Source: Methanobacteriota archaeon | GTDB lineage: Archaea; Thermoplasmatota; Poseidoniia; Poseidoniales; Thalassarchaeaceae | DNA length: 64,000 bases | Direction: 5' to 3' | Assembly: GCA_004195615.1 (NCBI GenBank) | Contig: PSPW01000001.1 | Span: 82,881 to 146,880 of the forward strand | Shown here: positions 1 to 64,000 of the stretch, one piece after another | How the letters are laid out: every line of letters starts with the position of its first letter | Numbering within the stretch: the stretch's first letter is position 1 | The notes under the pieces: generated by a model | Seen by the model: the letters and a program-made list of their open reading frames with translations, nothing else | What the model was told of the DNA's origin: nothing | The model's database searches: none | Program-made: the position numbers and the translations under genes

Positions 1-582
1 AGTCAGATCTCGCAGAACGACATGCCACTAATAGGCGTCGTGAACGAGTACAGAGAAACGCAGGGCAAGGATCCAGTCACAGTTGAGGCTCCAGAGCTGC
101 CATTTCCACGCATCCCATACTGCGAGGCAATCGAGATCGTCAAGTCTGGAGGAGGGAAGATTCAGTGGGGTGACGACATAGGGAGCCACCATTGTGACAT
201 CATAGCCGCCCAGCACCCAGGGTTCCACTTCATCCCGCGGTGGCCCATGTCGATGAAGCCATTCTACATCCATCACAAAGAAGGCGAAGAGGGGTTCGAT
301 GGGGGACAACTAAGTCGTGGTTTCGATCTTAACTTCGGTCGGGACGAAATGACTAGCGGGGGAGCAAGGGAGCACCGAGTTGAGGTATTGGAGCAGAATC
401 TTAGGGATGTCGGCCTAGATCCCGCTGATTTCACATTCTACACGGACGGGTTTCGCTATGGCGCCCCGCCTCATGCAGGATGGGGACTAGGAGTCGCGAG
501 ATTGCTGATGGTGCTAACTGGCGCTGGCAATGTGCGAGAAGTTGTCCTTTTCCCCCGCGATAGGGGCCGAGTGACCCCCTAG
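1..582 (+). CDS. aspS: Aspartyl-tRNA synthetase (class II, archaeal type), C-terminal part. The gene continues upstream of the window.
   Basis: Class II aaRS motif 3 and C-terminal signature (PPHAGWGLGVARLLMVL...FPRDRGRVTP), plus a KPFYI motif. The reading frame is open back to position 1, so the 5' end is truncated. Confidence 0.7.
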   Translation, partial: SQISQNDMPLIGVVNEYRETQGKDPVTVEAPELPFPRIPYCEAIEIVKSGGGKIQWGDDIGSHHCDIIAAQHPGFHFIPRWPMSMKPFYIHHKEGEEGFDGGQLSRGFDLNFGRDEMTSGGAREHRVEVLEQNLRDVGLDPADFTFYTDGFRYGAPPHAGWGLGVARLLMVLTGAGNVREVVLFPRDRGRVTP

Positions 583-629
583 TCTTCAGAGTAATTAGTA
601 GTATTTATCCATGCAGTCGCCTAGGCTCG

Positions 630-1082
630 GTGATGGAGCGGGCGTCTGGACAGACAATTGTCGAGACTTTGGGTGGGCAAGACCTGAATCTCGATGGGTC
701 TGTCATCAATCTCGCAATTGTAGGGAGTAGCAGGTTCTACGACTTCGAGATATTCGAGTCGGTATTGGAAGAATGGATTTCCGAGCACACTTACCCCGAC
801 CTCATCATCGTGGGCGGGGCTAGCGGCGTGGACTACATGGCCGAGCGCTGGACTGACAACAATCTCGTACCGATAGCAATCTTCTCCGAAGAGTGGGATG
901 ACCCGCTAAGGAGCTTGGTCGACAGGAAAAGGGGCGAGGCACCCAACTCCCTCACTGAGAAGATCCTCTCTGCGGCCACTCACATCCTAGCAATGCCATC
1001 TCCTACGAGCAAATGGACCAGAGTAGTAATCGAGAGGGCGGAATCTATGGGCATTCCAACCAATGTCGTCGAAGTTGAATAG
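630..1082 (+). CDS. DUF2493 / SLOG-like Rossmann-fold protein (YspA-related)
   Basis: Pattern IVGGASGVDYMAERW...VPIAIF...W matches the DUF2493 family (GGAxGAD...W core). About 150 aa, typical for that family. Confidence 0.5.
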   Translation: MMERASGQTIVETLGGQDLNLDGSVINLAIVGSSRFYDFEIFESVLEEWISEHTYPDLIIVGGASGVDYMAERWTDNNLVPIAIFSEEWDDPLRSLVDRKRGEAPNSLTEKILSAATHILAMPSPTSKWTRVVIERAESMGIPTNVVEVE

Positions 1083-1237
1083 ACATTATTCTGAATACCG
1101 GCTATAAGACATCAATAGCAACTGGTCCGCTATGATTTAGTCCCGAGCAAAACAAGGGTCTATTCGGTTTCATGGGGAGTCCTCGTGTTACTTTTCTGGG
1201 AATAAAAAGGAGTAGTGTGATGAGGGTCCCACTTCGG

Positions 1238-2074
1238 TTAAGCCGGAGAAACCCCAAAAATGTCCAAGCAGTATCTAGTAAGGGTGACTATAAGCGCTAT
1301 TAAGAAAGGATAAGCCAGAAACTGCTGAGGAATTGTTTTGATCGCTGTCCTGGCTCCTATCCAGGCAGAGGCAAAAACAAGTAACATGGTAACTAGCATC
1401 CATGGTTCCACTGCTGGCCATATCTCCCCACTAGAGTGGTCGATTACTAAGTGAGAAAAAATGCTAGCTGGAACCAGCCAAGTCTCGATGACGTAAGAGG
1501 TCCCGGCGGCATAGTGAACCTTCCAAGTGAATAGTGAGCGGTGAAATGTGACGAACAACATCCCACCTCCAATACCTAGAAGACCGGATGCTGCCCCTCC
1601 ACCCAGACACAGAATCTTGTACCTAGTAATTACTTCAGACTCAATCTCGCGAGGTTCGATAGCCGTAATCCCGGTACCATTGGACTCTCCAGTCAACTGC
1701 TTGATAGTGCGCACAATAACCCAAACCAGTAACGATGTGGCAGCGATTTTGATTGTGAAGTCACCCACGTACTCAATCAGGTAGGCTCCGATTATCGCAC
1801 CTCCGACAGCACCAATGATAGCAGGTGCAATTGCAAACTTGCCTATTTCCATTACAGCATAACCTCCCTTGGAGTGCGCATTCCTACTCCCAATGGATAC
1901 CATCAAAACGAGAATTAGAGAGCTGATAAGTGACAGACGCATTTCCCACTCCATGACGTAAAGGAAAATCGGAACGAAAAGGACCCCGCCACCCAGACCT
2001 AGAGGAGCGAAGAAGAAAGCAGTGCATAGTATCAGCAATATCGCGATAATCGTTGTGGGTTCCATCTCTATCAT
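1238..2074 (-). CDS. TauE/SafE (TSUP) family anion exporter / permease
   Basis: Two internal repeats with Gly-rich motifs (GLGGGVLFVPIFL and GLLGIGGGMLFV) and a polytopic membrane profile. I moved the start to the internal ATG (MIEMEP...) to drop a non-membrane leader. Confidence 0.75.
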   Translation of the reverse strand: MIEMEPTTIIAILLILCTAFFFAPLGLGGGVLFVPIFLYVMEWEMRLSLISSLILVLMVSIGSRNAHSKGGYAVMEIGKFAIAPAIIGAVGGAIIGAYLIEYVGDFTIKIAATSLLVWVIVRTIKQLTGESNGTGITAIEPREIESEVITRYKILCLGGGAASGLLGIGGGMLFVTFHRSLFTWKVHYAAGTSYVIETWLVPASIFSHLVIDHSSGEIWPAVEPWMLVTMLLVFASAWIGARTAIKTIPQQFLAYPFLIALIVTLTRYCLDIFGVSPA

Positions 2075-2241
2075 CCCGTGGGCATGTAATAGTCTCAAAC
2101 GCCGGTGGGCCACTGATGAGGCATGGTCGCCCCCCCCTCCCATTCCTATCTAAAGATTGACATGTGTTCCTGCGAGGACCGCCCAAATAGATAGAGAATA
2201 CAATGCTGACGAGTACCTCGGTTGGTTTGTTACGTTCCATA

Positions 2242-2820
2242 TCAGGATACGGATTGTGGTGTGTACACCACTCGGTTCGTACCCCCCTTGTCCCCCTTGA
2301 GCGTGAAGGCCAGTAGCACACCCACGAATATTGCCATGCACGATGCTACCGAGCCGAAGCAACCCATCGCGATTACGGTAACGCCCCCTCCCATTATTTC
2401 GGCCTCCCGGATCACTACTTCGCTCCCCCCGGTGACGTCGCCTGAGAATCGCACTTTCCACTCGTCTGTCTCCATCACCTGGACGATGCCTAGAAGTCTG
2501 TAGTCAACGGATCCTTCTGTGAACCCCTTCCCGCACCAATTGTTCTCAACGCATGATACGAATCGGCTCTCCTCATCACCTCCGACAAGCGTGACATCCG
2601 CATCACGGGTCTCCTCGATGAAAACTGGGTAGAAGCTAGTGAAACTCAATTCGCCCTCGAAGGTAGCCGGGGTTTTACCCGTCCAGAAATCTTTGCCCAA
2701 TTCATCCGCCTCGCGCTCCCATACTTCCTGTTGCTGGCCAATACCGGTGTAGATTGCTCCAGCACTGACAAGGAATCCAAAGGTGCCAATGGAGAGGAGT
2801 ACGATAGTGGCCTTGTGCAC
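2242..2820 (-). CDS. Hypothetical membrane-anchored protein (N- and C-terminal TM helices with a central extracytoplasmic domain)
   Basis: Hydrophobic N-terminus (IVLLSIGTFGFLVSAGAI) and C-terminus (VIAMGCFGSVASCMAIFVGVLLAF). I recognise no known motif. Confidence 0.45.
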   Translation of the reverse strand: MHKATIVLLSIGTFGFLVSAGAIYTGIGQQQEVWEREADELGKDFWTGKTPATFEGELSFTSFYPVFIEETRDADVTLVGGDEESRFVSCVENNWCGKGFTEGSVDYRLLGIVQVMETDEWKVRFSGDVTGGSEVVIREAEIMGGGVTVIAMGCFGSVASCMAIFVGVLLAFTLKGDKGGTNRVVYTPQSVS

Positions 2821-3004
2821 GGCTCAAGTTCTTCTGTGGTCGCATTGAACCTTTTCCCGGAACAAAGAGTACCCCTTTGATTACGTAAGCATGAGAGGAA
2901 CTAAAACCAGATGTCAATCATCGGAATCAGCTCCCCTAGGGATGTAGATAGATAGGAGTGACACGATAGGTACCCTATTGTGCCGCCTTCTCTAACGATG
3001 TCAC

Positions 3005-3892
3005 ATGTCGGGATGCCTTGATGACTTTCCTCGGGAGCTAGAGCCAAACCTCTCGTGCTTATCGGATTCCCTGTCTGCCGGACCGGCATCGGGCGTACTG
3101 ATACTCGTCATCGGAGTTCCACTGATAGGAGTAATCAAGGCATACCTAAGGAAGCTGCTAGACAACGTTGACCTTGACGAGGGCCTCGAGAATTTCCTAT
3201 ACAGGATTGCTGGAGTTGGCCTTTGGGCTCTCGTAGTCCTGACCGCCGCAGACGAGTTCGGCATTAACGTGACAGGCTTGGTGGTCGGCCTAGGATTCGT
3301 TGGACTCGCTGTTGCCTTTGCGGCTCAGGATACAGTGGAAAACGTGATTGCAGGGGCCTTCATCATCATCGACAGGCCGTTCAGAGAGGGCGAGAGGATA
3401 TTGTTGCCAAAGAGCTTGGGTGGGACCTACTCCAGGTGGGGGGACGTTACTTACATCGGCCTCAGGACAACCCGGGTTAGGTCAACGGACGGAGTTCTAC
3501 TAACCATTCCGAATAAACTGCTGACAAAGGACGCAGTTGCAAACTTCAGTCACAGTTCCGATATGGAGCTCAGGGTCAGAATTAGGCTAGGCCTTACTGC
3601 CACCTGGTCGAACGTCACTAAGGCAGAGGAGATAGTGAATGATATCTCCCAGAACCACCCCGACATTGTGAACAAGCCAAAGCCTCCCGAGGTGGTCCTG
3701 AGGGGGTTCGGTGATCAGGAAGTGGTGATGGAGGTACGCTACTACGTCAACAATGCACGGAAGATGAGACCATCCAAGTCGTTCTTCGTCACAGAGATAC
3801 TCAGAAGGTTTGAGGAGGGAGGCGTGAGCCTCGCATTCCCAGTCAGGGTTAACATGAACAGCGAGGTAAACCTAGATGATCTTGGATTCTAG
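3005..3892 (+). CDS. mscS: Small-conductance mechanosensitive channel (MscS family)
   Basis: Canonical MscS TM3 and beta-domain signature GLVVGLGFVGLAVAFAAQDTVENVIAGAFIIIDRPFREGERI, with an N-terminal TM region. Confidence 0.85.
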   Translation: MSGCLDDFPRELEPNLSCLSDSLSAGPASGVLILVIGVPLIGVIKAYLRKLLDNVDLDEGLENFLYRIAGVGLWALVVLTAADEFGINVTGLVVGLGFVGLAVAFAAQDTVENVIAGAFIIIDRPFREGERILLPKSLGGTYSRWGDVTYIGLRTTRVRSTDGVLLTIPNKLLTKDAVANFSHSSDMELRVRIRLGLTATWSNVTKAEEIVNDISQNHPDIVNKPKPPEVVLRGFGDQEVVMEVRYYVNNARKMRPSKSFFVTEILRRFEEGGVSLAFPVRVNMNSEVNLDDLGF

Positions 3893-3904
3893 ATTGTTGC
3901 GACT

Positions 3905-4225
3905 ATGACATATTCCGCAATATTCGGTACCGATCTGACGTACTTACTCATAAGGGCAGAGTGCGAAATAGGATTCATGAGGCGAAGGTATCTCAACCCA
4001 CTTGTTCTGATACTGCTCCCACCGATAGGACTGATTATGGGAGCGGCCCTTGCCCAGCCACTCTCAATCATTATCTCACAAAGTGGGATTACTGATAATT
4101 ATGAAAACGGTGGGATATTTGGATTTCAAATCGGTCTATTTTGCGCAATGATTATCGTAGCGATAAGGCTTCGTAATGATATGAAGAAGACTGACAATTG
4201 GATGCGAGAATCTCATGACGTCTGA
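3905..4225 (+). CDS. Small hypothetical membrane protein
   Basis: Two predicted TM segments and lower GC than the flanking DNA. No homology recognised. Confidence 0.3.
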   Translation: MTYSAIFGTDLTYLLIRAECEIGFMRRRYLNPLVLILLPPIGLIMGAALAQPLSIIISQSGITDNYENGGIFGFQIGLFCAMIIVAIRLRNDMKKTDNWMRESHDV

Positions 4226-4250
4226 AGAGATGCCAAACTAAGGTGATAAT

Positions 4251-5312
4251 TTGTCCGATGACGATTCTTTGTTTCAACTAGGCTTGAACACATTTGGCGA
4301 TGTGTCAAGAGATGACAATGGTCAATTCGAAGAACACCATGTAGTCTTGAGGAACGTCGTTGAGGAAGCGATTCTAGCAGATAGATTGGGCTTAGATTTC
4401 TTCGGAGTTGGTGAGCACCACCGAGATGACTTCGCGATTACTGCTCCGGAAGTAGTATTGGGGGCAATAGCCAGTAGGACTGATCGAATCCACCTAGGTA
4501 CTGCCGTAACAGTACTGAACTCCGACGATCCGATAAGAGTGTACGAGAGATTTGCAACACTGGATGCACTCTCTAATGGACGGGCCGAGGTAATTCTCGG
4601 ACGTGGCTCCTTCACCGAGTCATTCCCCCTATTCGGATATAGAATGGAGGATTATGAACGGCTCTTTGAGGAGAAATTGGAAATATTCTCTCTACTGAGA
4701 AATGAAGATGAGTTTGATTGGGAAGGGACGATTCGTTCTCCTCTACACAAGCAAAGAGTATACCCCCAGACAGAACGCGGAAGTCTTCGCTCGTGGATAG
4801 GGGTTGGGGGAAGTCCAGAATCAGTTGTACGTGCCGCCCGACATGGACTGCCCCTTTGCATCGCCATCATTGGAGGGCAACCCTCAAGATTCACCCCCTT
4901 TGTAGATCTCTACCACGAAGCACTTGCCCAGTTTGAACAACCGAATCAACCCATTTCTGTACACAGCCCAGGACATATTGCTGAGACTGACGAGCAGGCT
5001 AAGGAGGAAATATGGCCTCATTATAGGGAGATGTTCGGGAGAATCGGGCGAGAAAGAGGCTGGCCACCAGTAACTTACGAGCAATTTGAGCTTGGAGTAG
5101 GCCCCCATGGTTCGATGTATGTAGGATCGCCAGAAACGGTGGCAGAGAAAATCATTAGAAACTCAAAATTGCTTCGGGCTTCTAGATTCGATTTGAAGTA
5201 TAGTAACGGTGGAATGCCCCATGACCAATTGATGAGTTCCATTGAGTTGTATGCGAAGGAAGTGGCCCCAATAGTTAGAGAGGAGATAACAGATTTCACA
5301 CCTATCCATTGA
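4251..5312 (+). CDS. LLM-class (luciferase-like) flavin/F420-dependent oxidoreductase
   Basis: TIM-barrel LLM signatures: LGLDFFGVGEHH, TAVTVLN and ILGRGS. Confidence 0.8.
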   Translation: MSDDDSLFQLGLNTFGDVSRDDNGQFEEHHVVLRNVVEEAILADRLGLDFFGVGEHHRDDFAITAPEVVLGAIASRTDRIHLGTAVTVLNSDDPIRVYERFATLDALSNGRAEVILGRGSFTESFPLFGYRMEDYERLFEEKLEIFSLLRNEDEFDWEGTIRSPLHKQRVYPQTERGSLRSWIGVGGSPESVVRAARHGLPLCIAIIGGQPSRFTPFVDLYHEALAQFEQPNQPISVHSPGHIAETDEQAKEEIWPHYREMFGRIGRERGWPPVTYEQFELGVGPHGSMYVGSPETVAEKIIRNSKLLRASRFDLKYSNGGMPHDQLMSSIELYAKEVAPIVREEITDFTPIH

Positions 5313-6268
5313 ACATAGGGTACCCTCGTGTATGTGGACGTAATGGTGAGGTTTGCTTACAACAATTATTGAATGCCCCCTCAGCATGCTTACTTCGGGT
5401 GAAGGGGATGGAATGGAAAGACGCGCCGCCCCCCGAGGATAACGAGCAAGCCATTATTGAGAACTTGGAGTCATGGGATGACTTGGCAAATGTACATGCG
5501 CAGGGTAGCGGAGCTAAATTCTATCGAATCGATCAGTGGCTCGACGGTGAGTCAAAATTAGCACCTTGGGAAATCGAAGAGGTGGGTCCGGTATCTGGAT
5601 TGAATTTACTCCACCTGCAGTGTCACATTGGTACAGATACACTGTCATGGTTCCGCGAAGGGGCAAAGGTGACTGGTCTCGATTTCTCCTCTAATGCAGT
5701 AATTGAGGCAGAGAGGTTCGCCAAACTTCTCGGTGCAGAGGACGCCCGATTTTTTGTCGGTAAAATTACAGATGCACTCGAGACTCTTGGAGGGGAAGAG
5801 TTCGATATCGTCTACACCGGAAGAGGTGCCATTTGTTGGCTCCCCAATATAGATGAGTGGGCATCAATATGCAGTAAACTAGTGAAGGAGGGAGGATTTC
5901 TCTACCTCGAGGAGTCGACTCCAATGTTCAATTCTCTGGAACCGATGGAGTTCGGTAGCCATTCACTGTTCGGAGTAAAGTACGACCTATTCAACACAGA
6001 CCCGGTTTCAGAAATGGGTCAAGGAAGCTACGCGGACCCGGATTTGCCAGGAATAAGAACGACTCACACTTGGGAGTATACGTATGGATCAATTATCAAC
6101 GCTCTCGTAGGCAACGGTTTTCGTATTGATTTCCTAAATGAACGAGATGAAACGTTTTTCAATCCGCATCCAGAAAAGTTCGTGGAATCCAGACCAAACT
6201 ACTGGACTTTTAAGGATGGTGAAATGAAATTTCCAGTCTCATTCACCCTAAAGGCAACTAGGTTGTAA
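5309..6268 (+). CDS. Class I SAM-dependent methyltransferase
   Basis: Motif I-like VTGLDFSSNAVIEAERFA plus the acidic post-I region (FDIVYTG). The real start may be the internal ATG at 5408 (MEWKD...). Confidence 0.65.
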   Translation: MNIGYPRVCGRNGEVCLQQLLNAPSACLLRVKGMEWKDAPPPEDNEQAIIENLESWDDLANVHAQGSGAKFYRIDQWLDGESKLAPWEIEEVGPVSGLNLLHLQCHIGTDTLSWFREGAKVTGLDFSSNAVIEAERFAKLLGAEDARFFVGKITDALETLGGEEFDIVYTGRGAICWLPNIDEWASICSKLVKEGGFLYLEESTPMFNSLEPMEFGSHSLFGVKYDLFNTDPVSEMGQGSYADPDLPGIRTTHTWEYTYGSIINALVGNGFRIDFLNERDETFFNPHPEKFVESRPNYWTFKDGEMKFPVSFTLKATRL

Positions 6269-6287
6269 TCGAGGGTTTATCTACAAA

Positions 6288-6494
6288 TCAATTTACATTG
6301 AATTCAGAATCTAGTTTGGAAATCGTAGCCTCAATATCCTCTATAATTTCAAAAAGTGAATTATCCCTAGTGTACACCAAGAGTTTGCTTCCGCCACCGG
6401 TCTCCTGATATGCACATATTGCATCCAACCTTATTCTCGTCATCCCACCCTCAGTCATTGCCTTGATCCAGCTTGTCATCGGGCCGGTCGCCAC
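6288..6494 (-). CDS. Hypothetical small protein (68 aa)
   Basis: The ORF sits in the low-GC island. Composition looks protein-like, but I see no motif. Confidence 0.3.
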   Translation of the reverse strand: MATGPMTSWIKAMTEGGMTRIRLDAICAYQETGGGSKLLVYTRDNSLFEIIEDIEATISKLDSEFNVN

Positions 6495-6591
6495 GTGAAT
6501 GGGATTTAGTCTATGCCCCTTTGATAACCCTATGATTCAAGATGAACTAAAGGGTAGGAAAGTGGATGCTACACTCTGAGAAACCTCGGAG

Positions 6592-7005
6592 TTATTTCGG
6601 CTTGAAGCGCTCCACGGCGGCGAACCCAGCGAAGAATCCAAGGCCAAAGGTTCCCATCTCTGATATTGATACTAGGATTGACTGGCTCTGAGCAGTGGCA
6701 TCGATGCCGATGTCAACCATCCCCAATGTAATCCTCTCCCAGTCAACAGCTACTATTCCTCTCGACTCGAGCCACTTTAACAGGGCGAATTCAATCAGGA
6801 TGAACCACTTCAGCAAATTGGTCGCCATTTTGAAGACCAGCCCGGTGACTGCCCCCACGATGAGCCCCTGGAAGGCAGCAACACCCACCTCGCCAAGGAA
6901 ACCTTCCCATAGGTCCGAGGCCGCAGACACGCTCCCCGAGAGAGGCAGCGCATTATAGGTCCCTTCTATGACAAAGGCCGCCCATGGTAGTGTAATGAGA
7001 GCCAT
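6592..7005 (-). CDS. Hypothetical membrane protein
   Basis: Three to four hydrophobic segments. Located in the low-GC island. Confidence 0.4.
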   Translation of the reverse strand: MALITLPWAAFVIEGTYNALPLSGSVSAASDLWEGFLGEVGVAAFQGLIVGAVTGLVFKMATNLLKWFILIEFALLKWLESRGIVAVDWERITLGMVDIGIDATAQSQSILVSISEMGTFGLGFFAGFAAVERFKPK

Positions 7006-7057
7006 GGATCGTTACATTTCTAATGTGACCATAATAGAACTAGGGGCATTCGATTTT

Positions 7058-8350
7058 CTATGACTCTTTACGGCGTTTATTATTGCTATAATTTCTATTC
7101 CTTCTTCTAGATCGATTTGTCTTATCAGTTTGATTTTTATTTGTCTTAAAGGTATGATTCGTTTGTTTATTTACCTTTATTTTACCTGGTTTTTGATTAG
7201 GTTTTGGTATCGCCTTTGCGAAATGGTATCGATGATCGTCAATAACGGGAATTGTTTTTCCTATGAGTCTTTGAATACCGACCAAATAACCGCTTTCACT
7301 ATCATCACAAAATGCAAACGCCACTCCGCTCTTCCCAGCACGTGCAGTCCTCCCGATTCTGTGAACATAACTTTCAGGCTCATTGGGCAAGTCATAGTTG
7401 AAGACATGTGTAACCCCGTCTACATCGATTCCTCGGCTAGCGATATCTGTAGCAACTAGTAGCGGCACGCGTCCCTGTTTGAATCTTTCAAGTGCCTTTG
7501 TCCGTGCACCTTGGCTCTTATTGCCGTGTATTGCTAAAGCATTGATTCCTGCCTTATCGAGTTGTTTTACTAATCTGTTGGCACCATGTTTTGTACGTGT
7601 AAAGATTATGCCCCTCTTTACCTTATTTTCTTTAACAATATCAACAATTAGTTTACGTTTGTCTTCCTTCCGAACAAATAAAACTGATTGTTCTATTTTA
7701 TCAACAGTTATTTCCTTAGGGCTTAAATCTATCATTTCGGCATTATTGAGGAAAGATTTAGCCAAATCTGCTATCGAAGAAGGCATTGTCGCGCTAAAAA
7801 GGAGATTTTGTCTTCTCTTAGGTAGTATCGCCAATATTTTTTTGATATCCCTGATGAATCCCATATCGAGCATTCTATCTGCTTCATCTAATACGAAAAA
7901 TTCGATGTAATTGAGATCTATGTGTCCTTGTTGCATTAGGTCTAGAAGTCTTCCAGGCGTAGCAACCAAGACATCGATACCTCTCCTCAATGATTGAACC
8001 TGTGGCTTCTGACTGACTCCTCCGAAAATGACCTTGTGCCGAATCTCAATAAATTGGCTGTAAACAGAGAATCGCTGATCGATTTGCGCTGCTAATTCTC
8101 TTGTTGGAGAAAGTATAAGCGCACTAATATGACGTTTCTTAGGAGTATCCCTTTGCAATAATTTTTGTAATATTGGCAAGGCGAATGCAGCGGTCTTTCC
8201 TGTTCCCGTTTGTGCCACTCCGAGCAAATCCTTACCATCTAGCAACAGAGGAATACCCATAGCTTGTACCGGTGTTGGGTGAGTGTATCCTTCAAGATTA
8301 ATTGCACGAAGTAATTTATTGGATAACCCCAAAGATTCGAAATTTGACAT
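7058..8350 (-). CDS. DEAD-box ATP-dependent RNA helicase with a Lys/Asn/Arg-rich C-terminal tail
   Basis: Q-motif region (F..LGL...GYTHPTPVQ) and motif I (AQTGTGKTAAF). DEAD, SAT and HRIGRTARAG motifs are all present. The second ATG (8350) has an AGAGGG SD-like element 8 nt upstream. Gene GC is about 40%, against about 58% in the flanks. Confidence 0.9.
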   Translation of the reverse strand: MSNFESLGLSNKLLRAINLEGYTHPTPVQAMGIPLLLDGKDLLGVAQTGTGKTAAFALPILQKLLQRDTPKKRHISALILSPTRELAAQIDQRFSVYSQFIEIRHKVIFGGVSQKPQVQSLRRGIDVLVATPGRLLDLMQQGHIDLNYIEFFVLDEADRMLDMGFIRDIKKILAILPKRRQNLLFSATMPSSIADLAKSFLNNAEMIDLSPKEITVDKIEQSVLFVRKEDKRKLIVDIVKENKVKRGIIFTRTKHGANRLVKQLDKAGINALAIHGNKSQGARTKALERFKQGRVPLLVATDIASRGIDVDGVTHVFNYDLPNEPESYVHRIGRTARAGKSGVAFAFCDDSESGYLVGIQRLIGKTIPVIDDHRYHFAKAIPKPNQKPGKIKVNKQTNHTFKTNKNQTDKTNRSRRRNRNYSNNKRRKES

Positions 8351-8607
8351 CGACAACCCTCTCATTAAACAAGACGAAATGCAGTATCACGCAGGAGCCA
8401 GTACAACCATTCGACTCATGCATCTCCTAAAATCCCACCGTGGCACCAATAGGTATCCATCGACCTAATTCCTACTCCTCACCATAATGCTTGCATCACC
8501 TTAGGTAGCGTGATGAATGCCTACGAAAATCTCTATTGGTTTGTTGCGCATTGATGTGAAATCGGTGCTACCAAGCCAGTAATAACTTCGTCACTTAACG
8601 GTATACC

Positions 8608-9573
8608 GTGGAGTTCTACACTGGAGCATGCATGGTTTGCATCGGCGTCTATCTTTTTTGGGAACCAAGCTATGGAAGAAAGCCTACTCCGTCATCGGAA
8701 TCGGCGACGTCTAGAGCAAAGGATTCTGGGGCACTAAGTCAGACAGTACGTCAGGTGGCACGGATGACGATTAGGCCAACCTTCCTCCCCACCAGAGGGC
8801 TTCGAATCTACAGGGCCTTCGCATTTATCGGAGCTTTTTTTGGTTTCGTGGCCTCTAAATTGGTAATTTCTAATCCTTACATTTCTAACGAAGTCTCTCC
8901 GAGTGTTATTCTGTGGATATGTGTGGCGATTGGCTCATTCCTTGGTTACATTTTACCTCGAGTTGCTGAGAACTACATAGTGGTCCTAGGTCCTCCGGTC
9001 ACAGTAGTATTGACTTACGAATATCTGTTGTACGAGAGAGGTATCGATTTGCTAGAATTAGTTGTGGAAATCCCCTTTATTCCGGAAATCTCCCATTCTC
9101 TTCTTTCCGGTTTCTTTCTGGTCTCGACAACTTTCCTCACTTTGACCTTCAGGATGTACTTGAGACAGGCCATCCCAATCCTCATGTCTGGGTTATTGTC
9201 TGGGGGGCTGATTGGTAATGGAGTCTCCATAATCCAATCTAGGTCATTTCCACTATCTTCAGCAGAAATTGAATTTCATATCTCCGCCATAGTCGCAATG
9301 TGCAGCATCACTTCCCAGATTTACGTCAGATATTATCGGAGGGAGAGGGGTATCAAGAAGCAGAAGGCGGAAGACCGAGAAAGGCGACTAGTCAAGAGGT
9401 CGGGGGACGTTGTGATATTGAGATGCCCTTCTTGCAACAAAGAGGCCCAGCACGTAGTTGTGACTAGGAAAGTGACGGAGAGGGGAGTGGAGTTGATGGT
9501 GAATTGTAGGTGGTTGAATCAATTTGACGAGGTGTGCAATTTCCACCACACGGTGATTGAATCGACTGGCTGA
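8608..9573 (+). CDS. Hypothetical polytopic membrane protein with a C-terminal C4-type zinc-ribbon
   Basis: Five to six TM segments, then a basic linker (RRERGIKKQKAEDRERR) and CPSC...(20 aa)...CRW...C..H. The table start is GTG, so the real start may be an internal ATG. Confidence 0.45.
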   Translation: MEFYTGACMVCIGVYLFWEPSYGRKPTPSSESATSRAKDSGALSQTVRQVARMTIRPTFLPTRGLRIYRAFAFIGAFFGFVASKLVISNPYISNEVSPSVILWICVAIGSFLGYILPRVAENYIVVLGPPVTVVLTYEYLLYERGIDLLELVVEIPFIPEISHSLLSGFFLVSTTFLTLTFRMYLRQAIPILMSGLLSGGLIGNGVSIIQSRSFPLSSAEIEFHISAIVAMCSITSQIYVRYYRRERGIKKQKAEDRERRLVKRSGDVVILRCPSCNKEAQHVVVTRKVTERGVELMVNCRWLNQFDEVCNFHHTVIESTG

Positions 9574-9595
9574 ATGGGCGTGGTCGCAATGCCGT

Positions 9596-10348
9596 TCAGA
9601 ATACACCGGAGTTCTGCTGCATCCTAGCGTACCATACGGACACGCCGAGGTGGCTCTCTACAATGTCGAACCCATTGAGGTCCTGCATCGAACGGAGGAT
9701 CCCAAAGTTGGCGAAATCTGCGCCGTTCGGCTCTTTGCCGCCAAAGAAGTCACCCCGTATTCCCTCGGACATGAGGTCCAGTTGGTGCTTGAGGTTCTCG
9801 CGTGGAGGGAGTTCGAACATTTTCGCTCGGCTCTTCCCCACCATGCGCATGATGAATCCTCCTAACCACTTGTTAATCAGGCGACTTCCGAACGAAAATT
9901 TGTCGACTCTGGTGACGTAGTCGAGGGCTTGGACAGAGGTCCTGTACGAGGTGTATATCACTGCTACGATTGACTTCCCTAGGACGTTGTTTGAGAAATC
10001 CATCCACTTGTCCTGCTCCAGGTCCTCTCCCATTCGCGGGAATGCCCCGGTGCCTTTCGAGTCGATGTAGTGTAGGATGTGGTTCGAGTCGTTCACCTGA
10101 GTTCCGTCGACATCGACGAACACGGGCACCTTCCCCCAATCGGACCACTTCAGTTGCGTCTTGAAGGTGGGGTCGACCTCGACCTTAGAGAACTCAATCC
10201 CCCTAGATCCCAGTAGTGCCTTAATCTTGAAGCAGAACGGGCAGGTCTCGAAGCAATACATCGTCGGGAGGCCGCCAACAACCCTCTCCGGGACCAGTTC
10301 ATCCTGCACACCCGAGGGTGTCTCCTTCGCTTCGGGGTCGCTTGTCAT
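9596..10348 (-). CDS. Glutaredoxin-2-like / GST-fold thiol transferase (N-terminal CPFC active site)
   Basis: MYCFETCPFCFKIKALL resembles the GrxB N-terminus (YIYDHCPFCVKAR). The length fits a GST fold and the start is ATG. Confidence 0.6.
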   Translation of the reverse strand: MTSDPEAKETPSGVQDELVPERVVGGLPTMYCFETCPFCFKIKALLGSRGIEFSKVEVDPTFKTQLKWSDWGKVPVFVDVDGTQVNDSNHILHYIDSKGTGAFPRMGEDLEQDKWMDFSNNVLGKSIVAVIYTSYRTSVQALDYVTRVDKFSFGSRLINKWLGGFIMRMVGKSRAKMFELPPRENLKHQLDLMSEGIRGDFFGGKEPNGADFANFGILRSMQDLNGFDIVESHLGVSVWYARMQQNSGVF

Positions 10349-10580
10349 GAAGATTCGCGATTACAAGAGTTTGTGAAACCATCGAAACGGAACTATCAGA
10401 TTGCCTCAGGCCGATGCGTTGCCGGAGTTCTAACTGCTGCTGCCATCATAGGAAAGAGTAGATGCCAGTAGAATCGTTTTGGGCCCCTAAGGGACGCTCC
10501 GGTTTTTTCGACCGGAGCATCCTCTAAGGGTTATGTTCGGGTAATCTCGATCTCTCTTTCTAAAACTCGATATTCTAAGA

Positions 10581-10937
10581 CTAGAAGTCGTTTGCGCGAA
10601 CGGTCTTTCGGCCGTTTGCCTGGGCTCTGGACACTGCGTCGGACACAGCGGACTCTGCTAGAGCGTTCATTGCGCCCATTGCGTCGCCACCGGTGTTGCA
10701 GCCGCGTGCCTTGAAGGCCTCCTTGACCCTGCTAGCTACGACCATACCCGAATCCGAGGTTCCGCTTCCGATGTCGTGCGAGCGGATCGTCTTTCGACCA
10801 TTAGAGCCGCATCTAGCCACAGCTGATGCAACTGCAGCCTCTACTGCTGCGTTCAGAGCGCCTGTGGCGTCTCCAGCGGTGTTGCACCCGCCAGCCTTTA
10901 TTGCTTCCTTCATTTTGCTGTTGTATACCATTGACAT
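10581..10937 (-). CDS. Archaeal histone, tandem double histone-fold (doublet)
   Basis: Two consecutive repeats each align to an HMf-type histone: KEAIKAGGCNTAGDATGALNAAVEAAVASAVARCGSNGRKTIRSHDI and KEAFKARGCNTGGDAMGAMNALAESAVSDAVSRAQANGRKTVRANDF, against ...IKDAGAERVSDDA...EAIKLARHAGRKTIKAEDI. The table ORF extends to 10964; I chose the internal ATG at 10937. Confidence 0.7.
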   Translation of the reverse strand: MSMVYNSKMKEAIKAGGCNTAGDATGALNAAVEAAVASAVARCGSNGRKTIRSHDIGSGTSDSGMVVASRVKEAFKARGCNTGGDAMGAMNALAESAVSDAVSRAQANGRKTVRANDF

Positions 10938-11063
10938 AGCGAGCCGGGCGAGCCAAAGCCCCATTTTGAAGGTTGGGGATGGGTTTCTTTGGCGTTGATG
11001 GGCGATTTGAGGCGATTTGACCGAAAATTAAGGGTATCAATGACCCCTCCGAAGTTCAGTAAC

Positions 11064-11786
11064 ATGGGCAAACCTAAGTTCGCATATCTACTCCTCAGGG
11101 AGCACCCGTACGGGAGGGAGATGCTGAGGCAAATCCTCTCGGAGGGATTCATTCCCGATGTCATAATCGAGGAGGACTCGAGACTCGCGGATGAGGAGAG
11201 GGAGAAGTTCCTCAAGAGGATGGAGGGCAACCCAATAGCTCGCGCAATTGAGGAGCAAGTCGTGGAGCATGGTATAGAGGTCGTCTCCGTTCCAGAGCAC
11301 AAGTCTCCTGAGGTCATGCCCCACTTGGAAGGCAGAGATCTCGACTTAATCGTCTTCGGTGGGACTAGGATCATCAGGGGGGAGATACTCGACTTCCCAT
11401 CCGACGGGGTGATTAACTCCCATCCAGGGCTGCTTCCCGAATGCCGTGGTTCGGCTTCCCCGGCATGGTCGGTATACCATGACATCCCCATCGGATCCTC
11501 CACTCACTTCTGCGACAACGGGGTAGACACCGGTGACCTCCTGATGAGGAGAGAGGTTCCCGTGACGAGGGGGGTGACATACGAGGATCTCTGCTACCAG
11601 ACCCTGGTACTCGCCGGCGTACTCATGAAGGAGGCGTTGATGGCATACGAGGACGGGAAATGGGGCGAAATCAGGAGACCGCAGGGTCAAGGGGACCATC
11701 CCACCTTCCGAAATGCGCCAGAAGAAGTCCTGGAAGTCGTCCGGCAGAAACTTAGGGACCAGACTTATGCGCACTACTCTGACTAG
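11064..11786 (+). CDS. Formyltransferase-family protein (Fmt/ArnA/PurN-type N-terminal domain)
   Basis: INSHPGLLPECRGSASPAWSV matches the H(P/A/G)SLLP..RG...W catalytic motif. The table start (10989) is TTG and lies in the divergent promoter region. ATGs at 11040 and 11064 are both possible. Confidence 0.55.
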   Translation: MGKPKFAYLLLREHPYGREMLRQILSEGFIPDVIIEEDSRLADEEREKFLKRMEGNPIARAIEEQVVEHGIEVVSVPEHKSPEVMPHLEGRDLDLIVFGGTRIIRGEILDFPSDGVINSHPGLLPECRGSASPAWSVYHDIPIGSSTHFCDNGVDTGDLLMRREVPVTRGVTYEDLCYQTLVLAGVLMKEALMAYEDGKWGEIRRPQGQGDHPTFRNAPEEVLEVVRQKLRDQTYAHYSD

Positions 11787-11794
11787 GTGATTAG

Positions 11795-12595
11795 ATGGGA
11801 AGCGAACTTGCAGGTTCTGATTTTCCTTTCGCCGAGGGCATACTCGAGGGAAGGACGGCTCTGGTTTGCGGAGCCTCGAAGGGGATCGGGCGCTCTTGCG
11901 CACTGATGTTGGCTCGCGCTGGCGCTAGGGTCATAGCCTGCGCGAGGACTGCTGCGGATTTAGATTCGTTAATCGGGCAGATGCATGGAGAGGGCCACCG
12001 CGCCGTTGAGTTGGACCTGGAAGACATAGATGCAGTTGTGGAAGCGGTTTCTGATTTGGGCATCATACACATCCTTGTGAACAATTCTGGAGGCCCCCCG
12101 GGAGGACCGCTGCTAGAGAACGAGCTTGCAGACTTCGAGGGGCCGTTTCGAAGGCATCTCCATGCAGCTCATACGATCACCAAGGCGCTAGTTCCGTCAA
12201 TGGAGTCAGAGGGGACCGGTCGAATAGTGAACATCATTTCCACTTCAGTAAGGGAGCCAATAGACAACATCGGCCTCTCCAACACCCTGAGGGGTGCGAT
12301 GGCGTCATGGGCCAAGTCCCTCTCACGAGAACTCCACCCTTGCATCACAATCAACAACATCCTTCCTGGGTTCACCGATACCGATAGGTTAGGGTCCTTA
12401 GCAGAGTCGATTTCTCAACGCACTGGCAGGCCAGTGGATGACGTGCAAGAAGGGTGGATGAGCGGTGTGCCGATCCAGCGCCTAATCGACCCGATGGAAA
12501 CCGCTGCCGCAGTGACATGGCTCTGCCTGCCCAGCAGCAGTGGAGTTCGCGGAATCAGCCTAGCGGTTGATGGTGGACGAATGCGCTCGATTTGA
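11795..12595 (+). CDS. SDR-family oxidoreductase (3-oxoacyl-ACP reductase-like)
   Basis: TGASKGIGRSCA-type Rossmann motif (ALVCGASKGIGRSCALMLARAGARV) and an NNSGG motif. ATG start. Confidence 0.85.
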   Translation: MGSELAGSDFPFAEGILEGRTALVCGASKGIGRSCALMLARAGARVIACARTAADLDSLIGQMHGEGHRAVELDLEDIDAVVEAVSDLGIIHILVNNSGGPPGGPLLENELADFEGPFRRHLHAAHTITKALVPSMESEGTGRIVNIISTSVREPIDNIGLSNTLRGAMASWAKSLSRELHPCITINNILPGFTDTDRLGSLAESISQRTGRPVDDVQEGWMSGVPIQRLIDPMETAAAVTWLCLPSSSGVRGISLAVDGGRMRSI

Positions 12596-12603
12596 GGGGT
12601 CCG

Positions 12604-13845
12604 ATGGAGTTCGATATTTTCTTCTCGATTTCCCAGACTCCGGACACGTCCGGATTCAAACCATCAGAGAATGAGATGTTCTCGAGCTTCTTCGATCAGG
12701 TTGTTCTTGCCGACGATCTGGGATTCAGTGTGGGCTGGGTGGCCCAAGCTCACCTGTCAACGGAAGTCCAGAAGAGAAACAGCAACCCAGTGGTTCCTCA
12801 CTACCCCGGGGAGGTCGGGCTGTGCACAGACTTCTTCCAAGTGGCTCGTGAGATGTTCGCGAGGACAAAAAGGATGGACGTTGGAAGTGCTGTGATGTCC
12901 ATTCTGGCCTCAGGCGGTCCGATAGCTCAGGCAGAGAGGGTCGGCTCATTCTTGGCACTCCATGGCATCGACCCAACGGAGGGCAGGAAGCTCCACATCG
13001 GATTCTCCGCTGGTCGCTTCGAGTTCATGGCCAGACCGTACGGGATAGTCCCTCGTGATGACATCGAGGAGGCAGCATGGCCAGCCCTCAGGGGCCAGAT
13101 CTTCTCCGAGGCATCAGAGATCTTCCTCAGATTACTGAACGGCGAGGTCGTGTCAAGCGATACGGTGCCCCGTACAGTACTTTCCAGAGCCAACTTCAGG
13201 ACTGATCAAGACTGGGAGAGGGTTCAGAGCGCGGCAGTAAAAGAGCGTGGCCTGGACTCGCCTCCGGAATCGATTGAGATAGGCAACAGGTATGTCTTCG
13301 AGGAGATTAAGACCATCCCCCAAGACTGGCGGAGAGAGCTCCTGAATCTGGTAATAGGGAGTCACGACCCGAACCTCCAGGAGAGAGTCAACAGATTCAG
13401 GCCTGTGCAAGTTTTCAACCTCAGCATCACCCCCCCGCACATCATCGAGGAGACGCATGAGCGCATGAGCGCGAGCTACCACAAGGACGGTGGACCATGG
13501 AGTAGGAGGATGATGCCACGAACAGTGATGGTGTTCGTAAACGACGAGGAAGGTCTGACAAAGGAACAGCAGGACAACGCTGCGATGGAGGAGGCACGTT
13601 CTGCACTTTCGACTTATTGGAGCGCCTTGGAAGGCACTATCGATCCTAGCAAAATAGAGAGTGCCACCGACAACGCGGTGATTGGAAGCGTCGAAAGCGT
13701 GAGTGAACAACTCTCGCAGAGGTTTCATTCCGGCGACCGTATAATGTGCTGGTTCGACTTCTTCAACCACGACAGCGAGAGAGTGATGAGGAACATGGCG
13801 GTATTCATGACCAAGGTCGCACCCCGCGTGAATGGGGGTTCCTGA
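12604..13845 (+). CDS. LLM-class (luciferase-like) oxidoreductase paralog
   Basis: N-terminal EFDIFF, DQVVLADDLGFSVGWVAQAHLS (the LLM 'A..AE.LGFD.VWV.EHH' region) and GIDPTEGRKLHIGFSAG. The ATG at 12604 is preceded by a GAGGGG SD-like element. The table start at 12592 is TTG. Confidence 0.6.
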   Translation: MEFDIFFSISQTPDTSGFKPSENEMFSSFFDQVVLADDLGFSVGWVAQAHLSTEVQKRNSNPVVPHYPGEVGLCTDFFQVAREMFARTKRMDVGSAVMSILASGGPIAQAERVGSFLALHGIDPTEGRKLHIGFSAGRFEFMARPYGIVPRDDIEEAAWPALRGQIFSEASEIFLRLLNGEVVSSDTVPRTVLSRANFRTDQDWERVQSAAVKERGLDSPPESIEIGNRYVFEEIKTIPQDWRRELLNLVIGSHDPNLQERVNRFRPVQVFNLSITPPHIIEETHERMSASYHKDGGPWSRRMMPRTVMVFVNDEEGLTKEQQDNAAMEEARSALSTYWSALEGTIDPSKIESATDNAVIGSVESVSEQLSQRFHSGDRIMCWFDFFNHDSERVMRNMAVFMTKVAPRVNGGS

Positions 13846-15030
13846 ATGGTCGAAGAAAGAGGTTTGAGGCCATCCAGCGTTTCCCCAGGCAGACCTGGGT
13901 CCTCAGTATACCCAACCAACCCACTAGGTGAGAAATTCGAGGGTATTGCCACCGGTCGCGATGTAGAGTGGGAGCCTCTGGTGGATTTCCGTAGACTTGA
14001 CGTATCGGAGAACACCATTCACGGGGCGATCTCGTGGTCGCACGGAACTGAGATCGTACACTCATTCGGAGGGAACGTACTGGTCTACGGGCGGTCGATG
14101 ATGAAGCCCCTGATGATGAAGACCTTTGCCACTGAGCTAGAGGCGGATGGCATAAGCTGGGAGCAGAAGGCGATTTCTTGCTCATCCCACAACGGCGATA
14201 CGGAGCACGTGGCTGCCGCGCAGTCGCTGCTCACAGAGTCGGAGTGGGGCCTGATGCAGTGCCCACTAGATGTGCCCCTCATCCAATTCGGAAGGCAGGT
14301 AAGGCGGCCCAGGAGATGGTTCCACACCTGCTCGGGAGAGCATGCAGCCATGCTGAAGGCGCTCAGGAGGATGGGGATTAACAGGGCTGGATACACCCTT
14401 CCTAACTCGCCATGGTTCCCGATGTACCTAGATGTTCTAAGGGGCATAATGGGAAAGCCAGATTGGGAGCCCCAGAGAGTCGCCAAGGATGGATGCGGCC
14501 TGCCGACGGTTTCCAATACGGTGGACGAGCTAGCGGTGATGTTCGCCGGTCTCGTCAGGGAGAAGGACCAGGACTGGATATGGGAGGCGATGAACAAGCA
14601 CCCGGACCTGATAGGTGGTTTCAACAGACTGGATTCGACATGCATGAAGGCCGGGGAAGGTAGCCTAATCGCTAAGGAAGGGGCTGATGGCCTCCTCGGT
14701 CTGGCGATTGAGCACGAGGACTGGCCAAGGGGCCTCGGCATCGTAATCAAGATCGCTCACGGGTGGAACTCTCAGGCGACTTGGTACGTTGCCAGAGCGG
14801 TCCTCGGCGTCCTAGGAATCACGCTTAGGAACCCATACCCACTCCACCGCCAGAAGGCCTTCATCGTCCCGAGGGTCGTCCCCGAGACGTACCTCGAGGA
14901 ACTGGAGCGGGTCGTGACATGGGACGAGTGGGATCCGAACAGAGACGGGTTCTCGATCGACTGGAAGGACTACTCCGAGGGGATGACCAGGCAAGACCCT
15001 TTTTCCAACGAGGGTGCGTTAGATGGATGA
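13846..15030 (+). CDS. Asparaginase-II family protein (Rhizobium-type L-asparaginase fold, PF06089-like)
   Basis: Motifs SSHNGDTEHV, CSGEHAAMLKAL and IAKEGADGLLG resemble the SSHNG...H / CSGKHAGML / KGGAEG family signatures. TGAATG junction with the upstream gene. Confidence 0.6.
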   Translation: MVEERGLRPSSVSPGRPGSSVYPTNPLGEKFEGIATGRDVEWEPLVDFRRLDVSENTIHGAISWSHGTEIVHSFGGNVLVYGRSMMKPLMMKTFATELEADGISWEQKAISCSSHNGDTEHVAAAQSLLTESEWGLMQCPLDVPLIQFGRQVRRPRRWFHTCSGEHAAMLKALRRMGINRAGYTLPNSPWFPMYLDVLRGIMGKPDWEPQRVAKDGCGLPTVSNTVDELAVMFAGLVREKDQDWIWEAMNKHPDLIGGFNRLDSTCMKAGEGSLIAKEGADGLLGLAIEHEDWPRGLGIVIKIAHGWNSQATWYVARAVLGVLGITLRNPYPLHRQKAFIVPRVVPETYLEELERVVTWDEWDPNRDGFSIDWKDYSEGMTRQDPFSNEGALDG

Positions 15031-16477
15031 AGAAGTCGTCACAATCCTCAGCAACTACATCCGAGGACGTTTTGTCGAGCATGCCGGCTCAGAGTGGATT
15101 GACGTCGTGGAACCTGCCACGGGTGTAGTCTTCGCCAAACTGCCACTTTCCGACTCGCAGGATGTCGATGCAGCTGTTGAAGCGGCTCGCGAAGCCCAGC
15201 CTGGATGGGCTTCACTTGAGATTAAAGAGAGGGCTGATTGGTTGGACGTGATTGCGGACTCTCTAGAGGCATCTTTCGAAGAGATAGCGGAGTTGGAGAG
15301 CAGAGACACCGGGAAGCCTATCTCTCTCGCCAGAAACGTCGATGCTAACAGGTCTGTGGCAAACTTCCGCTTCTTCGCCGGGCTCATCAGAGAACAAGAG
15401 AGTGAGACCTTCGAGATGGATGACGCCACTAACTACGTGGTCAACAAGTCAGTCGGTGTCGGAGCACTGATCACCCCCTGGAACCTACCTCTATATCTCC
15501 TCTCGTGGAAGGTAGCTCCCGCCATCGGGATGGGTAACACCGTGGTCTGCAAGCCCAGCGAACTCACCCCCATGACCGCCGACCTCCTCATGAGGGTCAT
15601 CGATGGAGTTGGCCTTCCCCCCGGAGTGGTTAACCTAGTCCACGGTGACGGAGCGGGCGCAGGATCACCACTGGTCGCGCACCCCGAAGTCGACCTCATC
15701 TCATTCACTGGCGGCACGTCCACCGGCGAGAAAGTCGCGGCATCAGCCGCACCCATGTTCAAGAAGATCAGCCTCGAACTAGGAGGGAAGAACTCCAGCA
15801 TCGTGTTCGCCGACTGCGACATGGAGAAGACGGTTGCCGGAGTGGTCAGGTCAGGCTTCCTCAACCAGGGGCAGGTCTGCCTCTGCGGCTCGAGGGTCCT
15901 GGTCGAGAGCTCGGTTTACGACGAGTTCGAGGCGAAGTTCGTGGAATCGGTCGAGCAGATGCGAATCGGCGACCCTTCGGACGACTCGACTGACCTCGGG
16001 GCGCTGATCTCGAGGGATCACCTGCAGAAGGTGCAGGGGTACGTCAACCTCGCAATTGAGGAGGGCGGCAGGGTCCTCACCGGCGGTGCGCCCTGCCTGC
16101 CGTCAGAGTTCGAAGGCGGCAACTGGATGGCTCCGACTGTCATAGCAGACCTATCTCCCGAATCCAGATGCTCGACCGAGGAGATCTTCGGCCCGGTGGT
16201 CACCCTTCACAGATTCGAGAGCGAGGAGGAGGCGGTGGAGATAGCGAACGGCACCCGGTACGGCCTCGCAGGGAGCGTGTGGACTAGCGACATAGAGAGA
16301 GGGAAGAGAGTCTCTGAGGCTATGGAGACGGGCATGGTCTGGGTCAACACATGGCTCCACAGGGACCTACGCGTCCCGTTCGGCGGAGTCAAGGACAGCG
16401 GCGTCGGCCGAGAGGGCGGGAAATGGAGCCTGGGATTCTTCTCCGAGGCGATGAACATCTGCGTGAAGCACGACTAG
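15023..16477 (+). CDS. NAD(P)-dependent aldehyde dehydrogenase
   Basis: ELGGKNSSIVF (catalytic Glu region), GQVCLCGSRVLVE (catalytic Cys) and the ITPWNLPL motif. Overlaps the upstream CDS by 8 nt. Confidence 0.9.
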   Translation: MDEEVVTILSNYIRGRFVEHAGSEWIDVVEPATGVVFAKLPLSDSQDVDAAVEAAREAQPGWASLEIKERADWLDVIADSLEASFEEIAELESRDTGKPISLARNVDANRSVANFRFFAGLIREQESETFEMDDATNYVVNKSVGVGALITPWNLPLYLLSWKVAPAIGMGNTVVCKPSELTPMTADLLMRVIDGVGLPPGVVNLVHGDGAGAGSPLVAHPEVDLISFTGGTSTGEKVAASAAPMFKKISLELGGKNSSIVFADCDMEKTVAGVVRSGFLNQGQVCLCGSRVLVESSVYDEFEAKFVESVEQMRIGDPSDDSTDLGALISRDHLQKVQGYVNLAIEEGGRVLTGGAPCLPSEFEGGNWMAPTVIADLSPESRCSTEEIFGPVVTLHRFESEEEAVEIANGTRYGLAGSVWTSDIERGKRVSEAMETGMVWVNTWLHRDLRVPFGGVKDSGVGREGGKWSLGFFSEAMNICVKHD

Positions 16478-16518
16478 GGCAGCAAGAGTGAAAGTCCGCT
16501 ATTCCCGGAACGGGTGGT

Positions 16519-17499
16519 ATGCCACCTGTAGGTATAGTGGGTCTCGGGTCTTACGTGCCCCCACGAGTGATGACCAACGAGGACTGGGCCGGGCTGATCG
16601 AGACCAGCGATGAGTGGATCACGACGAAGACAGGGATCAAGGAGAGGAGGATAGCCGACCCCGAGACCTGCACAAGCGACCTAGCGGTGCTCGCCTGCCA
16701 GCAGGCCATCGAGGACGCGGGCCTCACCCCCGATGACATAGACATGCTAATCCTGGCGACCAGCAGCCCCGACGTCCCGCTCTCATCCACGGCCGGGATA
16801 ACGCAGCACAAACTCGGTTGCAGCAGGACAGCAGCATTCGACATCAACGCTGTCTGCGCAGGTTGGGTGCATGCGCTGGACGTCGGCTCTAGGTACGCTG
16901 GCACGCCTGACTACGAGAACGTCCTGGTAGTGGGGGCGGAGGTGTACAGCAGGATCCTAAACTGGGAGGACAGGGGGACATGCGTGCTGTTCGGTGACGG
17001 GGCGGGGGCAGCAGTCTTGTCTGAGGTCGAAGATGGCAGGGGCATCCTCGGCAGCTGGATGATGTCCGACGGCAGCGGCTCGGGAGTGATCGAGATACCA
17101 GCAGGCGGCGTGCGAACGCCGATCACGTCATCCGGGTTCGCCGAGGGCGACCAGTACTTCCAGATGGACGGCAGGGCCGTGTGGCGCTTCGCCATCGAGG
17201 CCTTCCCACAGGCAGTCAGGGGAGTCCTCGACAGGATCGGCAGGGACCTATCGGAGGTCGACCTGATCATCCCGCACCAGGCGAACCTGAGGATAGTCGA
17301 GGCCGGCATGGAGAACCTGGGACTACCGATGGAGAAGACTTTCACCAACCTGCAGAGGTACGGTAACACGGCAGGGGCCAGCGTGCCGATAGCTCTCCGC
17401 GAGGCGTTCGACGATGGGGTACTGAGTAGGGGCGACCTCGTAGTCACGGCGGCCTTCGGCGGTGGGTTGGCCTGGGGTGCAAACGCATTCATCTGGTGA
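16519..17499 (+). CDS. fabH: 3-oxoacyl-ACP synthase III (FabH/KAS III-like condensing enzyme)
   Basis: Cys-His-Asn triad contexts: AFDINAVCAGWVHAL, IPHQANLRIVEA and GNTAGASVPIAL. Length about 326 aa. Confidence 0.85.
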   Translation: MPPVGIVGLGSYVPPRVMTNEDWAGLIETSDEWITTKTGIKERRIADPETCTSDLAVLACQQAIEDAGLTPDDIDMLILATSSPDVPLSSTAGITQHKLGCSRTAAFDINAVCAGWVHALDVGSRYAGTPDYENVLVVGAEVYSRILNWEDRGTCVLFGDGAGAAVLSEVEDGRGILGSWMMSDGSGSGVIEIPAGGVRTPITSSGFAEGDQYFQMDGRAVWRFAIEAFPQAVRGVLDRIGRDLSEVDLIIPHQANLRIVEAGMENLGLPMEKTFTNLQRYGNTAGASVPIALREAFDDGVLSRGDLVVTAAFGGGLAWGANAFIW

Positions 17500-17541
17500 G
17501 CCCTCGAAAAGAACGAAATCAGAGGGCGTCTTTGCGGCGTC

Positions 17542-18495
17542 ATGCAGGACCCACAGGACCTCTCTGAAGGCGGGTTCGGGCAGATTACCTACCCATCCTC
17601 CAGCCCCTTCGAGATCCACCACATCCTCTGCAAGATGGACGAGGCAGTCGAGCACCCCGTGTTCGGCTCCCTTCTGGTCCCAGAGGAGCCTAGCGAGGGA
17701 CCGATGCCATGCGTTGTCGCCGTCCATGGCAGCCTCAACTGGCGCGGGCACCACCACGAGCACATCGTGCGCTGGCTGGATGCCGGGATCTGCGTGTTCA
17801 GAGTCCACTCCTTTGACTCCAGATTGGTGTACTCGGTAGTCGAGGACCAGATGCAGGTCACCCACGCGATGATTCTGGCCGACTGCTTCCAGGCGCTGAG
17901 GATGCTCTCCACCCATCCGGCGATAGACGAGGGCAGGATCGGGATAGCCGGATGGAGCCTCGGCGGGACCGTGGCGCTCTACTCCGCATGGGAGCCGATA
18001 GCCGAGTCGCTGGCCCCGGCGGGAGAGAGGTTCGCAGCGCACCTGCCGTTCTACCCCGCTGCCCACATGCGGACGGAGGACCCGCGATGGTCCGACAGGC
18101 CGATACTGGCACTCCATGGGAGCGCTGACGACTGGGTCCCGCTGAAGCTCCTCGAGGGACTCATCGAGGAAATCTCCCCGCATGGCGTCGACATCAGGGT
18201 GCACGTCTACGACGGGGCCCCTCACTCCTTCGACTCCATCGATCCCCTGGACTTCGACCCGCGGGCCATCAGGCTGGACGACCACAGGACGGTGACTATC
18301 GACTCGGAGGGGAACATGTGGGGGGAGATCGAGCCAGGAGTGATAATGCCCCTGAACGAACCAGCCGAGAGGCTGGCTGCCTTCCAGGCAGTGAGCAACC
18401 TCGGAGTGCACAAGGGAGTGGACTGGGAGGCGAGGAAGCACTCACTGGACCTCGCTGTGGAGTTCCTTGAAGAGACCCTGTGTCGAGGGGGCTAG
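17542..18495 (+). CDS. Alpha/beta hydrolase (dienelactone hydrolase / prolyl-oligopeptidase-like)
   Basis: Nucleophile elbow GIAGWSLGG and downstream D and H consistent with a catalytic triad (GSADDW...APHSF). Confidence 0.65.
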   Translation: MQDPQDLSEGGFGQITYPSSSPFEIHHILCKMDEAVEHPVFGSLLVPEEPSEGPMPCVVAVHGSLNWRGHHHEHIVRWLDAGICVFRVHSFDSRLVYSVVEDQMQVTHAMILADCFQALRMLSTHPAIDEGRIGIAGWSLGGTVALYSAWEPIAESLAPAGERFAAHLPFYPAAHMRTEDPRWSDRPILALHGSADDWVPLKLLEGLIEEISPHGVDIRVHVYDGAPHSFDSIDPLDFDPRAIRLDDHRTVTIDSEGNMWGEIEPGVIMPLNEPAERLAAFQAVSNLGVHKGVDWEARKHSLDLAVEFLEETLCRGG

Positions 18496-18555
18496 CGGCC
18501 CTTGAGGTCATTTCGTCAAGGTAGGCTTTTATCCGCCTCTCTAGGGCAACGGACG

Positions 18556-21500
18556 ATGAGGCGCACAGCAGTATTACTAGTAATACTGATGCTGACAGCG
18601 ATTCCTGCTTCGATGAGTCAGGATTTCCGACTGGCCGCCATCCCATCCCAGATGAGCACTGGATCGGGGGCGAACTGCCCCAACCAGACCCATTCGGGGG
18701 ATGCCTTCTACGCAGACGGATCGACTGGAAACGACTCTTGGAATGGAACCCAGGACTGCCCGACCGCCTCCATCCAGGCCGCTGTCGACCTGGCTTCCGA
18801 GAACGGCACGGTGATCGTCAGAGAGGGTGTCTACCACGAGGTCGTCACGTTGGACCAGCAGGGAATGAGGCTGAGGGTAGCCGATGGAGAGAGAGTCATC
18901 CTAGATGGCAGCCGAAGCGTTACTGGCAATCTCGGGGGCTCATGGTCGGTCCACGACTCCTCGTCGACTGAGGGGATCGTCTGGAAGGCGGACCTCACCC
19001 AGGACGCATGGCAGCTCTTCGTGGACTACGAGGAGGAGATGCCAGCGAGGTGGCCCAATGCGAACTTCTCCGACGGGACCGCCCTGGACGACGACGAGTA
19101 CTGGGCCCACGGAAGCGTGAACGTTGATGACTACGAGACGAACGAGACCGCAGCCTGCAACGAGGGGATGTCAAAGTACCAGAGTGGCAACAAGTACTAC
19201 TGCCTCAACTACCTCAATGGCGAGCTGGAGGACGACAACTCATCCTACGCAGGGCACAACGGCCTAATCGACAGCGGCGTGAACGCTACTGACGCGATTG
19301 CCGTCCTGAACATCGGCTCCTTCAGGACGTGGAGCCGAAACGTGACTTCACACAACACCAGCAACGGCTCCTTCAACTTCGAAGAGGTACCCAGTGACGA
19401 GTGGAAGTACAAGCACCACATGTACTTCCTGACACAGAAGCTCGAGCTGCTCGACGTGCCTGGCGAGTGGTTCTTCGACCACGAGTCGTCGGCCAACACC
19501 GTCTACTACATGCCGAGGGACGGCAGCGACCCCAACGACCTAGACATCAGGATGAAGACCCAGCCGTACGCCATACTGTGCTCGGACGACGATGGGGTGG
19601 TGGTCGAGGGCTTCGACTACTTCGCCACCACCTTCAGCCTCGATGACTGCGACGGCTCGGAGATCAGGAACTCCACTCTACTCTACCCCAGCACCTCGAA
19701 GAGGTCTCTCGGCCATGCGGGCGAGGACATGGACAACCGATACGTCTCCAGATTCGATGACTGCATCAGCTGCCTGGTGGACAGCTGTGACTTCCTTTAC
19801 ACCGATGGGGCGGCCTTCGAGGCCCACGGAGGGGCGTCAAGCTCCCAGAACAACACCATCAACAACTCCTACTTCTACCACATCGACTGGTCAGGTTCCG
19901 ACCAAAAGAGCCTGATGACGACCATCATGATGGACGGCACGACCAACCGGTTCACCAACAACACGATGCACAGGACGGGGACCTCCGCGACGATCAGGAT
20001 CGGCAACGCCCCCCAAATCATGTTCAACGAGATCTACGACACCGCCCACATCCAGTCAGACGGGACGGTCGTCCAGATGATGCAGGCAGAGCAGGAGAAC
20101 GCGACAGTCGCCTACAACTGGATCCACGACGTGCCCAAGTACGGCATCAGGATGGACGGGCCGTTCGGCGGTACTAACTCAGGCAGGAACGCGAGCGTGC
20201 ACCACAACGTGCTGTGGAACGTGAACGGCGCCATTGTTGTGAAGGGCGACTACCACAACGTGAGTAACAACACGGTCCTCCTGGGATCCGAGGGCGACAG
20301 GAACCACATCATAGTCCTCTACGACTCGACCGGGGGCAACGAGAACTCGACGATCATGTCCAACGCGGCAAACTCCATCAGCGGTCATCGGACAAACTCG
20401 AACCTCACCGACCCGATTCCCGTCAACTCGACGGCCATCGGCAACAACTGGAACGGATACGACCCCCAGAACACAGGTGAGAACGTCTCCGGAATGCTGG
20501 TCTCCCCCGAGACGAGCGACTTCAGGCCCGTGTTCGGGTCGGAGATAGGCCAGATGGGAGCGGGGGCGTACTCCAGCACCCAGAACGCTACCGTCCCAGC
20601 CGACCCGTCCTCCTTCGACCCATCGACCTACTACTGGCTGCCCGGGATCAAGAGGAACGTCTCGAGTCCCTATCAGAGGACGTCCTTCGACCTACCATGC
20701 CCGTCTGGCCAATATCGATCCGCCGCAGGAGCCTCCTGCGAAGCAGCCCCTGCCGGTCAGCACGTCCCACTCTGGGGGTCAAACTCTCCGACCGAGTGCA
20801 CGACTGGGACCTGGCAGGACGAGACAGGACAGTCCAGCTGCATCGAGGCCGATGCGGGTAACTACGTCGGCACCAACGGGTCGATGATTCAGATACAGTG
20901 CTCCACAGGTTCATGGCAGGACCAGCCCGGTCAGGCGAGCTGCATGAACGCGAGCGCCGGCTACTACGTGGACACCAACGAGTCGGCTACGCAGAACCAA
21001 TGTTCTCCGGGGACATTCCAGCCCCTCGCAGGGCAGACATCCTGCATAGAAGCGGATGCTGGTCACTACGTCGCCCAAGCACCTCTTGAATTCACCTCAA
21101 TCTCTGGAAAATGGGGGCACACTTGTGGAATTATGGTGGACGGAACCCTGTATTGCTGGGGGGACGGAGATTCTGGTCAAATCGGTGACGGGGGGCTGGA
21201 TGATCGTAGTTACGCCGTGGCGGTTGACTTGCCTCCGGGACGAGCCGCGATCTCGGTTTCAGCGGGTTACGCTCACTCGTGCGCCGTATTGGACAACCTC
21301 TCCGCATACTGCTGGGGGATGGGCGGATGGGGGCAGATGGGGCATGGTTCTTGGGATTCCAATCTTGTCCCGGGCCCAGTTTCACTCCCCTCGAACAAAA
21401 CTGTTAGCTCCGTAGTTGCGGGATACGACCACTCCTGCGCATTGATGAACGACTCCTCCCTATACTGTTGGGGAAAGAACGCTGTAGGCCAACTAGGCAA

Positions 21501-24500
21501 CGGTGATGCGACAGTAACCCACTCCTTCAGCCCAATCTTGATCATTGGTAGTTCAGTTGAGTTCGTATCAGCTGGGAATCAGCAAACCTGTGCAATATTG
21601 TCCAATGGGACAGCGTACTGCTGGGGAAGGAACGACTATGGGTCATTGGGCAATATCGAGCAGGGATGGAATGACGACTCGTACGAACCCTTGCAGGTTG
21701 ATGTCCCCCCTGGCAGGGAGGTCACGGTCATTTCTGCAGGAACATCATTACACAGTTGCGCGACTCTGGACAATGGTTCCGCATATTGTTGGGGTTACGG
21801 GAACGATGGGCAACTAGGAAACGCCTCTAGTTACGATACCACCAACTGTGCCGGATACTGGTGCACGTCGGGGCCTACTCCGGTTCAAGTCCTGTTGCCC
21901 CAAGGAAGCAACGCCACCTCGATCAAAACAGGGGGCTCTCACTCTTGTGCAACGCTGTCAAATTATTCCCTTTACTGCTGGGGGCACAATTGGTATGGAG
22001 AGGTCGGTGACGGAACTCAATCATCCAGACTGGTTCCCGTGCTAGCCTCTATCGTTCCCGAAGGAGGAATCTCAGACTTCTCTGCCGGGGGTGGCTATTC
22101 TTGTGTGGTGACTCATGATGACTCTGCATTCTGCTGGGGTGATGGTTCTCTTATGGGAAATGGTAGGCTCGGGATTGGTGAAATCAACGCAACCAATCAT
22201 CTCAATCTAGATCCATTGTTGGAAGTTCGGGGTCCTTATGTTCCCTTCATTAGCCAGACAGCCTGCTCCCTTGGTTCCTACCAGTCATCCACCGGCCAAT
22301 CATCTTGTGATGAAGCAGATGCGGGCCACTTTGTGAGCACGAACGGGTCGGCCACACAGACGCCCTGCGAACTGGGCACCTGGAACAACATGACCGGTCA
22401 AGTCTCCTGCACGAACGCGAGCGTCGGGCACTACGTCGATACCAACGGGTCCGCGACCCAGACCCCCTGCGGACTGGGCACTTGGAACAACATGACCGGT
22501 CAAGTCTCCTGCACGAACGCGAGCGTCGGGCACTACGTCGATACTAACGGGTCCGCGACCCAGACCCCCTGCGGACTGGGCACTTGGAACAACATGACCG
22601 GTCAGTCCAGCTGCACGAACGCGAGTGCCGGCTACTACGTGGACACGAATGGGTCCACCATGCAGACCCCCTGTGACGCGGGGACGTACAACCCGAGTAA
22701 CGGGTCCAACTCGTCTGCAGACTGCCTGACCACTCCTGTGGGCAACTACTCCGGAGCCGGAGCGGCCTCGCCGACACAGTGCTCACCAGGTACGTGGCAG
22801 AACCAGACGGGGCAGTCGAGTTGCATGAACGCCAGTGCTGGCCACTACGTGGACACCAACGGGTCGACTACGCAGACTCCCTGTGCTCCGGGCACATGGA
22901 ACAGCATAACCGGGCAGTCCAGCTGCATCCCGGCATCCCCCGGATACTACGTGGACACCAACGGATCTACCTCCCAAACTCCCTGCGATGCAGGGACGTA
23001 CAACCCCAACTCATCCTCCAACTCCTCCACAGACTGCCTGACCACTCCCGCTGGCAACTACTCCGGAGCCGGAGCGGCCTCGCCGACACAGTGCTCACCA
23101 GGTACGTGGCAGAACCAGACAGGGCAGTCCAGCTGCATCGATGCCAATCCCGGGCACTACGCATCGGGATACGGGAATACAAATGAGACCCAATGCGGGC
23201 TGGGCACTTGGACAGACCAGACGGGACAGAGCTCCTGCGCACCGGCATCCCCCGGATACTACGTGGACTCTAACGGGTCGACGACCCAGACCCCCTGTGA
23301 GTTGGGGACGTACAACCCTAATTCGGGGTCGAGCGATCCATCTGATTGCGTCCAAGCCAGTCCCGGCTACTACGTCGACCAGGAGGGGCAATCGAGCCAG
23401 ACCCCATGTTCCGCTGGCTCGTACAACAACATCACTGGGTCCACCACGTCGTCGGACTGCATCGATGCACAACCAGGATACTACATCGCCTATCCCGGAT
23501 CAACCTCACAGAGCCCCTGCCAGTTGGGGGAGTTCCAGCCATCGCCCGGTCAATCCTCGTGCATCGATGCCGATCCGGGCAACTATGTGGATTCGCTTGC
23601 CTCCACCAGCCAGACGGCCTGCTCCCCTGGCTCGTACCAGCCCAACTACGCGCAGACAGAATGCCTATCTGCAAATGTGGGGCACTACGTCGAGACCTCT
23701 GGATCTGCCAGCGAAACCCCCTGTGATGCGGGGACGTACAACACATTCACCGGATCGGTAGTCTCATCGGACTGCCTAGAAGCGGATCCGGGTTACTTCA
23801 CGGCCTCCTCGGGCTCATCCTCGCAGGTCGCTTGCTCGCCTGGTTCGTACCAGCCCAATCCGGGAGCGACCAGTTGCATCTACGCTACGCCGGGACATTT
23901 CGTCGACCAAGCAGCGGCGACTTCGGAGCAGAGCTGCCATCTCGGAGAGTACCAGCCCAGCACCGCTAGGCAGAGCTGCATGACTGCAGACATAGGGTAC
24001 TACGTGGACTCGATCGGCTCTTCCGGCCAGACGAAGTGTCTGCCAGGCAAGTACAACCCCGACGAGGGGGCCATGACGGTCGATGCATGCATAGATGCCG
24101 CGCCCGGATTCCACGTCCCGACGACCGCAACTGGTGTGAGCAGCCAGACTCCATGCTCGGCTGGGACTTACCAAGCCGCCTATGGGATGACGGAATGCAC
24201 CGAAGCCGAGGCGGGCTACTACGTAGACACGACTGAGGCCTCCTCTCCTACTCCCTGCTCCGCCGGTTCCTATCAGCCAAGCACCGGACAAGTGAGCTGC
24301 CTTGACGCGGGTGATGGGCACTACGTTGCCGGGACGGGGCAGTCCGAACACACGCCGTGTCCGATTGGGACCTACCAGCCCGACGTGGGCAAAATAATCT
24401 GCGAGGACGCGGATCCGGGTTACTTCGTTGGTGAGGAGGGCTCCACCACGCAGACTGGTTGCCATGCTGGGACCTACCAGCCCGGCCAAGCACAGGAAAG

Positions 24501-25992
24501 CTGCATCTCTACAGAGCCGGGGTATTACGTGACTGGGACGAAGGCCACCGAGAAGACCCCCTGCTCCCCAGGGAAATGGCAGAACCAGACCGGGATGACC
24601 ACCTGCAACAGCGCAGAGCCCGGATTCCATGCACCAAACCCGGGAGCGGATGATCAGACTCCCTGTCCGAGTGGGACGTTCCAGTCAGAGTTCGATAGTA
24701 TCGAGTGCGAGAGCGCCCAACCGGGATACGTCGTCAGCCTCGATGGCATGACGGTTTCGAGCCCGTGTCCCACAGGATCCTACCAGTCAGCAGGTGGTCA
24801 GACCAGTTGCACTGAGACGTCTCCGGGGTACTACGTGGACTCCCTTGGTTCCACCGAGCAGTTGTCATGCCAACCAGGGACATGGCAAGACCTCGGGGGC
24901 AAGTCTGGATGCCAGGACGCGCAACCTGGTTACTACGTCGATACCGAGGCTTCGATTGAACAGTCTATCTGCTTAGAGGGGACATACCAGCCGGAAACCG
25001 GCCAATCGGCATGCATAGTTGCACCCACTGGATTCTTCGTGGAGTCCCCGGGCTCATCGGTGCTAACGAAATGCTCCTCGGGACAGCACCAGCCCACCGA
25101 GGGCAGCACTTCCTGCGTGGACAAGCCGGTCAACCCGGTCCTGATAGGGGGTGGAGCTGCCGCCGTTATCATACTACTATTGGCCTCAGTGGTTGGCTTC
25201 AGGGCCTACAAGAGGAAGCAAGATGCGGAATTCGAGGCAATGATGTCAGAGGACCCGGAGGGGGTCGACGCGGAAGACGAGGCTCCCGTGGTAGCGGAGG
25301 AAGCCGAGCCAGTTGACTACAACTCCATGACCGTGCCCCAGCTCAAGGAATTGCTGCAAGAGCGTGACTTGACTGTTGGCGGAGTCAAGACCGAGCTCGT
25401 TTCCAGGCTCGAGGAGGACGATGTGCAGTTGGAGAAGTTCAAGGCGAGGCTTGGGCATGTGGAAGTGGCGGCAGATGTCGTGGAGGAAGATGATGAAGAT
25501 GACCTCCTAGAGGACCTGGAACTCGATGATGACGAGGATGATGAAGATGACCTCCTAGAGGACCTGGAACTCGATGATGACGAGGAGGATATCGATCTAG
25601 ACGAGGAGGATATCGATCTAGATGTTCCTGAGACAACTGAGGAGATTGAGACCACCGAGGTGGAGGGGGAAACCACCGAGGTAAGCGAGGAGATCAGCGA
25701 TGCTGAGTTCGAGGAGTTCGAGGAAGAGGTGACCGATACCCAGGTGGTTGCAGAGGCTCCGGTGGTTGCAGAGGCTCCGGTGGTTGCAGAGGCTCCGGTG
25801 GTTGCAGAGGCTCCGGTTGAGACCAGCGAGGAGATCAGCGATGCTGAGTTCGAGGAGTTCGACGAAGAGGTGGCGGTAGCAGAGACGCCGGTCGGGGCCA
25901 GCGAGGAGATCAGCGATGACGAGTTCGAGGAGTTCGACGAAGAGATCAGTGAGGAAGAGTTCGAGGAGTTCGAGGAGTTCGACGACGAATAG
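18556..25992 (+). CDS. Giant single-pass surface glycoprotein. The order is signal peptide, NxS/T-rich (possibly beta-helix-like) region, 7 RCC1-like repeats, about 30 ephrin-receptor-like Cys repeats, a TM helix, a cytoplasmic SAP motif, and a poly-acidic repeat tail.
   Basis: One ORF spans the whole region. Signal peptide MRRTAVLLVILMLTAIPASMSQ. Dozens of N-x-S/T sequons. Seven repeats of the form YCWG.N..GQLGNG. More than 30 repeats of the form C..G.Y....G...C..C..G.YV. TM helix VLIGGGAAAVIILLLASVVGF followed by YKRK. SAP-like TVPQLKELLQERDLTVGGVKTELVSRLEE. The tail has repeats DDEDDLLEDLELDDDED x2, APVVAE x4 and SEEISDAEFEEFDEE x3. The table start (18502) is TTG; ATG 18556 begins the signal peptide. 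Confidence 0.85.
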   Translation: MRRTAVLLVILMLTAIPASMSQDFRLAAIPSQMSTGSGANCPNQTHSGDAFYADGSTGNDSWNGTQDCPTASIQAAVDLASENGTVIVREGVYHEVVTLDQQGMRLRVADGERVILDGSRSVTGNLGGSWSVHDSSSTEGIVWKADLTQDAWQLFVDYEEEMPARWPNANFSDGTALDDDEYWAHGSVNVDDYETNETAACNEGMSKYQSGNKYYCLNYLNGELEDDNSSYAGHNGLIDSGVNATDAIAVLNIGSFRTWSRNVTSHNTSNGSFNFEEVPSDEWKYKHHMYFLTQKLELLDVPGEWFFDHESSANTVYYMPRDGSDPNDLDIRMKTQPYAILCSDDDGVVVEGFDYFATTFSLDDCDGSEIRNSTLLYPSTSKRSLGHAGEDMDNRYVSRFDDCISCLVDSCDFLYTDGAAFEAHGGASSSQNNTINNSYFYHIDWSGSDQKSLMTTIMMDGTTNRFTNNTMHRTGTSATIRIGNAPQIMFNEIYDTAHIQSDGTVVQMMQAEQENATVAYNWIHDVPKYGIRMDGPFGGTNSGRNASVHHNVLWNVNGAIVVKGDYHNVSNNTVLLGSEGDRNHIIVLYDSTGGNENSTIMSNAANSISGHRTNSNLTDPIPVNSTAIGNNWNGYDPQNTGENVSGMLVSPETSDFRPVFGSEIGQMGAGAYSSTQNATVPADPSSFDPSTYYWLPGIKRNVSSPYQRTSFDLPCPSGQYRSAAGASCEAAPAGQHVPLWGSNSPTECTTGTWQDETGQSSCIEADAGNYVGTNGSMIQIQCSTGSWQDQPGQASCMNASAGYYVDTNESATQNQCSPGTFQPLAGQTSCIEADAGHYVAQAPLEFTSISGKWGHTCGIMVDGTLYCWGDGDSGQIGDGGLDDRSYAVAVDLPPGRAAISVSAGYAHSCAVLDNLSAYCWGMGGWGQMGHGSWDSNLVPGPVSLPSNKTVSSVVAGYDHSCALMNDSSLYCWGKNAVGQLGNGDATVTHSFSPILIIGSSVEFVSAGNQQTCAILSNGTAYCWGRNDYGSLGNIEQGWNDDSYEPLQVDVPPGREVTVISAGTSLHSCATLDNGSAYCWGYGNDGQLGNASSYDTTNCAGYWCTSGPTPVQVLLPQGSNATSIKTGGSHSCATLSNYSLYCWGHNWYGEVGDGTQSSRLVPVLASIVPEGGISDFSAGGGYSCVVTHDDSAFCWGDGSLMGNGRLGIGEINATNHLNLDPLLEVRGPYVPFISQTACSLGSYQSSTGQSSCDEADAGHFVSTNGSATQTPCELGTWNNMTGQVSCTNASVGHYVDTNGSATQTPCGLGTWNNMTGQVSCTNASVGHYVDTNGSATQTPCGLGTWNNMTGQSSCTNASAGYYVDTNGSTMQTPCDAGTYNPSNGSNSSADCLTTPVGNYSGAGAASPTQCSPGTWQNQTGQSSCMNASAGHYVDTNGSTTQTPCAPGTWNSITGQSSCIPASPGYYVDTNGSTSQTPCDAGTYNPNSSSNSSTDCLTTPAGNYSGAGAASPTQCSPGTWQNQTGQSSCIDANPGHYASGYGNTNETQCGLGTWTDQTGQSSCAPASPGYYVDSNGSTTQTPCELGTYNPNSGSSDPSDCVQASPGYYVDQEGQSSQTPCSAGSYNNITGSTTSSDCIDAQPGYYIAYPGSTSQSPCQLGEFQPSPGQSSCIDADPGNYVDSLASTSQTACSPGSYQPNYAQTECLSANVGHYVETSGSASETPCDAGTYNTFTGSVVSSDCLEADPGYFTASSGSSSQVACSPGSYQPNPGATSCIYATPGHFVDQAAATSEQSCHLGEYQPSTARQSCMTADIGYYVDSIGSSGQTKCLPGKYNPDEGAMTVDACIDAAPGFHVPTTATGVSSQTPCSAGTYQAAYGMTECTEAEAGYYVDTTEASSPTPCSAGSYQPSTGQVSCLDAGDGHYVAGTGQSEHTPCPIGTYQPDVGKIICEDADPGYFVGEEGSTTQTGCHAGTYQPGQAQESCISTEPGYYVTGTKATEKTPCSPGKWQNQTGMTTCNSAEPGFHAPNPGADDQTPCPSGTFQSEFDSIECESAQPGYVVSLDGMTVSSPCPTGSYQSAGGQTSCTETSPGYYVDSLGSTEQLSCQPGTWQDLGGKSGCQDAQPGYYVDTEASIEQSICLEGTYQPETGQSACIVAPTGFFVESPGSSVLTKCSSGQHQPTEGSTSCVDKPVNPVLIGGGAAAVIILLLASVVGFRAYKRKQDAEFEAMMSEDPEGVDAEDEAPVVAEEAEPVDYNSMTVPQLKELLQERDLTVGGVKTELVSRLEEDDVQLEKFKARLGHVEVAADVVEEDDEDDLLEDLELDDDEDDEDDLLEDLELDDDEEDIDLDEEDIDLDVPETTEEIETTEVEGETTEVSEEISDAEFEEFEEEVTDTQVVAEAPVVAEAPVVAEAPVVAEAPVETSEEISDAEFEEFDEEVAVAETPVGASEEISDDEFEEFDEEISEEEFEEFEEFDDE
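22381..22686 (+). repeat. Three tandem, near-identical 102-bp (34-aa) in-frame repeats inside the giant surface-protein gene. Copies 2 and 3 differ by about 1 nt.
   Basis: The unit tggaacaacatgaccggtcaagtctcctgcacgaacgcgagcgtcgggcactacgtcgataccaacgggtccgcgacccagaccccctgcggactgggcact recurs at about 22381, 22483 and 22585. A second long copy pair (ggcaactactccggagccggagcggcctcgccgacacagtgctcaccaggtacgtggcagaaccagac) lies about 312 bp apart at about 22741 and 23053. Confidence 0.85.
25480..25989 (+). repeat. In-frame low-complexity acidic repeat block (the C-terminal tail of the giant protein)
   Basis: Short tandem DNA repeats: gatgatgaagatgacctcctagaggacctggaactcgatgatgacgagga x2, gaggatatcgatctagacgag x2, gttgcagaggctccggtg x4, agcgaggagatcagcgatg.tgagttcgaggagttcga x3. 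Confidence 0.8.
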
Positions 25993-26000
25993 GGCCGTGC

Positions 26001-26660
26001 CTAGCCGACGGGTTCCCCGCCTTCGCCCATGAAAGCGAGCCTACCGAGGGATCCCTCTTCCAGCATATGGGAAACGACAGATTCGGGTACCGATTCACCC
26101 ATCACCGATCTCACGGCATCCTCATCGTAGACGGTCGACATCATGTGGGCAGTGGCCCTGACTCTCCAGCCCTCGTATGAGTCGCGATGTTCGAGTTGTT
26201 CGAGGATTACTGGCCATCCGGAGGACTCGTAGAGCTCCGCCGTGCCGATATCGGTGGTGAACAGTGACCCCGAGGCTCCGTGGTACTTCTCGGCATGGGA
26301 GACCCAGTTTGGAGGGTCTTCGATATCCGGGACCGCTACGATAGTTGCTGTGATTCCAGCCGACCCCAGCCATGTTTCGAGCATTGTGGACCTCTCTCCT
26401 GCGGACCATGGGTTCCTCATCGAAGGAGGTTGATTGGATGAGCCGATGGCGATTATGAGTTGCTTGTCGCTTGCATTTGTGGAACGCCATTCCTCAGCGG
26501 CCCGGATTATCAGAGCGTGCCCCTTGTGGACCGGTTGGAACCTACCCAAGACGACCACGCCAGATTCGGGTGGTTCTGCTGGAGGCAGGGGCTCCAGTGG
26601 TAGATCGCTCAATTTGGCGGCCTCCACGCGTCGGAGAATTTTGCTCGACCGATTCTCCAT
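26001..26660 (-). CDS. nadM: Nicotinamide-nucleotide adenylyltransferase (archaeal NadM type)
   Basis: VLGRFQPVHKGH matches the (H/T)xGH cytidylyltransferase motif in archaeal NMNAT context (GRFQPFHKGH). The ATG at 26660 gives a 34-aa N-terminal leader, so a GTG start near 26558 is possible. Confidence 0.7.
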   Translation of the reverse strand: MENRSSKILRRVEAAKLSDLPLEPLPPAEPPESGVVVLGRFQPVHKGHALIIRAAEEWRSTNASDKQLIIAIGSSNQPPSMRNPWSAGERSTMLETWLGSAGITATIVAVPDIEDPPNWVSHAEKYHGASGSLFTTDIGTAELYESSGWPVILEQLEHRDSYEGWRVRATAHMMSTVYDEDAVRSVMGESVPESVVSHMLEEGSLGRLAFMGEGGEPVG

Positions 26661-27286
26661 TCCCCTGCATCGAGGAATTCACGACCCACCATCAGCTGCA
26701 TTTTCGACTTCCTGAGAGACTCCATGACATTGAAGAGCGACTCGCTCAGGGTCCGGTGCGACTCCATGGTGGGCAGGATCATCGGATCCTCGGCCGGCTC
26801 CATCGTCTCGCCCATCTCTTCCCTCCTAGACATCCAGTCCAATACCACAGACTCGGAGTAGGATGACCTGTCCATCCTTGAAAGGGCTTCTGAGAACTGC
26901 TCCCATACCTCTGGCAGGAGGAAGTCATCGGGCCCGGTTACGGATTGGTCTAGCATCGGCTCGACGTATAGAAAAAGCCGCGCGTCCCAGCACCTCCACT
27001 GGACCGATGAGCACCACTTGGCGAGAAGGAGTCTGAGTTCAGCTGCAGCATCGGTGGGAGCCTCGTGGAGGACCATCCCACTCCCTAGCCCTGATGCCCC
27101 GTCAATGATCTCGAGGACCTCTCCCTCCAGATCCACATCGAAGTCGCGGTGAGAGTGGGGATCCGCCTCCGGCCTAGAGTCCCTGAGGGATGATTCCTCC
27201 ATCGCAGACGATATTTCGGACACGCTCATCGCCATCAACGCGTTAAGCAGACCTCGGTCGACCAGATGGAGCATCACATCGACCAT
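26609..27286 (-). CDS. Hypothetical acidic protein (225 aa)
   Basis: The ORF fills the 750-bp gap between nadM and the DRG gene and has protein-like composition. The alternative plus-strand ORF is Arg-rich junk. It overlaps the nadM ATG by 52 nt if nadM starts at 26660. Confidence 0.35.
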   Translation of the reverse strand: MVDVMLHLVDRGLLNALMAMSVSEISSAMEESSLRDSRPEADPHSHRDFDVDLEGEVLEIIDGASGLGSGMVLHEAPTDAAAELRLLLAKWCSSVQWRCWDARLFLYVEPMLDQSVTGPDDFLLPEVWEQFSEALSRMDRSSYSESVVLDWMSRREEMGETMEPAEDPMILPTMESHRTLSESLFNVMESLRKSKMQLMVGREFLDAGEWRIGRAKFSDAWRPPN

Positions 27287-27413
27287 GCACGCGATGGGCC
27301 GCTGATGGCCAAATACCCTCGCTCGATGGATTCAGGCCCTAACGTTCCACCGAATTCAAGAATGTGGGGCCACGCCACCATCAACAGGTAGATGCTAGGG
27401 GCGTGGATTTTGG

Positions 27414-28532
27414 ATGGCGACTATTGACGAACAAATCAAATCCCTAGAAGATGAGATAACCAAGACGAAGTATAACAAAGCCACCCAGGGGCACATAGGG
27501 AAGCTCAAGGCCAAGATTGCAGCACTCAGGCAGAAGCAGGAAAAGGCGCAGGCGCATTCCAGGTCAAGCGGAGGCAACCAGGGATTCGAGGTGAAGAAGT
27601 CGGGCGATGCCTCAGTCGCTCTAGTAGGATTCCCCAGCGTAGGGAAGTCGAGCCTGATCTCCCAACTCACCGATGTCGATTCGGAAACAGGCAACTTCGA
27701 ATTCACGACCCTGACATGCATCCCAGGCGTAATGGAGCACAGAGGGGCGAAGATTCAGATTTTGGATTTGCCGGGTCTGATCAAGGGCGCCTCAGAAGGT
27801 AAAGGCAGGGGGAAGGAGATCCTGAATGTCATCAGAGGCTCCGACATGGTTCTGTACGTTATTGACCCATTCCAGAAGTCACACTTCCAAATCCTGGATC
27901 AGGAGTTGTGGAAGTCTGGAATGAGGTTGAATCAGAGCCCCCCACAAGTCTTCGTCACCAGAACCAGGAGGGGGGGGATAGAGGTGCGTTCGACTCTCGA
28001 GCAGACGAACATGAGCGATGAGGAGATCCAAGGGATCATCAGAGGATTCGGAATAGTCTCGGCAACGGTGACCCTCAGGACCGATGTCACGGACGACCAC
28101 ATCGTCGACACCTTAGCTGGAAATCGAGTCTACAGCAAATCAGTTGTCGTAATCAACAAGATTGACCTAGCTAACGATAGGATTCTGAAGGGAGCTTACA
28201 AGGAGCTTCCCGAGGAGTGGCCGATACTCAACGTCTCAGCCAAGACGGGAGAGGGCATCGAGAAGATGAAGGATTTCATCTTCGACAACCTTGGCTTCAT
28301 GTCGATTTTCCTCAAGCCACAGGGGCAGGAGGCGGACATGGTCGAGCCTTTGATTGTGAAAGACACATCCACCATAAGGGACGTCTGTGCCAAGCTGCAC
28401 CGGGACTTCCTCAGGAAGTTTCGATATGCGAAGATCAAGGGACCAAGTGCCAAGTTCGATTGGCAGAGAGTGGGTCTGGACCATCGTCTGAAGGACGAGG
28501 ACGTCCTGACCGTGATTCTCAGGAAGTCATAA
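27414..28532 (+). CDS. Developmentally regulated GTP-binding protein (DRG / Obg-family GTPase with C-terminal TGS domain)
   Basis: G1 GFPSVGKSSL, FTTL, G3 DLPGLI, NKIDL, and a C-terminal TGS-like segment. ATG start. Confidence 0.9.
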   Translation: MATIDEQIKSLEDEITKTKYNKATQGHIGKLKAKIAALRQKQEKAQAHSRSSGGNQGFEVKKSGDASVALVGFPSVGKSSLISQLTDVDSETGNFEFTTLTCIPGVMEHRGAKIQILDLPGLIKGASEGKGRGKEILNVIRGSDMVLYVIDPFQKSHFQILDQELWKSGMRLNQSPPQVFVTRTRRGGIEVRSTLEQTNMSDEEIQGIIRGFGIVSATVTLRTDVTDDHIVDTLAGNRVYSKSVVVINKIDLANDRILKGAYKELPEEWPILNVSAKTGEGIEKMKDFIFDNLGFMSIFLKPQGQEADMVEPLIVKDTSTIRDVCAKLHRDFLRKFRYAKIKGPSAKFDWQRVGLDHRLKDEDVLTVILRKS

Positions 28533-28575
28533 CCGACTATCGATGTATTCACCAATGTGATGCCTATCCTAGAGC

Positions 28576-29352
28576 ATGGGCGAGGGGCTGCTGGAGCTGT
28601 TTGACAGTAGGGGCATGAGACGAATGGTTTCCCATCTTGATAAGAGGAGGAAGTTGTACCTAGGTGTTTTCGCCATTGGTTTCGTTGCTGGATACCCGAT
28701 GGCCGAGGTGATCATCGAATGGTTACTGGAGTCTGACGGATACATCCCCGAAGGAGTCGAGGTGATCATCCTGCAGCCTCTCGAGGTAATCTTTCTCCAG
28801 CTCAGGATAGCCGTCCAGATTGCCTTCGGACTGACGATCGCCACTATCATACTGGACCTGTCTTGGACTGGAAGTAGGATTTTTTCCGATGCCACTGCTC
28901 GATTATCCAGTAACGCGGGAGCGCTGATGGTCGTCAAGGCGATGCTGACAATATCTGTCATGGGTGCGATGGGTTTGGCCTATGCGCACAATGTACTGGT
29001 CCCATTCCTGTTGGAGTATCTAGCAGAGGACACCGCGGCATCTGGCCTGCAGTCGACATGGCAATTACAGTCATGGGTCGGTTTTGTCACGGGCCTGTAC
29101 TTCTCGTCCATAATGGGATTTCAAGTCCCGGTGATAGCAGTCCTGCTACTGAGGACTGGTTTGGTAGAGAGGAGCACGATTGTAGAGAACAGGGGTGCGA
29201 TTTGGTTCGCTGCGCTTTTCTTGGGTGCGCTAATCTCTCCTCCCGACCCAATCTCGCTATTCTTGGTAGGTGGGCCGATGCTAATTCTTCTCGAGATTGC
29301 ACTCCTGTACGAGGGGTTTGCTACTCAGAGAGCTAGCCTATCGACAGACTGA
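28576..29352 (+). CDS. tatC: Sec-independent translocase subunit TatC
   Basis: N-terminal HL..RRKL motif, mid-protein PLEVIFLQLRIAVQIAF (the P.E.F...K/R region) and C-terminal ISPPDPISLFLVGGPMLILLEI (cf. the LTPPD...EIG signature). Six TM segments. Confidence 0.8.
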   Translation: MGEGLLELFDSRGMRRMVSHLDKRRKLYLGVFAIGFVAGYPMAEVIIEWLLESDGYIPEGVEVIILQPLEVIFLQLRIAVQIAFGLTIATIILDLSWTGSRIFSDATARLSSNAGALMVVKAMLTISVMGAMGLAYAHNVLVPFLLEYLAEDTAASGLQSTWQLQSWVGFVTGLYFSSIMGFQVPVIAVLLLRTGLVERSTIVENRGAIWFAALFLGALISPPDPISLFLVGGPMLILLEIALLYEGFATQRASLSTD

Positions 29353-29380
29353 TATCCTTCGCCAGAGGGAACTGAAGTAG

Positions 29381-30001
29381 TCACTCTTTGACACCAGCTT
29401 CGACCTCTGGTGCGCCCCCTTCCGAGAATTCAGAAATCGTCATCTGCGCTTCGGGAGCTAGGGATGCGGCGAGCTCGGCGCTGGTGAGCCCGAGCTTGGT
29501 GGCCTCCGACCTAAACCAAGCGCGGACCTTTCTGAACTCGACCTCTGGGCAACCAAAGTACTCGGCGAATCTCCGAGTGGTGGTGAGTCGTCGGGTGAGT
29601 CCGTCCCTCCTCCTGTCGATGAGGCCCATCGAAGCTAGATCCCGAACGTGGTCGTAGGCCTTCTGGCCGAGCATGTCCTTCAGCTGGGATTGCTGCATTG
29701 GCTGGTGGTAGGCAATCAGAGCTGCTGCTGGTAGTAGCCTTGGAGGTATGTCCGCCCTGAATGTCTCTGGGAGGAAGGAGGATAGTTCGGGCCTGACCTC
29801 GAATATCCACCTGCCTGAAACGTCCGTAAGTTGCAGGGCGCTGTCCTCTCTCTGCTCGAATCTCTTCCTCAGGTTGGATAGGCCGACGTGGATGACCCCT
29901 TTCGGTTCCCCGAGCATCTCGGAGAGCTCCTCGAGGGACATCGAGCGTCCCGCTCCGAACAGGATGGCTTCGAGTACTGTGGTCAGTGGCGGCTCAGACA
30001 T
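29381..30001 (-). CDS. scpB: Segregation and condensation protein B (ScpB)
   Basis: N-terminal LEAILFGAGRSMSLEELSEML wHTH, typical of ScpB. Located downstream of scpA and smc. Confidence 0.85.
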   Translation of the reverse strand: MSEPPLTTVLEAILFGAGRSMSLEELSEMLGEPKGVIHVGLSNLRKRFEQREDSALQLTDVSGRWIFEVRPELSSFLPETFRADIPPRLLPAAALIAYHQPMQQSQLKDMLGQKAYDHVRDLASMGLIDRRRDGLTRRLTTTRRFAEYFGCPEVEFRKVRAWFRSEATKLGLTSAELAASLAPEAQMTISEFSEGGAPEVEAGVKE

Positions 30002-30986
30002 TTGAGACCTCCAACGAATCGGACTTCGGGTGTAGCTTATGGGTCAGTTCCTCATAGTCCTCTGATCCTTCCCAGAGGTCACCGAGGACTATCCTGCCGT
30101 TGTAACCCCCCTCCTGGTCGAGTGAGATGTAGCCCCTGTTTGTTAGGAACAGGGTGGATACGAATGCGGTGACTTGCGATTCTGTCTTGGTCTCCTGATC
30201 GTCCAGTCCCGCTTGCGAGTTCCTGTTCAGTTCGTCTGCGACCTCTCCGAGTGCCACCGATTCGGATGACTGTGCCCTAGATTTCAGAGCATCCCACGTC
30301 CTCTTCAAGTCTCCTTCGAGATCCTCTACGTGGAAGCTCCCGCTGAATCGTGCCCTTGCCCTGTCGTGTGCCTCCCTCCTCTCCTTGGCTATTCTCTCCC
30401 TGGTCCTCTGCTCCTCGGCAATTCTACTCGCGTCCTTGAGGCCGAGGAGGAGCTCACCGAGGGTGACTGGCCGGCCTTCTTCCCGGTGTATGCGCCCCTC
30501 GAACATCGAAGGTAGAGTCTCGTCGGCTGCTCCGGTCATGACGCCCACTGAGAAGTTGTAGTCAGCGTCATCGAATTCGACCTCCCAGCCGTCATCGAAG
30601 TCCCAATCGACTTCCTCCTCGAAATCCATAGCCCTCTCCTGACGCTCTATCAGGGAGATCGCCTGACCGCGTAGGATGGACCACGCCATCCTGATTATGC
30701 GACCGCACGATGGGAGGTCAATGTTCTCGGCCTTCTCGATTCGCTCGTTGAACATCTCGATGAAACTGGATAGGTCGACGTCCCAGGGGTCCAAGTCGCT
30801 CGATTGGAACATCTGGAACACCAGGGCAACCGAACGGTCGAATGGGTCGATGAGGAATTGATGCTCCGCCTCGTCCAGGGTCGACAGCTCCATCAGCCTG
30901 TCCAGGAATTTACTGGCCTCTAGGTTGGGCTGGCCCTCAAGCAGACGGAGGACAACATCATCCCTCATCTGCTCTCCGAAAATCAC
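29994..30986 (-). CDS. scpA: Segregation and condensation protein A (ScpA kleisin)
   Basis: Placed between smc and scpB on the same strand. Kleisin-like length and acidic composition. GTG start overlapping the smc TAG stop by 1 nt, and an 8-nt overlap with scpB. Confidence 0.75.
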   Translation of the reverse strand: MIFGEQMRDDVVLRLLEGQPNLEASKFLDRLMELSTLDEAEHQFLIDPFDRSVALVFQMFQSSDLDPWDVDLSSFIEMFNERIEKAENIDLPSCGRIIRMAWSILRGQAISLIERQERAMDFEEEVDWDFDDGWEVEFDDADYNFSVGVMTGAADETLPSMFEGRIHREEGRPVTLGELLLGLKDASRIAEEQRTRERIAKERREAHDRARARFSGSFHVEDLEGDLKRTWDALKSRAQSSESVALGEVADELNRNSQAGLDDQETKTESQVTAFVSTLFLTNRGYISLDQEGGYNGRIVLGDLWEGSEDYEELTHKLHPKSDSLEVSNV

Positions 30987-33900
30987 TATGCATCCTCCCT
31001 GTATTCGATCTCAGGGATTGAGGGGGCTTCCTCCTGCTCCTCAGTTTGTGCTGTTTCAGACTCCTCGATGTCCTCGGTGACGTCCTCAGTGCGCCCCCTG
31101 AGGCTCTGGAGACCCTCTCCCTCTGGCTCGGGAATTCCGTCTTCGGGCACGTCGACCCCTGCCCTGTCGGCTAGCCCACCGAGGCTCGAGGGGGCTGGCA
31201 GCGGTTCTGGGGTCTTTGGCATGTCCGCAGGGGATGGTAGCTCCGGCATCGCCTCCTTCTCCGTCTCGGAGGCGATCCTCGCCTTCTCCTCGGCCTCAAT
31301 CTCCTCGCTGAGGTCCAATGCGGCAGCCCTGTCGAAGTCGGTTATCCTCTGGCTGCATCCGTTGCCTGCGTGGGTGATTCCTATGTGGTGGTCGGCCAGC
31401 GTGAGGCTGACCTTCCTCAGTGTGACCATGATGAATTGTGCCATGCCGCTCCTCATCCTGCAGAGGGCTGCGATCTTCTCGGAGTTGAATGGGTCGAGGT
31501 TCTGGTCCACCTCGTCGAAGTAGTAGAACGGGCTGGGTTCGTAGTCCTGTATCGCGAATATCAGTGCGAGCGCTGCCATCGACTTCTCGCCGCCGGATAG
31601 GGCGGCCCTCCGAGTGTTCTGGCTCTTGCCCGGTGGGACGCATGCCATCTCCAAGCCTCCGTCGAAAGGGCTGTCTATGTTCTCGAGCTTCAGTTCGCCG
31701 CTGCCTGTGGGCTGCAATATCTCGTACACCCTCCGGAAGTTGTTGTTGACGTGCTCGAAGACGTTGAGCAGCCGCGTCTTTCGCTCGTCCTCCAGTTGGT
31801 CTGCTATCGTGGAGAGCTCGTCCCTGCGCTTCCTCAGGAGATTGCCGTCTGCAATCAGGTCCGTGATGCGCGCGGCGGCGGCGTCATACTGCTCTATGGC
31901 GAGCATGTTAACGTCCCCGAGGGCGCGGAGGCGGCGCTCGAGCCCCTGCACGCTCCGCTCCGCCTCCACAACTGTTGGCAGTTGCGCGTCTTCTGGTGGG
32001 ATTGGTATGCCGGCCGCCCCTAGTTCGGCCACAATCTCGTCCAGCGCCTCGCGCCTCTGCTTGATTTGTACGCTAAGTTCCTCCAATCGCCCGGATATGC
32101 TCTGCTTCTCCTGGGAGATCCTCTCTAAGTGGGCCCTTAGGCTGGCCCTCTCCTCGATGATCTCGTCCCTCTTGTCGTTCAGGAGCTTCTGCTCCTCGTC
32201 GAACTGGGAGGCCTGCTCTCTGAGTTCGAGGAGCATCGACTCGGATTCTCCTATGCTCGACTTGAGTTCGCCGATCTCCTTCTCTGCCCTGGAGATCGAG
32301 TCGTTCTGAGACTTGACCTGTCTGTCCAGCTCTGCCACCCTGTCTATCAGAATCTTCAGCTGCTGGGTCGATGTCTCGATTGATGCCTCGGACATGACGC
32401 GAGTCCTCTCTGCCTCGGTTCTGACCCTCTCTGCCTCTCTGAGCTTGACAGACAGGTAGTCGGGAGTGTGGTTCTGGAGGTCTTCTGCGGCCTTGGACCG
32501 GGTGGCCGTCGCCTCCTCGAGGGAGACTCGGGCATTCTCGCATATCGCTGAGAGTCGGGACTTCTCGGACTCGCATTCGTCGAGCTCCTTGTTGGCTGCT
32601 TTGAGCTTGGTTCTGATCTCGCTGACCGCCTTCTCGGCCCTGCTCATGTCGGCCTTCCAATTCCTGATCCTGACCGAGTGGTCATCGTTGTCGAGACCGT
32701 GTATCCTGTCCCTGAGCTCTTGCTGGCTCCTGCGGAGCTCCCTCAGAGCGCCGTCAACAGTGAAGAATAGGAGGTCCGCCTCTTGGACGCCCATCTCCAT
32801 CCTGTCTATTCCGGAACTCCCGGCTCCCGAACCCTCGAATCTCGGGCGGCCCTTCTTCGAAGAGGAGCCGCCAGTCATGGCGCCTGAGCTCTCGATGACC
32901 GCCCCGTCGAGGGTGACCATTCGCACTCCACCCATGTTCTCCCTCGCAACGTCCATGGAGTCAACGACCAGCGTGTTCCTCCCTGCATAACGAACCGCGG
33001 TCTCGACGCTTTGGTCGAATTCTAGCAGATCGTGGACGAATCCTACCACTCCGGGGTTTCTCGCCACTAGGAGCGTCCTTCCCTGGGGACGGGAGACTGA
33101 GAGTTTGTTGAGGGGGAGGAAGGTTGCCCTGCCGCCGCCATTCTTGCGTAGCCAGGTGATGCACTTTGATGCTACGTGGTCGGAGGTCACGACGATGCTC
33201 CTGAGACCGCCTCCGAAGGCGAATGACAGTGCCTCCTCGTGAGAGGGGTCCTTCGGAGACGCCAGTTCCCCGAGGGTCCCGAGGATTCCGTGGATTTCCC
33301 CGCTCTCCCTGAGCCGGGATAGTGCTGCTAGGGTGTGTGCCGAACCCGGAGTGCTTGACCTAGCCTCCATTCTGGCCTTGGCCTTGGCGAGGCCCATCTC
33401 CGCGTTCCTGAGCTTGGACTCGGCCCTGTCCCGATCATCGACGAGGGATCTCTCCTGCTTCTGCAGGCTCATCAGCTCCTTGGCCATGGACTCTCTGTTG
33501 ATGTCGGGACTGGAGTCCTCGAGGTCCTCCCCTACGAGCGCGTGGTCGTCCCTCTCGAGCTCGGCGGTCTCGAATGCCTGCTCTATGTCGACCAGGTTCT
33601 CAGATGCTATCTGGGATCTCTGGTTCGCCCGGTCGTAATCCAGTTGGGCTTGTGAGTATGCTGTGCTGGCGGACTGCTCGTCCTCAGTGGCCTTGCCTAG
33701 AAGCCTGTTGAGGTCGCGGCCGAGCTTGTCTCCGGACTGGATGGCCTTCCTCGCCTCTTCCTCGTCCTCAGCGGCCTTCTTCAGGGCCGCCTTAGAGTCT
33801 GAGACCCTTTGGTGGAGGTCTGTGATGCTCTGCTCTGATTGTATGCGGGCTTTGTCGGCCCCTTCCCTCTCACGTATCAGAATTTCGATCTCCTCCTCCG

Positions 33901-34891
33901 AGCTCTCGATGGCCCTCTTGTGGTCGCCGATGCGGTCGGAAGCGGTCTCCAGATCGATCTCGTGTTGCCTAATTTTGTCTATGATCTCCTTTGCATCCTC
34001 GCCCATGGCCACTTCGAGATCCCTTCTAAGTTGGACAAGTTCCTTGTCGTATCCGTCCAGTCTCTGACTCGATTCCAGCATCTCCTTGGAGAGGTCTTTC
34101 TCCTTTGTGACGTAGTTGGACCTCTCCTCCGACAGTAGTGATACCTCTCCCTGTCTGTTCCTGTGTTTGGATTGCTCTAGAGTCAATCGGGCTAGGTCCG
34201 CCTCTCCCTTCAGTTCCCTGAACTTCAGAGCCTGCTCTCGTTCCTTCTCGAGCTCCGTGAGTCGTCCCTTCTGGTCGGCCTCGAAGATGTCGATCGTCTC
34301 TATGCTGTTCTCGACGTGCTTGCGCTGCGTGTTCGCCTTTCGTATCTCGTCGTCGTAGGCAGTCACCCCGGCGACCTGCTCCAGTACCCCCCTCCTCTTG
34401 TGGGGAGTCATGGTGGCTAGGTTAGTGACGTCGCCCTGCAGCACTATGTTGTAGCCGTCCCCTCTCAGTCCGGCCTCCGAGAGAATCCTTCTCATCTCGG
34501 TGGCCGAGGATGGATTGTCGTTGATCCTGAACGAGGAGACTGGGTTCCCCTTCCTGTTGAGTTTGACCGACCTCGTGAAGGAGACCTCGTCCGAGTCGGA
34601 GCGGAGCCTCCTCTTGCCCCCGACCTCCGGGGTGTTGCTGAATACCAGGGTCGCCGACATGTGTTTTGCCGGGCTACCGGACTTTCCTCCGTTGAAGATG
34701 AGCTCAGAGACATTGGAGGCCCGGAGCGATCGTGTAGACTTGGGTCCGAGGACGAATCCAATGGCATCTCCGCAGTTTGATTTACCGCTGCCGTTGGGGC
34801 CGGTGATCGCTGTGAAGCCCTCCTCGAACGGAATGATCGACTCGCCGCCGAACGACTTGAAATTCTCAACCTCAATCCTGACTAGATGCAT
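30986..34891 (-). CDS. smc: Chromosome segregation ATPase SMC, with an acidic/Pro-rich C-terminal extension of about 120 aa
   Basis: Walker A FTAITGPNGSGKSNCGDAIGFVLG, a long coiled-coil, a hinge, ABC signature LSGGEKSMAALALIFA and Walker B YYFDEVDQNLD. 1301 aa. Confidence 0.95.
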   Translation of the reverse strand: MHLVRIEVENFKSFGGESIIPFEEGFTAITGPNGSGKSNCGDAIGFVLGPKSTRSLRASNVSELIFNGGKSGSPAKHMSATLVFSNTPEVGGKRRLRSDSDEVSFTRSVKLNRKGNPVSSFRINDNPSSATEMRRILSEAGLRGDGYNIVLQGDVTNLATMTPHKRRGVLEQVAGVTAYDDEIRKANTQRKHVENSIETIDIFEADQKGRLTELEKEREQALKFRELKGEADLARLTLEQSKHRNRQGEVSLLSEERSNYVTKEKDLSKEMLESSQRLDGYDKELVQLRRDLEVAMGEDAKEIIDKIRQHEIDLETASDRIGDHKRAIESSEEEIEILIREREGADKARIQSEQSITDLHQRVSDSKAALKKAAEDEEEARKAIQSGDKLGRDLNRLLGKATEDEQSASTAYSQAQLDYDRANQRSQIASENLVDIEQAFETAELERDDHALVGEDLEDSSPDINRESMAKELMSLQKQERSLVDDRDRAESKLRNAEMGLAKAKARMEARSSTPGSAHTLAALSRLRESGEIHGILGTLGELASPKDPSHEEALSFAFGGGLRSIVVTSDHVASKCITWLRKNGGGRATFLPLNKLSVSRPQGRTLLVARNPGVVGFVHDLLEFDQSVETAVRYAGRNTLVVDSMDVARENMGGVRMVTLDGAVIESSGAMTGGSSSKKGRPRFEGSGAGSSGIDRMEMGVQEADLLFFTVDGALRELRRSQQELRDRIHGLDNDDHSVRIRNWKADMSRAEKAVSEIRTKLKAANKELDECESEKSRLSAICENARVSLEEATATRSKAAEDLQNHTPDYLSVKLREAERVRTEAERTRVMSEASIETSTQQLKILIDRVAELDRQVKSQNDSISRAEKEIGELKSSIGESESMLLELREQASQFDEEQKLLNDKRDEIIEERASLRAHLERISQEKQSISGRLEELSVQIKQRREALDEIVAELGAAGIPIPPEDAQLPTVVEAERSVQGLERRLRALGDVNMLAIEQYDAAAARITDLIADGNLLRKRRDELSTIADQLEDERKTRLLNVFEHVNNNFRRVYEILQPTGSGELKLENIDSPFDGGLEMACVPPGKSQNTRRAALSGGEKSMAALALIFAIQDYEPSPFYYFDEVDQNLDPFNSEKIAALCRMRSGMAQFIMVTLRKVSLTLADHHIGITHAGNGCSQRITDFDRAAALDLSEEIEAEEKARIASETEKEAMPELPSPADMPKTPEPLPAPSSLGGLADRAGVDVPEDGIPEPEGEGLQSLRGRTEDVTEDIEESETAQTEEQEEAPSIPEIEYREDA

Positions 34892-34909
34892 CCCTTCACC
34901 TCAGTCGTC

Positions 34910-34925
34910 GGGAAATAAATCACCG
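34910..34925 (-). promoter_or_regulatory. Candidate archaeal TATA box for smc (TTTATTT about 22-28 nt upstream of the ATG), implying a leaderless or short-leader transcript
   Basis: The minus strand reads cggtgaTTTATTTcccgacgactgaggtgaagggATG. Confidence 0.3.
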
Positions 34926-35031
34926 ACAACAGCGCCAGTCGTTCCATTTGGGGTTAAGAACATTGAGGCAGTAGGGCGATTAGGGACATGAATTAGGAGA
35001 TGCTCCGGGAAAAGCCGCGGAAGAACTGCCT

Positions 35032-38000
35032 TCACATGTTCCTTCTGAACTTCCCACCGCTCTCGAAGAGAGCCTGCGTGACCTGTCCAACCGAGCAATG
35101 CTCTACTATGTGCATCATCACTTCGAACAGATTGCCACCCTCGCGAGCAACTTGCTTTAGCCGGCTCAGGCATTCCTCAGACTCCGCCGAGTGCGCTTCC
35201 TTGAACTCCCTGTTCCTGTTGATTACCATCATCTTCTCCGATTCGTCAGATCTGGTCACGTCGATATCAAATTCCTCTGCTGAGGGTGTGGACGAGTCGG
35301 GGTCGGTGAACGTGTTGACGCCCACGATCGGCGTCTCGCCCGTGTGCTTGCGATGCTCGTACAGCATGCCTTCGTCCTGAATTCGGTTGCGCTGATAGTT
35401 GACCTCCAGTGCACCGAGAACTCCTCCTCTGCTATGCATCTCCTCGAAGATACGCAGGACCTTCTCCTCGACCTCGTCCGTGAGGAAGTCCGCTACGAAT
35501 GAGCCCTGCAAGGGGTTCTCGTTCCGCAGCCAGCCGTACTCCTTGGTGAGGATTAGCTGGATCGCGACCGCGTCTCTGACCGTGTCCTCCGTGGGAGTTC
35601 CGAAAGCCTCGTCACGGCTGTTGGTGTGGAGACTGTTGGCATTGTCGGCAAGCGCGTAGAGGGCCTGCAAGGTGGTCCGGTAGTCGTTCCACGTGAATTC
35701 CTGGGAGTGGAGAGATCGTCCGCTGCTCTGTATGTGGTACTTGAGCTTCTGGCCCCTTTCCTCGACTCCATAGAGGTCGCGCATCGCTATTGCCCAAATC
35801 CTCCTGGAGACTCTGCCGATTACAGCGTACTCGGGATCCATCCCATTGGAGAAGAACCATGAGAAGTTCCTGAGGAACTTGTCGGGATCGAGCCCTCTGG
35901 CCTTGAACAGTTCGACGTAGGTGAGGCCGTTTGAGAGCGTGAGTGCCGCTTGGGTGATTGGGTTCGCCCCTGCCTCATCGATGTGGTAGCCGCTGATGCT
36001 GACGAAGTAGTGGTTGCGGACCCCGTTGTTCACGTAGAACTCCGCGACGTCCCCCATCATCCTGAGCGCCGTGTCCAGATTGAACACCAGGGTGTTCTGG
36101 CCCATGGCTTCCTTCAGCTGATCGGCCTGGACCGTCCCCCTCACGGTGGAAAGGGCGTAGGCACTGATTTCCTCGGATTCGTTCTCGCTGGGATCTCTCC
36201 CGTTCTCTTCGACGAACTTCCTAGTCTGCTGCCTAATTGCAACTCTGAAAAAGGCTGCTAGGTGCCACCAATAGTTACCGTTGATGGTCATGCTGACCGA
36301 GGTGTTCGGAGCGCATAGGTCGAAGCCGACGAACAAACGGTCCATCTCGTCCACCGTGCTGATGCTGACTCCAGACTCGCATACCTTCCCGAAGATATCG
36401 AGCCTCTCCTGCGGGTCATTCCCATACAGGCTAGGGGAGTCGAATGCTACTGAGAGCCTGTTGAACGACTGGTCCTTTGACAGGAAGTGGTAGCGCTTGT
36501 TGGTCCTCTCTGCGCTGCCCTCTCCGGCGAACATCCTGACTGGGAGCTCATCCTCCCTCCTGAATGGGAAGACTCCACCCGTGTAGGGGAAGGCCCCCGG
36601 GGCGTTCTCCTTGCGAATCCAAAGGAGTTTGTCCCCCCAGTCCTGAGTCGTGGGCAGGGCGACTCTCGGCACTCTGGTCCCCGATAACGTCTCGTGGGTC
36701 GTCTTGACTGAGATTTCTTTTTCTCGTACTGTGTAACTCGCCTGACCGGAGCGGTATGCCTCGGACTTCGAATCGAACTCGTTCAGAGACGCCCATGCTG
36801 CTTCGGGTATTGAGCTCCTGATCTCGTTTGCCTCGTCGAGCAAGTCCTGGTTAGTGTCCCTCTTGCTGGAGGATTCCAGCAGTTTGGCCGCTGCTTCGAG
36901 TTGCTGCACCTGACGGACGGATTTCGCTACGTCTTCTGACCTCTTGTGGTAGTCCCTCACGGTTGAGGCGACCTCAGCGAGGTACCCCTGACGCTTGGGG
37001 GGAATCGGGGTATCGCGATTCGGCAGCCCATCTGGGCCCAAACGAGGTTCGCTAGCGGAGAAGTCGGTCCCAAACTTCTCGTTCAGCTGGACTGTCATCA
37101 TCTCCCAGAGGCGGTCCACGCCAGCATCGGCGAACTGGCTGGCTATTGTGGGCACAACTGGCATTGATTCGGGATTCTCGTCGAAGGCCTCTCGGTTCCT
37201 AAGGAACTGCTTGCGGATCTCGGTCAGTGCGTCCTCTGCACCGGGCCTGTCGAACTTGTTCAGTACCACGATGTCGGCGAAGTCCAAGGCAGCTAGCTTC
37301 TCTAGCTGGCTCGGTGCACCATACTCTCTGGTTGTGACATAGATGGAGATGTCTGCCACTTCGGTGATGGCATCGTCCCCCTGGCCGATGCCACTCGTCT
37401 CGACAATGACCAAGTCAAAGCCGACCGCTTTGCAGGTCTCGACGGCTCGATCGACGCACTCGGCGATCTCCCTGCCGCTGTCCCTGCTCGCGAAAGAGCG
37501 CATGAACAGCTTATGGTCGGAAAGGGAGTTCATTCTGATTCGATCGCCGAGTAGAGCCCCGCCCGTCTTCTTCCTAGTGGGGTCCGTGGCTAGCAAGGCC
37601 ACCCGGGCATCCGGGTTGTCTCTGCGGATCCTGAGCATAACCTCGTCCATCAGACTAGACTTACCCGCCCCGCCTGTCCCGGTGATGCCGATCACGGGGC
37701 ACTCTGATTCCGAGTTCCTAGAGCGGGCCTTGGAGAGAGTATCGTAGAACTCATCTGGATGGGAGTTCTCTGCCATCGTCAGAAGCAGGGAGACCATCCC
37801 ATGGTCGTCGGCATCAACCGGGCCGGATATCGAGTCGAACCTGGATCTCTCCAGGAGGTCTATCTCCGATGCCTGGTTCATTGCGTCCCGCACCATTCCG
37901 ACAAGGCCCAAGTCCCTGCCATCGTCTGGCGAGTAAATCCGCGAAATCCCATTTCTTCTGAGCTGTTCAATTTCATGTGGGAGGATAGTTCCTCCCCCTC

Positions 38001-38268
38001 CTCCGAACAAGAACACGTGGCCGAAACCCTCCTCATCTAGGATCTCCTTGGTGTGAGTGAACATCTCAACGGCACCGCCTTGGTAGGAGGTGATTGCGAC
38101 TGCGTGTGCGTCCTCCTGGATGGCCGCACGTGCAACCTCGTCGGCACCCCTGTCATGCCCAAGGTGGATTACCTCGCAACCCTGGCTCTGGAGAATCCTC
38201 CGGAAGATTCCTATGGCCGCGTCGTGGCCATCGAAAATCGCGGCTGCGGTGATAATGCGAATGGGCAT
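35032..38268 (-). CDS. icmF: Fused B12-dependent acyl-CoA mutase, IcmF-like: B12-binding domain, MeaB-like G-protein, then mutase substrate-binding barrel
   Basis: N-terminal B12 motif AAAIFDGHDAAIGIF..GCEVIHLG (the DxHxxG motif). P-loop VIGITGTGGAGKSSL (MeaB/ArgK type). C-terminal methylmalonyl-CoA-mutase-like catalytic domain (YTGGVFPFRREDE...). The ATG at 38268 gives the MPIRII N-terminus. Confidence 0.85.
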   Translation of the reverse strand: MPIRIITAAAIFDGHDAAIGIFRRILQSQGCEVIHLGHDRGADEVARAAIQEDAHAVAITSYQGGAVEMFTHTKEILDEEGFGHVFLFGGGGGTILPHEIEQLRRNGISRIYSPDDGRDLGLVGMVRDAMNQASEIDLLERSRFDSISGPVDADDHGMVSLLLTMAENSHPDEFYDTLSKARSRNSESECPVIGITGTGGAGKSSLMDEVMLRIRRDNPDARVALLATDPTRKKTGGALLGDRIRMNSLSDHKLFMRSFASRDSGREIAECVDRAVETCKAVGFDLVIVETSGIGQGDDAITEVADISIYVTTREYGAPSQLEKLAALDFADIVVLNKFDRPGAEDALTEIRKQFLRNREAFDENPESMPVVPTIASQFADAGVDRLWEMMTVQLNEKFGTDFSASEPRLGPDGLPNRDTPIPPKRQGYLAEVASTVRDYHKRSEDVAKSVRQVQQLEAAAKLLESSSKRDTNQDLLDEANEIRSSIPEAAWASLNEFDSKSEAYRSGQASYTVREKEISVKTTHETLSGTRVPRVALPTTQDWGDKLLWIRKENAPGAFPYTGGVFPFRREDELPVRMFAGEGSAERTNKRYHFLSKDQSFNRLSVAFDSPSLYGNDPQERLDIFGKVCESGVSISTVDEMDRLFVGFDLCAPNTSVSMTINGNYWWHLAAFFRVAIRQQTRKFVEENGRDPSENESEEISAYALSTVRGTVQADQLKEAMGQNTLVFNLDTALRMMGDVAEFYVNNGVRNHYFVSISGYHIDEAGANPITQAALTLSNGLTYVELFKARGLDPDKFLRNFSWFFSNGMDPEYAVIGRVSRRIWAIAMRDLYGVEERGQKLKYHIQSSGRSLHSQEFTWNDYRTTLQALYALADNANSLHTNSRDEAFGTPTEDTVRDAVAIQLILTKEYGWLRNENPLQGSFVADFLTDEVEEKVLRIFEEMHSRGGVLGALEVNYQRNRIQDEGMLYEHRKHTGETPIVGVNTFTDPDSSTPSAEEFDIDVTRSDESEKMMVINRNREFKEAHSAESEECLSRLKQVAREGGNLFEVMMHIVEHCSVGQVTQALFESGGKFRRNM

Positions 38269-38433
38269 TTTCCCGCCGGAGGCTGTGATTGGGGCATCGG
38301 TTGCACCGTTCCCAAGGCTGCTTTCCACACCAACCCGAAAACATAACTCCACAAGAATGCGTTGACTGAAGAAAACAGTGTCTTGGGCATTTCCGGGACA
38401 TGCTTCAAGACTGGGTGAGAGTTCCAGGGTATA

Positions 38434-38901
38434 GTGGAAGAGCTCCCAGAAGCGATTGAAATATCTCCCCGGGGTGATGAAAGCCCGTGGGGAGGGGACT
38501 CGGGCAACTCAGGACCGGGAAGCACCATTCTCAGCGGAAATGTCACTTCTTTCGAGGGCGAAGGGGAAAATTCCCCATATTGGGCGAATCTCAACGAAGA
38601 GAGAAAGGGGCCGTCCAACGGAGGATGGTTCGCAATTGGTTTGATTTTGGCCCCGGGTGCAATGTGGTTCGTTTCTTTCATCCTCTTCATCATTGGAGAT
38701 TCAATGCCAGACGGCCCAGACGAAATATTCTACATGCTAGCTTGGTTCCTCTGGCCCGCTGGCCTGATTGGCGGATTAGTCTGGAGCTTCACGAGAGGAA
38801 GCAAGTACTTCGCATACGGTCTTCTAACCGCTTTGGCAGTGATTCCAGCGGTATTTATCCTCTCAATGATTGTCATGGTAATCGTATTCATTGGGTTCTG
38901 A
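38434..38901 (+). CDS. Hypothetical small membrane protein
   Basis: Three C-terminal TM segments. The table start is GTG, and the soluble N-terminal 60 aa may not be translated. Confidence 0.3.
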   Translation: MEELPEAIEISPRGDESPWGGDSGNSGPGSTILSGNVTSFEGEGENSPYWANLNEERKGPSNGGWFAIGLILAPGAMWFVSFILFIIGDSMPDGPDEIFYMLAWFLWPAGLIGGLVWSFTRGSKYFAYGLLTALAVIPAVFILSMIVMVIVFIGF

Positions 38902-38904
38902 GCA

Positions 38905-39528
38905 TCAGAAACCGTTCACTAGGATGTACGCGAAGAAAAACATCAGCAGCCCCATTGCCCCGTCGATGACGTGTGCCTTCGACCTCAGCATCTCGACCCT
39001 ATCCCCTGCAGTAAGAACTGTTGCTACGGTCACATACCACGTCCCATCGATGACCATCCCCAGTAGGCCCATCCCAAGGAGCGTCTCCAGGGAAGAGTCG
39101 ACTTCGATGAAGGGGGCGTACAGAGCCAGCATCCAAGCCATAATCTTGGGATTGAGAAGGGCTATCGAGAACCCCTGAGCGAAGCCGACCCTGTCCGAGG
39201 GCCCGTGTGAGTCATCGGAGCCCAAGTCCTTTTTCGGACCGGCCATGGCGTGGCGCAGGAACGTGACCCCCAACCAGAGGAGGATCAACACCCCTCCTCC
39301 CCTGAGGAATATCTCGACGTCCTCATTGGCCGAAAGGGCGGTGGCTATTCCGAGCGCTGCGAGGAATGCGTAGATGCCGAACCCTATGCCGTGCCCAATC
39401 CCTGTGGAGATGCCTTGGCTGCGACCACCAGCCATGGTGTTCCTCAGGACCACTGCCAGGGACGGTCCGGGGCTCATCGCCCCTAGCGTGAAAACGGTGG
39501 CTAGGGCGGCCCATGCGCTAGGTTCCAT
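38905..39528 (-). CDS. LysE/RhtB-family amino-acid exporter
   Basis: N-terminal LGAMSPGPSLAVVL motif characteristic of LysE-type translocators. About 200 aa with 6 TM segments. Confidence 0.8.
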   Translation of the reverse strand: MEPSAWAALATVFTLGAMSPGPSLAVVLRNTMAGGRSQGISTGIGHGIGFGIYAFLAALGIATALSANEDVEIFLRGGGVLILLWLGVTFLRHAMAGPKKDLGSDDSHGPSDRVGFAQGFSIALLNPKIMAWMLALYAPFIEVDSSLETLLGMGLLGMVIDGTWYVTVATVLTAGDRVEMLRSKAHVIDGAMGLLMFFFAYILVNGF

Positions 39529-39539
39529 TGCTTCACCGA

Positions 39540-41333
39540 CTAGGCGCCTGCGTACATGGCCTCTATCTCGTCAGCCCAGTTCTCTCTGATCTGGATCCTT
39601 CGAATCTTCAGGGTGGGAGTCAATTCGCCATGGTCAACGCTGAGATCCCTGGAGAGGATTGTGAACTTCTTCAGCTGTTCGGGATTGGAGAACTGGCCGT
39701 TGAGCCTGTCGACGTGCCCTTGGAGCTCTGCGTATATCTCCGGGCTATCGGTGTACTCGCTGAGATCGTGTCCAAACTCCTTCAGCTTTGCCAACTGCTC
39801 CACTGGGTCCTTGGGAACCTTGGCCCCGTCCATCCCGTGCTTGTCCCTCAGAATCACGCTGACGTCCAGTGTGAAGAGCGCGCTGCAGTACTTCCTGTTG
39901 TCTCCTATGAGCATGCATTGAGAAACGAGGGGAATCGACTTCATCGTCTCCTCTATCACCAGAGGTGCGATGTTCTTGCCTGCCGAGCTCACGTAGATCT
40001 CCTTGATCCGCCCGGTGACGCTGATGTACCCCTGAGAGTCCTCCCGACCTAGGTCACCTGACTTGAGCCAACCGTCTTCGGTCATCGTTTCTGCAGTCGC
40101 CTCGGGGTTGTTGTAGTAGCCCTTCATGATGTGCCGGCCGCGGAACTGTATCTCTCCGTCGCCCTTCTCGTTGGGGTCGTGGATCCTTAACTCTCCAACG
40201 AATGTCTTACCGACCGTTCCAATTTTGTTGTTGCCCTCGAATCCGAGTGTCGCGCCTGCAGTGGTCTCCGTCATGCCGTATCCCTCGAAAAGCGGGATGT
40301 CCAACTTGTGGAAGAGGTGCAGTATGTCAGGATTAATCGGGGCTGCCCCCGTGATGGCGTACTTCAGGTTGGAGAAGCCTATCTTCTGCTTCGCCTTCTT
40401 CCTGACTATTCCCTTCAGGATCGGCAGGCTTAGCCACTTTACCTTGCTCCCTAGTCCGGCTACGAGGTTCGAGTATACCTTCTCGTAGATCCGTGGGACT
40501 CCGATGAAGAGAGACGGTTCGACCTCCTTGGCGCAATCTATCGAATCAAGTGGCGAGCTGACCACGCGCATGTGCATGGCGTCCCTCACCCAAATGTGGT
40601 TGTCGGCCAGCTGGCCGAACACGTGTGCGCATGGAAGCCAAGAGACGTAACCGTCGCCCTGGTTGAACTTGGCGATGGCCGACACTCCTGCGATCTCTGC
40701 CTCGAAGTTGTCGTGGGTGAGCTCGACACCCTTGGGGTTGCCAGTAGTTCCAGAGGTGTAGATCAGAGATGCGGTGTCGTCTGGTTGGATGCTAGAGAGC
40801 CTCTCCATCACCTCGGAGTCTTTGACCTTCCTGCCTTTGGAAACAAAATCGCTCCACGATATAGATTTCGGGTGGTCCGGCATATCGACGCCATCCATCA
40901 CCACAACTGACTCTACCTTGTCCAGAGATGCGAGCGCCACGTGCAGCCGATGGGAGCACATCTTCTCGGGATCGCCCCCGTCCATTGGATTGTTCCCAAC
41001 GAAGACTATCTTGGAGTCGGAGTTGCCTACCACCCACTCTACCTCCTCTGGAGAGCAAGTGTGGTAGACGCCGACCGCAGCCCCGTTGCACATGTTGGCG
41101 GCGGAGTACGCAGCGTACCACTCCTTCCGATTGTACGAATAGATACTGAGCTTGTCCCCCTTCTGGAAGCCATGTGCGATCAGTGCCTTGGAGATGTCCA
41201 TCGCGTAGTCCAAGAACTCGGACCAAGACGTGGTGTCCCAGTTGCCATTTTCGTCCTTGGAGGAGATTGCGGCTTCGTCTGGGTAATTTTCTGCGTTATC
41301 AATCAGGTATTGGGGCGTAGTCTTCGCTGACAT
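39540..41333 (-). CDS. Long-chain acyl-CoA synthetase (AMP-forming)
   Basis: AMP-binding motif IYTSGTTGNPKGVELTH, the YGMTE region (GYGMTETTAG) and C-terminal GWLKSGDLG. The table start is TTG and the ATG is at 41333. Confidence 0.9.
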   Translation of the reverse strand: MSAKTTPQYLIDNAENYPDEAAISSKDENGNWDTTSWSEFLDYAMDISKALIAHGFQKGDKLSIYSYNRKEWYAAYSAANMCNGAAVGVYHTCSPEEVEWVVGNSDSKIVFVGNNPMDGGDPEKMCSHRLHVALASLDKVESVVVMDGVDMPDHPKSISWSDFVSKGRKVKDSEVMERLSSIQPDDTASLIYTSGTTGNPKGVELTHDNFEAEIAGVSAIAKFNQGDGYVSWLPCAHVFGQLADNHIWVRDAMHMRVVSSPLDSIDCAKEVEPSLFIGVPRIYEKVYSNLVAGLGSKVKWLSLPILKGIVRKKAKQKIGFSNLKYAITGAAPINPDILHLFHKLDIPLFEGYGMTETTAGATLGFEGNNKIGTVGKTFVGELRIHDPNEKGDGEIQFRGRHIMKGYYNNPEATAETMTEDGWLKSGDLGREDSQGYISVTGRIKEIYVSSAGKNIAPLVIEETMKSIPLVSQCMLIGDNRKYCSALFTLDVSVILRDKHGMDGAKVPKDPVEQLAKLKEFGHDLSEYTDSPEIYAELQGHVDRLNGQFSNPEQLKKFTILSRDLSVDHGELTPTLKIRRIQIRENWADEIEAMYAGA

Positions 41334-41399
41334 GGGCTTGGACAATGCATCCGGAAACTTAACTGTTGTCTAGTGAATTAAGTGTTGCAAAAACAACCT

Positions 41400-42137
41400 T
41401 CAGGGGAGCACGGCGCTGACGTTTTCGCGCCAGTCGGCCCCTCCGTTCCGATTGGCGAGGGGGGAAGCTGGGGATGGATGCCAGCACGATTTGACTCGGA
41501 TGCCCATTCCCATGAGTGCGGCATGAGCCCTCTTCTCCGCGTACTTCCCTATTCCGATGACCTCCTCCGCGCCCAGGGCCACAGCTGCCTCCCTAAGGTG
41601 TTGATCGCACCTCTCCAACAACTCATTCATCACAGGTCCGCTGATGTTGTTGGGAGTCACGTTAGTGCCCCTCGGGCCATCAAGAATCATCAACGGGCAG
41701 TGGTTGATGATGAACACCTTCTGGAAAATCTGGCTTGCGCCGCCGTACCTCTGCTGTAGAAGATCCCAAAGCCTTGTTCCAGAGACTTCCTCCTTGGGGT
41801 GGCTGAGTCCGTTAACCGGCCTGTTGGAATGCGGACTAACCGGTTGACCTACATCAATCCCAGATATTCCCAGTAGATCCCTCACGACTGAAGTAGCGGC
41901 GAATGGGACCCCCATCTGACCCATCCCATGAGGACCAGGATTCATCCCCAGCAGAATGGACTTGGCGCCGCTCCCTCCTGAACGGCGAATGAATTCCTCA
42001 TGGACTTCCCAAGCATACATCAGTGGGTTGTAAACGCAGTCTGCGACGCCGTCGGATTCCAGACGGCGAGCAATGGCTTGGGCATCGTCCCTCAGTCCGG
42101 ATGCAGCTCGAATCAGACCCTCAATTACCTCGGTCAT
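41400..42137 (-). CDS. SMUG1-family uracil-DNA glycosylase (UDG family 3)
   Basis: LGMNPGPHGMGQMGVPF matches the SMUG1 GMNPGP.GM.QTGVPF motif. CWHPSPASPLANRNG matches HPSPRNP.AN. Confidence 0.75.
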   Translation of the reverse strand: MTEVIEGLIRAASGLRDDAQAIARRLESDGVADCVYNPLMYAWEVHEEFIRRSGGSGAKSILLGMNPGPHGMGQMGVPFAATSVVRDLLGISGIDVGQPVSPHSNRPVNGLSHPKEEVSGTRLWDLLQQRYGGASQIFQKVFIINHCPLMILDGPRGTNVTPNNISGPVMNELLERCDQHLREAAVALGAEEVIGIGKYAEKRAHAALMGMGIRVKSCWHPSPASPLANRNGGADWRENVSAVLP

Positions 42138-42623
42138 CTATTGCTTCACATCCCCAAGCAAAACACCTGCTATGTCACTGAGTTCTTTGGGAGTAATCGG
42201 GAAAACTGTTTGTGGAGTCCCTCCAGCCCCCCAGACCAAATCGTATTGCATCAGATCCTCGTCCATCAGGATCGTTACTGGATTCGTGTGCCCGAAGGGA
42301 GGAACTCCACCGATTGCGAATCCCGTACTTTTCAGGACATATTCGGGACTGGCCAATCCGGGTTTGAAACCCAGGATTCGCTTCAGTTTCCTCTTCCTCT
42401 CGACCCTGTTCGAACCAGAAGTAATCACGATAATTGCTCCATCTGGTCCTTCGAAGACAATAGATTTAGCGATGTGAGCGACCTCGCACCCTAACTGGTC
42501 TGCTGCGTCCTGAGAAGTTCTGGTGCCCGCATCGTACTTCTTGGGAGATGGCGAGAATCCGATTTTCTCACACTGCGAGAGCCATAGTTCGTGGCCGTCC
42601 ATGGAATTCGCCAAAAGTATCAC
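42138..42623 (-). CDS. YbaK/ProX-type aminoacyl-tRNA deacylase
   Basis: IAKSIVF...GFAIGGVPPFGH signature of the YbaK editing domain. GTG table start, with an ATG 7 codons in. Confidence 0.8.
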   Translation of the reverse strand: MILLANSMDGHELWLSQCEKIGFSPSPKKYDAGTRTSQDAADQLGCEVAHIAKSIVFEGPDGAIIVITSGSNRVERKRKLKRILGFKPGLASPEYVLKSTGFAIGGVPPFGHTNPVTILMDEDLMQYDLVWGAGGTPQTVFPITPKELSDIAGVLLGDVKQ

Positions 42624-42709
42624 GACTTATGAGTTGGGGAGCGACGAACTTGAGAAAAGGACGGTTCGCCAGTGTAACTTTCATGACTCGGGGATAATCG
42701 GTAGCGACC

Positions 42710-44119
42710 ATGGCGTGGCCGTTCGGACCTTACGGGACGGTGATGGGAACCATTCTCCTGATGACTATCCCACTGCAGAGGCTACTGACCAGAGATGAGC
42801 CAGAGATGAGAGTTGCGTTCTCGGATCTACTCGAGGAAATCCGAGAGAGGGGATACAAGTGGCACATCTCTGTTTATCTAGTAATGTACGGATTCAAGGT
42901 ATTCATTGACCAGCACAACGAGGCAATCAAGCCCAAGGTTGGCGGATACACTCACTACGTCCATGGGCTCGAGGGAGAAGTCACCCTCTGGGTTCAAGAG
43001 ACCTTCAGAAACGATCTACTCAGCGATGTTCTTTCTTTCCACTATTTCTTCGTTTACATGTTCCTGATATGGTTCAGCCCGATGTACTACATTCTCTGCA
43101 GGGACGAGGTGATGGCCGACAAGGCGGTGCTGAACTACTTCGTTATCTACGTTCTAGCAGTTCCCCTCTACCTATTCTTCAACGTCGAAGTCACCTCCTC
43201 CTTCATCCCGGGTATGGATGCCCTGATGTATCACAAGTCGTGGAACCTGTTCTTCTTCACGGAAGTTGATCCTCTTGACAATGGATTCCCTAGTCTGCAT
43301 GTGGGAATCCCGATTGGCCTCCTGATAATCAACAGACTGCATGTTAGAGAGATTGGAATCAAGATTGAAGAGTGGCGCCATAGGGAGTTCGATCTGTTCG
43401 TGGCGGTGAATGTCCCGATCTACCTTTTCAGTATTCAGTACCTCGGGATACACTGGGTATCTGATGTGATTCCCGGAGCAATTCTAGCCATGATATGTGC
43501 TCTTTTCGTCCAAAAGATCCAACCCAAACTGAGAGGCGTACGGGAGAATGGTTGGCCTTCATTGATTCCATCCAAGAGAGTGGCATACACATCGGCTGCA
43601 TTCTCCTTACTAGGGACCTTGATCCTACTCGCAGTGGTAGTCGATGGACCTGGGACGGATGATGAGGTGCCGACAATGAGGGTCGGTCCTGGAGATGTGA
43701 ATCTCGATGTTATCGAGGTCCACAGCCTGTGGCACCCGGCAGATGTAGAGGTCAGGAACGTGGGGGATGAAATCGTCCAGGTTCTCATCATCCACAGGGA
43801 CGCGGTAGAAATTCACGCCAAGGATGGGATAATCGACTGGTCTTCCCTATCTGGCGGTGACGTGCACGTGCTGGGGCCGGGGGAAATCCTTAGCGAGCGA
43901 GTGGAAACGCCTTCGGTGTTTGACGGACATTACGTATTGGTCACACACCAAGGAGATTCCGGAATCGGCGAGGTCAGAATCAGCATAGAGTACGTGGACG
44001 GGAGCCTCCTGTGGTCTGCCATCATCTCTTCCGTTCCTGCCTTCGCAATAACTGGTCTCATCATAGGTGAATTGTATTTCTCAGAGGATGAAGTGAGCGA
44101 AAAAATCACCTATGAATAG
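42710..44119 (+). CDS. PAP2-superfamily phosphatase (membrane) with a C-terminal extracytoplasmic beta-rich domain
   Basis: PAP2 motifs PSLH and HWVSDV (the SR.....H...D type) within the 6-TM region. This is followed by a TM helix and a soluble domain of about 150 aa. Confidence 0.65.
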   Translation: MAWPFGPYGTVMGTILLMTIPLQRLLTRDEPEMRVAFSDLLEEIRERGYKWHISVYLVMYGFKVFIDQHNEAIKPKVGGYTHYVHGLEGEVTLWVQETFRNDLLSDVLSFHYFFVYMFLIWFSPMYYILCRDEVMADKAVLNYFVIYVLAVPLYLFFNVEVTSSFIPGMDALMYHKSWNLFFFTEVDPLDNGFPSLHVGIPIGLLIINRLHVREIGIKIEEWRHREFDLFVAVNVPIYLFSIQYLGIHWVSDVIPGAILAMICALFVQKIQPKLRGVRENGWPSLIPSKRVAYTSAAFSLLGTLILLAVVVDGPGTDDEVPTMRVGPGDVNLDVIEVHSLWHPADVEVRNVGDEIVQVLIIHRDAVEIHAKDGIIDWSSLSGGDVHVLGPGEILSERVETPSVFDGHYVLVTHQGDSGIGEVRISIEYVDGSLLWSAIISSVPAFAITGLIIGELYFSEDEVSEKITYE

Positions 44120-44488
44120 TCCCGATACTGCCCCCAAGCCCAGCCATGTTCCAACCCTGAAAGCAGGGTAGTTATGCCTCCATACGTACATTGACTGGAA
44201 CACCCAGAACAGGATTACAACGATGAACCAGGGTTTGAAAATCAACTGCGGGACGATTGCTAGGACCATGGCAACATTTGCACCAATGATCAAATCGATT
44301 CTACCTCCGGCTGGCTTTGGGGAGAAATACAGCATCGGGCTGAGCAATACCAAACCCATGAATGGGGCTGGGAAGACCCAACCCCAAGGTCGGGGTATCC
44401 CATCAAAGAGATGAGGCATGCAAGCGGCGGCAAATCCAACTAGGTTTGGGATTACTACTGGCCACAGCGGGGGTTCGTCCCACTTCAT
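44081..44488 (-). CDS. Hypothetical membrane protein
   Basis: Four hydrophobic segments. Overlaps the end of the PAP2 gene by 39 nt. Confidence 0.35.
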   Translation of the reverse strand: MKWDEPPLWPVVIPNLVGFAAACMPHLFDGIPRPWGWVFPAPFMGLVLLSPMLYFSPKPAGGRIDLIIGANVAMVLAIVPQLIFKPWFIVVILFWVFQSMYVWRHNYPAFRVGTWLGLGAVSGLFIGDFFAHFIL

Positions 44489-44571
44489 GACGAGTCACCC
44501 CAATGGACCCCCCATGAAGTCTACTAGTTGGGCCGGAAGGTTTTCTTTGGATTTCACGACCTCGCAGTAAC

Positions 44572-45477
44572 ATGGCGAAGGGAGAGATTGTGCTGGGTTG
44601 CCTCGCACCACACCCGCCACATGTTGTGTATGCTGAGAATCCAGAACAAAACGAGGCTTTCTCGGAAGGAGGATGGGAGACTCTGAGATGGGGTTACAAC
44701 AGACTGGCTAGGAAACTGAAAACGATTGATTACGATGCAATGGTAATCTTCACCCCTCATTGGCAGACTTACATCGGAACGCACTTCCTAGGACTACCGG
44801 AATTCAAGTCTAAGTCTGTTGATCCGGTTTTCCCGAACATCTTCCGCTTCAACTACGACATCTCGGTAGATGTGGATCTGGCTGAGAAGATGTGCGAGGT
44901 TGCCGGTGAGTTTGGGATCGTTACCAAGATGATGCGAAATCCCGACTTCAGGATCGACTACGGCACAATCACATCTTGTCATATGCTCAATCCAGATTGG
45001 GACAAACCACTCGTTACCATCAGTAGCAATAGGAATGCTCACTACTACTCTGCTGAGGTAATGAACGAGCAAGCCAGTGCATTGGGAGAAGCCTGTGCAA
45101 GGGCCATAGAAGAAAGCGGCAAGAAGGTGGTGCTAATCAGCAGTCACAGCCTTTCACACAGACACTTCGTTACTGAGTCCCCCTTGCCTGAAGACATGAG
45201 TCGTGAGCACATATACAATCACAGCCAATATGTCTGGGACATGAAGCTCGTAGATCTGATGAGGAGTGGCAAGATGAGAGAGGTAATCGACATCATGCCT
45301 GAATTCACCGAGCAGACGATTGCGGAGACCGAGGGAGGTGGCCTGACTTGGATGATGGCTGCAATGAGATATCCAAACTATCCTGCCGAGATTTACGGAT
45401 ACCAGTCAGTAATTGGAACAGGTAACCTGATTGCTGCATGGGATCCCATGGAAGCCACGCGCGAGATTGTCCTCTGA
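44572..45477 (+). CDS. Class III extradiol ring-cleavage dioxygenase, LigB-type subunit (AmnB/LigB-like)
   Basis: His-rich LigB signatures: LAPHPPH, TPHWQ and SSHSLSHRH. ATG start. Confidence 0.7.
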   Translation: MAKGEIVLGCLAPHPPHVVYAENPEQNEAFSEGGWETLRWGYNRLARKLKTIDYDAMVIFTPHWQTYIGTHFLGLPEFKSKSVDPVFPNIFRFNYDISVDVDLAEKMCEVAGEFGIVTKMMRNPDFRIDYGTITSCHMLNPDWDKPLVTISSNRNAHYYSAEVMNEQASALGEACARAIEESGKKVVLISSHSLSHRHFVTESPLPEDMSREHIYNHSQYVWDMKLVDLMRSGKMREVIDIMPEFTEQTIAETEGGGLTWMMAAMRYPNYPAEIYGYQSVIGTGNLIAAWDPMEATREIVL

Positions 45478-45486
45478 GGTGTTTGT

Positions 45487-46410
45487 TTGACGGAGCCAGA
45501 GATTCTATTCGGCATTTATTGCCCCCCTCACCCGCAACCCCTCCTCTCCCCGGAAGCTAGTGATGGCTATGGAAAGCTGAGGGATGCCTATGAAACATGC
45601 AGGAAGAGAATCGAAGAGAGCGAAGCGGACCTGATTCTGGTCTACTCCACGACATGGCCGAGCATAATCGGGCATCAGATTCAGGCACATCCCGAACCGG
45701 AATGGGTCCACGTAGACGATGACTTCCACTTCCTAGGAAGCATGCCGTACAAGTTCAGGATGGATGTAGAGTTCGCTGATGCGTTCAAGAATGCTGCTGA
45801 ATCAAGGGGACTGCAATCTAGGACGATCGAGTACGATGGATTCCCAATTGACACGGGTTCGGTCGTCGCTCTCAAGCTCCTGAACCCGGATAACCGAATA
45901 CCGGCATGCATCGTTTCCAGCAACATGTATGCAAACAGGGCCGAGACCATTGTCCTGGGCAAGTCTGCGCGTGATGCGATTCAAGAGCAGGGCAAGAAAG
46001 CCGTAGTCGTTGTAGTATCGAGCCTGTCTAACAGGATGTTCACCGAGCACATCGATCCCTCCGAGGACAGGATTCACTCTGCCAAAGACGACGAGTGGAA
46101 TCGTAAGATTCTAGAGTTCTTCGATGATGGCAGGTTGGAGGATCTGAGTCAGCTCTCGAGGGAAATTCACGGGCAGATTAGAGTGCAGAAGGTAGTCGCG
46201 TACAAGCCAGCTTGGTGGATGTCGGCCACAATGGGCCAGCATAACAACTACACTGGCGAGGTCTTGGCATACGAGGCCCTCCATGGCTCCGGAGGGGCTG
46301 TGGTGATACTGACCCCCGCCTCTGAATCGGTTGGTGACAAGGAGTTTGACGAAGATGACGTAGAACACTACCATGGGGATCGCGGAGTCTTAGACAAGGG
46401 GATGTTGTGA
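45487..46410 (+). CDS. LigB-type extradiol dioxygenase partner subunit (AmnA-like paralog)
   Basis: Same fold pattern as the upstream gene (YCPPHP..., VYSTTWPS, VVVSSLSNRMF). TTG start 9 nt after the upstream stop with a GAGGTG SD-like element. The stop overlaps the next ATG (GTGATG). Confidence 0.6.
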   Translation: MTEPEILFGIYCPPHPQPLLSPEASDGYGKLRDAYETCRKRIEESEADLILVYSTTWPSIIGHQIQAHPEPEWVHVDDDFHFLGSMPYKFRMDVEFADAFKNAAESRGLQSRTIEYDGFPIDTGSVVALKLLNPDNRIPACIVSSNMYANRAETIVLGKSARDAIQEQGKKAVVVVVSSLSNRMFTEHIDPSEDRIHSAKDDEWNRKILEFFDDGRLEDLSQLSREIHGQIRVQKVVAYKPAWWMSATMGQHNNYTGEVLAYEALHGSGGAVVILTPASESVGDKEFDEDDVEHYHGDRGVLDKGML

Positions 46411-47057
46411 TGTCTACTGAAGACGAAATGACTCACGAAGAGAAGCGAAAGAGCATGATTGACGATATCGTCGCTGCACCAACTGATGCGGTCGAGAGAA
46501 TATATGACGAGGTTGGAAAGTCATTGGCCAAGACGGCCGGAGGTGCCCTAGGAGCAGCAGCAGGGGTAGCAGTCGGAGGCCCCGTTGGAGGAATAGTTGG
46601 CGCAGTAGTGGGGAGGAAGGCTGCTGGAAAGCTAACAAGCGAAGACGGCCCCTTCATCGCCGAGGGCGGCCCATCTGCAGTCGGGGCGTACCCTCACTTG
46701 CACAGAGTGGGCGATTTGATCCTAGTCAGCGGAATGGGGCCACGTCAGCCAGGAACCAATGAAATCCCGGGTGGACCAATCAAAGACGATGAGGGGAACC
46801 CCATGGATTACGACATCAAGGCACAGACTCACGCGGTTATCAACAACATTAGAGTGATTCTGGAGGAATACGGTTCGGGACTTGAGAAGGTGGTGGACAT
46901 CCTTGTTTTCCTGACAGACATGGAACGTGATTTCAACGGGTACAACGAGGTATACGCCGAGTACTTCTCCGAGATACTGCCAGCAAGGACGACCGTGTCG
47001 GTGGATGCACTCCCGACTTCTATTGCGATCGAGCTGAAGGTCATCGCAAGAGCGTAA
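46410..47057 (+). CDS. RidA/YjgF-family deaminase with a Gly/Ala-rich N-terminal extension
   Basis: C-terminal PARTTVSVDALP...IELKVIA is typical of RidA. The N-terminal 70 aa include the glycine-zipper-like GGALGAAAGVAVGGPVGGIVGAVVG. Confidence 0.7.
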   Translation: MSTEDEMTHEEKRKSMIDDIVAAPTDAVERIYDEVGKSLAKTAGGALGAAAGVAVGGPVGGIVGAVVGRKAAGKLTSEDGPFIAEGGPSAVGAYPHLHRVGDLILVSGMGPRQPGTNEIPGGPIKDDEGNPMDYDIKAQTHAVINNIRVILEEYGSGLEKVVDILVFLTDMERDFNGYNEVYAEYFSEILPARTTVSVDALPTSIAIELKVIARA

Positions 47058-48086
47058 TCAAGGTCCCTGATCTTCTATTGCATTGGAGGTGCACCAAGTT
47101 GGGGATGTAATGGGATTGCACCTGCTTGGAGTTCCTTCCGGAATCTCGACCCAGTAGTCTACCCCATCCACTTGTGCGGGATAATCAGTCGAGATGCTGT
47201 GAGCCCCGGCTGCAAGGGCTGCGTCGCGTCTTGTTGTGTCGTTGTTGTCAGCCTCCTCACCTCCGCTGTCCGCCCTACTCCGGACGATGTAACCCTCGCT
47301 AACGAGTCTGGTAATCTCATCACCACTGCCAATTGGGTCTGTAAGCGAGAAGATGGCGGCCTCGTTGCTACCCTCGTCAGACAGGGTGAACATACGAGCC
47401 CCGGATAGTCCCGGATACGCTTCTACATACAGGTCCCTGGACTCCCCACTAGCTAGCAGAACGAAAATCGCCTTTCCTCTGCTCTCTTCCAGCAATGGCC
47501 AGCCATCCGTGATTACCGAATCCTTCAGGGTGGCACTCTCGCCCCTCACGTCATCGGGCGTAATCGTCTTGTTCAGGGGCCAGAACTGGGCAATCTCCTG
47601 CTCGATGTCTTCCAATAGGCCCGAAATCTCCAGAGTGGTTGTCACGTCGGTGGCTTGCTCGGGCCAGTCCTTGGGCTCAATCCAAATGAAGAGCGGATGG
47701 TGCAACGGGTTCTCGTTCGACCATCCGAGGAGTGCTTCAAGGCAATTCTCGAATGTTGGGCACGTCGTGCCGGAGTCGTACTGGTTGTGGTAGACTCTGA
47801 GACCCTCCCTAATGTCCCACCAGACATCGATCTCAAACTGTCTGACGCCCTGCTGTGAGACCTGGAAATCCAGAGGTTGGTGTGTGTACATGTACTCCCT
47901 AGTGGGAGAAAACAAGGGCTCAATGTGGTATGAGTTGTGAGTCCCCTTCATCTGGATGTGATTAATTCTGAGTGGTTCTTTCTCCGAATCTCCTCCGAAG
48001 ATTCCATTACCCGAATCGGAGCCTAGGCACCCAGTTAGAGATGCCATGACTATCAAGGTCGCCACCAACGGGGCTTGCTTCCTCAT
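47058..48086 (-). CDS. Secreted lipoprotein, PI-PLC X-domain-like phosphodiesterase
   Basis: MKGTHNSYH (the catalytic GTHNSY motif of PI-PLC X domains). Lipobox signal peptide MRKQAPLVATLIVMASLTGC from the internal ATG at 48086. Confidence 0.6.
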   Translation of the reverse strand: MRKQAPLVATLIVMASLTGCLGSDSGNGIFGGDSEKEPLRINHIQMKGTHNSYHIEPLFSPTREYMYTHQPLDFQVSQQGVRQFEIDVWWDIREGLRVYHNQYDSGTTCPTFENCLEALLGWSNENPLHHPLFIWIEPKDWPEQATDVTTTLEISGLLEDIEQEIAQFWPLNKTITPDDVRGESATLKDSVITDGWPLLEESRGKAIFVLLASGESRDLYVEAYPGLSGARMFTLSDEGSNEAAIFSLTDPIGSGDEITRLVSEGYIVRSRADSGGEEADNNDTTRRDAALAAGAHSISTDYPAQVDGVDYWVEIPEGTPSRCNPITSPTWCTSNAIEDQGP

Positions 48087-48129
48087 CCTAGTCGAATTAT
48101 TGGAGGGGGAGATAACACTTCTGAAGGGG

Positions 48130-48618
48130 CTAGTGATGATGTCCGCCTGGGCCGTGGACGTGCCCATGCGCCAGTTCTTCCTCGGTGGCAGTGCGAATCT
48201 CGACGACCTCTACCTCGAAGCGGAGAGTTTTGCCGGCCATCTGATGGTTGAAGTCGGCCGAAACGACGTCTCCGTCAATCTCGGTGATAGTAAATTGGAT
48301 GGGACCTTGGTCGCTATGCGCCCCGACGACCATTCCTACTTCCAGTTCCATACCTTCTGGGAACTGGCTTCTCTCTATCTTCTGGATGGCGTCGTCGTCC
48401 CTCTCTCCGTAGGCTCGATCTGGAGTGAGTGTGAACTCCCTCTTCTCTCTCACTTTTGCACCGAGAACCTCCTGCTCGAAGCCTGGAATCATTTGTCCGT
48501 GTCCGACTAGGAAGGTCAAGGGGTCCTTGCCCTCGCTGCTGTCGAATTCTGCCCCATCTACGAATGTCCCGGTGTAATGCACTGATGCTATGGTGTCCTG
48601 CTCTACTGTATCACTCAT
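48130..48618 (-). CDS. slyD: FKBP-type peptidyl-prolyl isomerase (SlyD-like, with IF domain and His-rich C-terminus)
   Basis: VHYTGTFVDGAEFDSS...LTFLVGHGQMIPGFE and a C-terminal HGHVHGPGGHHH metal-binding tail. Confidence 0.9.
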   Translation of the reverse strand: MSDTVEQDTIASVHYTGTFVDGAEFDSSEGKDPLTFLVGHGQMIPGFEQEVLGAKVREKREFTLTPDRAYGERDDDAIQKIERSQFPEGMELEVGMVVGAHSDQGPIQFTITEIDGDVVSADFNHQMAGKTLRFEVEVVEIRTATEEELAHGHVHGPGGHHH

Positions 48619-48697
48619 GTTCGGGGGCCTGAGAGGTCAGTATCTAACCTGTTGGGTGAGGAGAACCTTCAACTGGGGTGTGTTAGGCCGGTAAAAC

Positions 48698-50431
48698 ATG
48701 CGTAACTACGGTCCAAAGGACCTGGTGGGCATCGTACTGACTCCCATAGAGGCAGTCTCTGACACTCTTGAGAGGAATTTAGGGCTATTCTCAGTCGTAA
48801 TCATCTCCCTGTCGGCGATGATTGGTTCTGGTTTGTTCGTGCTCCCCGCTCTTGCCATGGTAGAAATGGGAGGAGGTACGAACCCGGTAGGAGGAGTATG
48901 GCTTGCATATCTGGTGGCTGCCCTCGTCGTTCTACCTGGTGCAATTTCGAAATCTGAGCTTGCATCTGCCATGCCTGTTACTGGTGGAGATTACGTCTAC
49001 ATCCAGAAGACTTTCGGGCCTCTAATCGGGACGGTTGCGGGTTTGGGACTTTGGGCCAACTTCCTACTAAAATCTGCTTTCGCATTGATCGGATTCAAGG
49101 CCTATTTGTGGGTGATTGAGGACATTATCGGGATTGAAATTAATATCGAATCTGCTGCCATAATACTCCTTGTGATAATTGTGATAATCAACATTCTCGG
49201 TGTGAAGAAGATCAAGAAAATCCAGGCGCCGATTGTCGTGATCGCCACTACATACCTGATGTTGCTGTGCATTTGGGCCGTTGCTACTGGCGACCTGAAT
49301 TGGGATGCGGCAATTTCAAGAGAAGCATTCGGTGACGACTGGAACTCGGTGATAGCCACCTCCGCATTCGTTTTCGTCTCTTATGCTGGAGTCACAAAAA
49401 TTGCTGCTGTTGGTGGCGAAATAAAGAACCCAACGAAGAACATGCCATACGGAATTCTCTTCTCGCTGGCATTCAGTTGTATCCTCTACGTCACAGTGAC
49501 CATAGTAATGGTGGCTACAGTTGACCCTTCGGGGTACATAGATGGCAATGGTCACGCAAGAGAGGACCCAGTGTACATTTTCGCCGAGGCAGTGGGTGGC
49601 GAGATGGCAGGAATTATCGCAGCGGTTCTGGCAGTCGTGACGATGACGTCGATGGCGCTAGCGGGAATACTAGCATCATCTCGGTTCCCTTTCGCAATGG
49701 CTAGGGACAAGCTCCTCCCTCAGTTCCTCGAAGATGTTCACGGACGGTTTGAGACTCCGCATTGGTCGATTATCGGAACTGGACTTGCAATGGGTGCGAC
49801 AATCACATTCCTGCCGGTCCACGACGTTGCAGAATTGGCCTCTGGTTTCCAGATTATGGTCTTTATTGTGATTAATACATGCGTAATCGTTCTACGTAAC
49901 TCCTCAGATTCCCATGCATGGTACGACCCTGAGTGGAAGCCCCCTTGGCCGCTATATCCAATTATCCAAGTTGCTGGAATCGTCGGAGGTGGTATCCTTA
50001 TTGTCCTCATGGGTCCGAAATCTCTGATAGGGGCAGTTGCCGCAATAGTTCTCGGATTTATCATCTTCAAGGGATACGGAGAGAGGCATGTCGAGAGTGA
50101 AATTACCCCCTGGGAGACATCTGCAAAAATGATGACGGATCCCGATGAGGTGGAGGAGCGGCGGCAATTCGTTGCATTCCATGCAGCTGACACCGAAGGT
50201 ACTGGGAGGCTTAACTTGGGAGAGTTCGTGAGCGCGATTAGAGCCCTGGGATACATCGAACAGGAGAGTAAGCATATCGATGATGATGCCTTAGTGATTT
50301 CGAGCACTAGGAAATTCAAGGGGAACCAGTTGGTACGTGATATTTTCCATTGGGGGGACTCGAATGCGGACGGACTAATCGACATTGAGGAGTTCTTCAA
50401 GACGGCAGATGATCTTTCGCCGGAGAACTAG
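48698..50431 (+). CDS. APC-superfamily amino-acid permease fused to a C-terminal cytoplasmic EF-hand pair
   Basis: A 12-TM APC profile (SAMIGSGLFVLP...). The C-terminus carries two 12-residue EF-hand loops: DTEGTGRLNLGE and DSNADGLIDIEE. Confidence 0.85.
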   Translation: MRNYGPKDLVGIVLTPIEAVSDTLERNLGLFSVVIISLSAMIGSGLFVLPALAMVEMGGGTNPVGGVWLAYLVAALVVLPGAISKSELASAMPVTGGDYVYIQKTFGPLIGTVAGLGLWANFLLKSAFALIGFKAYLWVIEDIIGIEINIESAAIILLVIIVIINILGVKKIKKIQAPIVVIATTYLMLLCIWAVATGDLNWDAAISREAFGDDWNSVIATSAFVFVSYAGVTKIAAVGGEIKNPTKNMPYGILFSLAFSCILYVTVTIVMVATVDPSGYIDGNGHAREDPVYIFAEAVGGEMAGIIAAVLAVVTMTSMALAGILASSRFPFAMARDKLLPQFLEDVHGRFETPHWSIIGTGLAMGATITFLPVHDVAELASGFQIMVFIVINTCVIVLRNSSDSHAWYDPEWKPPWPLYPIIQVAGIVGGGILIVLMGPKSLIGAVAAIVLGFIIFKGYGERHVESEITPWETSAKMMTDPDEVEERRQFVAFHAADTEGTGRLNLGEFVSAIRALGYIEQESKHIDDDALVISSTRKFKGNQLVRDIFHWGDSNADGLIDIEEFFKTADDLSPEN

Positions 50432-50489
50432 CCCCTAGGCGTGTAGTTGAAGGCTTCAATCGTTCTGGGTGTAGTCCGAGGGATGCATA

Positions 50490-51302
50490 ATGGTTTCCAA
50501 CCGAGCCAAGAAGGTAACTACGCACACGCTTCAGGAAATGAAGAGATCCGCCGAGAAAATCACCATGCTGACAGCATACGACTACTCCCTTGCACGGTTG
50601 GTGGACGGTGCCGGCATCGATGTGATACTTGTGGGAGACTCAGCCTCAAACGTGATGGCCGGTAACGACACCACAGTCCCAATTACACTTGACCACATGA
50701 TATACCACGCACAATGCGTGGTTAACGCAGTAGACAGGGCCCTCGTGGTGGTAGACATGCCTTTCGGCAGCTATCAAGGAGATTCGAAGCTGGCTCTGAA
50801 GAGTGCGATTAGGATCATGAAGGAATCTGGAGGCCATGCAGTTAAGATTGAGGGTGGGGGTGAAATCGTCGACTCAGTCAAGAGGATTCTCACTGCCGGG
50901 GTCCCGGTAATGGGTCATCTAGGTCTGACGCCGCAGTCAATTTACAAGTTCGGAACCTATTCGGTCCGAGCCAAGGAGGAGGATGAGGCCGAGAAGCTCT
51001 TGGAGGATGCGATGACCCTTCAGGATGCTGGATGCTTCGCCATAGTCTTCGAGAAGATCCCTGCAGGCCTGGCAAAGAAGGTAAGTGAATCACTGGACAT
51101 ACCCACCATAGGCATAGGGGCCGGGGCAGATTGCGATGGCCAGGTCCTAGTCCTGCACGACATGCTTGGAATTACCAAGGACTTCTCTCCAAGATTCCTG
51201 CGACGCTACGCGGATGTGGGAGAGGCCGTAGACAGAGCAGTGAGAGACTACATCGGAGATGTCAGGAAAGGGAATTTCCCTTCCGAAGACGAGAGCTACT
51301 GA
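50490..51302 (+). CDS. panB: 3-methyl-2-oxobutanoate hydroxymethyltransferase (ketopantoate hydroxymethyltransferase)
   Basis: PanB signatures [10 protein letters not shown]...[12 protein letters not shown] and VKIEGG. ATG start. Confidence 0.9.
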
Positions 51303-51362
51303 TACGGAGGAATGGCCCCCCAACCTTCAAGGACGCCCGCCAACGGGTAGGGTAAGGTCATC

Positions 51363-52319
51363 ATGAGCGAGTTGTGGGTTGAGAGGCACAGACCGCGTTC
51401 TGTCAGTGAGATGAAGGGTCAGAAAGCGGTGGTTGATAGGCTGAAGGCCTACTCCGAGTCCCAAACTTTTCCGCACCTAATGTTCGCTGGGCCACCCGGA
51501 ACGGGGAAGACGACAGCGGCTCTGGCCCTGACTAGGGATGTGTTCGGAGAGGGTTTTAGGAGCAACCTTCTCGAGATGAATGCCAGTGACGAGCGAAAAC
51601 TGGAGTCCATCAGAACCAAGGTCAAGCAATTTGCCCGAACTGCTCCGATGCCCGGTACCACGTTCAAGGTGATTTTCCTAGATGAGGCCGATGCGCTGAC
51701 GCCCGATGCCCAAGGGGCACTGAGGAGGATAATGGAGCAATTCTCTGAGACCTGTAGATTTATCCTGTCATGCAACTACTCATCCAAGATAGTCGAGGCA
51801 ATCCAATCCAGATGCGCGGTCTTCAGGTTCAGACCGCTGGACACCGAGAAGGTCTTGGAGAAGGTGTTCGAAGTCGCAAGTAGTGAGGGCGTGGAGCTTG
51901 AGCAAGAGGCAGCACAGGCAATAGCCAACGTAAGCCTAGGTGACCTCAGGAAGGCGATTACGTCACTGCAAGTAGCCGCATCGCTCGACTCGCATGTGAC
52001 CAGGGAGTTAATCTACGAAACCACTGCAACCGCCCCCCCAGAGGAGCTGCATGGATTCTTCCTTGCCTGCAAGGAGGATGGTTTCCAACCGGCGAGGCGC
52101 AGGATGAGGGGTATTCTCGACAGGTTCGGGTTAGCCGGGACAGATCTAGTCAACCAGCTTCACAGGGAGCTGGGTGGCGTCACATTCCTAGACGAGGTGC
52201 AGAAACTCGCAGTTACTGAAGCAATGGCCGAATGCGACTTCAGAATGGTCGAGGGAGGCGGAGAGGCACTGCAACTAGATGCCATGGCCGCAAGGATTTG
52301 CGGACTGCTCGGGAACTAG
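51363..52319 (+). CDS. rfcS: Replication factor C small subunit
   Basis: LWVEKYRP-type N-terminus (LWVERHRPRS), Walker A GPPGTGKTT, DEAD-like Walker B (FLDEADAL) and SRC-like CNYSSKI. Confidence 0.9.
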   Translation: MSELWVERHRPRSVSEMKGQKAVVDRLKAYSESQTFPHLMFAGPPGTGKTTAALALTRDVFGEGFRSNLLEMNASDERKLESIRTKVKQFARTAPMPGTTFKVIFLDEADALTPDAQGALRRIMEQFSETCRFILSCNYSSKIVEAIQSRCAVFRFRPLDTEKVLEKVFEVASSEGVELEQEAAQAIANVSLGDLRKAITSLQVAASLDSHVTRELIYETTATAPPEELHGFFLACKEDGFQPARRRMRGILDRFGLAGTDLVNQLHRELGGVTFLDEVQKLAVTEAMAECDFRMVEGGGEALQLDAMAARICGLLGN

Positions 52320-53242
52320 GAAGAAGACTGTAGGATGCTGAGGGTGTACTCCCTCTCCCAGGTGTTGTCTCCGTCCTGCCATGGAATCATTTCTCCCTCC
52401 TCGACAAGGGAGATGTGAATCAGATATTCCCCTGGGCTGCAGCCATCTGGACACAGGTTCCATGCCATGGAGACATCCTCCGAGTGGGGTGCGACCTTAG
52501 GCCCGGAGAACTCCCCGGTGAGTGAGTTCTTCTTCATCCCCCTGACCCAGTCATTGGGATCCACAGTGTCGAAAGTATCCGATGGACCATCGTCTGCAAT
52601 TTCGGAAACCAATCCGGAAACGCTGACTATCGGCTCCATCTGCCCTACCCTGTGAACTGTGAGGTTCATCGTGGAATTCTGAGCGTCGACGTTGTCCCTA
52701 ACGCCTATGCCTAGAATCACCGGGATTGAATCCTGGGAAATTCTGATCTCGTACACATTTCCATCCAAATCAAAGTCGGAAATCCCCTCGCTGTTGGCAA
52801 TGTCTATTGCATCAGCGAGATGTGGGGCTGCGATATCAGCGATTGGCGGGTTCACGAGAGCAAAGGAGAGGGCGAGCCAAGAGAATAAGTAGAGGAACGA
52901 TGCTCTGATCCAGTTTCCGGTAGTGAACTGTTCGAAGAACCGATCAGGGACTGCTAGTTGGTGCAATGGACGGATGAGCGCAATCATTAGCACAGGGAGA
53001 AGCCAGAGGATCTGCTGTGAACTGTCCATCCCGGGCATCATGTAGAACCGCATCACCAACGCAACGATGAGGCCCAAGACGATGACCAGCCACATGGAAA
53101 TCGCGTCTGCCTTCTCCTTCTCTGCGTGAGAAGAGGGGTCGAACGGTTCCAGAGTGGATGACTTCTTGTCCCCTCCCTTCGAACCACTGCCCTTCTTGCC
53201 TGAATAGGCGCTTGCCCTCAGGGCAGTATCGACATCGACCAT
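52316..53242 (-). CDS. Hypothetical single-pass membrane protein with a Lys/Gly/Ser-rich N-terminal region
   Basis: TM helix ISMWLVIVLGLIVALVMRF, a second hydrophobic segment and a soluble C-terminal domain. The table start (53323) is TTG; I chose an internal ATG. Confidence 0.4.
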   Translation of the reverse strand: MVDVDTALRASAYSGKKGSGSKGGDKKSSTLEPFDPSSHAEKEKADAISMWLVIVLGLIVALVMRFYMMPGMDSSQQILWLLPVLMIALIRPLHQLAVPDRFFEQFTTGNWIRASFLYLFSWLALSFALVNPPIADIAAPHLADAIDIANSEGISDFDLDGNVYEIRISQDSIPVILGIGVRDNVDAQNSTMNLTVHRVGQMEPIVSVSGLVSEIADDGPSDTFDTVDPNDWVRGMKKNSLTGEFSGPKVAPHSEDVSMAWNLCPDGCSPGEYLIHISLVEEGEMIPWQDGDNTWEREYTLSILQSSS

Positions 53243-53351
53243 GGATGGTTCTGGCGAGAGAGGGCGACACATCAACCCTGCGTGTGGAGTAAATGACGCG
53301 GGTGAATTACCGGCAATGCTCAAATGGCCTCTTCGCCCGCCTTGATGGTAT

Positions 53352-53480
53352 GCCGGGGTGGCGTAGTTGGTAGCGCGTCGGACTCATAGGGCAGCCGAAA
53401 GGCATGTTCACGCCGTAGGCCCCCTTCGAGATGCCTGAGTCATCCGAAGGTCGCGGGTTCAAGTCCCGCTCCCGGCACCA
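53352..53480 (+). tRNA. tRNA-Met (anticodon CAT; elongator-type G1:C72, Ile2-CAU not excluded) with a roughly 52-nt intron after position 37. CCA is encoded.
   Basis: Hand fold of the sequence: acceptor gccgggg/tcccggc, D-arm gcgt-agttggta-gcgc, anticodon stem tcgga/tccga with loop ctCATa, intron 53390-53441 containing an internal helix (ggcat/atgcc), T-arm gcggg-ttcaagt-cccgc, then discriminator a and cca. Confidence 0.8.
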
Positions 53481-53504
53481 ATACCAAACACAAGCGAGCC
53501 TTTG

Positions 53505-54872
53505 ATGGGCCGACGCGCTCTGCCAACTAGCGTGGAGGATTGGCCAAAGCCCGGAACGCCCGTCAAACTAGTGGTGAAGACGTGGGCTGGAAAGGCGGAG
53601 CATTCCGGCATTGCCCTCCCCAGTTCTGGGAACAAGCTGATTACGATGAAACTGCAGAACGGCTACAACGTTTCATTCCCGGAATCATACGTCGACTCGT
53701 TCGAAATCCTTGATGAGATGCCTGTAATCGAGGAGGAGATCGAGGAAACAACTCCTCAGGATGAATCCCTGCCTCTTGTCCATCTCATCCACACCGGCGG
53801 GACGATAGCCAGCAAAGTGGACTATGCAACAGGGGCAGTCACCGCCAGATTCGACCCTCATGAGCTCCTAGATGCTGTGCCCGAACTGCGTGACATAGCG
53901 CGAATTCGCGCGGTTAAACTCGGAAACATGTGGTCAGACGACCTTCGGCCAAGGCACTGGAATAGAATGCTGAAAGCTACAGAGGAGGCCTTCGCTGAAG
54001 GCGCAGTTGGCTGCGTAATCACCCATGGGACTGATACCCTGCACCTTTCGGCTGCAGCGATGTCGTACGGGTGGTCTGGGCAAGGGGGAAGACCGCCCGG
54101 TAGAATCGTTCTCACCGGCTCCCAAAGGTCCCCGGACAGAGGCTCTTCTGATGCTGCAGAGAATCTCATTGCTTCAGTACAATGGGCAGCCCACGGACCT
54201 GCTCCCTCGGGATACCGGGACTCATCTGTGGTTATCGTCCATGCAAGCTCTTCGGATGGGAAATGCGCCGTGCTTCCGGGGTGTGCCTGCAGAAAGTACC
54301 ACTCATCACGCAGAGACGCCTTCAAGCCGATCAACCAAGAGGTTCTGGGGCACGTTTCCATCGATAGCAATGGAGCAAGGATAGACTACTCTCCCGAGGC
54401 CCATGACGCCAGGGTCGAGGCGATTGCGCCGAAGCTGTTCGACGAGTCGATGCGCATAGCCCAATTCATCTCCGACCCCCACTTGCATCCAGATCAAGTC
54501 CAGGGGGCAATAGACTCTGGCTTCGACGCCTTGCTCTTCCATGGGACGGGCTTGGGGCACCTCCCGATCTCGGATCCAGAGGAGGATAGCCTAGAGAACA
54601 CCAGACTGCGAATGATGCTAGAGGACCACATAGCGAATGGAGGCGTCGTTGTCATAGTGACGAATGCGATTCACGGCCCCGTCAACATGAACGTCTACTC
54701 CAAGGGACGAGTTCAACAGGAGATTGGGATCATCGGACATGGCTCGCTATGTCCGCCCGGGTCGGCCTTGGTCAAGCTCCATCACCTACTCTCGGTCGGA
54801 GGTAAGGAATCGGTGGAGAGGGGATGGGAGATGGACCTGGTCGGGGAGAACCCAACGTTCTCCATGTCCTAG
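53505..54872 (+). CDS. gatD: Glutamyl-tRNA(Gln) amidotransferase subunit D (archaeal GatD, asparaginase-like)
   Basis: HTGGTIAS and ITHGTDTL asparaginase-type motifs in a roughly 450-aa protein, as expected for GatD. The table start is TTG and the ATG follows immediately. Confidence 0.85.
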   Translation: MGRRALPTSVEDWPKPGTPVKLVVKTWAGKAEHSGIALPSSGNKLITMKLQNGYNVSFPESYVDSFEILDEMPVIEEEIEETTPQDESLPLVHLIHTGGTIASKVDYATGAVTARFDPHELLDAVPELRDIARIRAVKLGNMWSDDLRPRHWNRMLKATEEAFAEGAVGCVITHGTDTLHLSAAAMSYGWSGQGGRPPGRIVLTGSQRSPDRGSSDAAENLIASVQWAAHGPAPSGYRDSSVVIVHASSSDGKCAVLPGCACRKYHSSRRDAFKPINQEVLGHVSIDSNGARIDYSPEAHDARVEAIAPKLFDESMRIAQFISDPHLHPDQVQGAIDSGFDALLFHGTGLGHLPISDPEEDSLENTRLRMMLEDHIANGGVVVIVTNAIHGPVNMNVYSKGRVQQEIGIIGHGSLCPPGSALVKLHHLLSVGGKESVERGWEMDLVGENPTFSMS

Positions 54873-54915
54873 GGACTCCGGTTTGCTGATGAACCGACTT
54901 GCACCTGGGTAGTTC

Positions 54916-56466
54916 GTGACAGGCTCCTCTCCCAGCGACGATTTAGATGCGATTAGGCAGGATTCGATATCTCCGGGCGATCGAAGCGTGATCAAAGAGA
55001 TGAGGGAGTCGGGGTCACAGACGGCAAGGGAGAGGATTCTCGACCTACTGGATGATGACAGTTTCGTCGAGGTCGATGCGTTCGTCAGACACAGGTCCGG
55101 CGATCACGGAATGCACCTTCACACTCCCCTGGGTGATGGGGTCGTGGCCGGTCACGGAAAGCTTGACGGCAGGAGGATAGCTTGCTTTTCCCAGGACTTC
55201 TCGGTCTTCTCCGGGACTATGGGAGAGATGCATGCGAAGAAGATCTGCAAGATTGTCGAGTTCGCAGAGAAGGCACGTCTTCCCATAATAGGCATCTGGG
55301 ACGGGGATGGTCAGCGTGCCCACGAAGGCGTCGCCTCACTTGGTTCAAATGGCGAGCTGCTGGACAACCTCGTATCCTGCTCCGGGAAGGTTCCGATGAT
55401 CTCAATCGTCCTGGGGACCGTGTCAGGCACAAGCGCACTAGCGGCCGGTCTCTCTGACTTCGTGATTCTGGGGAGTCAACGGGGAAGGATGTTCATGCGC
55501 AGCCCGTACGTAATCCCCGAGATTGTCTCCGGAGAGGTGGATGAGGACACCCTAGGAGGAGCGTCTCACCATGCCAGCAGGAGCGGCGTTGCGTGCATGG
55601 TCTCGGAAAACGAAAGCGAGGCCTTCGACATGACCGCAGAGATCCTCTCCCACCTGCCAGACCACACGATGTCTGAACCTCCCGTGCTGAGTACTGGGGA
55701 CAAGTGGAACAGAAAGTGCAAGGGGATGGACAAGCTCGTGCCACAGGACTCTGACAGGCCGTATGACATGAGGGGAGTCATCAGCCAAGTGATCGACGAC
55801 AAGCGCTTCCTCGAGATGTTTCAGTCCTATGCCGAGAACGTGGTCATTGGATTCGCTAGACTCGATGGGCATTCCGTAGGCATCATCGGGAACCAACCAT
55901 CGGTGCTCGCCGGCTGCCTGGACATCGATGCATCCGTGAAGGCAGCCCGGTTCATCAGGACCTGCGACTGCTTCAACATCCCAGTCGTGACCTTCGTGGA
56001 CGTCCCGGGATTCCTGCCCGGTACTGTCCAAGAGTGGGGAGGAATCATCAGACATGGAGCCAAGCTTCTGTACGCCTACGCCGAGGCGACCGTGCCCAAG
56101 CTAGCCGTGGTAACAAGGAAGGCTTACGGTGGGGCATACCTAGCGATGAGCTGCAAGCACCTAGGGTCCGACTACAACGTGGCATGGCCAACTGGGGAGC
56201 TAGCCGTAATGGGCGCGGAGGGCGCGGTCAACATCATCCATAGAACTGAGCTATCCGAGGCCGGGGACAGTTCAGGAAGGCATGCAGAGCTGGTGGACGA
56301 GTACCGGGAAAAGTTCGGAGACCCGTACGTCGCCGCGAGGCATGGCTGGCTGGACGATGTAATCGAGCCGGCTCAGACCAGAATAGCTCTAGTGAAAGCG
56401 CTAAGGCCGCTTCTCTCAAAGAGGGAGATGGTACTCCCGAAAAAGCACGGAAACATCCCTCTATGA
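54916..56466 (+). CDS. Acyl-CoA carboxylase carboxyltransferase subunit (propionyl-CoA carboxylase beta / methylmalonyl-CoA decarboxylase alpha family)
   Basis: Tandem crotonase-like carboxyltransferase domains (FSVFSGTMGE...; GGAYLAMS...). About 516 aa. Confidence 0.9.
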   Translation: MTGSSPSDDLDAIRQDSISPGDRSVIKEMRESGSQTARERILDLLDDDSFVEVDAFVRHRSGDHGMHLHTPLGDGVVAGHGKLDGRRIACFSQDFSVFSGTMGEMHAKKICKIVEFAEKARLPIIGIWDGDGQRAHEGVASLGSNGELLDNLVSCSGKVPMISIVLGTVSGTSALAAGLSDFVILGSQRGRMFMRSPYVIPEIVSGEVDEDTLGGASHHASRSGVACMVSENESEAFDMTAEILSHLPDHTMSEPPVLSTGDKWNRKCKGMDKLVPQDSDRPYDMRGVISQVIDDKRFLEMFQSYAENVVIGFARLDGHSVGIIGNQPSVLAGCLDIDASVKAARFIRTCDCFNIPVVTFVDVPGFLPGTVQEWGGIIRHGAKLLYAYAEATVPKLAVVTRKAYGGAYLAMSCKHLGSDYNVAWPTGELAVMGAEGAVNIIHRTELSEAGDSSGRHAELVDEYREKFGDPYVAARHGWLDDVIEPAQTRIALVKALRPLLSKREMVLPKKHGNIPL

Positions 56467-56517
56467 CTTAGAAACACGGTCTCCAGTAATAATAGGGGGT
56501 TTTTCGGCCAGATTCGC

Positions 56518-57345
56518 ATGGATGACAATGCCATGTACAAAATGCCAACAATCGACCTTTCAGCTAAATCCCTGCTGATGCTTTCTCAGTTGGGAATTTT
56601 TGTTACTTTCACTTACTGGACTAGCCAAGGATTAGAGGACATTATTGACTACGTCTTTCCACTCCTGTTCGCGGTTTCTGGTTTAGCACTCTTCCTTTCA
56701 GTCCCTAACTCGAGGATGGGAGTAACCTTGGGCGTTCCAGCGTTTATGGTCGTGATAGGATTAGCTACGGGTGAGGATGAAACGATATTCTGGGCTGTTT
56801 TCATGTTGGTCATGTTCGGGCCAATTGCCTACATGCCAGCATTGGCATCCGGCGACTCGACATTGGGTCTAGATGATGCATCCAGGATGCAAAGACTGGG
56901 CATACTCTGGATCGTATTCGCTCTGTTCATGATGCTCATGATGTCCAGCATTGTTGATATGGCCATGGATGGCGAATGGACAGACGAGGATTTTGATGAG
57001 ATTGAATATGACATGTCAATCGACTCTACCCAACAGACAATCGCACAGGTCGGTCTGGCTGTGGGCGTAATCGGGGTTCTGGTGTTCCTAATGACGGCCG
57101 TAGTGGGTATTCGCACATACGACCATAGGGTAATCATGGGAAATTGGAAGATGCTGCCCTGGCACGGTGGTGCAATGGCAGCGGGTGCTATGTTGATCGG
57201 CCAGTATCTTTGGTTAGTGGCAGATGGCGAACCAGCCTTCAACTTCATAGAAATACCATTCATTCTTTCCCTTGTCGGCCTAACAGCACTGACTCCTTGC
57301 ATCGCATATGATACGAACAGTGGTTCTTCGGACTCCGAAGAATAG
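56518..57345 (+). CDS. Hypothetical polytopic membrane protein
   Basis: Seven to eight hydrophobic segments. No motif recognised. Confidence 0.45.
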   Translation: MDDNAMYKMPTIDLSAKSLLMLSQLGIFVTFTYWTSQGLEDIIDYVFPLLFAVSGLALFLSVPNSRMGVTLGVPAFMVVIGLATGEDETIFWAVFMLVMFGPIAYMPALASGDSTLGLDDASRMQRLGILWIVFALFMMLMMSSIVDMAMDGEWTDEDFDEIEYDMSIDSTQQTIAQVGLAVGVIGVLVFLMTAVVGIRTYDHRVIMGNWKMLPWHGGAMAAGAMLIGQYLWLVADGEPAFNFIEIPFILSLVGLTALTPCIAYDTNSGSSDSEE

Positions 57346-57347
57346 TA

Positions 57348-58073
57348 TCAGATAATCGAAAGGACCTCGCGTAGGCTGGGTATTTCTTCTGCCTTTGATG
57401 GGGCGAAGAGGAGCTTCCAAGCCTCGAGGTGCTGGGCAGTGACCATCACCACAGCGAAATCGTCAGTAGACGCTCCCCTCCCATAAGATATTGAGACCTG
57501 TTTCTCAGAATCCATCTCTATAGATGCCCCCCCGGCTGGTTCCGCATCGAGATCGATTGCTAGATTGGAATGGTCATTGCTCACTATGCTGCCATCCCAG
57601 GGGCCACTAATCAGCTCCCTGCGACCCACTTCCGGGATTATCGAACCCCCTTGCGACGACCAAGTGGCGGCGATTGAGCGTGCCGCTGAACCACCGCCCC
57701 TCATTCTGAGTACCGACCCCTCGGGGTCGATCCCAATATGCCTGCAGGCTGAGACGAAACCTAGGCCATCTGTGCTAGTGCCCGACCACTTTCCACCAGA
57801 CCTCCTCAGTTGGTTGATCGCATTGACCCCCTCGGGCCCCTTGACACCGAGTCTTTCCTGTGGCGAGTGCTTCAATGGAGCGGTGCACGATAGCCACAGT
57901 TCTCCTTCCAGAGAGGACACCCGTGACTCGAACTCTTCGATACTGGTCGCCTCGATGAAGACCTGCTCAGACGGTTCCATCCCCAGGTAAGCACCGACTA
58001 TCGAGAAGAGCCTGGGCGTTAGCGAATGGGAGATTGGGTTCCCTGCTATACCCCAGAATGCCGGTCTACTCAT
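57348..58073 (-). CDS. aroE: Shikimate dehydrogenase
   Basis: N-terminal FWGIAGNPISHSLTP, SCTAPLK, GAVN-like (GVNAINQL), TDGLGF and the NADP motif GGGSAARS. Somewhat short at 241 aa. Confidence 0.8.
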   Translation of the reverse strand: MSRPAFWGIAGNPISHSLTPRLFSIVGAYLGMEPSEQVFIEATSIEEFESRVSSLEGELWLSCTAPLKHSPQERLGVKGPEGVNAINQLRRSGGKWSGTSTDGLGFVSACRHIGIDPEGSVLRMRGGGSAARSIAATWSSQGGSIIPEVGRRELISGPWDGSIVSNDHSNLAIDLDAEPAGGASIEMDSEKQVSISYGRGASTDDFAVVMVTAQHLEAWKLLFAPSKAEEIPSLREVLSII

Positions 58074-58147
58074 GGCTCTCGCCCGAGGTTATTGCCGATG
58101 AAGGTTTCAAGAGCGCCCCGTCACCGAGAGTGCCGGAGGTAAGAGCA

Positions 58148-59200
58148 ATGCGTCGCGTCAAGAGGCTGGACGAGGGTCTGAGGCTGAGGATTGAGAGCGA
58201 GGACGACCTGTGGGTGCTATCCCAGGTATGTGGCACGGGTTGCCTAGTGGGGATGCTGTCCCATCGAAGGGACTCTACGACCGGGACGAAAGAGGACGGT
58301 AGGGCTAAGAGCGCCGAGAGGAAGCTAATGTGGATAGTTCTGGAATCGTCTGAGACCGCATTCCAGCCATTCACTGACAATCTCAGGGTGCATGGGGTGA
58401 TTAAGGAGGCGAAGATCGACATCGGCAGCCACCATACTCATGTCATTTCCTCGGGTGATGAGATCGAGTTGACCCAGGAAGGGGGGTTGTCCAGAGTCGA
58501 TTCTGCTTTGATCAAAGAGGCGATCTCCTCGGGAAGAAAAGCCCGTTCCGGACTAATTGTGGTCGAAAACGACGAGGTTCTGATCTTCGAAGTGGCCGTC
58601 CATGGGATTCGTGACGTGTCGCAGTTCAACTTGCGAGGAGGGGGAAAGAGGATAGGAGATTCAACCGCAGTTCGGAATGAGTTCTTCGAGAAGGTTGCCA
58701 AGGAAACCAAGATGGTCTTTCCAGATGAGATGCCTCTGATTCTCTGCGGACCGGGGATGGCGAGAGAGGGTTTCGAAATCCTATTGAGGGGATTGGGGGC
58801 ACAGAACAAAATTGTCAATGCGCCGACAACGATAGGCGGGAGGTCTGCTGCGAACGAGGTACTAGCGGAGGGACTAGCCGACTCACTCCTAGGCGAGCAC
58901 GCAATCGTGGAACAGGTCAGAGCGATAGAGGAGGGCTTGAAGAGAGTCTCGACAGATGGTGCTGTTACCTATGGAATGGAGATGGTGTCCGATGCTGCGA
59001 GACAGGGTGCTGTCGAGACATTGGTCATAGAGGCGGGACTCTTGCGAGTAGAAGAAAACCACTCCGACTGGGAGTCGATAGCGGAAGCAGTCGAGAGTTC
59101 TAGTGGGAAAGTGATTCAAGCGTCGACAGAGCACGATGCGGGCAAACAGCTCCAAGGCATGGGTGGTGCAATCGCCCTCCTGAGATGGAAGTTGGAATAG
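58148..59200 (+). CDS. pelA: Pelota / Dom34 ribosome-rescue factor
   Basis: An eRF1-like three-domain protein with N-terminus MRRVKRLDEG...LRIESEDDLW and the C-terminal GGAIALLRW motif. The table start (58034, TTG) would overlap aroE, so I chose ATG 58148. Confidence 0.8.
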   Translation: MRRVKRLDEGLRLRIESEDDLWVLSQVCGTGCLVGMLSHRRDSTTGTKEDGRAKSAERKLMWIVLESSETAFQPFTDNLRVHGVIKEAKIDIGSHHTHVISSGDEIELTQEGGLSRVDSALIKEAISSGRKARSGLIVVENDEVLIFEVAVHGIRDVSQFNLRGGGKRIGDSTAVRNEFFEKVAKETKMVFPDEMPLILCGPGMAREGFEILLRGLGAQNKIVNAPTTIGGRSAANEVLAEGLADSLLGEHAIVEQVRAIEEGLKRVSTDGAVTYGMEMVSDAARQGAVETLVIEAGLLRVEENHSDWESIAEAVESSSGKVIQASTEHDAGKQLQGMGGAIALLRWKLE

Positions 59201-59234
59201 GCAACCCTCTTCACGGACATGTAGAGGGGGCTTC

Positions 59235-59888
59235 ATGGCTCGGACCCCTGTAAGGATGGTGGGATTAGGACGCCAAGACAGAAGTGACATTGCGTCCGCC
59301 GTTGTCGAGGCTTCCCTTGAGATCGGGGCGGATGCCCAATTCATCATCGATCGTAGCGAGATAAGGGAATTCGACCAGGGGATGATAGACTGGAGAGGGA
59401 TGCTTGAGTCGAATCATTGGCTCGTACTGTCATCGTCTTGCCCTCTCGATGGAGACTCAATGAAATGGGCATGGGGATCGTCTCTGACATTCGCAGAGCT
59501 GGAGGGTTGCAAGACAGCTATGCTCATCGATATGCCCGAAGACTCGGGGCGCATGGATGAGGTATGGGGGTCAGTCATAGAACGAATCAGACAAATCCAT
59601 CTCCTCTTCATCGACCCGGAGGCAATGAAGGCTCTGGCAGAGTTGGAAGGGACGGAAGTAGAGCTCCTACTGAAGGAGGTCAGGAGAAGAAGTTTCGTCC
59701 CAATAGTCTGCTCGTTCGACCCAAAGAAAGGGGTCGCGCATGTTTCTCACTCACTTGGGCACGAGATTGTGGAAGTAAAAGAGCGGATGAGTTTGGAAAG
59801 ATGGCTAGCAGGATTCCTTTGCGAGCTACCAATATCGGGCTTTGGAGAGTCTGGGATAGTATCTGCGGCCCGGTCCTCACCGGGCTGA
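59235..59888 (+). CDS. Hypothetical protein
   Basis: A protein-like ORF between pelota and the AP-endonuclease-like gene. No motif recognised. Confidence 0.4.
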   Translation: MARTPVRMVGLGRQDRSDIASAVVEASLEIGADAQFIIDRSEIREFDQGMIDWRGMLESNHWLVLSSSCPLDGDSMKWAWGSSLTFAELEGCKTAMLIDMPEDSGRMDEVWGSVIERIRQIHLLFIDPEAMKALAELEGTEVELLLKEVRRRSFVPIVCSFDPKKGVAHVSHSLGHEIVEVKERMSLERWLAGFLCELPISGFGESGIVSAARSSPG

Positions 59889-59966
59889 TCCTTCTTCCTG
59901 CGAAGTCCCCACCTGAAACCCCTTTTGAAGGGGGACCCGTTCGGCCGGACCCGCGAGGCCAAAGGG

Positions 59967-61136
59967 ATGCCACTCAAACTAGGGCCTGCAGGAGTTCCCC
60001 TCTCTTGTAAGGGCCGCACCATTGTTGAGGGAATGGACGACATCACGGTGTTGGGACTGGATGCAATGGAGGTGCAGACCGTGCGAACCATCCAACCTCA
60101 ACACTTCGATCAATACTGGCAAGCGGGAATCCTATCTTGGAAGTCTGACTTCGAAATGAATATGCACGGACCCTACTACGCGGAGCTTCTTGGGACCAAA
60201 AGGGAGCGAAACAGAACCCTGTCGAAGATGGAAACAAGTCTCCAGGCTGGGAAGATAGTCAACGCGAGACACCTTACATTCCATGTAGGCCCATATGGGA
60301 AGTATGATCCGGGACCTGAGGCAAACGAACAGGTCGTAAACGTCATGTCGGGAATAGTCGAGAGAGTCAGAGAGGTTTGGGGGGACGAAGAGGAGGAGGA
60401 GGATTACGCTGCATTCCCATGGGTCCACGAGTCGGAGCCCTCTCTAGTTGGGATTGAGACCTCCGGGAGACAGGAGCTTTGGGGAACGGTAGAGGAAGTT
60501 CTAGAAGTCTGCAACCACGTAGAAGGGACGGTTCCCGTACTGAACATGGGCCACATTCACGCTCGTGGCCATGGTAGGCTCAGAACCAGCGAGGACTACG
60601 CAGAACTATTCGATCAGGCCAGAGAAACCTATGGCGGGTCCACATTCTACTGTCACTTCGCAGGAGTCGAGCACAGGATGGGGAATGCACTCCACTACAC
60701 CCAGATTAAGAAGTCTGACTTGAAGTTCGAGCCATTCGCGGAGTATCTCGCGGAGGAAGGCGACTGGATGGACATAACGATAATCTCAGACTCGCCGCTC
60801 CTGGAGCATGATGCAATGTACATGCTCCAGCACTATGACAAAGCGAGGCAGCGCCTACTAGAGATTAGGGCTCGTGATGAGAGGAGGGCAAAGTTGGCAG
60901 CCCAGCAAGGCATTGACCCGGAGGAGCTGAAGAGGAGAGAGGAGGAGGCTGCGGCAGCTAGGAAGTCCCAGCTAACCAGCGAATTGGAAGGGCCGGCCAA
61001 GAAGGCCCCTGCAAAGAAGACTCCCCCTGCAAAGAAGACCCCTGCAAAGGAGGCCCCTCCTGCAAAGGGAAAGGCCGGTAAAGCCAGTGAAATGATATCA
61101 TTTGACGAGTCTTCAAACGAAGACGACGTGTTCTAG
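59967..61136 (+). CDS. AP-endonuclease family 2 / xylose-isomerase-like TIM-barrel protein (endonuclease IV-like) with a C-terminal Lys/Pro/Ala repeat tail
   Basis: The spacing of His/Glu/Asp metal-ligand blocks resembles endonuclease IV (H..G, FHVGP, GIETSG, GHIHARGHG, CHFAGVEH, ISDSP). The tail reads AKKAPAKKTPPAKKTPAKEAPPAKGKAGKAS. Confidence 0.45.
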   Translation: MPLKLGPAGVPLSCKGRTIVEGMDDITVLGLDAMEVQTVRTIQPQHFDQYWQAGILSWKSDFEMNMHGPYYAELLGTKRERNRTLSKMETSLQAGKIVNARHLTFHVGPYGKYDPGPEANEQVVNVMSGIVERVREVWGDEEEEEDYAAFPWVHESEPSLVGIETSGRQELWGTVEEVLEVCNHVEGTVPVLNMGHIHARGHGRLRTSEDYAELFDQARETYGGSTFYCHFAGVEHRMGNALHYTQIKKSDLKFEPFAEYLAEEGDWMDITIISDSPLLEHDAMYMLQHYDKARQRLLEIRARDERRAKLAAQQGIDPEELKRREEEAAAARKSQLTSELEGPAKKAPAKKTPPAKKTPAKEAPPAKGKAGKASEMISFDESSNEDDVF

Positions 61137-61193
61137 CTCAAGTGACCCCAATCAGCAGTCTAGTTCAATAACCTGTTTTGGGGCCGTGGGTTC

Positions 61194-61400
61194 ATGGCGA
61201 CAGGAACTGTGAAGTGGTTCAACTATGTGAAAGGATTTGGGTTCATTGGACGGGAAGATGGCGATGACCTCTTCGTTCATACTACCGAAGTGAACGGAAG
61301 GATTGACGAAGGAGACTTAGTCGAGTTTGAAGTTGGTGAAAGCGATAAGGGCCCGAATGCGGTCAATGTCAGAAAGATCGGCGACGCAGAAGAAGAGTAA
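61194..61400 (+). CDS. csp: Cold-shock protein (CspA family)
   Basis: GTVKWFNYVKGFGFI and VHTTEV (the RNP1 and RNP2 motifs). 68 aa, with GC of about 47%. Confidence 0.9.
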   Translation: MATGTVKWFNYVKGFGFIGREDGDDLFVHTTEVNGRIDEGDLVEFEVGESDKGPNAVNVRKIGDAEEE

Positions 61401-61444
61401 ATCTGTGCCCTAGGGCAACAATAGGGACCCTCTTGGGTTTTCCC

Positions 61445-64000
61445 TCACTCTTCCTCTATGCCAGTCTTTTCCCAATTCAGCACTATTGCCCCATTGGCAC
61501 TGATTCCCAGAACTGGCGACCACTTGCTGAAGTCGACGGAATTGTTTGCTACTATCATAGCTCTGAGGTTGGAAACTAGGGGTGGGTCCAATCTGATGTC
61601 GAAGGGGGCTTCGTCCGATGCGAATAGCGGGGAAGGTGGGGGAGTTTCGACTGTTTTTTGGTTGAATGGGGTTTCTGCCTCCTCTTGACGAGCATCATCA
61701 TGGTCGTCAGGTGATTCCGATGATTCCAACTCGGGAAGATCTCTTTCGTCGGACGATTGCTCTCCTGCCTCGGAGTCGGGGACGCCGACCTCAGAGACGA
61801 ATGGGGTAGCCCCTTCGATGGTACTGCCGATCTCTAGCCCGCCACGGGAGGCATAGAGCACCGCCTGCCCGATCAGAGTCAAAGCGGCTAGGAAGAGCAT
61901 TACGATCAGAATAAGTTCGCCTTGTTCGACACCAGTGTAAATCAGACCCGATGGCATGCCGACGAGGCTGATCATCCTCCTCCAACCATGGTCGCGGCTG
62001 AATCCAACAACCACGTGATGGAACGATAGGCCAACGATTGAAAGACCGAAGACAAAATCCAATTCTATATGCTCGGAGTAGGGCAGCATTGCAACAAGGA
62101 AGAAAGCGGAGCCGAACAGTCCGAAGTCCTTCTCCATGTCGAAGGGGTCGGCTTCAGATTGCTGGGGGAAAAATGGAGTCATGATCTCGATATCGGAGCC
62201 ATAGGGGTCCTTCCTCGACCATGAGACGTATACCATGGCCAAACCGGCAATTATCGGCCAGAGCAGTGCATTGTCTGGATGGATGCCGAAGTCATCATCC
62301 ACCCATAACCAAAGCGTCACTGCCTGCACGAAAACAGAACCGTGGAGCATCATTGGGATGCCATTCCTGAGTCCGTCCCAACCTGCAATTAAGGCCGCGG
62401 CGAACGGCAGTGCACCAGAGATTCCACCTGAGAGAAGAAAGAACGCGTACCCGTACCCGCGTGAGGCTGATCCGAGGTAGACATAGGCCAATGAATCCGG
62501 AACCTCGCCCCCATCGGCATTCTGCAGCAGCACACCCTTCTCGTAGAGGACGTACTGAGTTAGTCCGGCCAATCCCCCGATAACCCAGGCGTAGTCAGGA
62601 TCGATTGCCCCTGACCCCCCATTGATGTAATCGATTAGCTGTGATGATGCCCAGAACCATGCGAATGGAGATACCCAAAACCAATACACTACGCCCTTCT
62701 TCCAGGCCCCCAAGGAGAGAACCGTCACAATCATGATCGGAGCCAATCTGGTGTCAGGTAGGAGGAAGGCGACAGCCATGAGAAATGCCAATGCAGGTCC
62801 GAAGAGCTGCTCGGGACCATATCGTGATCCGTCCTCGCGCGTCCTCTCGGAGGGCAGATAGAAAGCAACTGCTGCTGGGACCGAGAACAGGAAGATGGAT
62901 GCCCAGCGAGGGGTGTGGAAGGATAGCATATCAGTAGTATCTCCTAGGTAGTACAATTCTGACATGAGGGGCCAGAGAATGTCACTCCCATCATAGCTCC
63001 ACTCAAAGAAAGATGCATATATGATAGCGAAGACAGGAAGAGAGGCCAGTACGGGAGTGGAAACGTGCTTCGCTGCCCTCTGAACCGCGATGGCAAATAC
63101 GGGAATGGCGAGGAGACCACCGGAAGAATCCGTCAGCCCGATTATCAGCAGTGCCATGAGGGTCAGGGTGCCGAAGTTGCGTGCCTCCTGAGAGATGTCG
63201 ACCAAGGTCTTCAGACGAAAGTTGACAAGGACGGGAGCCGAGATGATCACGAGGTCCCTGATGGATCTGGCCCAGATGTCCGCCCCCTCCTCTGACAGAA
63301 TCATAGCAGAGATTAGGGAGACTATGGAGAGGTAGGAGATTCCAACCAACCTCTCCAACGGCGTGGTGCGAAATGCGGCACCCCCTTCGAATGCGAGAAG
63401 TGCCACCGATAAAGCAGAGCATGCAAGAGTCAATCTGACGGACTCGGTGGGAGTGACTTGGAACTGTGAATCGATGTTGACCATTAGGAATACTAGTACC
63501 AGGAAGAGCATGGCAGCCATCTCGGGCCTCAAGGACAGGCTCTCATTTGCAATCCTCCACCTATGACAAATTGCAAAAAGGCTGACTGCGGCGATTAACG
63601 GGAGTGTTCTAGCAATGATGTCCCCTCCCATCGTCTCGAACGATGAGAAGAAAATTGACAGAGCCAGTGGCGCCACAATCAATGATAGAAACGCAACCTC
63701 CGTACCCCAATCCAGAAGGCCATCCTCCCTTTCGGTTCTGAGGGACAGGAACGAGTTCATTTGGTACAGGGTGGCAACTGAGATGATTATCACGAAGAGT
63801 AGGTGGGCCTCCTCAATCAATTCGGCATTGAAGGCCGCTAGCAGGAGGAGAATGGATGGTCCCTCGTAGAACCTCAGCCTCCCTCTGAACTGGGCCCAAA
63901 TACCGAGAGCCAAGACGGCGGGGAACAGGACGAGAGACAACCCATCAACGATGCCCAGGGAGAATCCTCCGATTTCGAGGATGTTGCCCTCCCTGCTCGC
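61445..64000 (-). CDS. Large polytopic membrane protein (more than 20 TM) with an acidic C-terminal soluble domain. The N-terminus probably lies beyond the window edge.
   Basis: Continuous hydrophobic ORF of 831 aa. The table start is TTG and the frame stays open to the window end. I see no AglB WWDYG or other diagnostic motif. Confidence 0.45.
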   Translation of the reverse strand, partial: ASREGNILEIGGFSLGIVDGLSLVLFPAVLALGIWAQFRGRLRFYEGPSILLLLAAFNAELIEEAHLLFVIIISVATLYQMNSFLSLRTEREDGLLDWGTEVAFLSLIVAPLALSIFFSSFETMGGDIIARTLPLIAAVSLFAICHRWRIANESLSLRPEMAAMLFLVLVFLMVNIDSQFQVTPTESVRLTLACSALSVALLAFEGGAAFRTTPLERLVGISYLSIVSLISAMILSEEGADIWARSIRDLVIISAPVLVNFRLKTLVDISQEARNFGTLTLMALLIIGLTDSSGGLLAIPVFAIAVQRAAKHVSTPVLASLPVFAIIYASFFEWSYDGSDILWPLMSELYYLGDTTDMLSFHTPRWASIFLFSVPAAVAFYLPSERTREDGSRYGPEQLFGPALAFLMAVAFLLPDTRLAPIMIVTVLSLGAWKKGVVYWFWVSPFAWFWASSQLIDYINGGSGAIDPDYAWVIGGLAGLTQYVLYEKGVLLQNADGGEVPDSLAYVYLGSASRGYGYAFFLLSGGISGALPFAAALIAGWDGLRNGIPMMLHGSVFVQAVTLWLWVDDDFGIHPDNALLWPIIAGLAMVYVSWSRKDPYGSDIEIMTPFFPQQSEADPFDMEKDFGLFGSAFFLVAMLPYSEHIELDFVFGLSIVGLSFHHVVVGFSRDHGWRRMISLVGMPSGLIYTGVEQGELILIVMLFLAALTLIGQAVLYASRGGLEIGSTIEGATPFVSEVGVPDSEAGEQSSDERDLPELESSESPDDHDDARQEEAETPFNQKTVETPPPSPLFASDEAPFDIRLDPPLVSNLRAMIVANNSVDFSKWSPVLGISANGAIVLNWEKTGIEEE

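Follow-up and report, generated by a model that had tools for sequence, protein, structure and literature searches.

A basic FtF-type histone-fold doublet of Marine Group II archaea, a candidate DNA-packaging protein

A conserved gene and its putative flanking signals

The minus strand of the window (the whole stretch of 64,000 nucleotides that was analysed) carries a short gene for a basic protein made of two histone folds. The gene and the putative signals around it are as follows.

10581..10964, minus strand: longest ORF, 127 aa, from the ORF list
10581..10937, minus strand: likely coding sequence of the basic histone-fold doublet, 118 aa, pI 9.45; stop codon at 10581..10583
10938..10964, minus strand: nine codons in frame ahead of the ATG (MGLWLARLA), probably belonging to an untranslated leader or to the promoter
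10963..10976, minus strand: conserved CCAACCTTCAAAAT block, ~27–30 nt upstream of the ATG at 10937
10484..10530, minus strand: hairpin with a 19-bp stem, ~50 nt past the stop codon

In a word-indexed search of 5.8 billion proteins, 38 homologues were found at E ≤ 1e-3. Of these, 25 are 75–97% identical, and the organism names attached to those homologues were only Candidatus Thalassarchaeaceae and Poseidoniales. When the GTDB species representatives were scanned, the gene was found in at least 20 species-level Marine Group II (MGII) genomes at 82–97% identity. The ORF at 10581..10964 is a genuine conserved gene and not a chance ORF. Its orthologues are labelled 'hypothetical protein' at NCBI and 'histone H3/H4' in IMG. 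A viral origin was also considered and discarded, as IMG/VR gave only four weak relatives.

To place the start codon, the 5′ region was aligned with three related contigs (L001, L003 and L004). Five of the six differences from L001 in the MGLWLARLA codons are nonsynonymous, whereas the next four differences downstream are all synonymous, as are the differences in the coding body among the aligned relatives. The orthologues called by NCBI begin with MSMVYNSK, and distant homologues begin directly before alpha1. From this substitution pattern and the orthologue starts, translation most likely begins at the ATG at 10937, giving the product of 118 aa. The CCAACCTTCAAAAT block is invariant in the window and in all three contigs, and indels occur in the sequence farther upstream. 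We infer that the transcript may be nearly leaderless, with this block as its BRE/TATA-like element; a sigma-70 promoter scan was uninformative with an archaeal host. On the other side of the gene, RNA folding of 10470–10585 gave −37.1 kcal/mol (z = −3.86), with none of 200 shuffles equally stable, and the hairpin 3′ of the stop codon is possibly a 3′-end or terminator structure.

The doublet gene is monocistronic. A formyltransferase / SDR / luciferase-like cluster, divergent from it, retains its synteny in relatives, while on the other side of the gene the synteny breaks at a stretch of lower GC. A functional tie to the neighbours (formyltransferase, SDR, luciferase-like oxidoreductase and a GST/glutaredoxin-like protein) was rejected, since none of them has a link to chromatin and only one flank of the gene is syntenic. 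An hmmsearch with the family profile over all six-frame ORFs of the window found no second histone gene, the doublet gene being the sole match.

Two histone folds and their class

The protein consists of two units of ~55 aa in tandem, identical at 32 of 54 positions (59%). Residues are numbered here on the 118-aa product unless the 127-aa form is named.

10770..10937, minus strand: histone fold 1 (residues 1–56), with alpha1 at 6–15, L1 GGCNTAGD, alpha2 at 24–45, L2 NGRKTI and alpha3 at 53–56
10746..10769, minus strand: linker GSGTSDSG (residues 57–64), from alpha3 of fold 1 to alpha1 of fold 2
10584..10745, minus strand: histone fold 2 (residues 65–118), with alpha1 at 68–77, L1 RGCNTGGD, alpha2 at 86–107, L2 NGRKTV and alpha3 at 115–117

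The linker varies in length and sequence among homologues. Unit 1 ends in NGRKTIRSHDI and unit 2 in NGRKTVRANDF. Members of the histone-fold superfamily are built as helix-strand-helix-strand-helix, and their L1/L2 beta-bridges pair two folds. An AlphaFold2 model computed with a 19-sequence alignment (mean pLDDT 95.4, pTM 0.85) was assigned by DSSP an alpha1 of 10 aa, L1, an alpha2 of 22 aa, L2 and an alpha3 of 3–4 aa, twice over, with beta-bridge residues N19-T20/T50-I51 and N81-T82/T112-V113. In a Foldseek search of the PDB, the top whole-chain matches were single-chain doublets, namely 1f1e (the best, E 8e-5), engineered scH2A-H2B chimeras and Melbournevirus doublets, and the BFVD list was headed by viral histone doublets. 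Taken together, DSSP on the model and Foldseek place the alpha1-L1-alpha2-L2-alpha3 pattern twice in the protein. The tandem double histone fold proposed in the first-pass annotation is thus borne out by the model and the doublet matches, and the RKT...D motif (NGRKTIRSHD, NGRKTVRANDF) and the CNT signature in L1 (GGCNTAGD, RGCNTGGD) that it had read in both halves are indeed there.

A half of the doublet superposed on HTkC (9f2c) with an rmsd of 1.1 Å (TMt 0.88, 36% identity) and on HLp (9qt0/9qt1) with an rmsd of 1.9 Å (41% identity). The sequence matches pointed to the same proteins. HLp (9qt0) was matched at E 1e-7 with the single sequence and at 7e-14 with the profile, followed among the profile matches by HBb (1e-10) and HTkC (1.8e-10), with HMfA far behind (1.4e-3). 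HBb matched fold 1 at E 6.5e-4 (residues 11–65 of the 127-aa form), and HLp matched the whole of half 2 at E 4e-8. The protein scored 18.4–18.7 bits against PF00808 (cut-off 21.4) and 26.7 against the NCBIfam archaea_histone model NF043032 (cut-off 50), and 10 of 19 relatives matched PF00808 at E < 0.01. As the Pfam and NCBIfam scores are below the cut-offs, the histone assignment rests on the structure prediction and the PDB sequence matches. The expected alignment to histone profiles held in part: PF00808 was matched, but below its cut-off, whereas the matches to HLp, HBb and HTkC and the predicted structure back a histone fold.

We next considered the class of the two folds. In nucleosomal histones of the HMf type, alpha3 has ~10 residues and takes part in the four-helix bundle, and L1 carries a 'sprocket' arginine (HMfB R19). 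The two units had been described at first as HMf-like, which did not survive: alpha2 has 22 aa and alpha3 3–4 aa, and HLp, HBb and HTkC match well ahead of HMfA. A nucleosomal HMf-like histone is ruled out by the alpha3 and alpha2 lengths, by the ranking of the matches and by an Asn at the position of the L1 arginine. Alpha3-truncated histones, as defined by Schwab et al. 2024 (PMC11390915), have an alpha3 of 3–4 residues and an alpha2 that is 4–5 residues shorter than in nucleosomal histones; in the AlphaFold2 model both halves fall within this definition (alpha3 at 53–56 and 115–117, alpha2 of 22 aa each).

Within the alpha3-truncated histones, the FtF (face-to-face) signature comprises RxTxxxxD and an interface Arg and Asn (R41, N45, R47, T49 and D54 of Haloferax volcanii D4GZE0; PMC11390915). 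We observed the same residues with the same spacing in half 1 (R42/N46/R48/T50/D55) and in half 2 (R104/N108/R110/T112/D117), so that both halves keep the signature as R-x3-N-x-R-K-T-x4-D. Its columns are invariant or nearly so in the family alignment A2. An exhaustive profile search gave 1697 matches at E ≤ 1e-3, and we analysed the best 183 of them, comprising 90 doublets and 93 singlets. Among these 183 relatives, the interface Arg is present in 67/90 first halves, 65/90 second halves and 92/93 singlets, and the interface Asn in 68/90, 65/90 and 92/93, respectively. In HTkC, R45 forms a bridge to the C-terminal carboxylate of the opposing dimer; tetramers need this bridge, and R45A yields dimers. 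The doublet chain ends at a Phe one residue after the clamp Asp, like HLp (...TDF), whereas the end of fold 1 continues into the linker.

We concluded that the chain fuses two FtF-type alpha3 folds into a pseudodimer that is neither HMf-like nor of the Aq_328-type DUF1931. The latter gave no sequence match (1R4V/1WWI) at E ≤ 10, PF09123 was unmatched, and the signature residues are kept in the doublet. Nor does the protein belong with the bacterial dimer histones of the HBb type, a class confined to bacteria and without the interface Arg and Asn: both halves have these residues, and the host is an archaeon of MGII. Length, charge and architecture (118 aa, pI 9.45, no extra domain) exclude identity with the 'Poseidoniia double' or quadruplet.

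Doublets of this fold are not confined to MGII. The first-pass annotation held histone doublets to be restricted to a few archaeal lineages, which the wider search contradicts: alpha3-fold doublets of 36–47% identity, some with Cys and some without, occur in MAGs labelled Woesearchaeota/Nanoarchaeota, Peribacteria/Peregrinibacteria, Bdellovibrionales, Kofleriaceae and others. The two halves within one protein are usually more alike (median 56%, maximum 87% identity) than halves at the same position across lineages, which suggests repeated fusion or concerted evolution. Some alpha3 doublets also bear N-terminal extensions, one of which is Cys-rich and ZZ-like.

A DNA-packaging model and its alternatives

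The features described above led us to favour, with some reserve, a model in which the protein is a DNA-binding fused FtF-type pseudodimer, that is, a small basic chromatin protein that probably pairs into a torus. Two FtF-type folds joined by the 8-residue linker would supply in a single chain what is normally a histone homodimer. This pseudodimer would bind the DNA backbone non-specifically through its alpha1/L1/L2 face, in the manner of HLp and HTkC. Two doublets would join through their alpha2-C/L2/alpha3 surfaces into a closed torus equivalent to an FtF tetramer, which consists of four single-fold chains; because two folds are fused in one chain, a dimer of doublets is the most that could form. 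The symmetry of this torus would be C2 instead of D2, with two Arg-to-C-terminal-carboxylate salt bridges instead of four, and ~60 bp of DNA would be wrapped around it. The three cysteines would occupy apolar or small positions facing the core, without a dedicated part in redox or metal chemistry. The torus is extrapolated from the single-fold FtF histones.

The residues expected of such a protein are in place. The DNA contacts reported for HTkC (K7, S8, K9, K11, R22, V23, R51, K52 and T53) and for HLp (S14, K15, K17, K21, T27, G29, T56 and T57) map to the conserved residues S7, K8 and K10 / S69, R70 and K72, T20/T82, and R48, K49 and T50 / R110, K111 and T112 of the doublet. Both halves thus keep the S-K-x-K at the start of alpha1, the Thr of L1, the R-K-T of L2 and the R...D clamp. 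They also keep the residues of the FtF dimer-dimer interface, Arg42/Arg104 and Asn46/Asn108.

Several observations stand against this model. Fold 1 has no free C-terminus in the fused chain, and the linker that continues it exits from the dimer-dimer contact surface, where it could weaken or block one of the dimer-dimer interfaces. The L1 arginine that contacts DNA in HTkC (R22) and HMfB is an Asn in the doublet, the histone scores in Pfam and NCBIfam are below the curated cut-offs, and the gene neighbourhood is free of chromatin-related genes. MC1 and Alba have been reported in MGII genomes (PMC7613761, PMC4153887), and these, and not the doublet, could be the main nucleoid proteins of MGII.

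The main rival is a monomeric pseudodimer, which would bend or coat DNA like HBb (Bd0055) and form no FtF torus, the fusion occupying or occluding one dimer-dimer surface. In its favour, the C-terminus of fold 1 is tied up in the linker. HBb is among the best sequence matches (E 1e-10 with the profile, 6.5e-4 for fold 1) and has a comparable full RKT motif and an M-N-T in L1. No strongly conserved Lys is present in the RxT of the FtF family; the RKT of the doublet resembles that of the bacterial dimers, and many other alpha3 doublets have an HBb-like L2 (e.g. AKKDGRKTVMERD) and are without the FtF Arg and Asn. However, the bacterial dimers are defined by the very absence of the interface Arg and Asn, both of which the doublet conserves in both halves, and among solved structures the halves match the tetrameric HLp and HTkC best. 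We therefore regard an HBb-like monomer as rather unlikely.

A further reading is that the histone folds of the doublet have no function on DNA, a proposal made for the Aq_328-type DUF1931 pseudodimers and for the acidic 'quadruplet' of Poseidoniales, and that the protein possibly serves as a protein-protein scaffold; we judge it improbable. This reading draws on the single-chain pseudodimer architecture common to DUF1931 (Foldseek match to 1wwi, E 0.03, TMq 0.63), on 4 of 19 relatives touching PF09123 at E < 0.01 and on the absence of chromatin genes nearby. However, DUF1931 is without the DNA-binding signature residues, all of which are present in both halves of the doublet; the doublet is basic (pI 9.45); and Aq_328 and 1wwi went undetected by sequence even at E ≤ 10.

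The remaining alternative concerns the three cysteines, whose codons are listed below.

10884..10886, minus strand: Cys18 (C27 of the 127-aa form), L1 of fold 1; invariant in alignment A2
10809..10811, minus strand: Cys43 (C52 of the 127-aa form), C-terminal part of alpha2 of fold 1; adjoins the interface Arg42
10698..10700, minus strand: Cys80 (C89 of the 127-aa form), L1 of fold 2; L/A/H/M/Y in distant doublets

C27 (in 127-aa numbering) reaches at least 90% conservation in alignment A1, and all close relatives have the L1 Cys of half 2. The CNT of L1 was looked for in related genomes and is kept by the orthologues, so it is not a sequencing error. In HMMER alignments, C-N-T pairs with M21-R22-V23 of HTkC, F25-M26-T27 of HLp and M-N-T of HBb, and the published L1 contacts to DNA are R22/V23 in HTkC and T27/G29 in HLp. 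The earlier placement of the Cys at the L1 arginine position was therefore off by one: according to these alignments and contact lists, the Cys is the residue before, and the arginine position itself holds Asn. The Thr of L1 is likely to be a backbone contact.

At the L1 Cys site, the best 183 of the 1697 relatives, a sample skewed towards Cys by the query profile, have C44 L17 M12 F6 V5 I2 in first halves, C31 L18 M14 F7 H5 A4 in second halves and C36 M21 V11 L10 Y9 F5 in singlets. Because Cys exchanges freely with bulky apolar residues and also occurs in single-fold relatives, this pattern points to apolar packing at the site and not to a metal ligand or a redox switch. The position of Cys43 is Ala in 60/90 and Cys in 24/90 first halves, and Ala in 75/93 singlets. 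C43 and the L1 Cys of fold 2 occur together in 22 of the 24 sequences that carry C43; in singlets, the two corresponding cysteines coincide in 2/11. A coupled C43/C80 pair was therefore considered and set aside: as the co-occurrence comes from one closely related clade only, the coupling is without independent support, and it is rare in singlets.

Histone folds in general place the L1 loops of a pseudodimer at its two opposite ends and pair L2 of fold 1 with L1 of fold 2. If the L1 loops are so placed here, an intramolecular Cys pair is implausible. It had been proposed that the paired L1 cysteines confer redox- or metal-dependent DNA binding or cross-linking between units. In favour of this are the presence of the fold-1 L1 Cys in all aligned homologues and of the fold-2 L1 Cys in all close relatives, the company that C43, adjoining Arg42 near L2 of fold 1, keeps with the latter, the under-representation of Cys in archaeal histones generally (PMC13260811) and the FtF torus itself, which sets two L1/L2 beta-bridge sites of opposing dimers side by side (the A-sites of HLp) and so could bring different units near each other. 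Such a role is nevertheless very improbable, as the site freely accepts L, M, F, V, I or Y in doublets and singlets, has M or F in each of the three relatives of solved structure, is absent from the reported DNA contacts and is accompanied by no His/Cys cluster of the metal-site kind, while C43 is replaced by Ala in most relatives and its pairing with C80 stems from a single clade.

The doublet among known histones

The archaea of Marine Group II are uncultured and rank with the most abundant archaea of the plankton. To our knowledge, their chromatin is essentially uncharacterised. Borrel et al. 2014 and Hocher et al. 2022 described a Thermoplasmata-related clade that includes MG-II as being without histones, through loss, with MC1 and Alba in MG-II (PMC4153887, PMC7613761). 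Schwab et al. 2024 reported 'Poseidoniia' double histones with an extra degenerate C-terminal double fold (PMC11390915), and according to Laursen and Luger 2026 an acidic quadruplet is always the sole histone gene in Poseidoniales and may not bind DNA (PMC13260811). Recent surveys of archaeal histones do not describe doublets of the present kind for Poseidoniales. Nor did the literature searched contain a description of a fused FtF-type doublet, although such sequences may be present without comment among the 'Undefined' or 'Face-to-face' entries of the UniProt-based dataset of Schwab et al. The scores below the standard histone-model thresholds may account for the absence of the doublet from the surveys. 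Laursen and Luger applied PF00808 at E = 0.1 over 11 million proteins (PMC13260811), a threshold that the doublet would miss by our own estimate from its score.

A basic, conserved doublet that has every DNA-binding and FtF assembly residue is a candidate DNA-packaging histone of MGII. It is also a natural experiment on torus assembly, because only half of the Arg-to-carboxylate bridges can form in a fused FtF pair, and it illustrates the origin of histone doublets, which bears on how asymmetric histone pairs evolved. We tentatively raise a wider possibility, which we hold to be less likely than the model itself. Fused FtF-type doublets could form a class of DNA-wrapping histones that has gone unrecognised, and could serve as the main histone of MGII; the fusion would have turned the D2 torus into a C2 dimer of doublets whose two interfaces are not equivalent. 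Fusions of this kind seem to have arisen repeatedly (in MGII, DPANN and candidate-phyla bacteria), since a protein's own halves are usually more alike than same-position halves elsewhere, and the Cys trio could add redox sensitivity.

Among the named histones, HMk of Methanopyrus kandleri (1F1E) and the haloarchaeal 'Halo double' or acidic doublets are single-chain pseudodimers, like the doublet. However, they have a full-length alpha3, ~143–154 aa and an acidic character (median pI 4.7), whereas the doublet has 118 aa and is basic and alpha3-truncated. The 'Poseidoniia double' (PMC11390915), which is the 'acidic quadruplet' or cluster 5 (PMC13260811), belongs to the host order of the doublet and is likewise a multi-fold single chain. 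It has ~262 aa, a pI of ~5.2 and a degenerate C-terminal double fold, most histone signatures are missing beyond its first fold, and it perhaps does not bind DNA; the doublet is a separate basic gene with full signatures. The DUF1931 proteins (Aq_328, 1R4V; Thermus thermophilus, 1WWI) resemble the doublet in having two folds in a short chain and no other domain, but the structural similarity is weak, no sequence match was obtained at E ≤ 10, and the DNA-binding and assembly residues are missing from DUF1931.

HBb/Bd0055 (8FVX, 8CMP) is alpha3-truncated like the doublet, with the full RKT and an M-N-T equivalent to C-N-T, but it is a single fold without the FtF interface Arg and Asn, both of which the doublet has in both halves. 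The FtF histones HLp (Leptospira perolatii, 9QT0-2) and HTkC (Thermococcus kodakarensis, 9F2C) have, like the doublet, a truncated alpha3 and a short alpha2. Common to them and the doublet are R-x3-N-x-R-x-T-x4-D, a C-terminus at D+1 and the S-K-x-K start of alpha1, and they are close to the doublet halves (36–41% identity, rmsd 1.1–1.9 Å). In L1, the DNA-contacting R22 of HTkC stands against an Asn in the doublet. HLp and HTkC are single folds of 55–65 aa that form homodimers and D2 tetramers, whereas the doublet has two folds fused, with one free C-terminal carboxylate per pseudodimer and halves that are free to diverge (59% identical).

Sequences flanking the histone gene

10484..10530, minus strand: hairpin with a 19-bp stem, ~50 nt 3' of the stop codon of the histone gene
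11001..11051: intergenic stretch between the histone gene and the divergent formyltransferase gene

Folding the 116 nt around the hairpin as RNA gave −37.1 kcal/mol (z = −3.9); all 200 shuffled versions of the sequence were less stable. On the other side of the gene, the intergenic stretch carries a 10-nt tandem direct repeat (tcaaatcgcc twice, in the minus-strand reading). From the alignment with related contigs, we observed that relatives have another duplicated motif at this site. The repeat is adjoined by a conserved block of ~30 nt having a TTATTTT/TAATTTT core, which is probably the promoter of the formyltransferase gene.

Low-GC stretch and other features of the window

8608..9573: membrane/Zn-ribbon-like ORF without annotation
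18502..25992, plus strand: very large ORF, 2496 aa
30986..34891, minus strand: very large ORF, 1301 aa
35032..38352, minus strand: very large ORF, 1106 aa
53352..53477, plus strand: tRNA, Rfam match of 58.7 bits, span 126 nt

GC content is 0.43–0.47 at ~4000..10000 of the window as compared with 0.55–0.63 in the rest, and it is here that synteny with related Marine Group II contigs is lost. In those contigs AspRS and GCD14 adjoin the histone gene; in their place the window has a GST/glutaredoxin-like gene, the ORF 8608..9573 and a DEAD-box helicase. This low-GC stretch is possibly a variable island.

The span of the Rfam-matched tRNA implies an intron. ARAGORN, run over the whole window, returned no tRNA, this one included.

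Single-fold relatives and alpha3 doublets in other genomes

Two homologues of 72–73 aa, P0037 and P0038, consist of one histone fold each with an N-terminal tail rich in Lys/Arg. They share the L1 loop GGCNTAGDA with the window protein and are ~58% identical to either of its halves. According to the literature, FtF histones with tails are typical of viruses and bacteria.

Alpha3 histone doublets were also found at loci (L023, L027, L034, L035, L039–L041 and L045) in MAGs labelled Candidatus Peribacteria/Peregrinibacteria, one of them on a contig of 971 kb. Going by these labels, the sequences suggest that candidate-phyla-radiation bacteria may have fused doublets of histone folds in which the RKT/RD signatures are complete. 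Another homologue, P0071 (268 aa), carries an N-terminal Cys-rich, ZZ-like domain (CxxC...CxxC...) ahead of an alpha3 histone doublet, whereas the ZZ histones described have a single fold.

Follow-up and report, generated by a model that had tools for sequence, protein, structure and literature searches.

Very large, glycosylated and repeat-rich extracellular proteins in which a long stalk carries functional heads are known in archaea from halomucin and from the tetrabrachion of Staphylothermus. Single modules that concern us here are known from other settings: RCC1-like domains occur in secreted prokaryotic proteins such as BLIP-II of Streptomyces, the canonical eukaryotic ephrin-type repeat carries C-x2-C pairs, the SAP domain of hnRNP U is followed by an acidic stretch, and the LEM/HeH proteins of the inner nuclear membrane (Heh1/Heh2, MAN1 and emerin) are membrane proteins with a helix-extended-loop-helix module that binds DNA or chromatin and faces the compartment of the genome. 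The protein described here, encoded in a 64,000-nucleotide stretch of archaeal DNA (the window), resembles halomucin and tetrabrachion in being very large, repeat-rich, probably glycosylated and built as a stalk with heads; those two, however, have coiled-coil or mucin-like folds and no cytoplasmic SAP tail, whereas its rod consists of beta-hairpin cysteine units. It is an intact, membrane-anchored and probably glycosylated surface protein whose combination of modules with a SAP tail appears to be undescribed. A literature search for this protein or its module combination found no description, and no named or characterised homologue stood among the database matches.

The gene occupies an uninterrupted open reading frame (18502–25992, + strand) with no stop or frame change across 7.4 kb. 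Translation from the ATG at 18556 to the TAG stop at 25990–25992 gives 2,478 residues, in line with the single frame of about 2,480 residues that an earlier note on this DNA had described. This choice of ATG is supported by the N-terminus of the orthologue P0001 (MKRIAVLLVILM...) and by a TATA-like TTTTAT upstream, and the same box suggests that the gene may be transcribed from a promoter of its own into an mRNA with a short leader or none. A scan for bacterial-type promoters and terminators returned no matches, as is expected, for promoters, in an archaeon. The features are, in order:

18527–18532, + strand: TATA-like box TTTTAT, about 26 nt 5' of the ATG, read directly from the sequence
18556–18621, + strand: predicted signal peptide, residues 1–22 (MRRTAVLLVILMLTAIPASMSQ); hydropathy peak at residues 3–22, and P0001 begins alike
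18622–20655, + strand: head, residues 23–700 (678 aa), GH141/GH120-like beta-helix with an inserted domain; AlphaFold2, Foldseek and profile search
20698–21105, + strand: four ephrin-receptor-like cysteine units, residues 715–850; unit parse and Pfam Ephrin_rec_like
21106–22263, + strand: RCC1-like module of seven blades, residues 851–1236; Pfam WD40_RLD, RCC1 and RCC1_2, [YF]CWG motifs and GC3
22264–25125, + strand: stalk of 28 ephrin-receptor-like units, the last truncated, residues 1237–2190; unit parse, AlphaFold2 and Foldseek
25138–25200, + strand: single transmembrane helix, residues 2195–2215 (VLIGGGAAAVIILLLASVVGF); the top Kyte-Doolittle window of the protein, 2.67
25201–25251, + strand: juxtamembrane segment RAYKRKQDAEFEAMMSE, residues 2216–2232; almost invariant in eight aligned orthologous tails
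25315–25470, + strand: SAP domain (residues 2254–2288) with a conserved following helix to about residue 2305 (...LEEDDVQLEKFKARLGHVE); Pfam SAP, the Tho1 match and orthologues
25471–25989, + strand: acidic repeat tail, residues 2306–2478, ending ..SEEEFEEFEEFDDE; TRF arrays, composition and tail alignment

This order, and the identity of each module, are those that the earlier note had read from the letters, and Pfam, the unit parse, hydropathy and AlphaFold2 with Foldseek upheld them all; RCC1, Ephrin_rec_like and SAP were each above their Pfam cut-offs, while NCBIfam, including its S-layer proteins and C-terminal sorting signals, gave zero matches for the protein. All 62 N-x-S/T sequons and all 89 cysteines lie N-terminal of the transmembrane helix, and the tail has none of either. 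In each segment of the ectodomain sequons are 2.3–2.5 times commoner than in composition-preserving shuffles, and their density is about ten times that of cytoplasmic neighbours; we infer from these counts that the ectodomain is probably heavily N-glycosylated. The glycine-rich transmembrane helix opens with GGGAAA and is directly followed by RAYKRKQ, the positive-inside signal being carried by the juxtamembrane segment (residues 2216–2232), and instead of a short basic stub a tail of 262 residues comes after it. Hydropathy, RAYKRKQ and the one-sided sequons and cysteines bear out the proposed signal peptide, one transmembrane helix and N-out/C-in orientation: a Sec-type signal peptide would export the large N-terminal part, leaving a type-I single-pass protein.

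The head, which carries 24 sequons, was modelled by AlphaFold2 as a right-handed parallel beta-helix (pLDDT 76.7, pTM 0.81). A Foldseek search of the PDB with this model found GH141 BT_1002 as the best match (5mqp; 3e-17, TM about 0.5) and GH120 XylC next (3vst; 2e-11), followed by GH110, a capsule lyase, PL6 lyases, tailspikes and PfbA (4mr0); the two methods agree on what had earlier been worded as a region that may be beta-helix-like. With a profile of the head, the PDB matches were 3vst (3.8e-17), 9rx2 (6e-11) and 5mqp (1e-8). The overall beta-helix fold with an inserted domain is shared with BT_1002 and XylC, the N-terminal cap is clearly homologous to that of XylC by the profile match (3.8e-17), and the insertion matches 9rx2 and, below threshold, GH141_M. 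Because Pfam GH141_M reaches 21 bits against a cut-off of 27, and sequence identity to the GH141/GH120 structures is only about 13–14%, we call the head GH141/GH120-like without assigning it to either family. A mapping of the XylC catalytic residues through a third HMM segment was rejected, that segment being weak and not significant. Unlike BT_1002 and XylC, the head is an archaeal domain carried by a stalk that is anchored in the membrane, and the family to which it belongs, DUF1565/Pel9A-like, is uncharacterised.

This head family has 141 database relatives, from Poseidoniales and including a T9SS protein labelled Neomarinimicrobiota. Across 41 aligned members from archaea and bacteria, with 42–88% identity to the query, the blocks YPSTSKR, TDG.A.E, IDWS..D, YNWIHD..KYGIR.DG and HHNV.W are invariant, as are the acidic residues D395, E400, D422 and D427, and among orthologues the head is conserved at 80–92% identity. 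Moreover, marine relatives fuse this head to a GH13 amylase, a Cu/Zn-SOD, a cupredoxin, a cyclophilin, RCC1 or a T9SS sorting domain. The invariant blocks and the fusions to many partners indicate that the head behaves as a secreted functional module, and from the model we infer a probable catalytic or lectin activity: the distal beta-helix would bind, and probably cleave, a polysaccharide or glycoconjugate. Since GH141_M is sub-threshold, the head could also be a non-catalytic binding domain.

The cysteine units are matched by Pfam Ephrin_rec_like (PF07699) at 4.7e-62 (206 bits against a cut-off of 23.1) in 13 stretches, and the unit parse counts 4 + 28 = 32 of them, about 34 residues each, where about 30 had been noted before. 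The 28-unit stalk carries 25 sequons, and its DNA includes a tandem repeat of 102 bp at 22342–22673 (3.3 copies, 90% identity). Each unit has only two cysteines, spaced C-x13-C-x19, and beside the C-x2-C pairs of eukaryotic ephrin-type repeats the archaeal units look cysteine-depleted in a comparison of spacing. AlphaFold2 predicts four stalk units, at pLDDT 92.6, as beta-hairpins throughout, with short paired strands only. A sequence search of the PDB with the stalk found nothing, and the fold search alone gave matches: with the four-unit model Foldseek found the Chlamydomonas mastigoneme protein Mst1 first (TM up to 0.83), then Elapor1, cysteine-rich domains of the TNFR family (CD40, 4-1BB and TNFR2) and EphA4. 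Mst1 likewise has extracellular repeats that form a rod; in contrast to Mst1, Elapor1, EphA4, CD40 and 4-1BB, the present protein has 32 units in one archaeal chain and no kinase, TNF-binding or filament-assembly context. Head and RCC1 module would be held off the cell by the 32 units, which, as disulfide-stapled beta-hairpins of the TNFR/ephrin-receptor type, would stack into a rigid rod anchored by the C-terminal transmembrane helix. Scaling from the cysteine-rich domains of TNFR and EGFR, we estimate that this rod could be tens of nm long.

The RCC1-like module is matched by WD40_RLD (PF25390, RCC1-like domain; 1.9e-62, 212.1 bits against a cut-off of 150), RCC1 (PF00415; 2e-46, 156.7 bits against 21.7) and RCC1_2 (PF13540; 2e-39, 132.7 bits against 22, seven stretches). 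Its blades are tandem, about 50–60 residues long and of the C-W-G ... G-Q-L-G pattern, and the seven [YF]CWG motifs (residues 866, 918, 970, 1021, 1077, 1140 and 1192) agree with the seven blades counted earlier. The module is inserted exactly between two ephrin-like units. It is missing from P0001 and P0058 and found in L006, P0109 and P0003/L024, and its GC3 is 0.547 against 0.68–0.85 elsewhere in the gene. Because close orthologues do without it and its GC3 differs, the RCC1 module is a polymorphic insertion, and the combination of RCC1, ephrin-like repeats, transmembrane helix and SAP domain is one allele state; the near-orthologue P0001 has all of it but RCC1. Of the architecture whose conservation in related MAGs had been raised as a question, head, stalk, transmembrane helix and SAP tail therefore hold (P0001/L002), whereas RCC1 is variable. 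RCC1 repeats and an extracellular context are shared with BLIP-II and with unnamed secreted proteins of Poseidoniales, Verrucomicrobia and Chloroflexi; unlike in those, the module here interrupts a rod of cysteine repeats and is present or absent among orthologues. Its setting is not that of a Ran-GEF. If it folds as the predicted beta-propeller, it would be an optional second ligand-binding bead below the head. The earlier label of "eukaryote-signature" modules does not fit RCC1 and Ephrin_rec_like: as judged by their database relatives both are common, known parts of Poseidoniales and bacterial surface proteins, where they are secreted in many combinations with the same head, and Poseidoniales often fuse RCC1 to it.

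A gene of this kind might be suspected of being a pseudogene or an assembly chimera, in which at least two repeat-containing genes were misjoined through the ephrin-like repeats. Nearly all public short-read assemblies do break within the repeats of the gene, so that one seldom finds the architecture complete, frameshifts abound in the long-read relatives, and the RCC1 segment differs in GC3. Yet the frame is single, with zero stops over 7.4 kb, and the key junctions recur in independent contigs. The MAG contig L006 is colinear with residues 1–939 at 79% identity and runs from the head through the four ephrin-like units into RCC1, RCC1 followed by ephrin-like repeats is found again in the locus L024, and the stalk is joined to the tail in L001, L003, L004, L007 and L018. 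In P0001/L002 head, stalk, transmembrane helix and SAP tail form one open reading frame in the same synteny, and the RCC1 insertion falls exactly on unit boundaries. The chimera reading is thus already largely refuted, and we hold it to be extremely improbable.

The tail (residues 2217–2478) is 43% D+E and built of short DNA tandem repeats, with TRF arrays of periods 48, 21, 18, 75, 36 and 9 bp, in keeping with the poly-acidic repeat tail first noted. With 9 acidic residues against 4 basic ones, the SAP core is net acidic; this composition, like the 43% D+E of the tail, is unfavourable for stable DNA binding. An alignment of eight orthologous tails shows three conserved stretches, namely the juxtamembrane segment, the SAP domain together with the helix after it, and the C-terminal motif, while the acidic linkers vary and the acidic repeat length differs between orthologues; the C-terminal acidic-aromatic motif SEEEFEEFEEFDDE is kept in L001, L002, L018 and P0175.

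What had been described as a SAP-like helix-loop-helix on the cytoplasmic side is a match to Pfam SAP (PF02037) at 4.6e-11 (42.5 bits against a cut-off of 23.9, profile positions 1–35 of 37) and to the yeast Tho1 SAP structures 1h1j and 4uzw (E = 1.6e-8, about 60% identity over 39 aligned residues), with the pattern L..L...L..G.K..L..RL present in the Tho1 alignment. Among the best 146 SAP matches in 1.84 billion representatives, a transmembrane helix stands directly upstream only in fragments of this orthologue group, to which the SAP tail, the unusual part of the protein, is confined as far as these matches reach. The nearest non-orthologous SAP relatives are eukaryotic SAPs (Pythium, a diatom and an insect) and one archaeal-virus protein, and the SAP query gave one weak Pseudomonas phage match only among GenBank phages. 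Three apparently stand-alone TM-SAP proteins were rejected as truncated gene calls: on the P0047 contig the frame stays open upstream, across ephrin-like repeats, right up to the contig start, and P0045 and P0050 lie on contigs of 650 and 1,900 bp and themselves end in adaptor-derived sequence.

The SAP domain is shared with yeast Tho1/human SARNP and SAF-A/hnRNP U, and hnRNP U likewise combines it with an acidic stretch; unlike in these eukaryotic proteins, it stands here in the cytoplasmic tail of an archaeal surface protein that crosses the membrane once. To the LEM/HeH proteins there is an architectural analogy only, in that both would present a helix-extended-loop-helix module to the compartment of the genome; the tail matched Pfam SAP, with no LEM/HeH model reported, and topology and extracellular part differ. 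By SAP homology, the helix-extended-loop-helix would most likely contact nucleic acid, be it DNA of the nucleoid or RNA, or else a partner associated with nucleic acid; the acidic repeats and the acidic-aromatic C-terminal peptide could tune the SAP domain or attract a basic partner, and a coupling to the nucleoid is plausible.

An archaeal origin, as proposed earlier, agrees with one intron-containing tRNA of 126 nt found by Rfam (ARAGORN found no tRNA), with the RFC, GatD and SMC/ScpB genes of the window, and with 17 related loci, all from MAGs and SAGs of Ca. Poseidoniales / Thalassarchaeaceae; as judged by these markers the window is from a Ca. Poseidoniales chromosome (marine Group IIb, MGIIb; Thalassarchaeaceae-like). 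The host organism is uncultured. Orthologues in other MAGs and SAGs share the synteny. Elsewhere in the window there is no paralogue of any module, and the neighbourhood has no evident partner gene; a functional link to SMC-ScpB, which lies about 3.4–9 kb downstream on the other strand with four genes between, was dropped as coincidence.

With moderate confidence, we take the protein to be a stalked, glycosylated membrane glycoprotein of an MGIIb archaeon that would bind or cleave glycans, with a head, an optional RCC1 module, a rod, a transmembrane helix and a SAP tail likely to touch nucleic acid or its partner. The earlier wording "adhesin or receptor" holds insofar as this is a surface protein, but a GH141/GH120-like head means that it may be a displayed enzyme or lectin instead. 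A pure adhesin that attaches to particles, to algal surfaces or to other cells, in which head and RCC1 bind without catalysis, the rod gives reach and the tail serves as an anchor or stabiliser, is an unlikely alternative that still carries some weight, given that beta-helix adhesins exist, with PfbA (4mr0) among the fold matches of the head, that GH141_M is sub-threshold, and that strains differ in the number of repeats and in whether they have RCC1, a variability typical of adhesins; adhesion functions are also stressed, as a general statement on MGII adhesion genes, in the literature (PMC6461757). However, the best matches of the head in both fold and sequence are glycoside hydrolases and lyases, relatives fuse the same head to a GH13 amylase, and the strong conservation of the SAP domain and of the C-terminal motif would be left unexplained.

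It is also doubtful that the protein is a structural hair or glycocalyx of mastigoneme- or S-layer-like type, that is, a coat that serves to shape the boundary layer or to protect the cell against viruses and grazers and bears head modules as interchangeable decorations. A mastigoneme filament protein of Chlamydomonas as the best structural match of the stalk, the very high sequon density, cassette-like variability and repeat-driven length changes are all consistent with such a coat, but no self-assembly domain is apparent, NCBIfam recognised no archaeal C-terminal sorting signal, and a head conserved between orthologues with motifs invariant across its family points to a specific ligand rather than to decoration. 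Membrane-tethered signalling, in which a ligand would trigger cleavage in or near the glycine-rich transmembrane helix (regulated intramembrane proteolysis) and the freed SAP tail would act on DNA or RNA, is suggested by the architecture alone: an extracellular sensor, a helix that starts with GGGAAA, an invariant juxtamembrane segment and a domain of nucleic-acid-binding type. We consider it highly unlikely, since the locus has no linked protease gene, the acidity of the tail is extreme, SAP domains are to our knowledge not sequence-specific regulators, and we know of no archaeal precedent. A further extension of the preferred reading is speculative, and we put little weight on it: in the archaea that are most abundant in the plankton, a surface protein that senses or processes glycans might be physically coupled to nucleoid or RNA through a horizontally acquired eukaryote-type SAP tail, as a prokaryotic analogue of HeH/LEM membrane-chromatin tethers or as a membrane-tethered signal relay, and the archaeal tailed virus that carries the closest SAP homologue might possibly interfere with the same target.

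Returning to the stalked, glycan-active glycoprotein that we prefer, this intact copy offers a concrete model for glycan-active heads displayed on long rods, an architecture that is effectively invisible in short-read MAGs and SAGs. This head and this rod, found recombined with modules such as RCC1, amylase, SOD and cupredoxin, would amount to a "plug-and-play" surface system, which may bear on the processing of high-molecular-weight organic matter by MGII. The SAP tail is an uncommon instance of an archaeal membrane protein that has taken up a eukaryote-type nuclear domain; should the tail bind nucleic acid, cell surface and genome would be connected in a manner undescribed for archaea.

The giant gene lies in a single open frame, free of stops from 18502 to 25992 (+) in the ORF scan of the window, as the earlier note had claimed. 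From the ATG at 18556 it encodes 2,478 aa, ending at the stop codon TAG (25990-25992). This ATG is taken as the start because the near-orthologue P0001, which lacks RCC1, begins with the same signal-peptide sequence, and because a TATA-like TTTTAT lies about 26 nt upstream (18527-18532), a spacing that would fit a leaderless archaeal mRNA. A Pfam HMM search of the translated ORF matched all the modules that the note had named (RCC1, ephrin-like and SAP):

WD40_RLD (RCC1-like domain): E = 1.9e-62, 212 bits against a cut-off of 150
RCC1: E = 2e-46
RCC1_2: E = 2e-39, 7 stretches
Ephrin_rec_like: E = 4.7e-62, 13 stretches
SAP: E = 4.6e-11, 42.5 bits against 23.9
GH141_M: N-terminal region, sub-threshold

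The seven RCC1 blades proposed in the note correspond to seven [YF]CWG motifs at residues 866-1192, and its 'about 30' cysteine repeats parse into 4 units (residues 715-850) plus 28 (1237-2190), each of about 34 aa with two Cys. Hydropathy picks out just two hydrophobic segments, the signal peptide and residues 2195-2215, in agreement with the single TM proposed; RAYKRKQ follows the second directly. All N-x-S/T sequons (62 of 62) and all Cys (89 of 89) fall between signal peptide and TM, with none in the tail. The sequon richness suggested for the N-terminal region holds (24 vs 10.0±2.7 in composition-preserving shuffles) and extends to the other ectodomain segments (9 vs 3.6±1.7; 25 vs 10.7±2.8), at a density about 10 times that of neighbouring cytoplasmic proteins. 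The acidic repeat tail is likewise borne out: it is 43% D+E, and its DNA is made up of short tandem repeats.

In related genome assemblies the gene is mostly broken by contig ends, which accounts for its having gone unnoticed. Contigs with its 5' part all stop about 1.7-2.8 kb into the gene, mostly in the first ephrin-like repeats or at the RCC1 start (L005, L006, L008-L016), and the 3' part lies on separate contigs starting within the repeats (L003, L004 and L007, of 3.0-3.6 kb, and L018). Seemingly stand-alone TM-SAP database proteins are truncated gene calls; the frame on the P0047 contig runs upstream through repeats to the contig start. The long-read relatives are frameshifted: in the Pilon-polished L024 (9390-23600), where the gene is at least 14 kb long, ephrin-like matches hop between frames, and the order is head, ephrin-like repeats, RCC1, ephrin-like repeats, more RCC1-like segments and ephrin-like repeats. 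Because P/R-rich stretches in its associated proteins P0002, P0003 and P0005 resemble out-of-frame translations of the same repeats, database domain architectures of this family are unreliable. An uninterrupted head-to-tail ORF was found only in P0001 (1,868 aa) and in this window. Residues 1-939 align colinearly, at 79% identity, with the independent MAG contig L006, through signal peptide, head, four units and RCC1 start; P0001 and its locus L002 independently link head, stalk, TM and SAP tail; L024 again has ephrin-like repeats after RCC1; and the unit parse puts the RCC1 module precisely at the junction of two whole repeat units. Misassembly is therefore rejected as the origin of the architecture, and the gene is neither several genes nor a chimera, although the exact repeat number in this genome is less firm and deserves read-level confirmation.

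The window is archaeal chromosome, since it carries an intron-containing tRNA, RFC small subunit, GatD, SMC, ScpB, a DRG-type GTPase and TatC. The 126-nt tRNA was matched by Rfam at 53352-53477 (+) with 58.7 bits and must contain an intron; it was missed by ARAGORN, which called no tRNA anywhere in the window. In a scan of GTDB species genomes, all 17 related loci belong to Ca. Poseidoniales, Thalassarchaeaceae or 'Methanobacteriota' marine MAGs/SAGs, with head identities of 80-92%, and the top database matches are labelled Ca. Thalassarchaeum. Two metagenomic contigs share with the window the order SDR – luciferase-like – asparaginase II – aldehyde dehydrogenase – KAS III – giant gene – cytidylyltransferase – hypothetical – DRG – TatC – ScpB – ORF – SMC – MCM/MeaB. 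Given these loci and this shared order, the giant gene is a conserved chromosomal gene of a marine Group IIb (MGIIb) lineage. Other features of the window were also observed:

4001-10000: G+C 0.43-0.47 (0.51-0.63 elsewhere in the window), perhaps an island or a group of genes of different composition; it contains a DEAD-box helicase (7058-8365)
17542-18495 (+): dienelactone-hydrolase-family gene between KAS III and the giant gene; missing from the syntenic contig L002, where the giant gene directly follows KAS III
29381-34891 (-): ScpB, an unassigned 330-aa ORF where ScpA would be expected (no Pfam match), and SMC, 3.4-9 kb downstream on the opposite strand; their nearness to the SAP-tailed gene is probably coincidental
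35032-38352 (-): 1,106-aa IcmF-like fusion of B12-binding domain, MeaB GTPase and methylmalonyl-CoA mutase, kept in the syntenic contig L001
47058-48167 (-): Ca2+-dependent PI-PLC-like protein, adjoining the next gene
48698-50431 (+): amino-acid permease with a C-terminal EF-hand pair; with its neighbour, a further 'eukaryote-looking' module of the region

The head (residues 23-700), modelled with AF2 from a 41-sequence alignment, is nearly all beta (pLDDT 76.7, pTM 0.81), in line with the earlier guess of a beta-helix. The top Foldseek match in PDB is GH141 BT_1002 (3e-17, TM ~0.5), followed by GH120 XylC (2e-11) and, at lower ranks, GH110 enzymes, a capsule lyase, PL6 alginate lyases and phage tailspikes. 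The head-family profile also matches the XylC N-terminus (3.8e-17) and the GH141 insertion region (1e-8), but GH141_M stays below its cut-off, so the head is named GH141/GH120-like rather than a family member. D/E/H/K/R-rich blocks are invariant in head-family proteins of both archaea and bacteria. Elsewhere in marine proteins the domain is joined to GH13 amylase, Cu/Zn-SOD, cupredoxin, cyclophilin or RCC1, and one relative, labelled Neomarinimicrobiota, has a T9SS sorting signal. By these relationships the head behaves as a secreted glycan-active module, with putative catalysis.

Four stalk units, modelled with AF2 from an alignment of in-register windows, form a chain of short beta-hairpins (pLDDT 92.6), whose best solved match is Mst1, a rod-forming mastigoneme protein of Chlamydomonas (TM up to 0.83), followed by Elapor1, TNFR-family CRDs and EphA4. 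Cysteine-rich domains of TNFR and EGFR extend about 0.5 Å per residue; scaled from these, the 32-unit rod would be an estimated 50-60 nm long. The near-orthologue P0001/L002 keeps head, stalk, TM and SAP tail, whereas the extracellular seven-bladed RCC1 comes and goes among relatives: it is absent in P0001 and in P0058 (head 86% identical), present in L006 and the database protein P0109, and multiple in L024. GC3 is 0.547 in RCC1, 0.853 in the head, 0.68-0.72 in the ephrin-like blocks and 0.61-0.83 in neighbouring genes. We read RCC1 as a recently inserted, exchangeable bead with a putative binding role.

The tail (residues 2217-2478) does contain the SAP-like helix-loop-helix that the note had proposed, its 36-residue segment aligning to yeast Tho1 SAP structures (E = 1.6e-8). 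In an alignment of eight orthologous tails, the juxtamembrane RAYKRKQ(E/D)AEFEAMM is essentially invariant, the SAP domain and LEEDD.QL.KFKARLGH are conserved, and the acidic repeat varies in length; (S/T)E(E/D)EF(D/E)EF(E/D)(E/D)FD is kept in all four sequences reaching the C-terminus. This pattern points to selection on three discrete cytoplasmic elements. An exhaustive HMMER search with the TM + SAP segment against 1.84 billion representatives (E ≤ 1e-3) gave 377 matches, of which only a handful span TM and SAP, all fragments of this orthologue group; among the best 146 matches, such fragments are the only ones with a TM immediately upstream of SAP. The others have SAP alone, often in tandem, and the named ones come from eukaryotes (Pythium, the diatom Cylindrotheca and an insect). 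Because the head-family members P0006 and P0023 have short tails without SAP, and TM-SAP is confined to this orthologue group, the SAP tail is a narrow addition, probably acquired horizontally. The closest non-orthologous SAP (67% identity) lies on a 17-kb contig:

L023:9001-9417, Tara contig ERZ907618 k127_89212: 138-aa SAP protein (compare window 25315-25419)

Its gene is directly downstream of an 830-aa Phage_tube_2 (tail-tube-like) gene. Since L023 also encodes a prohead protease (Peptidase_S78), and since its HK97-type capsid protein shares about 33% identity with the capsid proteins of Haloarcula tailed viruses, the contig derives from an archaeal tailed virus, and may be a Poseidoniales virus with a host-like SAP domain. 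The same search returned P0290 (252 aa), which combines HEAT-repeat-like motifs with a C-terminal SAP (35 residues) preceded by a DGDGxxD acidic linker; this end recurs in several short fragments, so other marine prokaryotic proteins may also have SAP domains.

The best-supported reading is a stalked surface glycoprotein anchored in the membrane, whose head would bind and likely also cleave a glycan, with RCC1 as an optional second binding module and a tail that would engage a partner inside the cell. From the SAP homology, the foremost candidate for this partner is nucleic acid. The acidity of the tail argues against such binding; with 4 basic against 9 acidic residues in the SAP core, and a tail so rich in D and E, any contact would probably be weak, regulated or indirect. 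The acidic tail of HMGB1 is an intramolecular competitor, and hnRNP U has a SAP-acidic arrangement; the acidic region here, likened to either, may likewise compete intramolecularly. A pure adhesin is an unlikely account of the protein, and an envelope 'hair' a doubtful one; a cleavable signalling protein is distinctly improbable, and an artefact, given the junctions reproduced in L006 and P0001/L002, scarcely credible.

Every module of the preferred stalked surface protein belongs to or resembles a known family, and archaea and bacteria are both known to have giant modular surface proteins. The note knew of no described protein that combines RCC1, ephrin repeats, TM and SAP, and literature and database searches likewise found no paper or named homologue. 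Three points are new: the full architecture as it occurs in MGII; evidence that a cysteine-depleted ephrin-like rod carries a system of plug-in modules; and, most of all, a surface protein with a conserved cytoplasmic SAP domain, which would gain in interest should nucleic-acid binding by the tail be demonstrated.

Follow-up and report, generated by a model that had tools for sequence, protein, structure and literature searches.

A SAP domain and an acidic repeat tail at the predicted cytoplasmic end of a giant archaeal surface protein

The 64,000-nucleotide stretch of archaeal DNA analyzed here (the window) contains a complete surface-protein gene at 18502..25992 on the plus strand, on which all features described below also lie. 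The gene is a single intact open reading frame of 2,496 aa, delimited by the ORF list, Pfam, orthologues and synteny; it ends with the stop codon TAG at 25990-25992, and its true start is probably the ATG at 18556 (MRRTAVLL...). The protein opens with a signal peptide (MRRTAVLLVILMLTAIPASMSQ, 18556..18621), recognized by a hydrophobic window at aa 22-40 with RR before it; the homologue P0163 has the N-terminus MKRIAVLLVILMVSAVPASI. Pfam and composition define the ectodomain (18622..25137), which consists, in order, of a beta-helix-like N-terminal part, an RCC1-like propeller (approximately aa 861-1111) and 22 Cys-rich Ephrin_rec_like repeats. The Pfam matches in the full protein are RCC1/WD40_RLD, Ephrin_rec_like (22 times) and SAP, and homologues carry DUF1565 (PF07602) and Ephrin_rec_like domains. 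The ectodomain has 89 Cys and 62 N-x-S/T sequons, and the tail has none of either. From such sequence features, the protein is predicted to be a giant type-I envelope glycoprotein. The host is a Marine Group II archaeon of the order Poseidoniales, probably of the family Thalassarchaeaceae. Searched with either candidate start, the full protein has no exact match in a collection of 15 billion proteins, and its closest relative with a name, MBJ29257.1, is an NCBI ‘hypothetical protein’.

Only two hydrophobic segments occur in the whole protein: the signal peptide (aa 22-40) and a transmembrane (TM) helix (aa 2213-2233; VLIGGGAAAVIILLLASVVGF, 25138..25200), which has a Kyte-Doolittle value of 2.67 over 19 aa, is present in all orthologues and lies in a region modeled by AF2 as helical across residues 5-42 of alignment A1. 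The first-pass annotation had placed a TM helix and a YKRK stop-transfer signal ahead of the tail, and both are indeed there: the single TM helix is directly followed by RAYKRK, part of a juxtamembrane stop-transfer segment and conserved helix (RAYKRKQDAEFEAMM, 25201..25245) that is nearly invariant in 15 orthologues. A flexible acidic linker of 23 aa (25246..25314; AF2 pLDDT < 50) then leads from the membrane to the SAP domain; its sequence varies across orthologues, with a similar length and the acidity retained. The tail is predicted to be cytoplasmic, as that annotation had supposed, because a signal peptide is combined with a single TM helix that has one basic residue (K+R) before it and four after it, because Cys and sequons are confined to the ectodomain, and because a related M28 peptidase carries its SAP at the N-terminus, ahead of a signal-anchor. 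An archaeosortase-type C-terminal signal (PGF-CTERM and the like) is ruled out, since 263 residues follow the TM helix and no PGF-like motif precedes it. Paralogues with a matching beta-helix and Ephrin_rec_like ectodomain have a tail of 23 aa without SAP, and the domain is thus dispensable for basic anchoring.

The 35-residue resemblance to the SAP consensus that had been noticed by eye proves highly significant: PF02037 scores 46.1 bits (E = 3.3e-12) on the tail alone and 42.5 bits (E = 4.7e-11) on the full protein, against a curated gathering cut-off of 23.9. The domain (DYNSMTVPQLKELLQERDLTVGGVKTELVSRLEED, aa 2272-2306), a helix, an extended loop and a second helix, occupies 25315..25419, so that the start given previously (25318) is its second codon. 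A conserved basic C-terminal extension of helix 2 (DVQLEKFKARLGHVE, 25420..25464) forms a continuous helix with it in the model, and K105, A108, R109 and L110 (alignment A1) are invariant in this extension. DSSP assignment of the AF2 model gives helices H11-20 and H28-53 separated by a 7-residue loop, with a pLDDT of 80-85. Nine SAPs, that of yeast Tho1 among them, all have V8, L11, L15, G24, K26, L29, R32 and L33. Among the orthologues, K2282, R2288, K2296, R2302 and the loop Gly do not vary; every SAP in the comparison also has K2296 and R2302, and most of them retain K2282 and R2288. SAP and extension together have a net charge of -4, and the loop has one Lys where most SAPs have GKK.

Among solved structures, the best match is the Tho1 SAP (1H1J, 4UZW, 2WQG), with E ~1e-9 and 59% identity over 39 aa. 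When the SAP-only model is compared with the PDB using Foldseek, the top ranks are SAP domains (1H1J with probability 0.93, 2WQG, 1ZRJ, 2DO1 and Ku70), although at weak E-values (0.04-3) and an rmsd of 8-10 Å, attributable to the small size of the domain and its long helix-2 extension. The proteins heading this list are Tho1, HNRNPUL1, SARNP and Ku70, and a SAP-containing 3'hExo-RNA complex appears further among the matches; the whole model of TM helix, linker and SAP retrieves only meaningless matches. The nearest non-orthologous sequences are multi-SAP proteins, of which the two named ones are from stramenopiles. With Tho1 as the closest solved structure and multi-SAP proteins as the closest sequences outside the orthologues, the likeness to eukaryotic SAP domains is homology and not convergent low complexity. 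The Poseidoniales SAP, homologous to the Tho1/SARNP type, may have been exchanged with marine protists. SAP and extension are under strong purifying selection (dN/dS 0.045-0.117 at dS 0.7-2.1 against 13 orthologues), which argues against low complexity arisen by chance. Beyond the target genes, the window and 195 kb of loci (~150 kb of it Poseidoniales) yielded no further SAP.

Past the extension, the last 175 aa (25465..25989) form a polyanionic region, predicted to be disordered and defined by TRF repeats, motif positions, low pLDDT and comparison of 11 complete tails. This region is ~51% D+E and has no K, R or H, and the whole tail (~263 aa) has 43% D+E, 4% K+R and a net charge of -102; the D+E baseline in the 43 other ORFs of the window is 13.8%. 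The acidic repeat modules proposed earlier are all seen at both protein and DNA level. A 48-bp tandem repeat (2.1 copies, 25489..25590; TRF 98% match, score 197) encodes DDEDDLLEDLELDDDE twice, EEDIDLD occurs twice as a 21-bp unit, and an 18-bp tandem repeat (4.2 copies, 25743..25817; TRF 100% match) encodes (APVVAE)n, of which orthologues have 0-7 copies. Repeats of 75 bp and 36 bp (25800..25973; TRF and motif positions) carry the acidic-Phe motif SEEISD[AD]EFEEF[DE]EE in three copies plus a fourth degenerate one. The polyanionic region holds four EFEEF motifs and ends in EEFEEFEEFDDE. Across tails, the polyanion varies three-fold in length (74-224 aa), whereas [DE]F[DE][DE]F motifs occur 2-6 times in every one of the 11 complete orthologous tails and the EEFDEFDDF-type C-terminus is conserved.

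The suggestion that this is a histone-chaperone-like tail is weakened: Pfam at E <= 1 finds only SAP and a sub-threshold HeH match, and no core domain of the acidic histone chaperones (NAP, nucleoplasmin, ANP32). The single histone-like gene of Poseidoniales is reported to be an acidic four-fold (‘quadruplet’) fusion with a median pI of 5.2 that may not bind DNA (PMC13260811, a 2026 survey), and a classical basic-histone partner is therefore unlikely. With a net charge of this size, the tail should itself repel DNA, which, like the negative net charge of SAP and extension and the single loop Lys, counts against DNA as the ligand.

The whole plan of the tail is kept in at least 16 Poseidoniales species genomes as well as in metagenome fragments. 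The gene lies in conserved synteny at 10 loci, and the matching genomes include single-cell assemblies. Its neighbors are archaeal (DRG, TatC and ScpAB-SMC), and this conserved archaeal synteny rules out eukaryotic contamination; at the loci compared they are housekeeping genes, with no dedicated co-conserved partner found. A functional tie to the nearby ScpB-ScpA-SMC genes was considered and dropped, since the whole neighborhood is equally conserved, four unrelated genes lie between and the strand is opposite.

The same kind of SAP recurs elsewhere in the lineage. In Poseidoniales it is fused through acidic linkers to the ribosomal proteins eL32 and eS1, and such fusions make up most of 80 marine SAP loci (~50 SAP-eL32 and ~14 eS1-SAP), under the NCBI names Thalassarchaeaceae, MGII MED-G37 and Poseidoniaceae. 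It also occurs in an S8 peptidase of a Poseidoniales MAG, following the TM helix and predicted to be cytoplasmic (L017/L024), at the predicted cytoplasmic end of a type-I TSP3-repeat protein (L041/L058) and at the predicted cytoplasmic N-terminus of a type-II M28 peptidase (L071), the last two on marine contigs that are possibly not Poseidoniales. These membrane-SAP families surfaced only in genome and metagenome scans; among the best 150 profile hits, almost no SAP outside the orthologues is preceded by a TM helix. The subtype DY.SMTV.[EQ]LK[DE]LL...G.K..L..RL is common to the giant protein, the eL32 and eS1 fusions and the S8, TSP3 and M28 proteins, and in each of them a flexible acidic linker attaches the SAP, without exception on the cytoplasmic side. 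The partner domains differ, however, and the giant-protein family alone has the KFKARLGH extension and the long acidic-Phe tail after the SAP. The ribosomal-protein and TSP3 SAPs retain the canonical SGKK loop, unlike the giant protein, and an acidic, aromatic-rich stretch adjoins the SAP in the eL32 fusions too (EDEFESDDFFEDEWDDF). By this distribution, SAP is a portable cytoplasmic module in Poseidoniales. No paper was found that joins ‘SAP domain’ with a Marine Group II name, L32e or S3Ae, or that describes SAP fusions to eL32, eS1 or membrane enzymes, which are new here.

Among known systems, the closest likeness is to the SAP (PF02037) of Tho1/SARNP, which shares the lead-in DYSS(L/M)TV..LK.LL, the pattern VGG.K.ELV.RL..DD and an equal helix-extended-loop-helix prediction. 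Tho1 is a soluble nuclear mRNP protein, whereas the archaeal SAP lies 38 residues from a plasma-membrane helix, has fewer basic residues (hence the net charge given above) and is followed by the 175-aa polyanion. HeH/LEM proteins (Heh1/Src1, Heh2, MAN1, LEM2 and emerin) are similar in that a membrane protein shows a small helix-extension-helix module, which binds nucleic acid or chromatin, to the DNA compartment; these are, however, eukaryotic proteins of the nuclear envelope with two TM helices that often act via BAF, whereas the archaeal protein crosses the membrane once, has a huge extracellular domain and belongs to a cell that lacks a nucleus. Membership of the HeH/LEM family (PF12949) was rejected, with 14.2 bits against a threshold of 28.9 and only 16 residues covered. 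It had been left undecided whether the resemblance to the eukaryotic nuclear envelope is meaningful. The homology of the SAP itself to eukaryotic SAP domains speaks for it; the sub-threshold HeH/LEM score and the wide use of the domain speak against a closer tie. Because the acidic tail is confined to the giant-protein family and ribosomal proteins and other ecto-enzymes carry the SAP as well, the SAP logic is better described, as far as sequence goes, as a lineage-wide tag than as a dedicated nuclear-envelope-like device. In the bacterial proteins Noc and ToxR/CadC, DNA-binding domains are kept on the inside of the cytoplasmic membrane, a shared layout, but with folds unrelated to SAP (ParB-like and winged helix) and with experimentally defined functions; we know of no SAP domain or polyacidic tail in these proteins. 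As for the tail, HMGB1 likewise has a long D/E tract beside a small DNA-binding domain, which folds back and damps DNA binding, and acidic regions of nucleoplasmin, NAP1 and ANP32 bind basic histones. The archaeal tail differs from all of these in having ordered repeat modules and Phe motifs, without sequence or domain homology.

We tentatively favor a reading in which the envelope protein is tethered to nucleoid DNA by its SAP domain, with the acidic Phe-studded tail modulating or recruiting. Like the Tho1 SAP, which binds dsDNA and not dsRNA (PMC4909252), the domain would have a weak affinity for double-stranded DNA and no strong preference for particular sequences, and the envelope protein, and ribosomes in parallel, would be hitched to a nucleoid that fills very small cells. 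As in HMGB1, the tail could mimic DNA within the molecule and so tune or restrain the binding of SAP to DNA; alternatively, it could offer a basic partner several docking points at once. The presence of SAP on both groups of proteins suggests a partner shared by the envelope and the ribosomes, which is most likely the chromosome. A wider proposal is more doubtful: in an order that lacks conventional basic histones, SAP could be a general ‘nucleoid-hitching’ tag whose flexible acidic tethers link both subunits of the ribosome (via eL32 and eS1) and envelope ecto-enzymes or adhesins to the chromosome as a lineage-specific membrane-nucleoid-ribosome network. If true, such a network would give prokaryotes an equivalent of the tethering of chromatin to the envelope.

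The archaea of Marine Group II belong to the most abundant in the surface ocean, and their cell biology is essentially unknown because they are uncultured. Well-conserved SAP domains of eukaryotic type, at the predicted cytoplasmic ends of envelope proteins and also on a pair of ribosomal proteins, give a concrete hypothesis on how nucleoid, ribosome and envelope are organized in them, and the fusions to ribosomal proteins are an unreported ribosome peculiarity. The giant protein also provides a clear example, from a prokaryote, of a helix-extension-helix module anchored in the membrane, and as such it bears on the idea that SAP/HeH/LEM tethers of the nuclear envelope had prokaryotic antecedents.

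As an alternative, SAP might bind rRNA or mRNA and not DNA, serving as an extra arm on eL32 and eS1 and as a ribosome or transcript dock on the membrane tails, with the acidic tail attracting basic ribosomal proteins. Ribosomal-protein fusions predominate among marine SAP loci, and this agrees just as well with RNA or the ribosome as the ligand. The TSP3 membrane family has a SAP of nearly the same type as eS1, and some SAP domains contact RNA, as in 3'hExo, whose complex is among the weak-E fold matches. This reading is nevertheless unlikely: the membrane tails known to bind ribosomes are basic instead of acidic, we know of no SAP that serves as a ribosome receptor, and the closest characterized SAP, Tho1, did not bind dsRNA (PMC4909252). 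Rather less probable still is a protein-protein adaptor in which SAP and the acidic-Phe motifs dock one common cytoplasmic protein (cytoskeletal, quality-control or sorting), without nucleic acid. Retention of 2-6 [DE]F[DE][DE]F motifs and the EEFDEFDDF C-terminus despite the three-fold change in length is a pattern typical of multivalent linear motifs, and a similar acidic-aromatic stretch lies beside the SAP of eL32 fusions. Protein binding has a precedent in the SLX4 SAP, which can switch from DNA to MUS81 (PMC13171448). Conversely, the neighboring genes offer no dedicated co-conserved partner, and the S8, TSP3 and M28 families carry SAP without the acidic-Phe tail.

The position of a cytoplasmic SAP on substrate-facing hydrolases and adhesins (S8, M28 and beta-helix/RCC1) would also suit transmembrane signaling, by a sensor or ecto-enzyme with a DNA-binding tail that is ToxR/CadC-like or proteolytically released; the DDILGDLDLEDDD-type repeats are acidic and hydrophobic, like an acidic activation region. 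This is improbable, since a regulator role is ill-suited to SAP on ribosomal proteins and no cleavage site or partner protease is evident; to our knowledge, SAP domains do not act as sequence-specific regulators. Finally, the tail could have no specific function, the SAP being either a relic in decay or a piece of eukaryotic sequence from contamination or a chimera, and the repeats a product of neutral replication slippage. Perfect or near-perfect DNA tandem repeats do show recent slippage, copy numbers differ between species, and the closest non-orthologous SAP sequences include stramenopile proteins. This explanation is largely refuted and has very little left to recommend it: dN/dS is 0.05-0.12 at near-saturated dS, the motif content and C-terminal motif are kept while the length changes, the same gene stands in the same synteny at 10 loci with single-cell assemblies among the genomes, and the ORF runs on without a break from an archaeal ectodomain, with archaeal genes around it.

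An intact open reading frame at 18502..25992 on the forward strand encodes the giant surface protein (2,496 residues). Translation probably begins at the ATG at 18556 (+), giving the protein a classical signal peptide (MRRTAVLLVILMLTAIPASMSQ). Pfam profiles identify an RCC1-like propeller at residues ~861-1111, 22 cysteine-rich Ephrin_rec_like repeats and a weak GH141/beta-helix signal close to the N-terminus. Only two hydrophobic segments are present: the signal peptide and a transmembrane (TM) helix at residues 2213-2233, followed by RAYKRK. The sequence before the TM helix contains 89 cysteines and 62 N-x-S/T sequons, and the 263 residues after it (the tail, residues 2234-2496) contain none of either; lysine plus arginine number one in the preceding 15 residues versus four in the following 15. 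Because of the two hydrophobic segments, the cysteine and sequon split and the charge bias across the helix, the protein is predicted to be type I with a cytoplasmic tail, so that the topology check set by the first-pass annotation comes out in favor of its finding.

The tail, at the 3′ end of the gene (+), carries a SAP domain (Pfam, residues 2272-2306). The SAP motif and acidic repeat tail that the first-pass annotation had read at 25318-25989 are confirmed at those coordinates, and the profile test that it had set comes out in favor: the SAP match is significant (46.1 bits, E 3.3e-12) and exceeds the Pfam curated cut-off of 23.9. In a phmmer search of all PDB sequences, the SAP of yeast Tho1 (1H1J, 4UZW, 2WQG) ranks first (E ~1e-9), with 59% identity across 39 amino acids. 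An AlphaFold2 model of the TM-to-acidic segment consists of a long TM plus juxtamembrane helix, a disordered linker, a SAP built of a 10-residue helix, a 7-residue loop and a long helix (pLDDT ~80), and an acidic part with pLDDT below 50; a SAP-only model agrees with it (mean pLDDT 80). Foldseek against the PDB with the SAP-only model also places Tho1 first (probability 0.93), although E is weak (best 0.04), as expected for ~50 residues; the SAPs of HNRNPUL1, 3'hExo, SARNP, Ku70 and SF3B2 follow, likewise with weak E. The larger TM-to-acidic model gave no informative Foldseek match. Judged by sequence, the resemblance to eukaryotic SAP is homology and not convergent low complexity.

Aspartate and glutamate make up 43% of the tail (net charge -102), compared with 13.8% in 43 other open reading frames of the window. 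The 175 residues beyond the SAP extension, which end in …LSEDEFDEFDDF, are ~51% acidic and contain no basic residue. Every repeat listed in the first-pass annotation is present, and each is also a tandem repeat in the DNA (a 48-bp unit x2.1 with 98% match, an 18-bp unit x4.2 with 100% match, and units of 75, 36 and 21 bp). All complete tails share one layout: TM helix, RAYKRKQEAEFEAMM, acidic linker, SAP and EEDD.QL.KFKARLGH, followed by (DDDILGDLELEDDD)n, (APVVAE)n and (ISDDEFEEFDEE)n and ending ...EEFDEFDDF. The post-SAP region ranges from 74 to 224 residues; it is always 49-61% acidic, has at most one basic residue, and its [DE]F[DE][DE]F motifs number 2-6. About 38 residues separate the SAP from the membrane's inner face, and a basic helix is kept behind the domain. 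Two orthologues (L004:3-3047, residues 941-960; L008:3-3221, residues 999-1018) have a second, truncated SAP fragment (EAQLKEMLQGRDLTSGGDK) within the acidic tail, evidence that tail DNA has recently undergone internal duplication.

With the TM-SAP segment as query, a word-indexed protein search recovered ten C-terminal fragments at 58-85% identity, one of them on a 29-kb Tara Oceans contig that has the same genes downstream. Scanning one genome for each GTDB species gave 22 relatives, 16 of which are the orthologue in Poseidoniales (Marine Group II, MGII) metagenome-assembled (MAG) and single-cell genomes; one of these 16 genomes is labelled Thalassarchaeaceae. Most orthologue contigs (L002-L016) stop within ~2-3 kb upstream of the TM helix, within the Ephrin_rec_like array, and gene callers start the truncated orthologues at internal methionine codons (e.g., 'MDEPINP...'). 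Public assemblies thus hold mostly truncated copies, and the window holds a rare complete one because nearly all others break inside the repetitive ectodomain. In five public protein fragments (P0001, P0004, P0006, P0007 and P0008), AVSYTHLTLPT or LIHI occurs terminally, or the sequence begins with MCIRDR; these stretches are taken to be translated sequencing adapter from untrimmed reads in the source assemblies. Paralogous or related MGII surface proteins (P0166, P0168-P0180) share the ectodomain of DUF1565 beta-helix and Ephrin_rec_like repeats and also have calcium-binding-type repeats, but beyond the TM helix have only a 23-residue tail without SAP (RRRSSDSELESPGIEYESEWDDK). Accordingly, the SAP tail is an addition found in one subfamily.

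The giant protein gene has archaeal housekeeping genes as neighbors (a cytidylyltransferase-like NMNAT candidate, a DRG-type GTPase, TatC, ScpB, ScpA and SMC), and synteny downstream of it is preserved in 10 loci. The chromosome condensation genes ScpB, ScpA and SMC lie at 29381-34891 (-), 3.4 kb downstream of the gene, an arrangement kept in 8 of the 10 syntenic loci, namely those reaching that far. Since the entire neighborhood is conserved as well, no functional link with the SAP tail can be claimed.

The same domain is found on other proteins. When 1.84 billion representatives were searched exhaustively by profile, 2,868 matches reached E <= 1e-3; the nine at E <= 1e-30 are all orthologues, and the next best are multi-SAP proteins, the named ones from one oomycete and one diatom. 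The genome scan also found, at an additional Poseidoniales MAG locus (L017:434-2731), a different protein whose Peptidase_S8 ectodomain is followed by a TM helix and, at the very C-terminus, a SAP; this protein has its own conserved fragments in metagenomes. A metagenome scan seeded with this tail yielded 80 loci (L024-L103), which were then classified. In approximately 50 of them, an N-terminal SAP is joined to ribosomal protein eL32 through a linker that is acidic and rich in aromatic residues (e.g., EDEFESDDFFEDEWDDF; L061:3998-4651, L025:3911-4675, L064, L081 and ~45 others), with Pfam SAP scores of 54-62 bits in the two copies scanned. In another ~14, eS1 (S3Ae) is extended by an acidic A/V/P/E-rich linker that leads to a C-terminal SAP (L030:3062-4126, L102:3086-4102, L048:2756-4108 and ~11 others). 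By exact-sequence look-up, these ribosomal fusions of MGII (Poseidoniales) archaea sit in large clusters of 627, 252 and 409 members, with NCBI names such as '50S ribosomal protein L32e [Candidatus Thalassarchaeaceae archaeon]', 'Marine Group II euryarchaeote MED-G37' and, for a member of an eS1-SAP cluster, 'SAP domain-containing protein [Candidatus Poseidoniaceae archaeon]'. The giant protein recurs at two loci (L028, L046) and the S8 peptidase at one (L024:2-1423). At two more loci, a ~980-residue protein combines thrombospondin-type-3 repeats with a TM helix and carries a C-terminal SAP (L041:1151-4102, L058:1109-4102), and at another a type II M28 peptidase has an N-terminal SAP ahead of its signal-anchor (L071:696-2438); both kinds sit on metagenome contigs of unverified lineage, and in subtype their SAPs match that of MGII eS1. 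In every membrane protein found with a SAP, the domain is on the predicted cytoplasmic end.

SAP itself is already known as a domain, as are DNA-binding modules anchored in membranes, both in eukaryotes (HeH/LEM) and in bacteria (Noc, ToxR). Literature searches combining 'SAP domain' with Marine Group II names found no account of an archaeal surface protein with a SAP on its cytoplasmic tail, and those combining it with L32e or S3Ae found no publication on a fusion to eL32 or eS1. The nearest database entry to the giant protein is a 'hypothetical protein'. SAP on the cytoplasmic ends of archaeal envelope proteins and on eL32 and eS1 is thus apparently new.

The SAP is genuine and under selection, the multivalent acidic-phenylalanine polyanion is conserved, and the domain is reused across the lineage. 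The SAP of Tho1, the closest relative, binds dsDNA and not dsRNA (PMC4909252), and no other activity has been established for it. The simplest reading is therefore that the SAP would link the envelope protein to the nucleoid and, in parallel, do the same for ribosomes and other ecto-enzymes. The acidic tail would serve either as a DNA mimic that damps binding between SAP and DNA or as a means of recruiting a basic partner. This proposal is held tentatively, at somewhat short of an even chance. Against it, the SAP plus extension of the giant-protein family has a net charge of -4 and a loop with a single lysine, and the large negative charge beside the SAP should repel DNA. An RNA or ribosomal ligand for the SAP is unlikely, and one common protein partner, recognized through the SAP and the phenylalanine motifs, slightly more so. 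That the giant protein is a membrane-bound regulator is improbable. Least credible of all is that the tail has no function, which is contradicted by the dN/dS of 0.045-0.117 for the SAP plus extension (dS 0.7-2.1, against 13 orthologues), by the synteny in 10 loci and by a composition and motifs conserved despite the range in tail length.

The first-pass annotation had asked whether the similarity to eukaryotic nuclear-envelope logic was meaningful. Homology of the SAP stands, but that comparison is too narrow because the same tag occurs on ribosomal proteins, and the tail scores below the cut-off of the HeH/LEM profile in Pfam. The suggestion of a histone-chaperone-like tail finds no homology support in Pfam and is further weakened by a 2026 survey in which Poseidoniales carry only one histone-like gene, acidic and four-fold, whose product may not bind DNA (PMC13260811).

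Several minor observations concern other SAP carriers and the window. Thermoleophilaceae (Actinomycetota) MAGs encode a putative uL22, read by eye from translation, whose N-terminus carries a SAP and a linker that is acidic or A/E/P-rich (L018:9503-10654, L019, L020:2473-3378, L022:3425-4345); bacteria would thus have a counterpart of the archaeal ribosomal fusions. The remainder of the 80 loci includes small phage-like proteins and a SAP-C5 cytosine DNA methylase (L050:1335-3209), and a 1,794-residue Microtetraspora MAG open reading frame (L021:817-6198) also carries the domain. A ~200-residue protein has an N-terminal SAP and then 4-6 hydrophobic helices (L040:2923-3528, L095:1126-1767), and at L040 it adjoins a GmrSD_N/Schlafen-AlbA_2 protein, a defense-like context. 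SAP is also C-terminal in 95-99-residue proteins of gut and viral metagenomes (L043:3866-4150, L083). At 26609-27286 (-), a conserved acidic protein (225 residues, pI 4.5) without a Pfam match is encoded by a gene that shares 52 bp with the 5′ end of the NMNAT-like gene; the protein is present in all 10 syntenic loci at 54-79% identity. Finally, the G+C content of the window rises from 43-47% at 6-10 kb, which includes a DEAD-box helicase (pI 10.2), to 58-63% at 14-26 kb (4001-10000 compared with 14001-26000).
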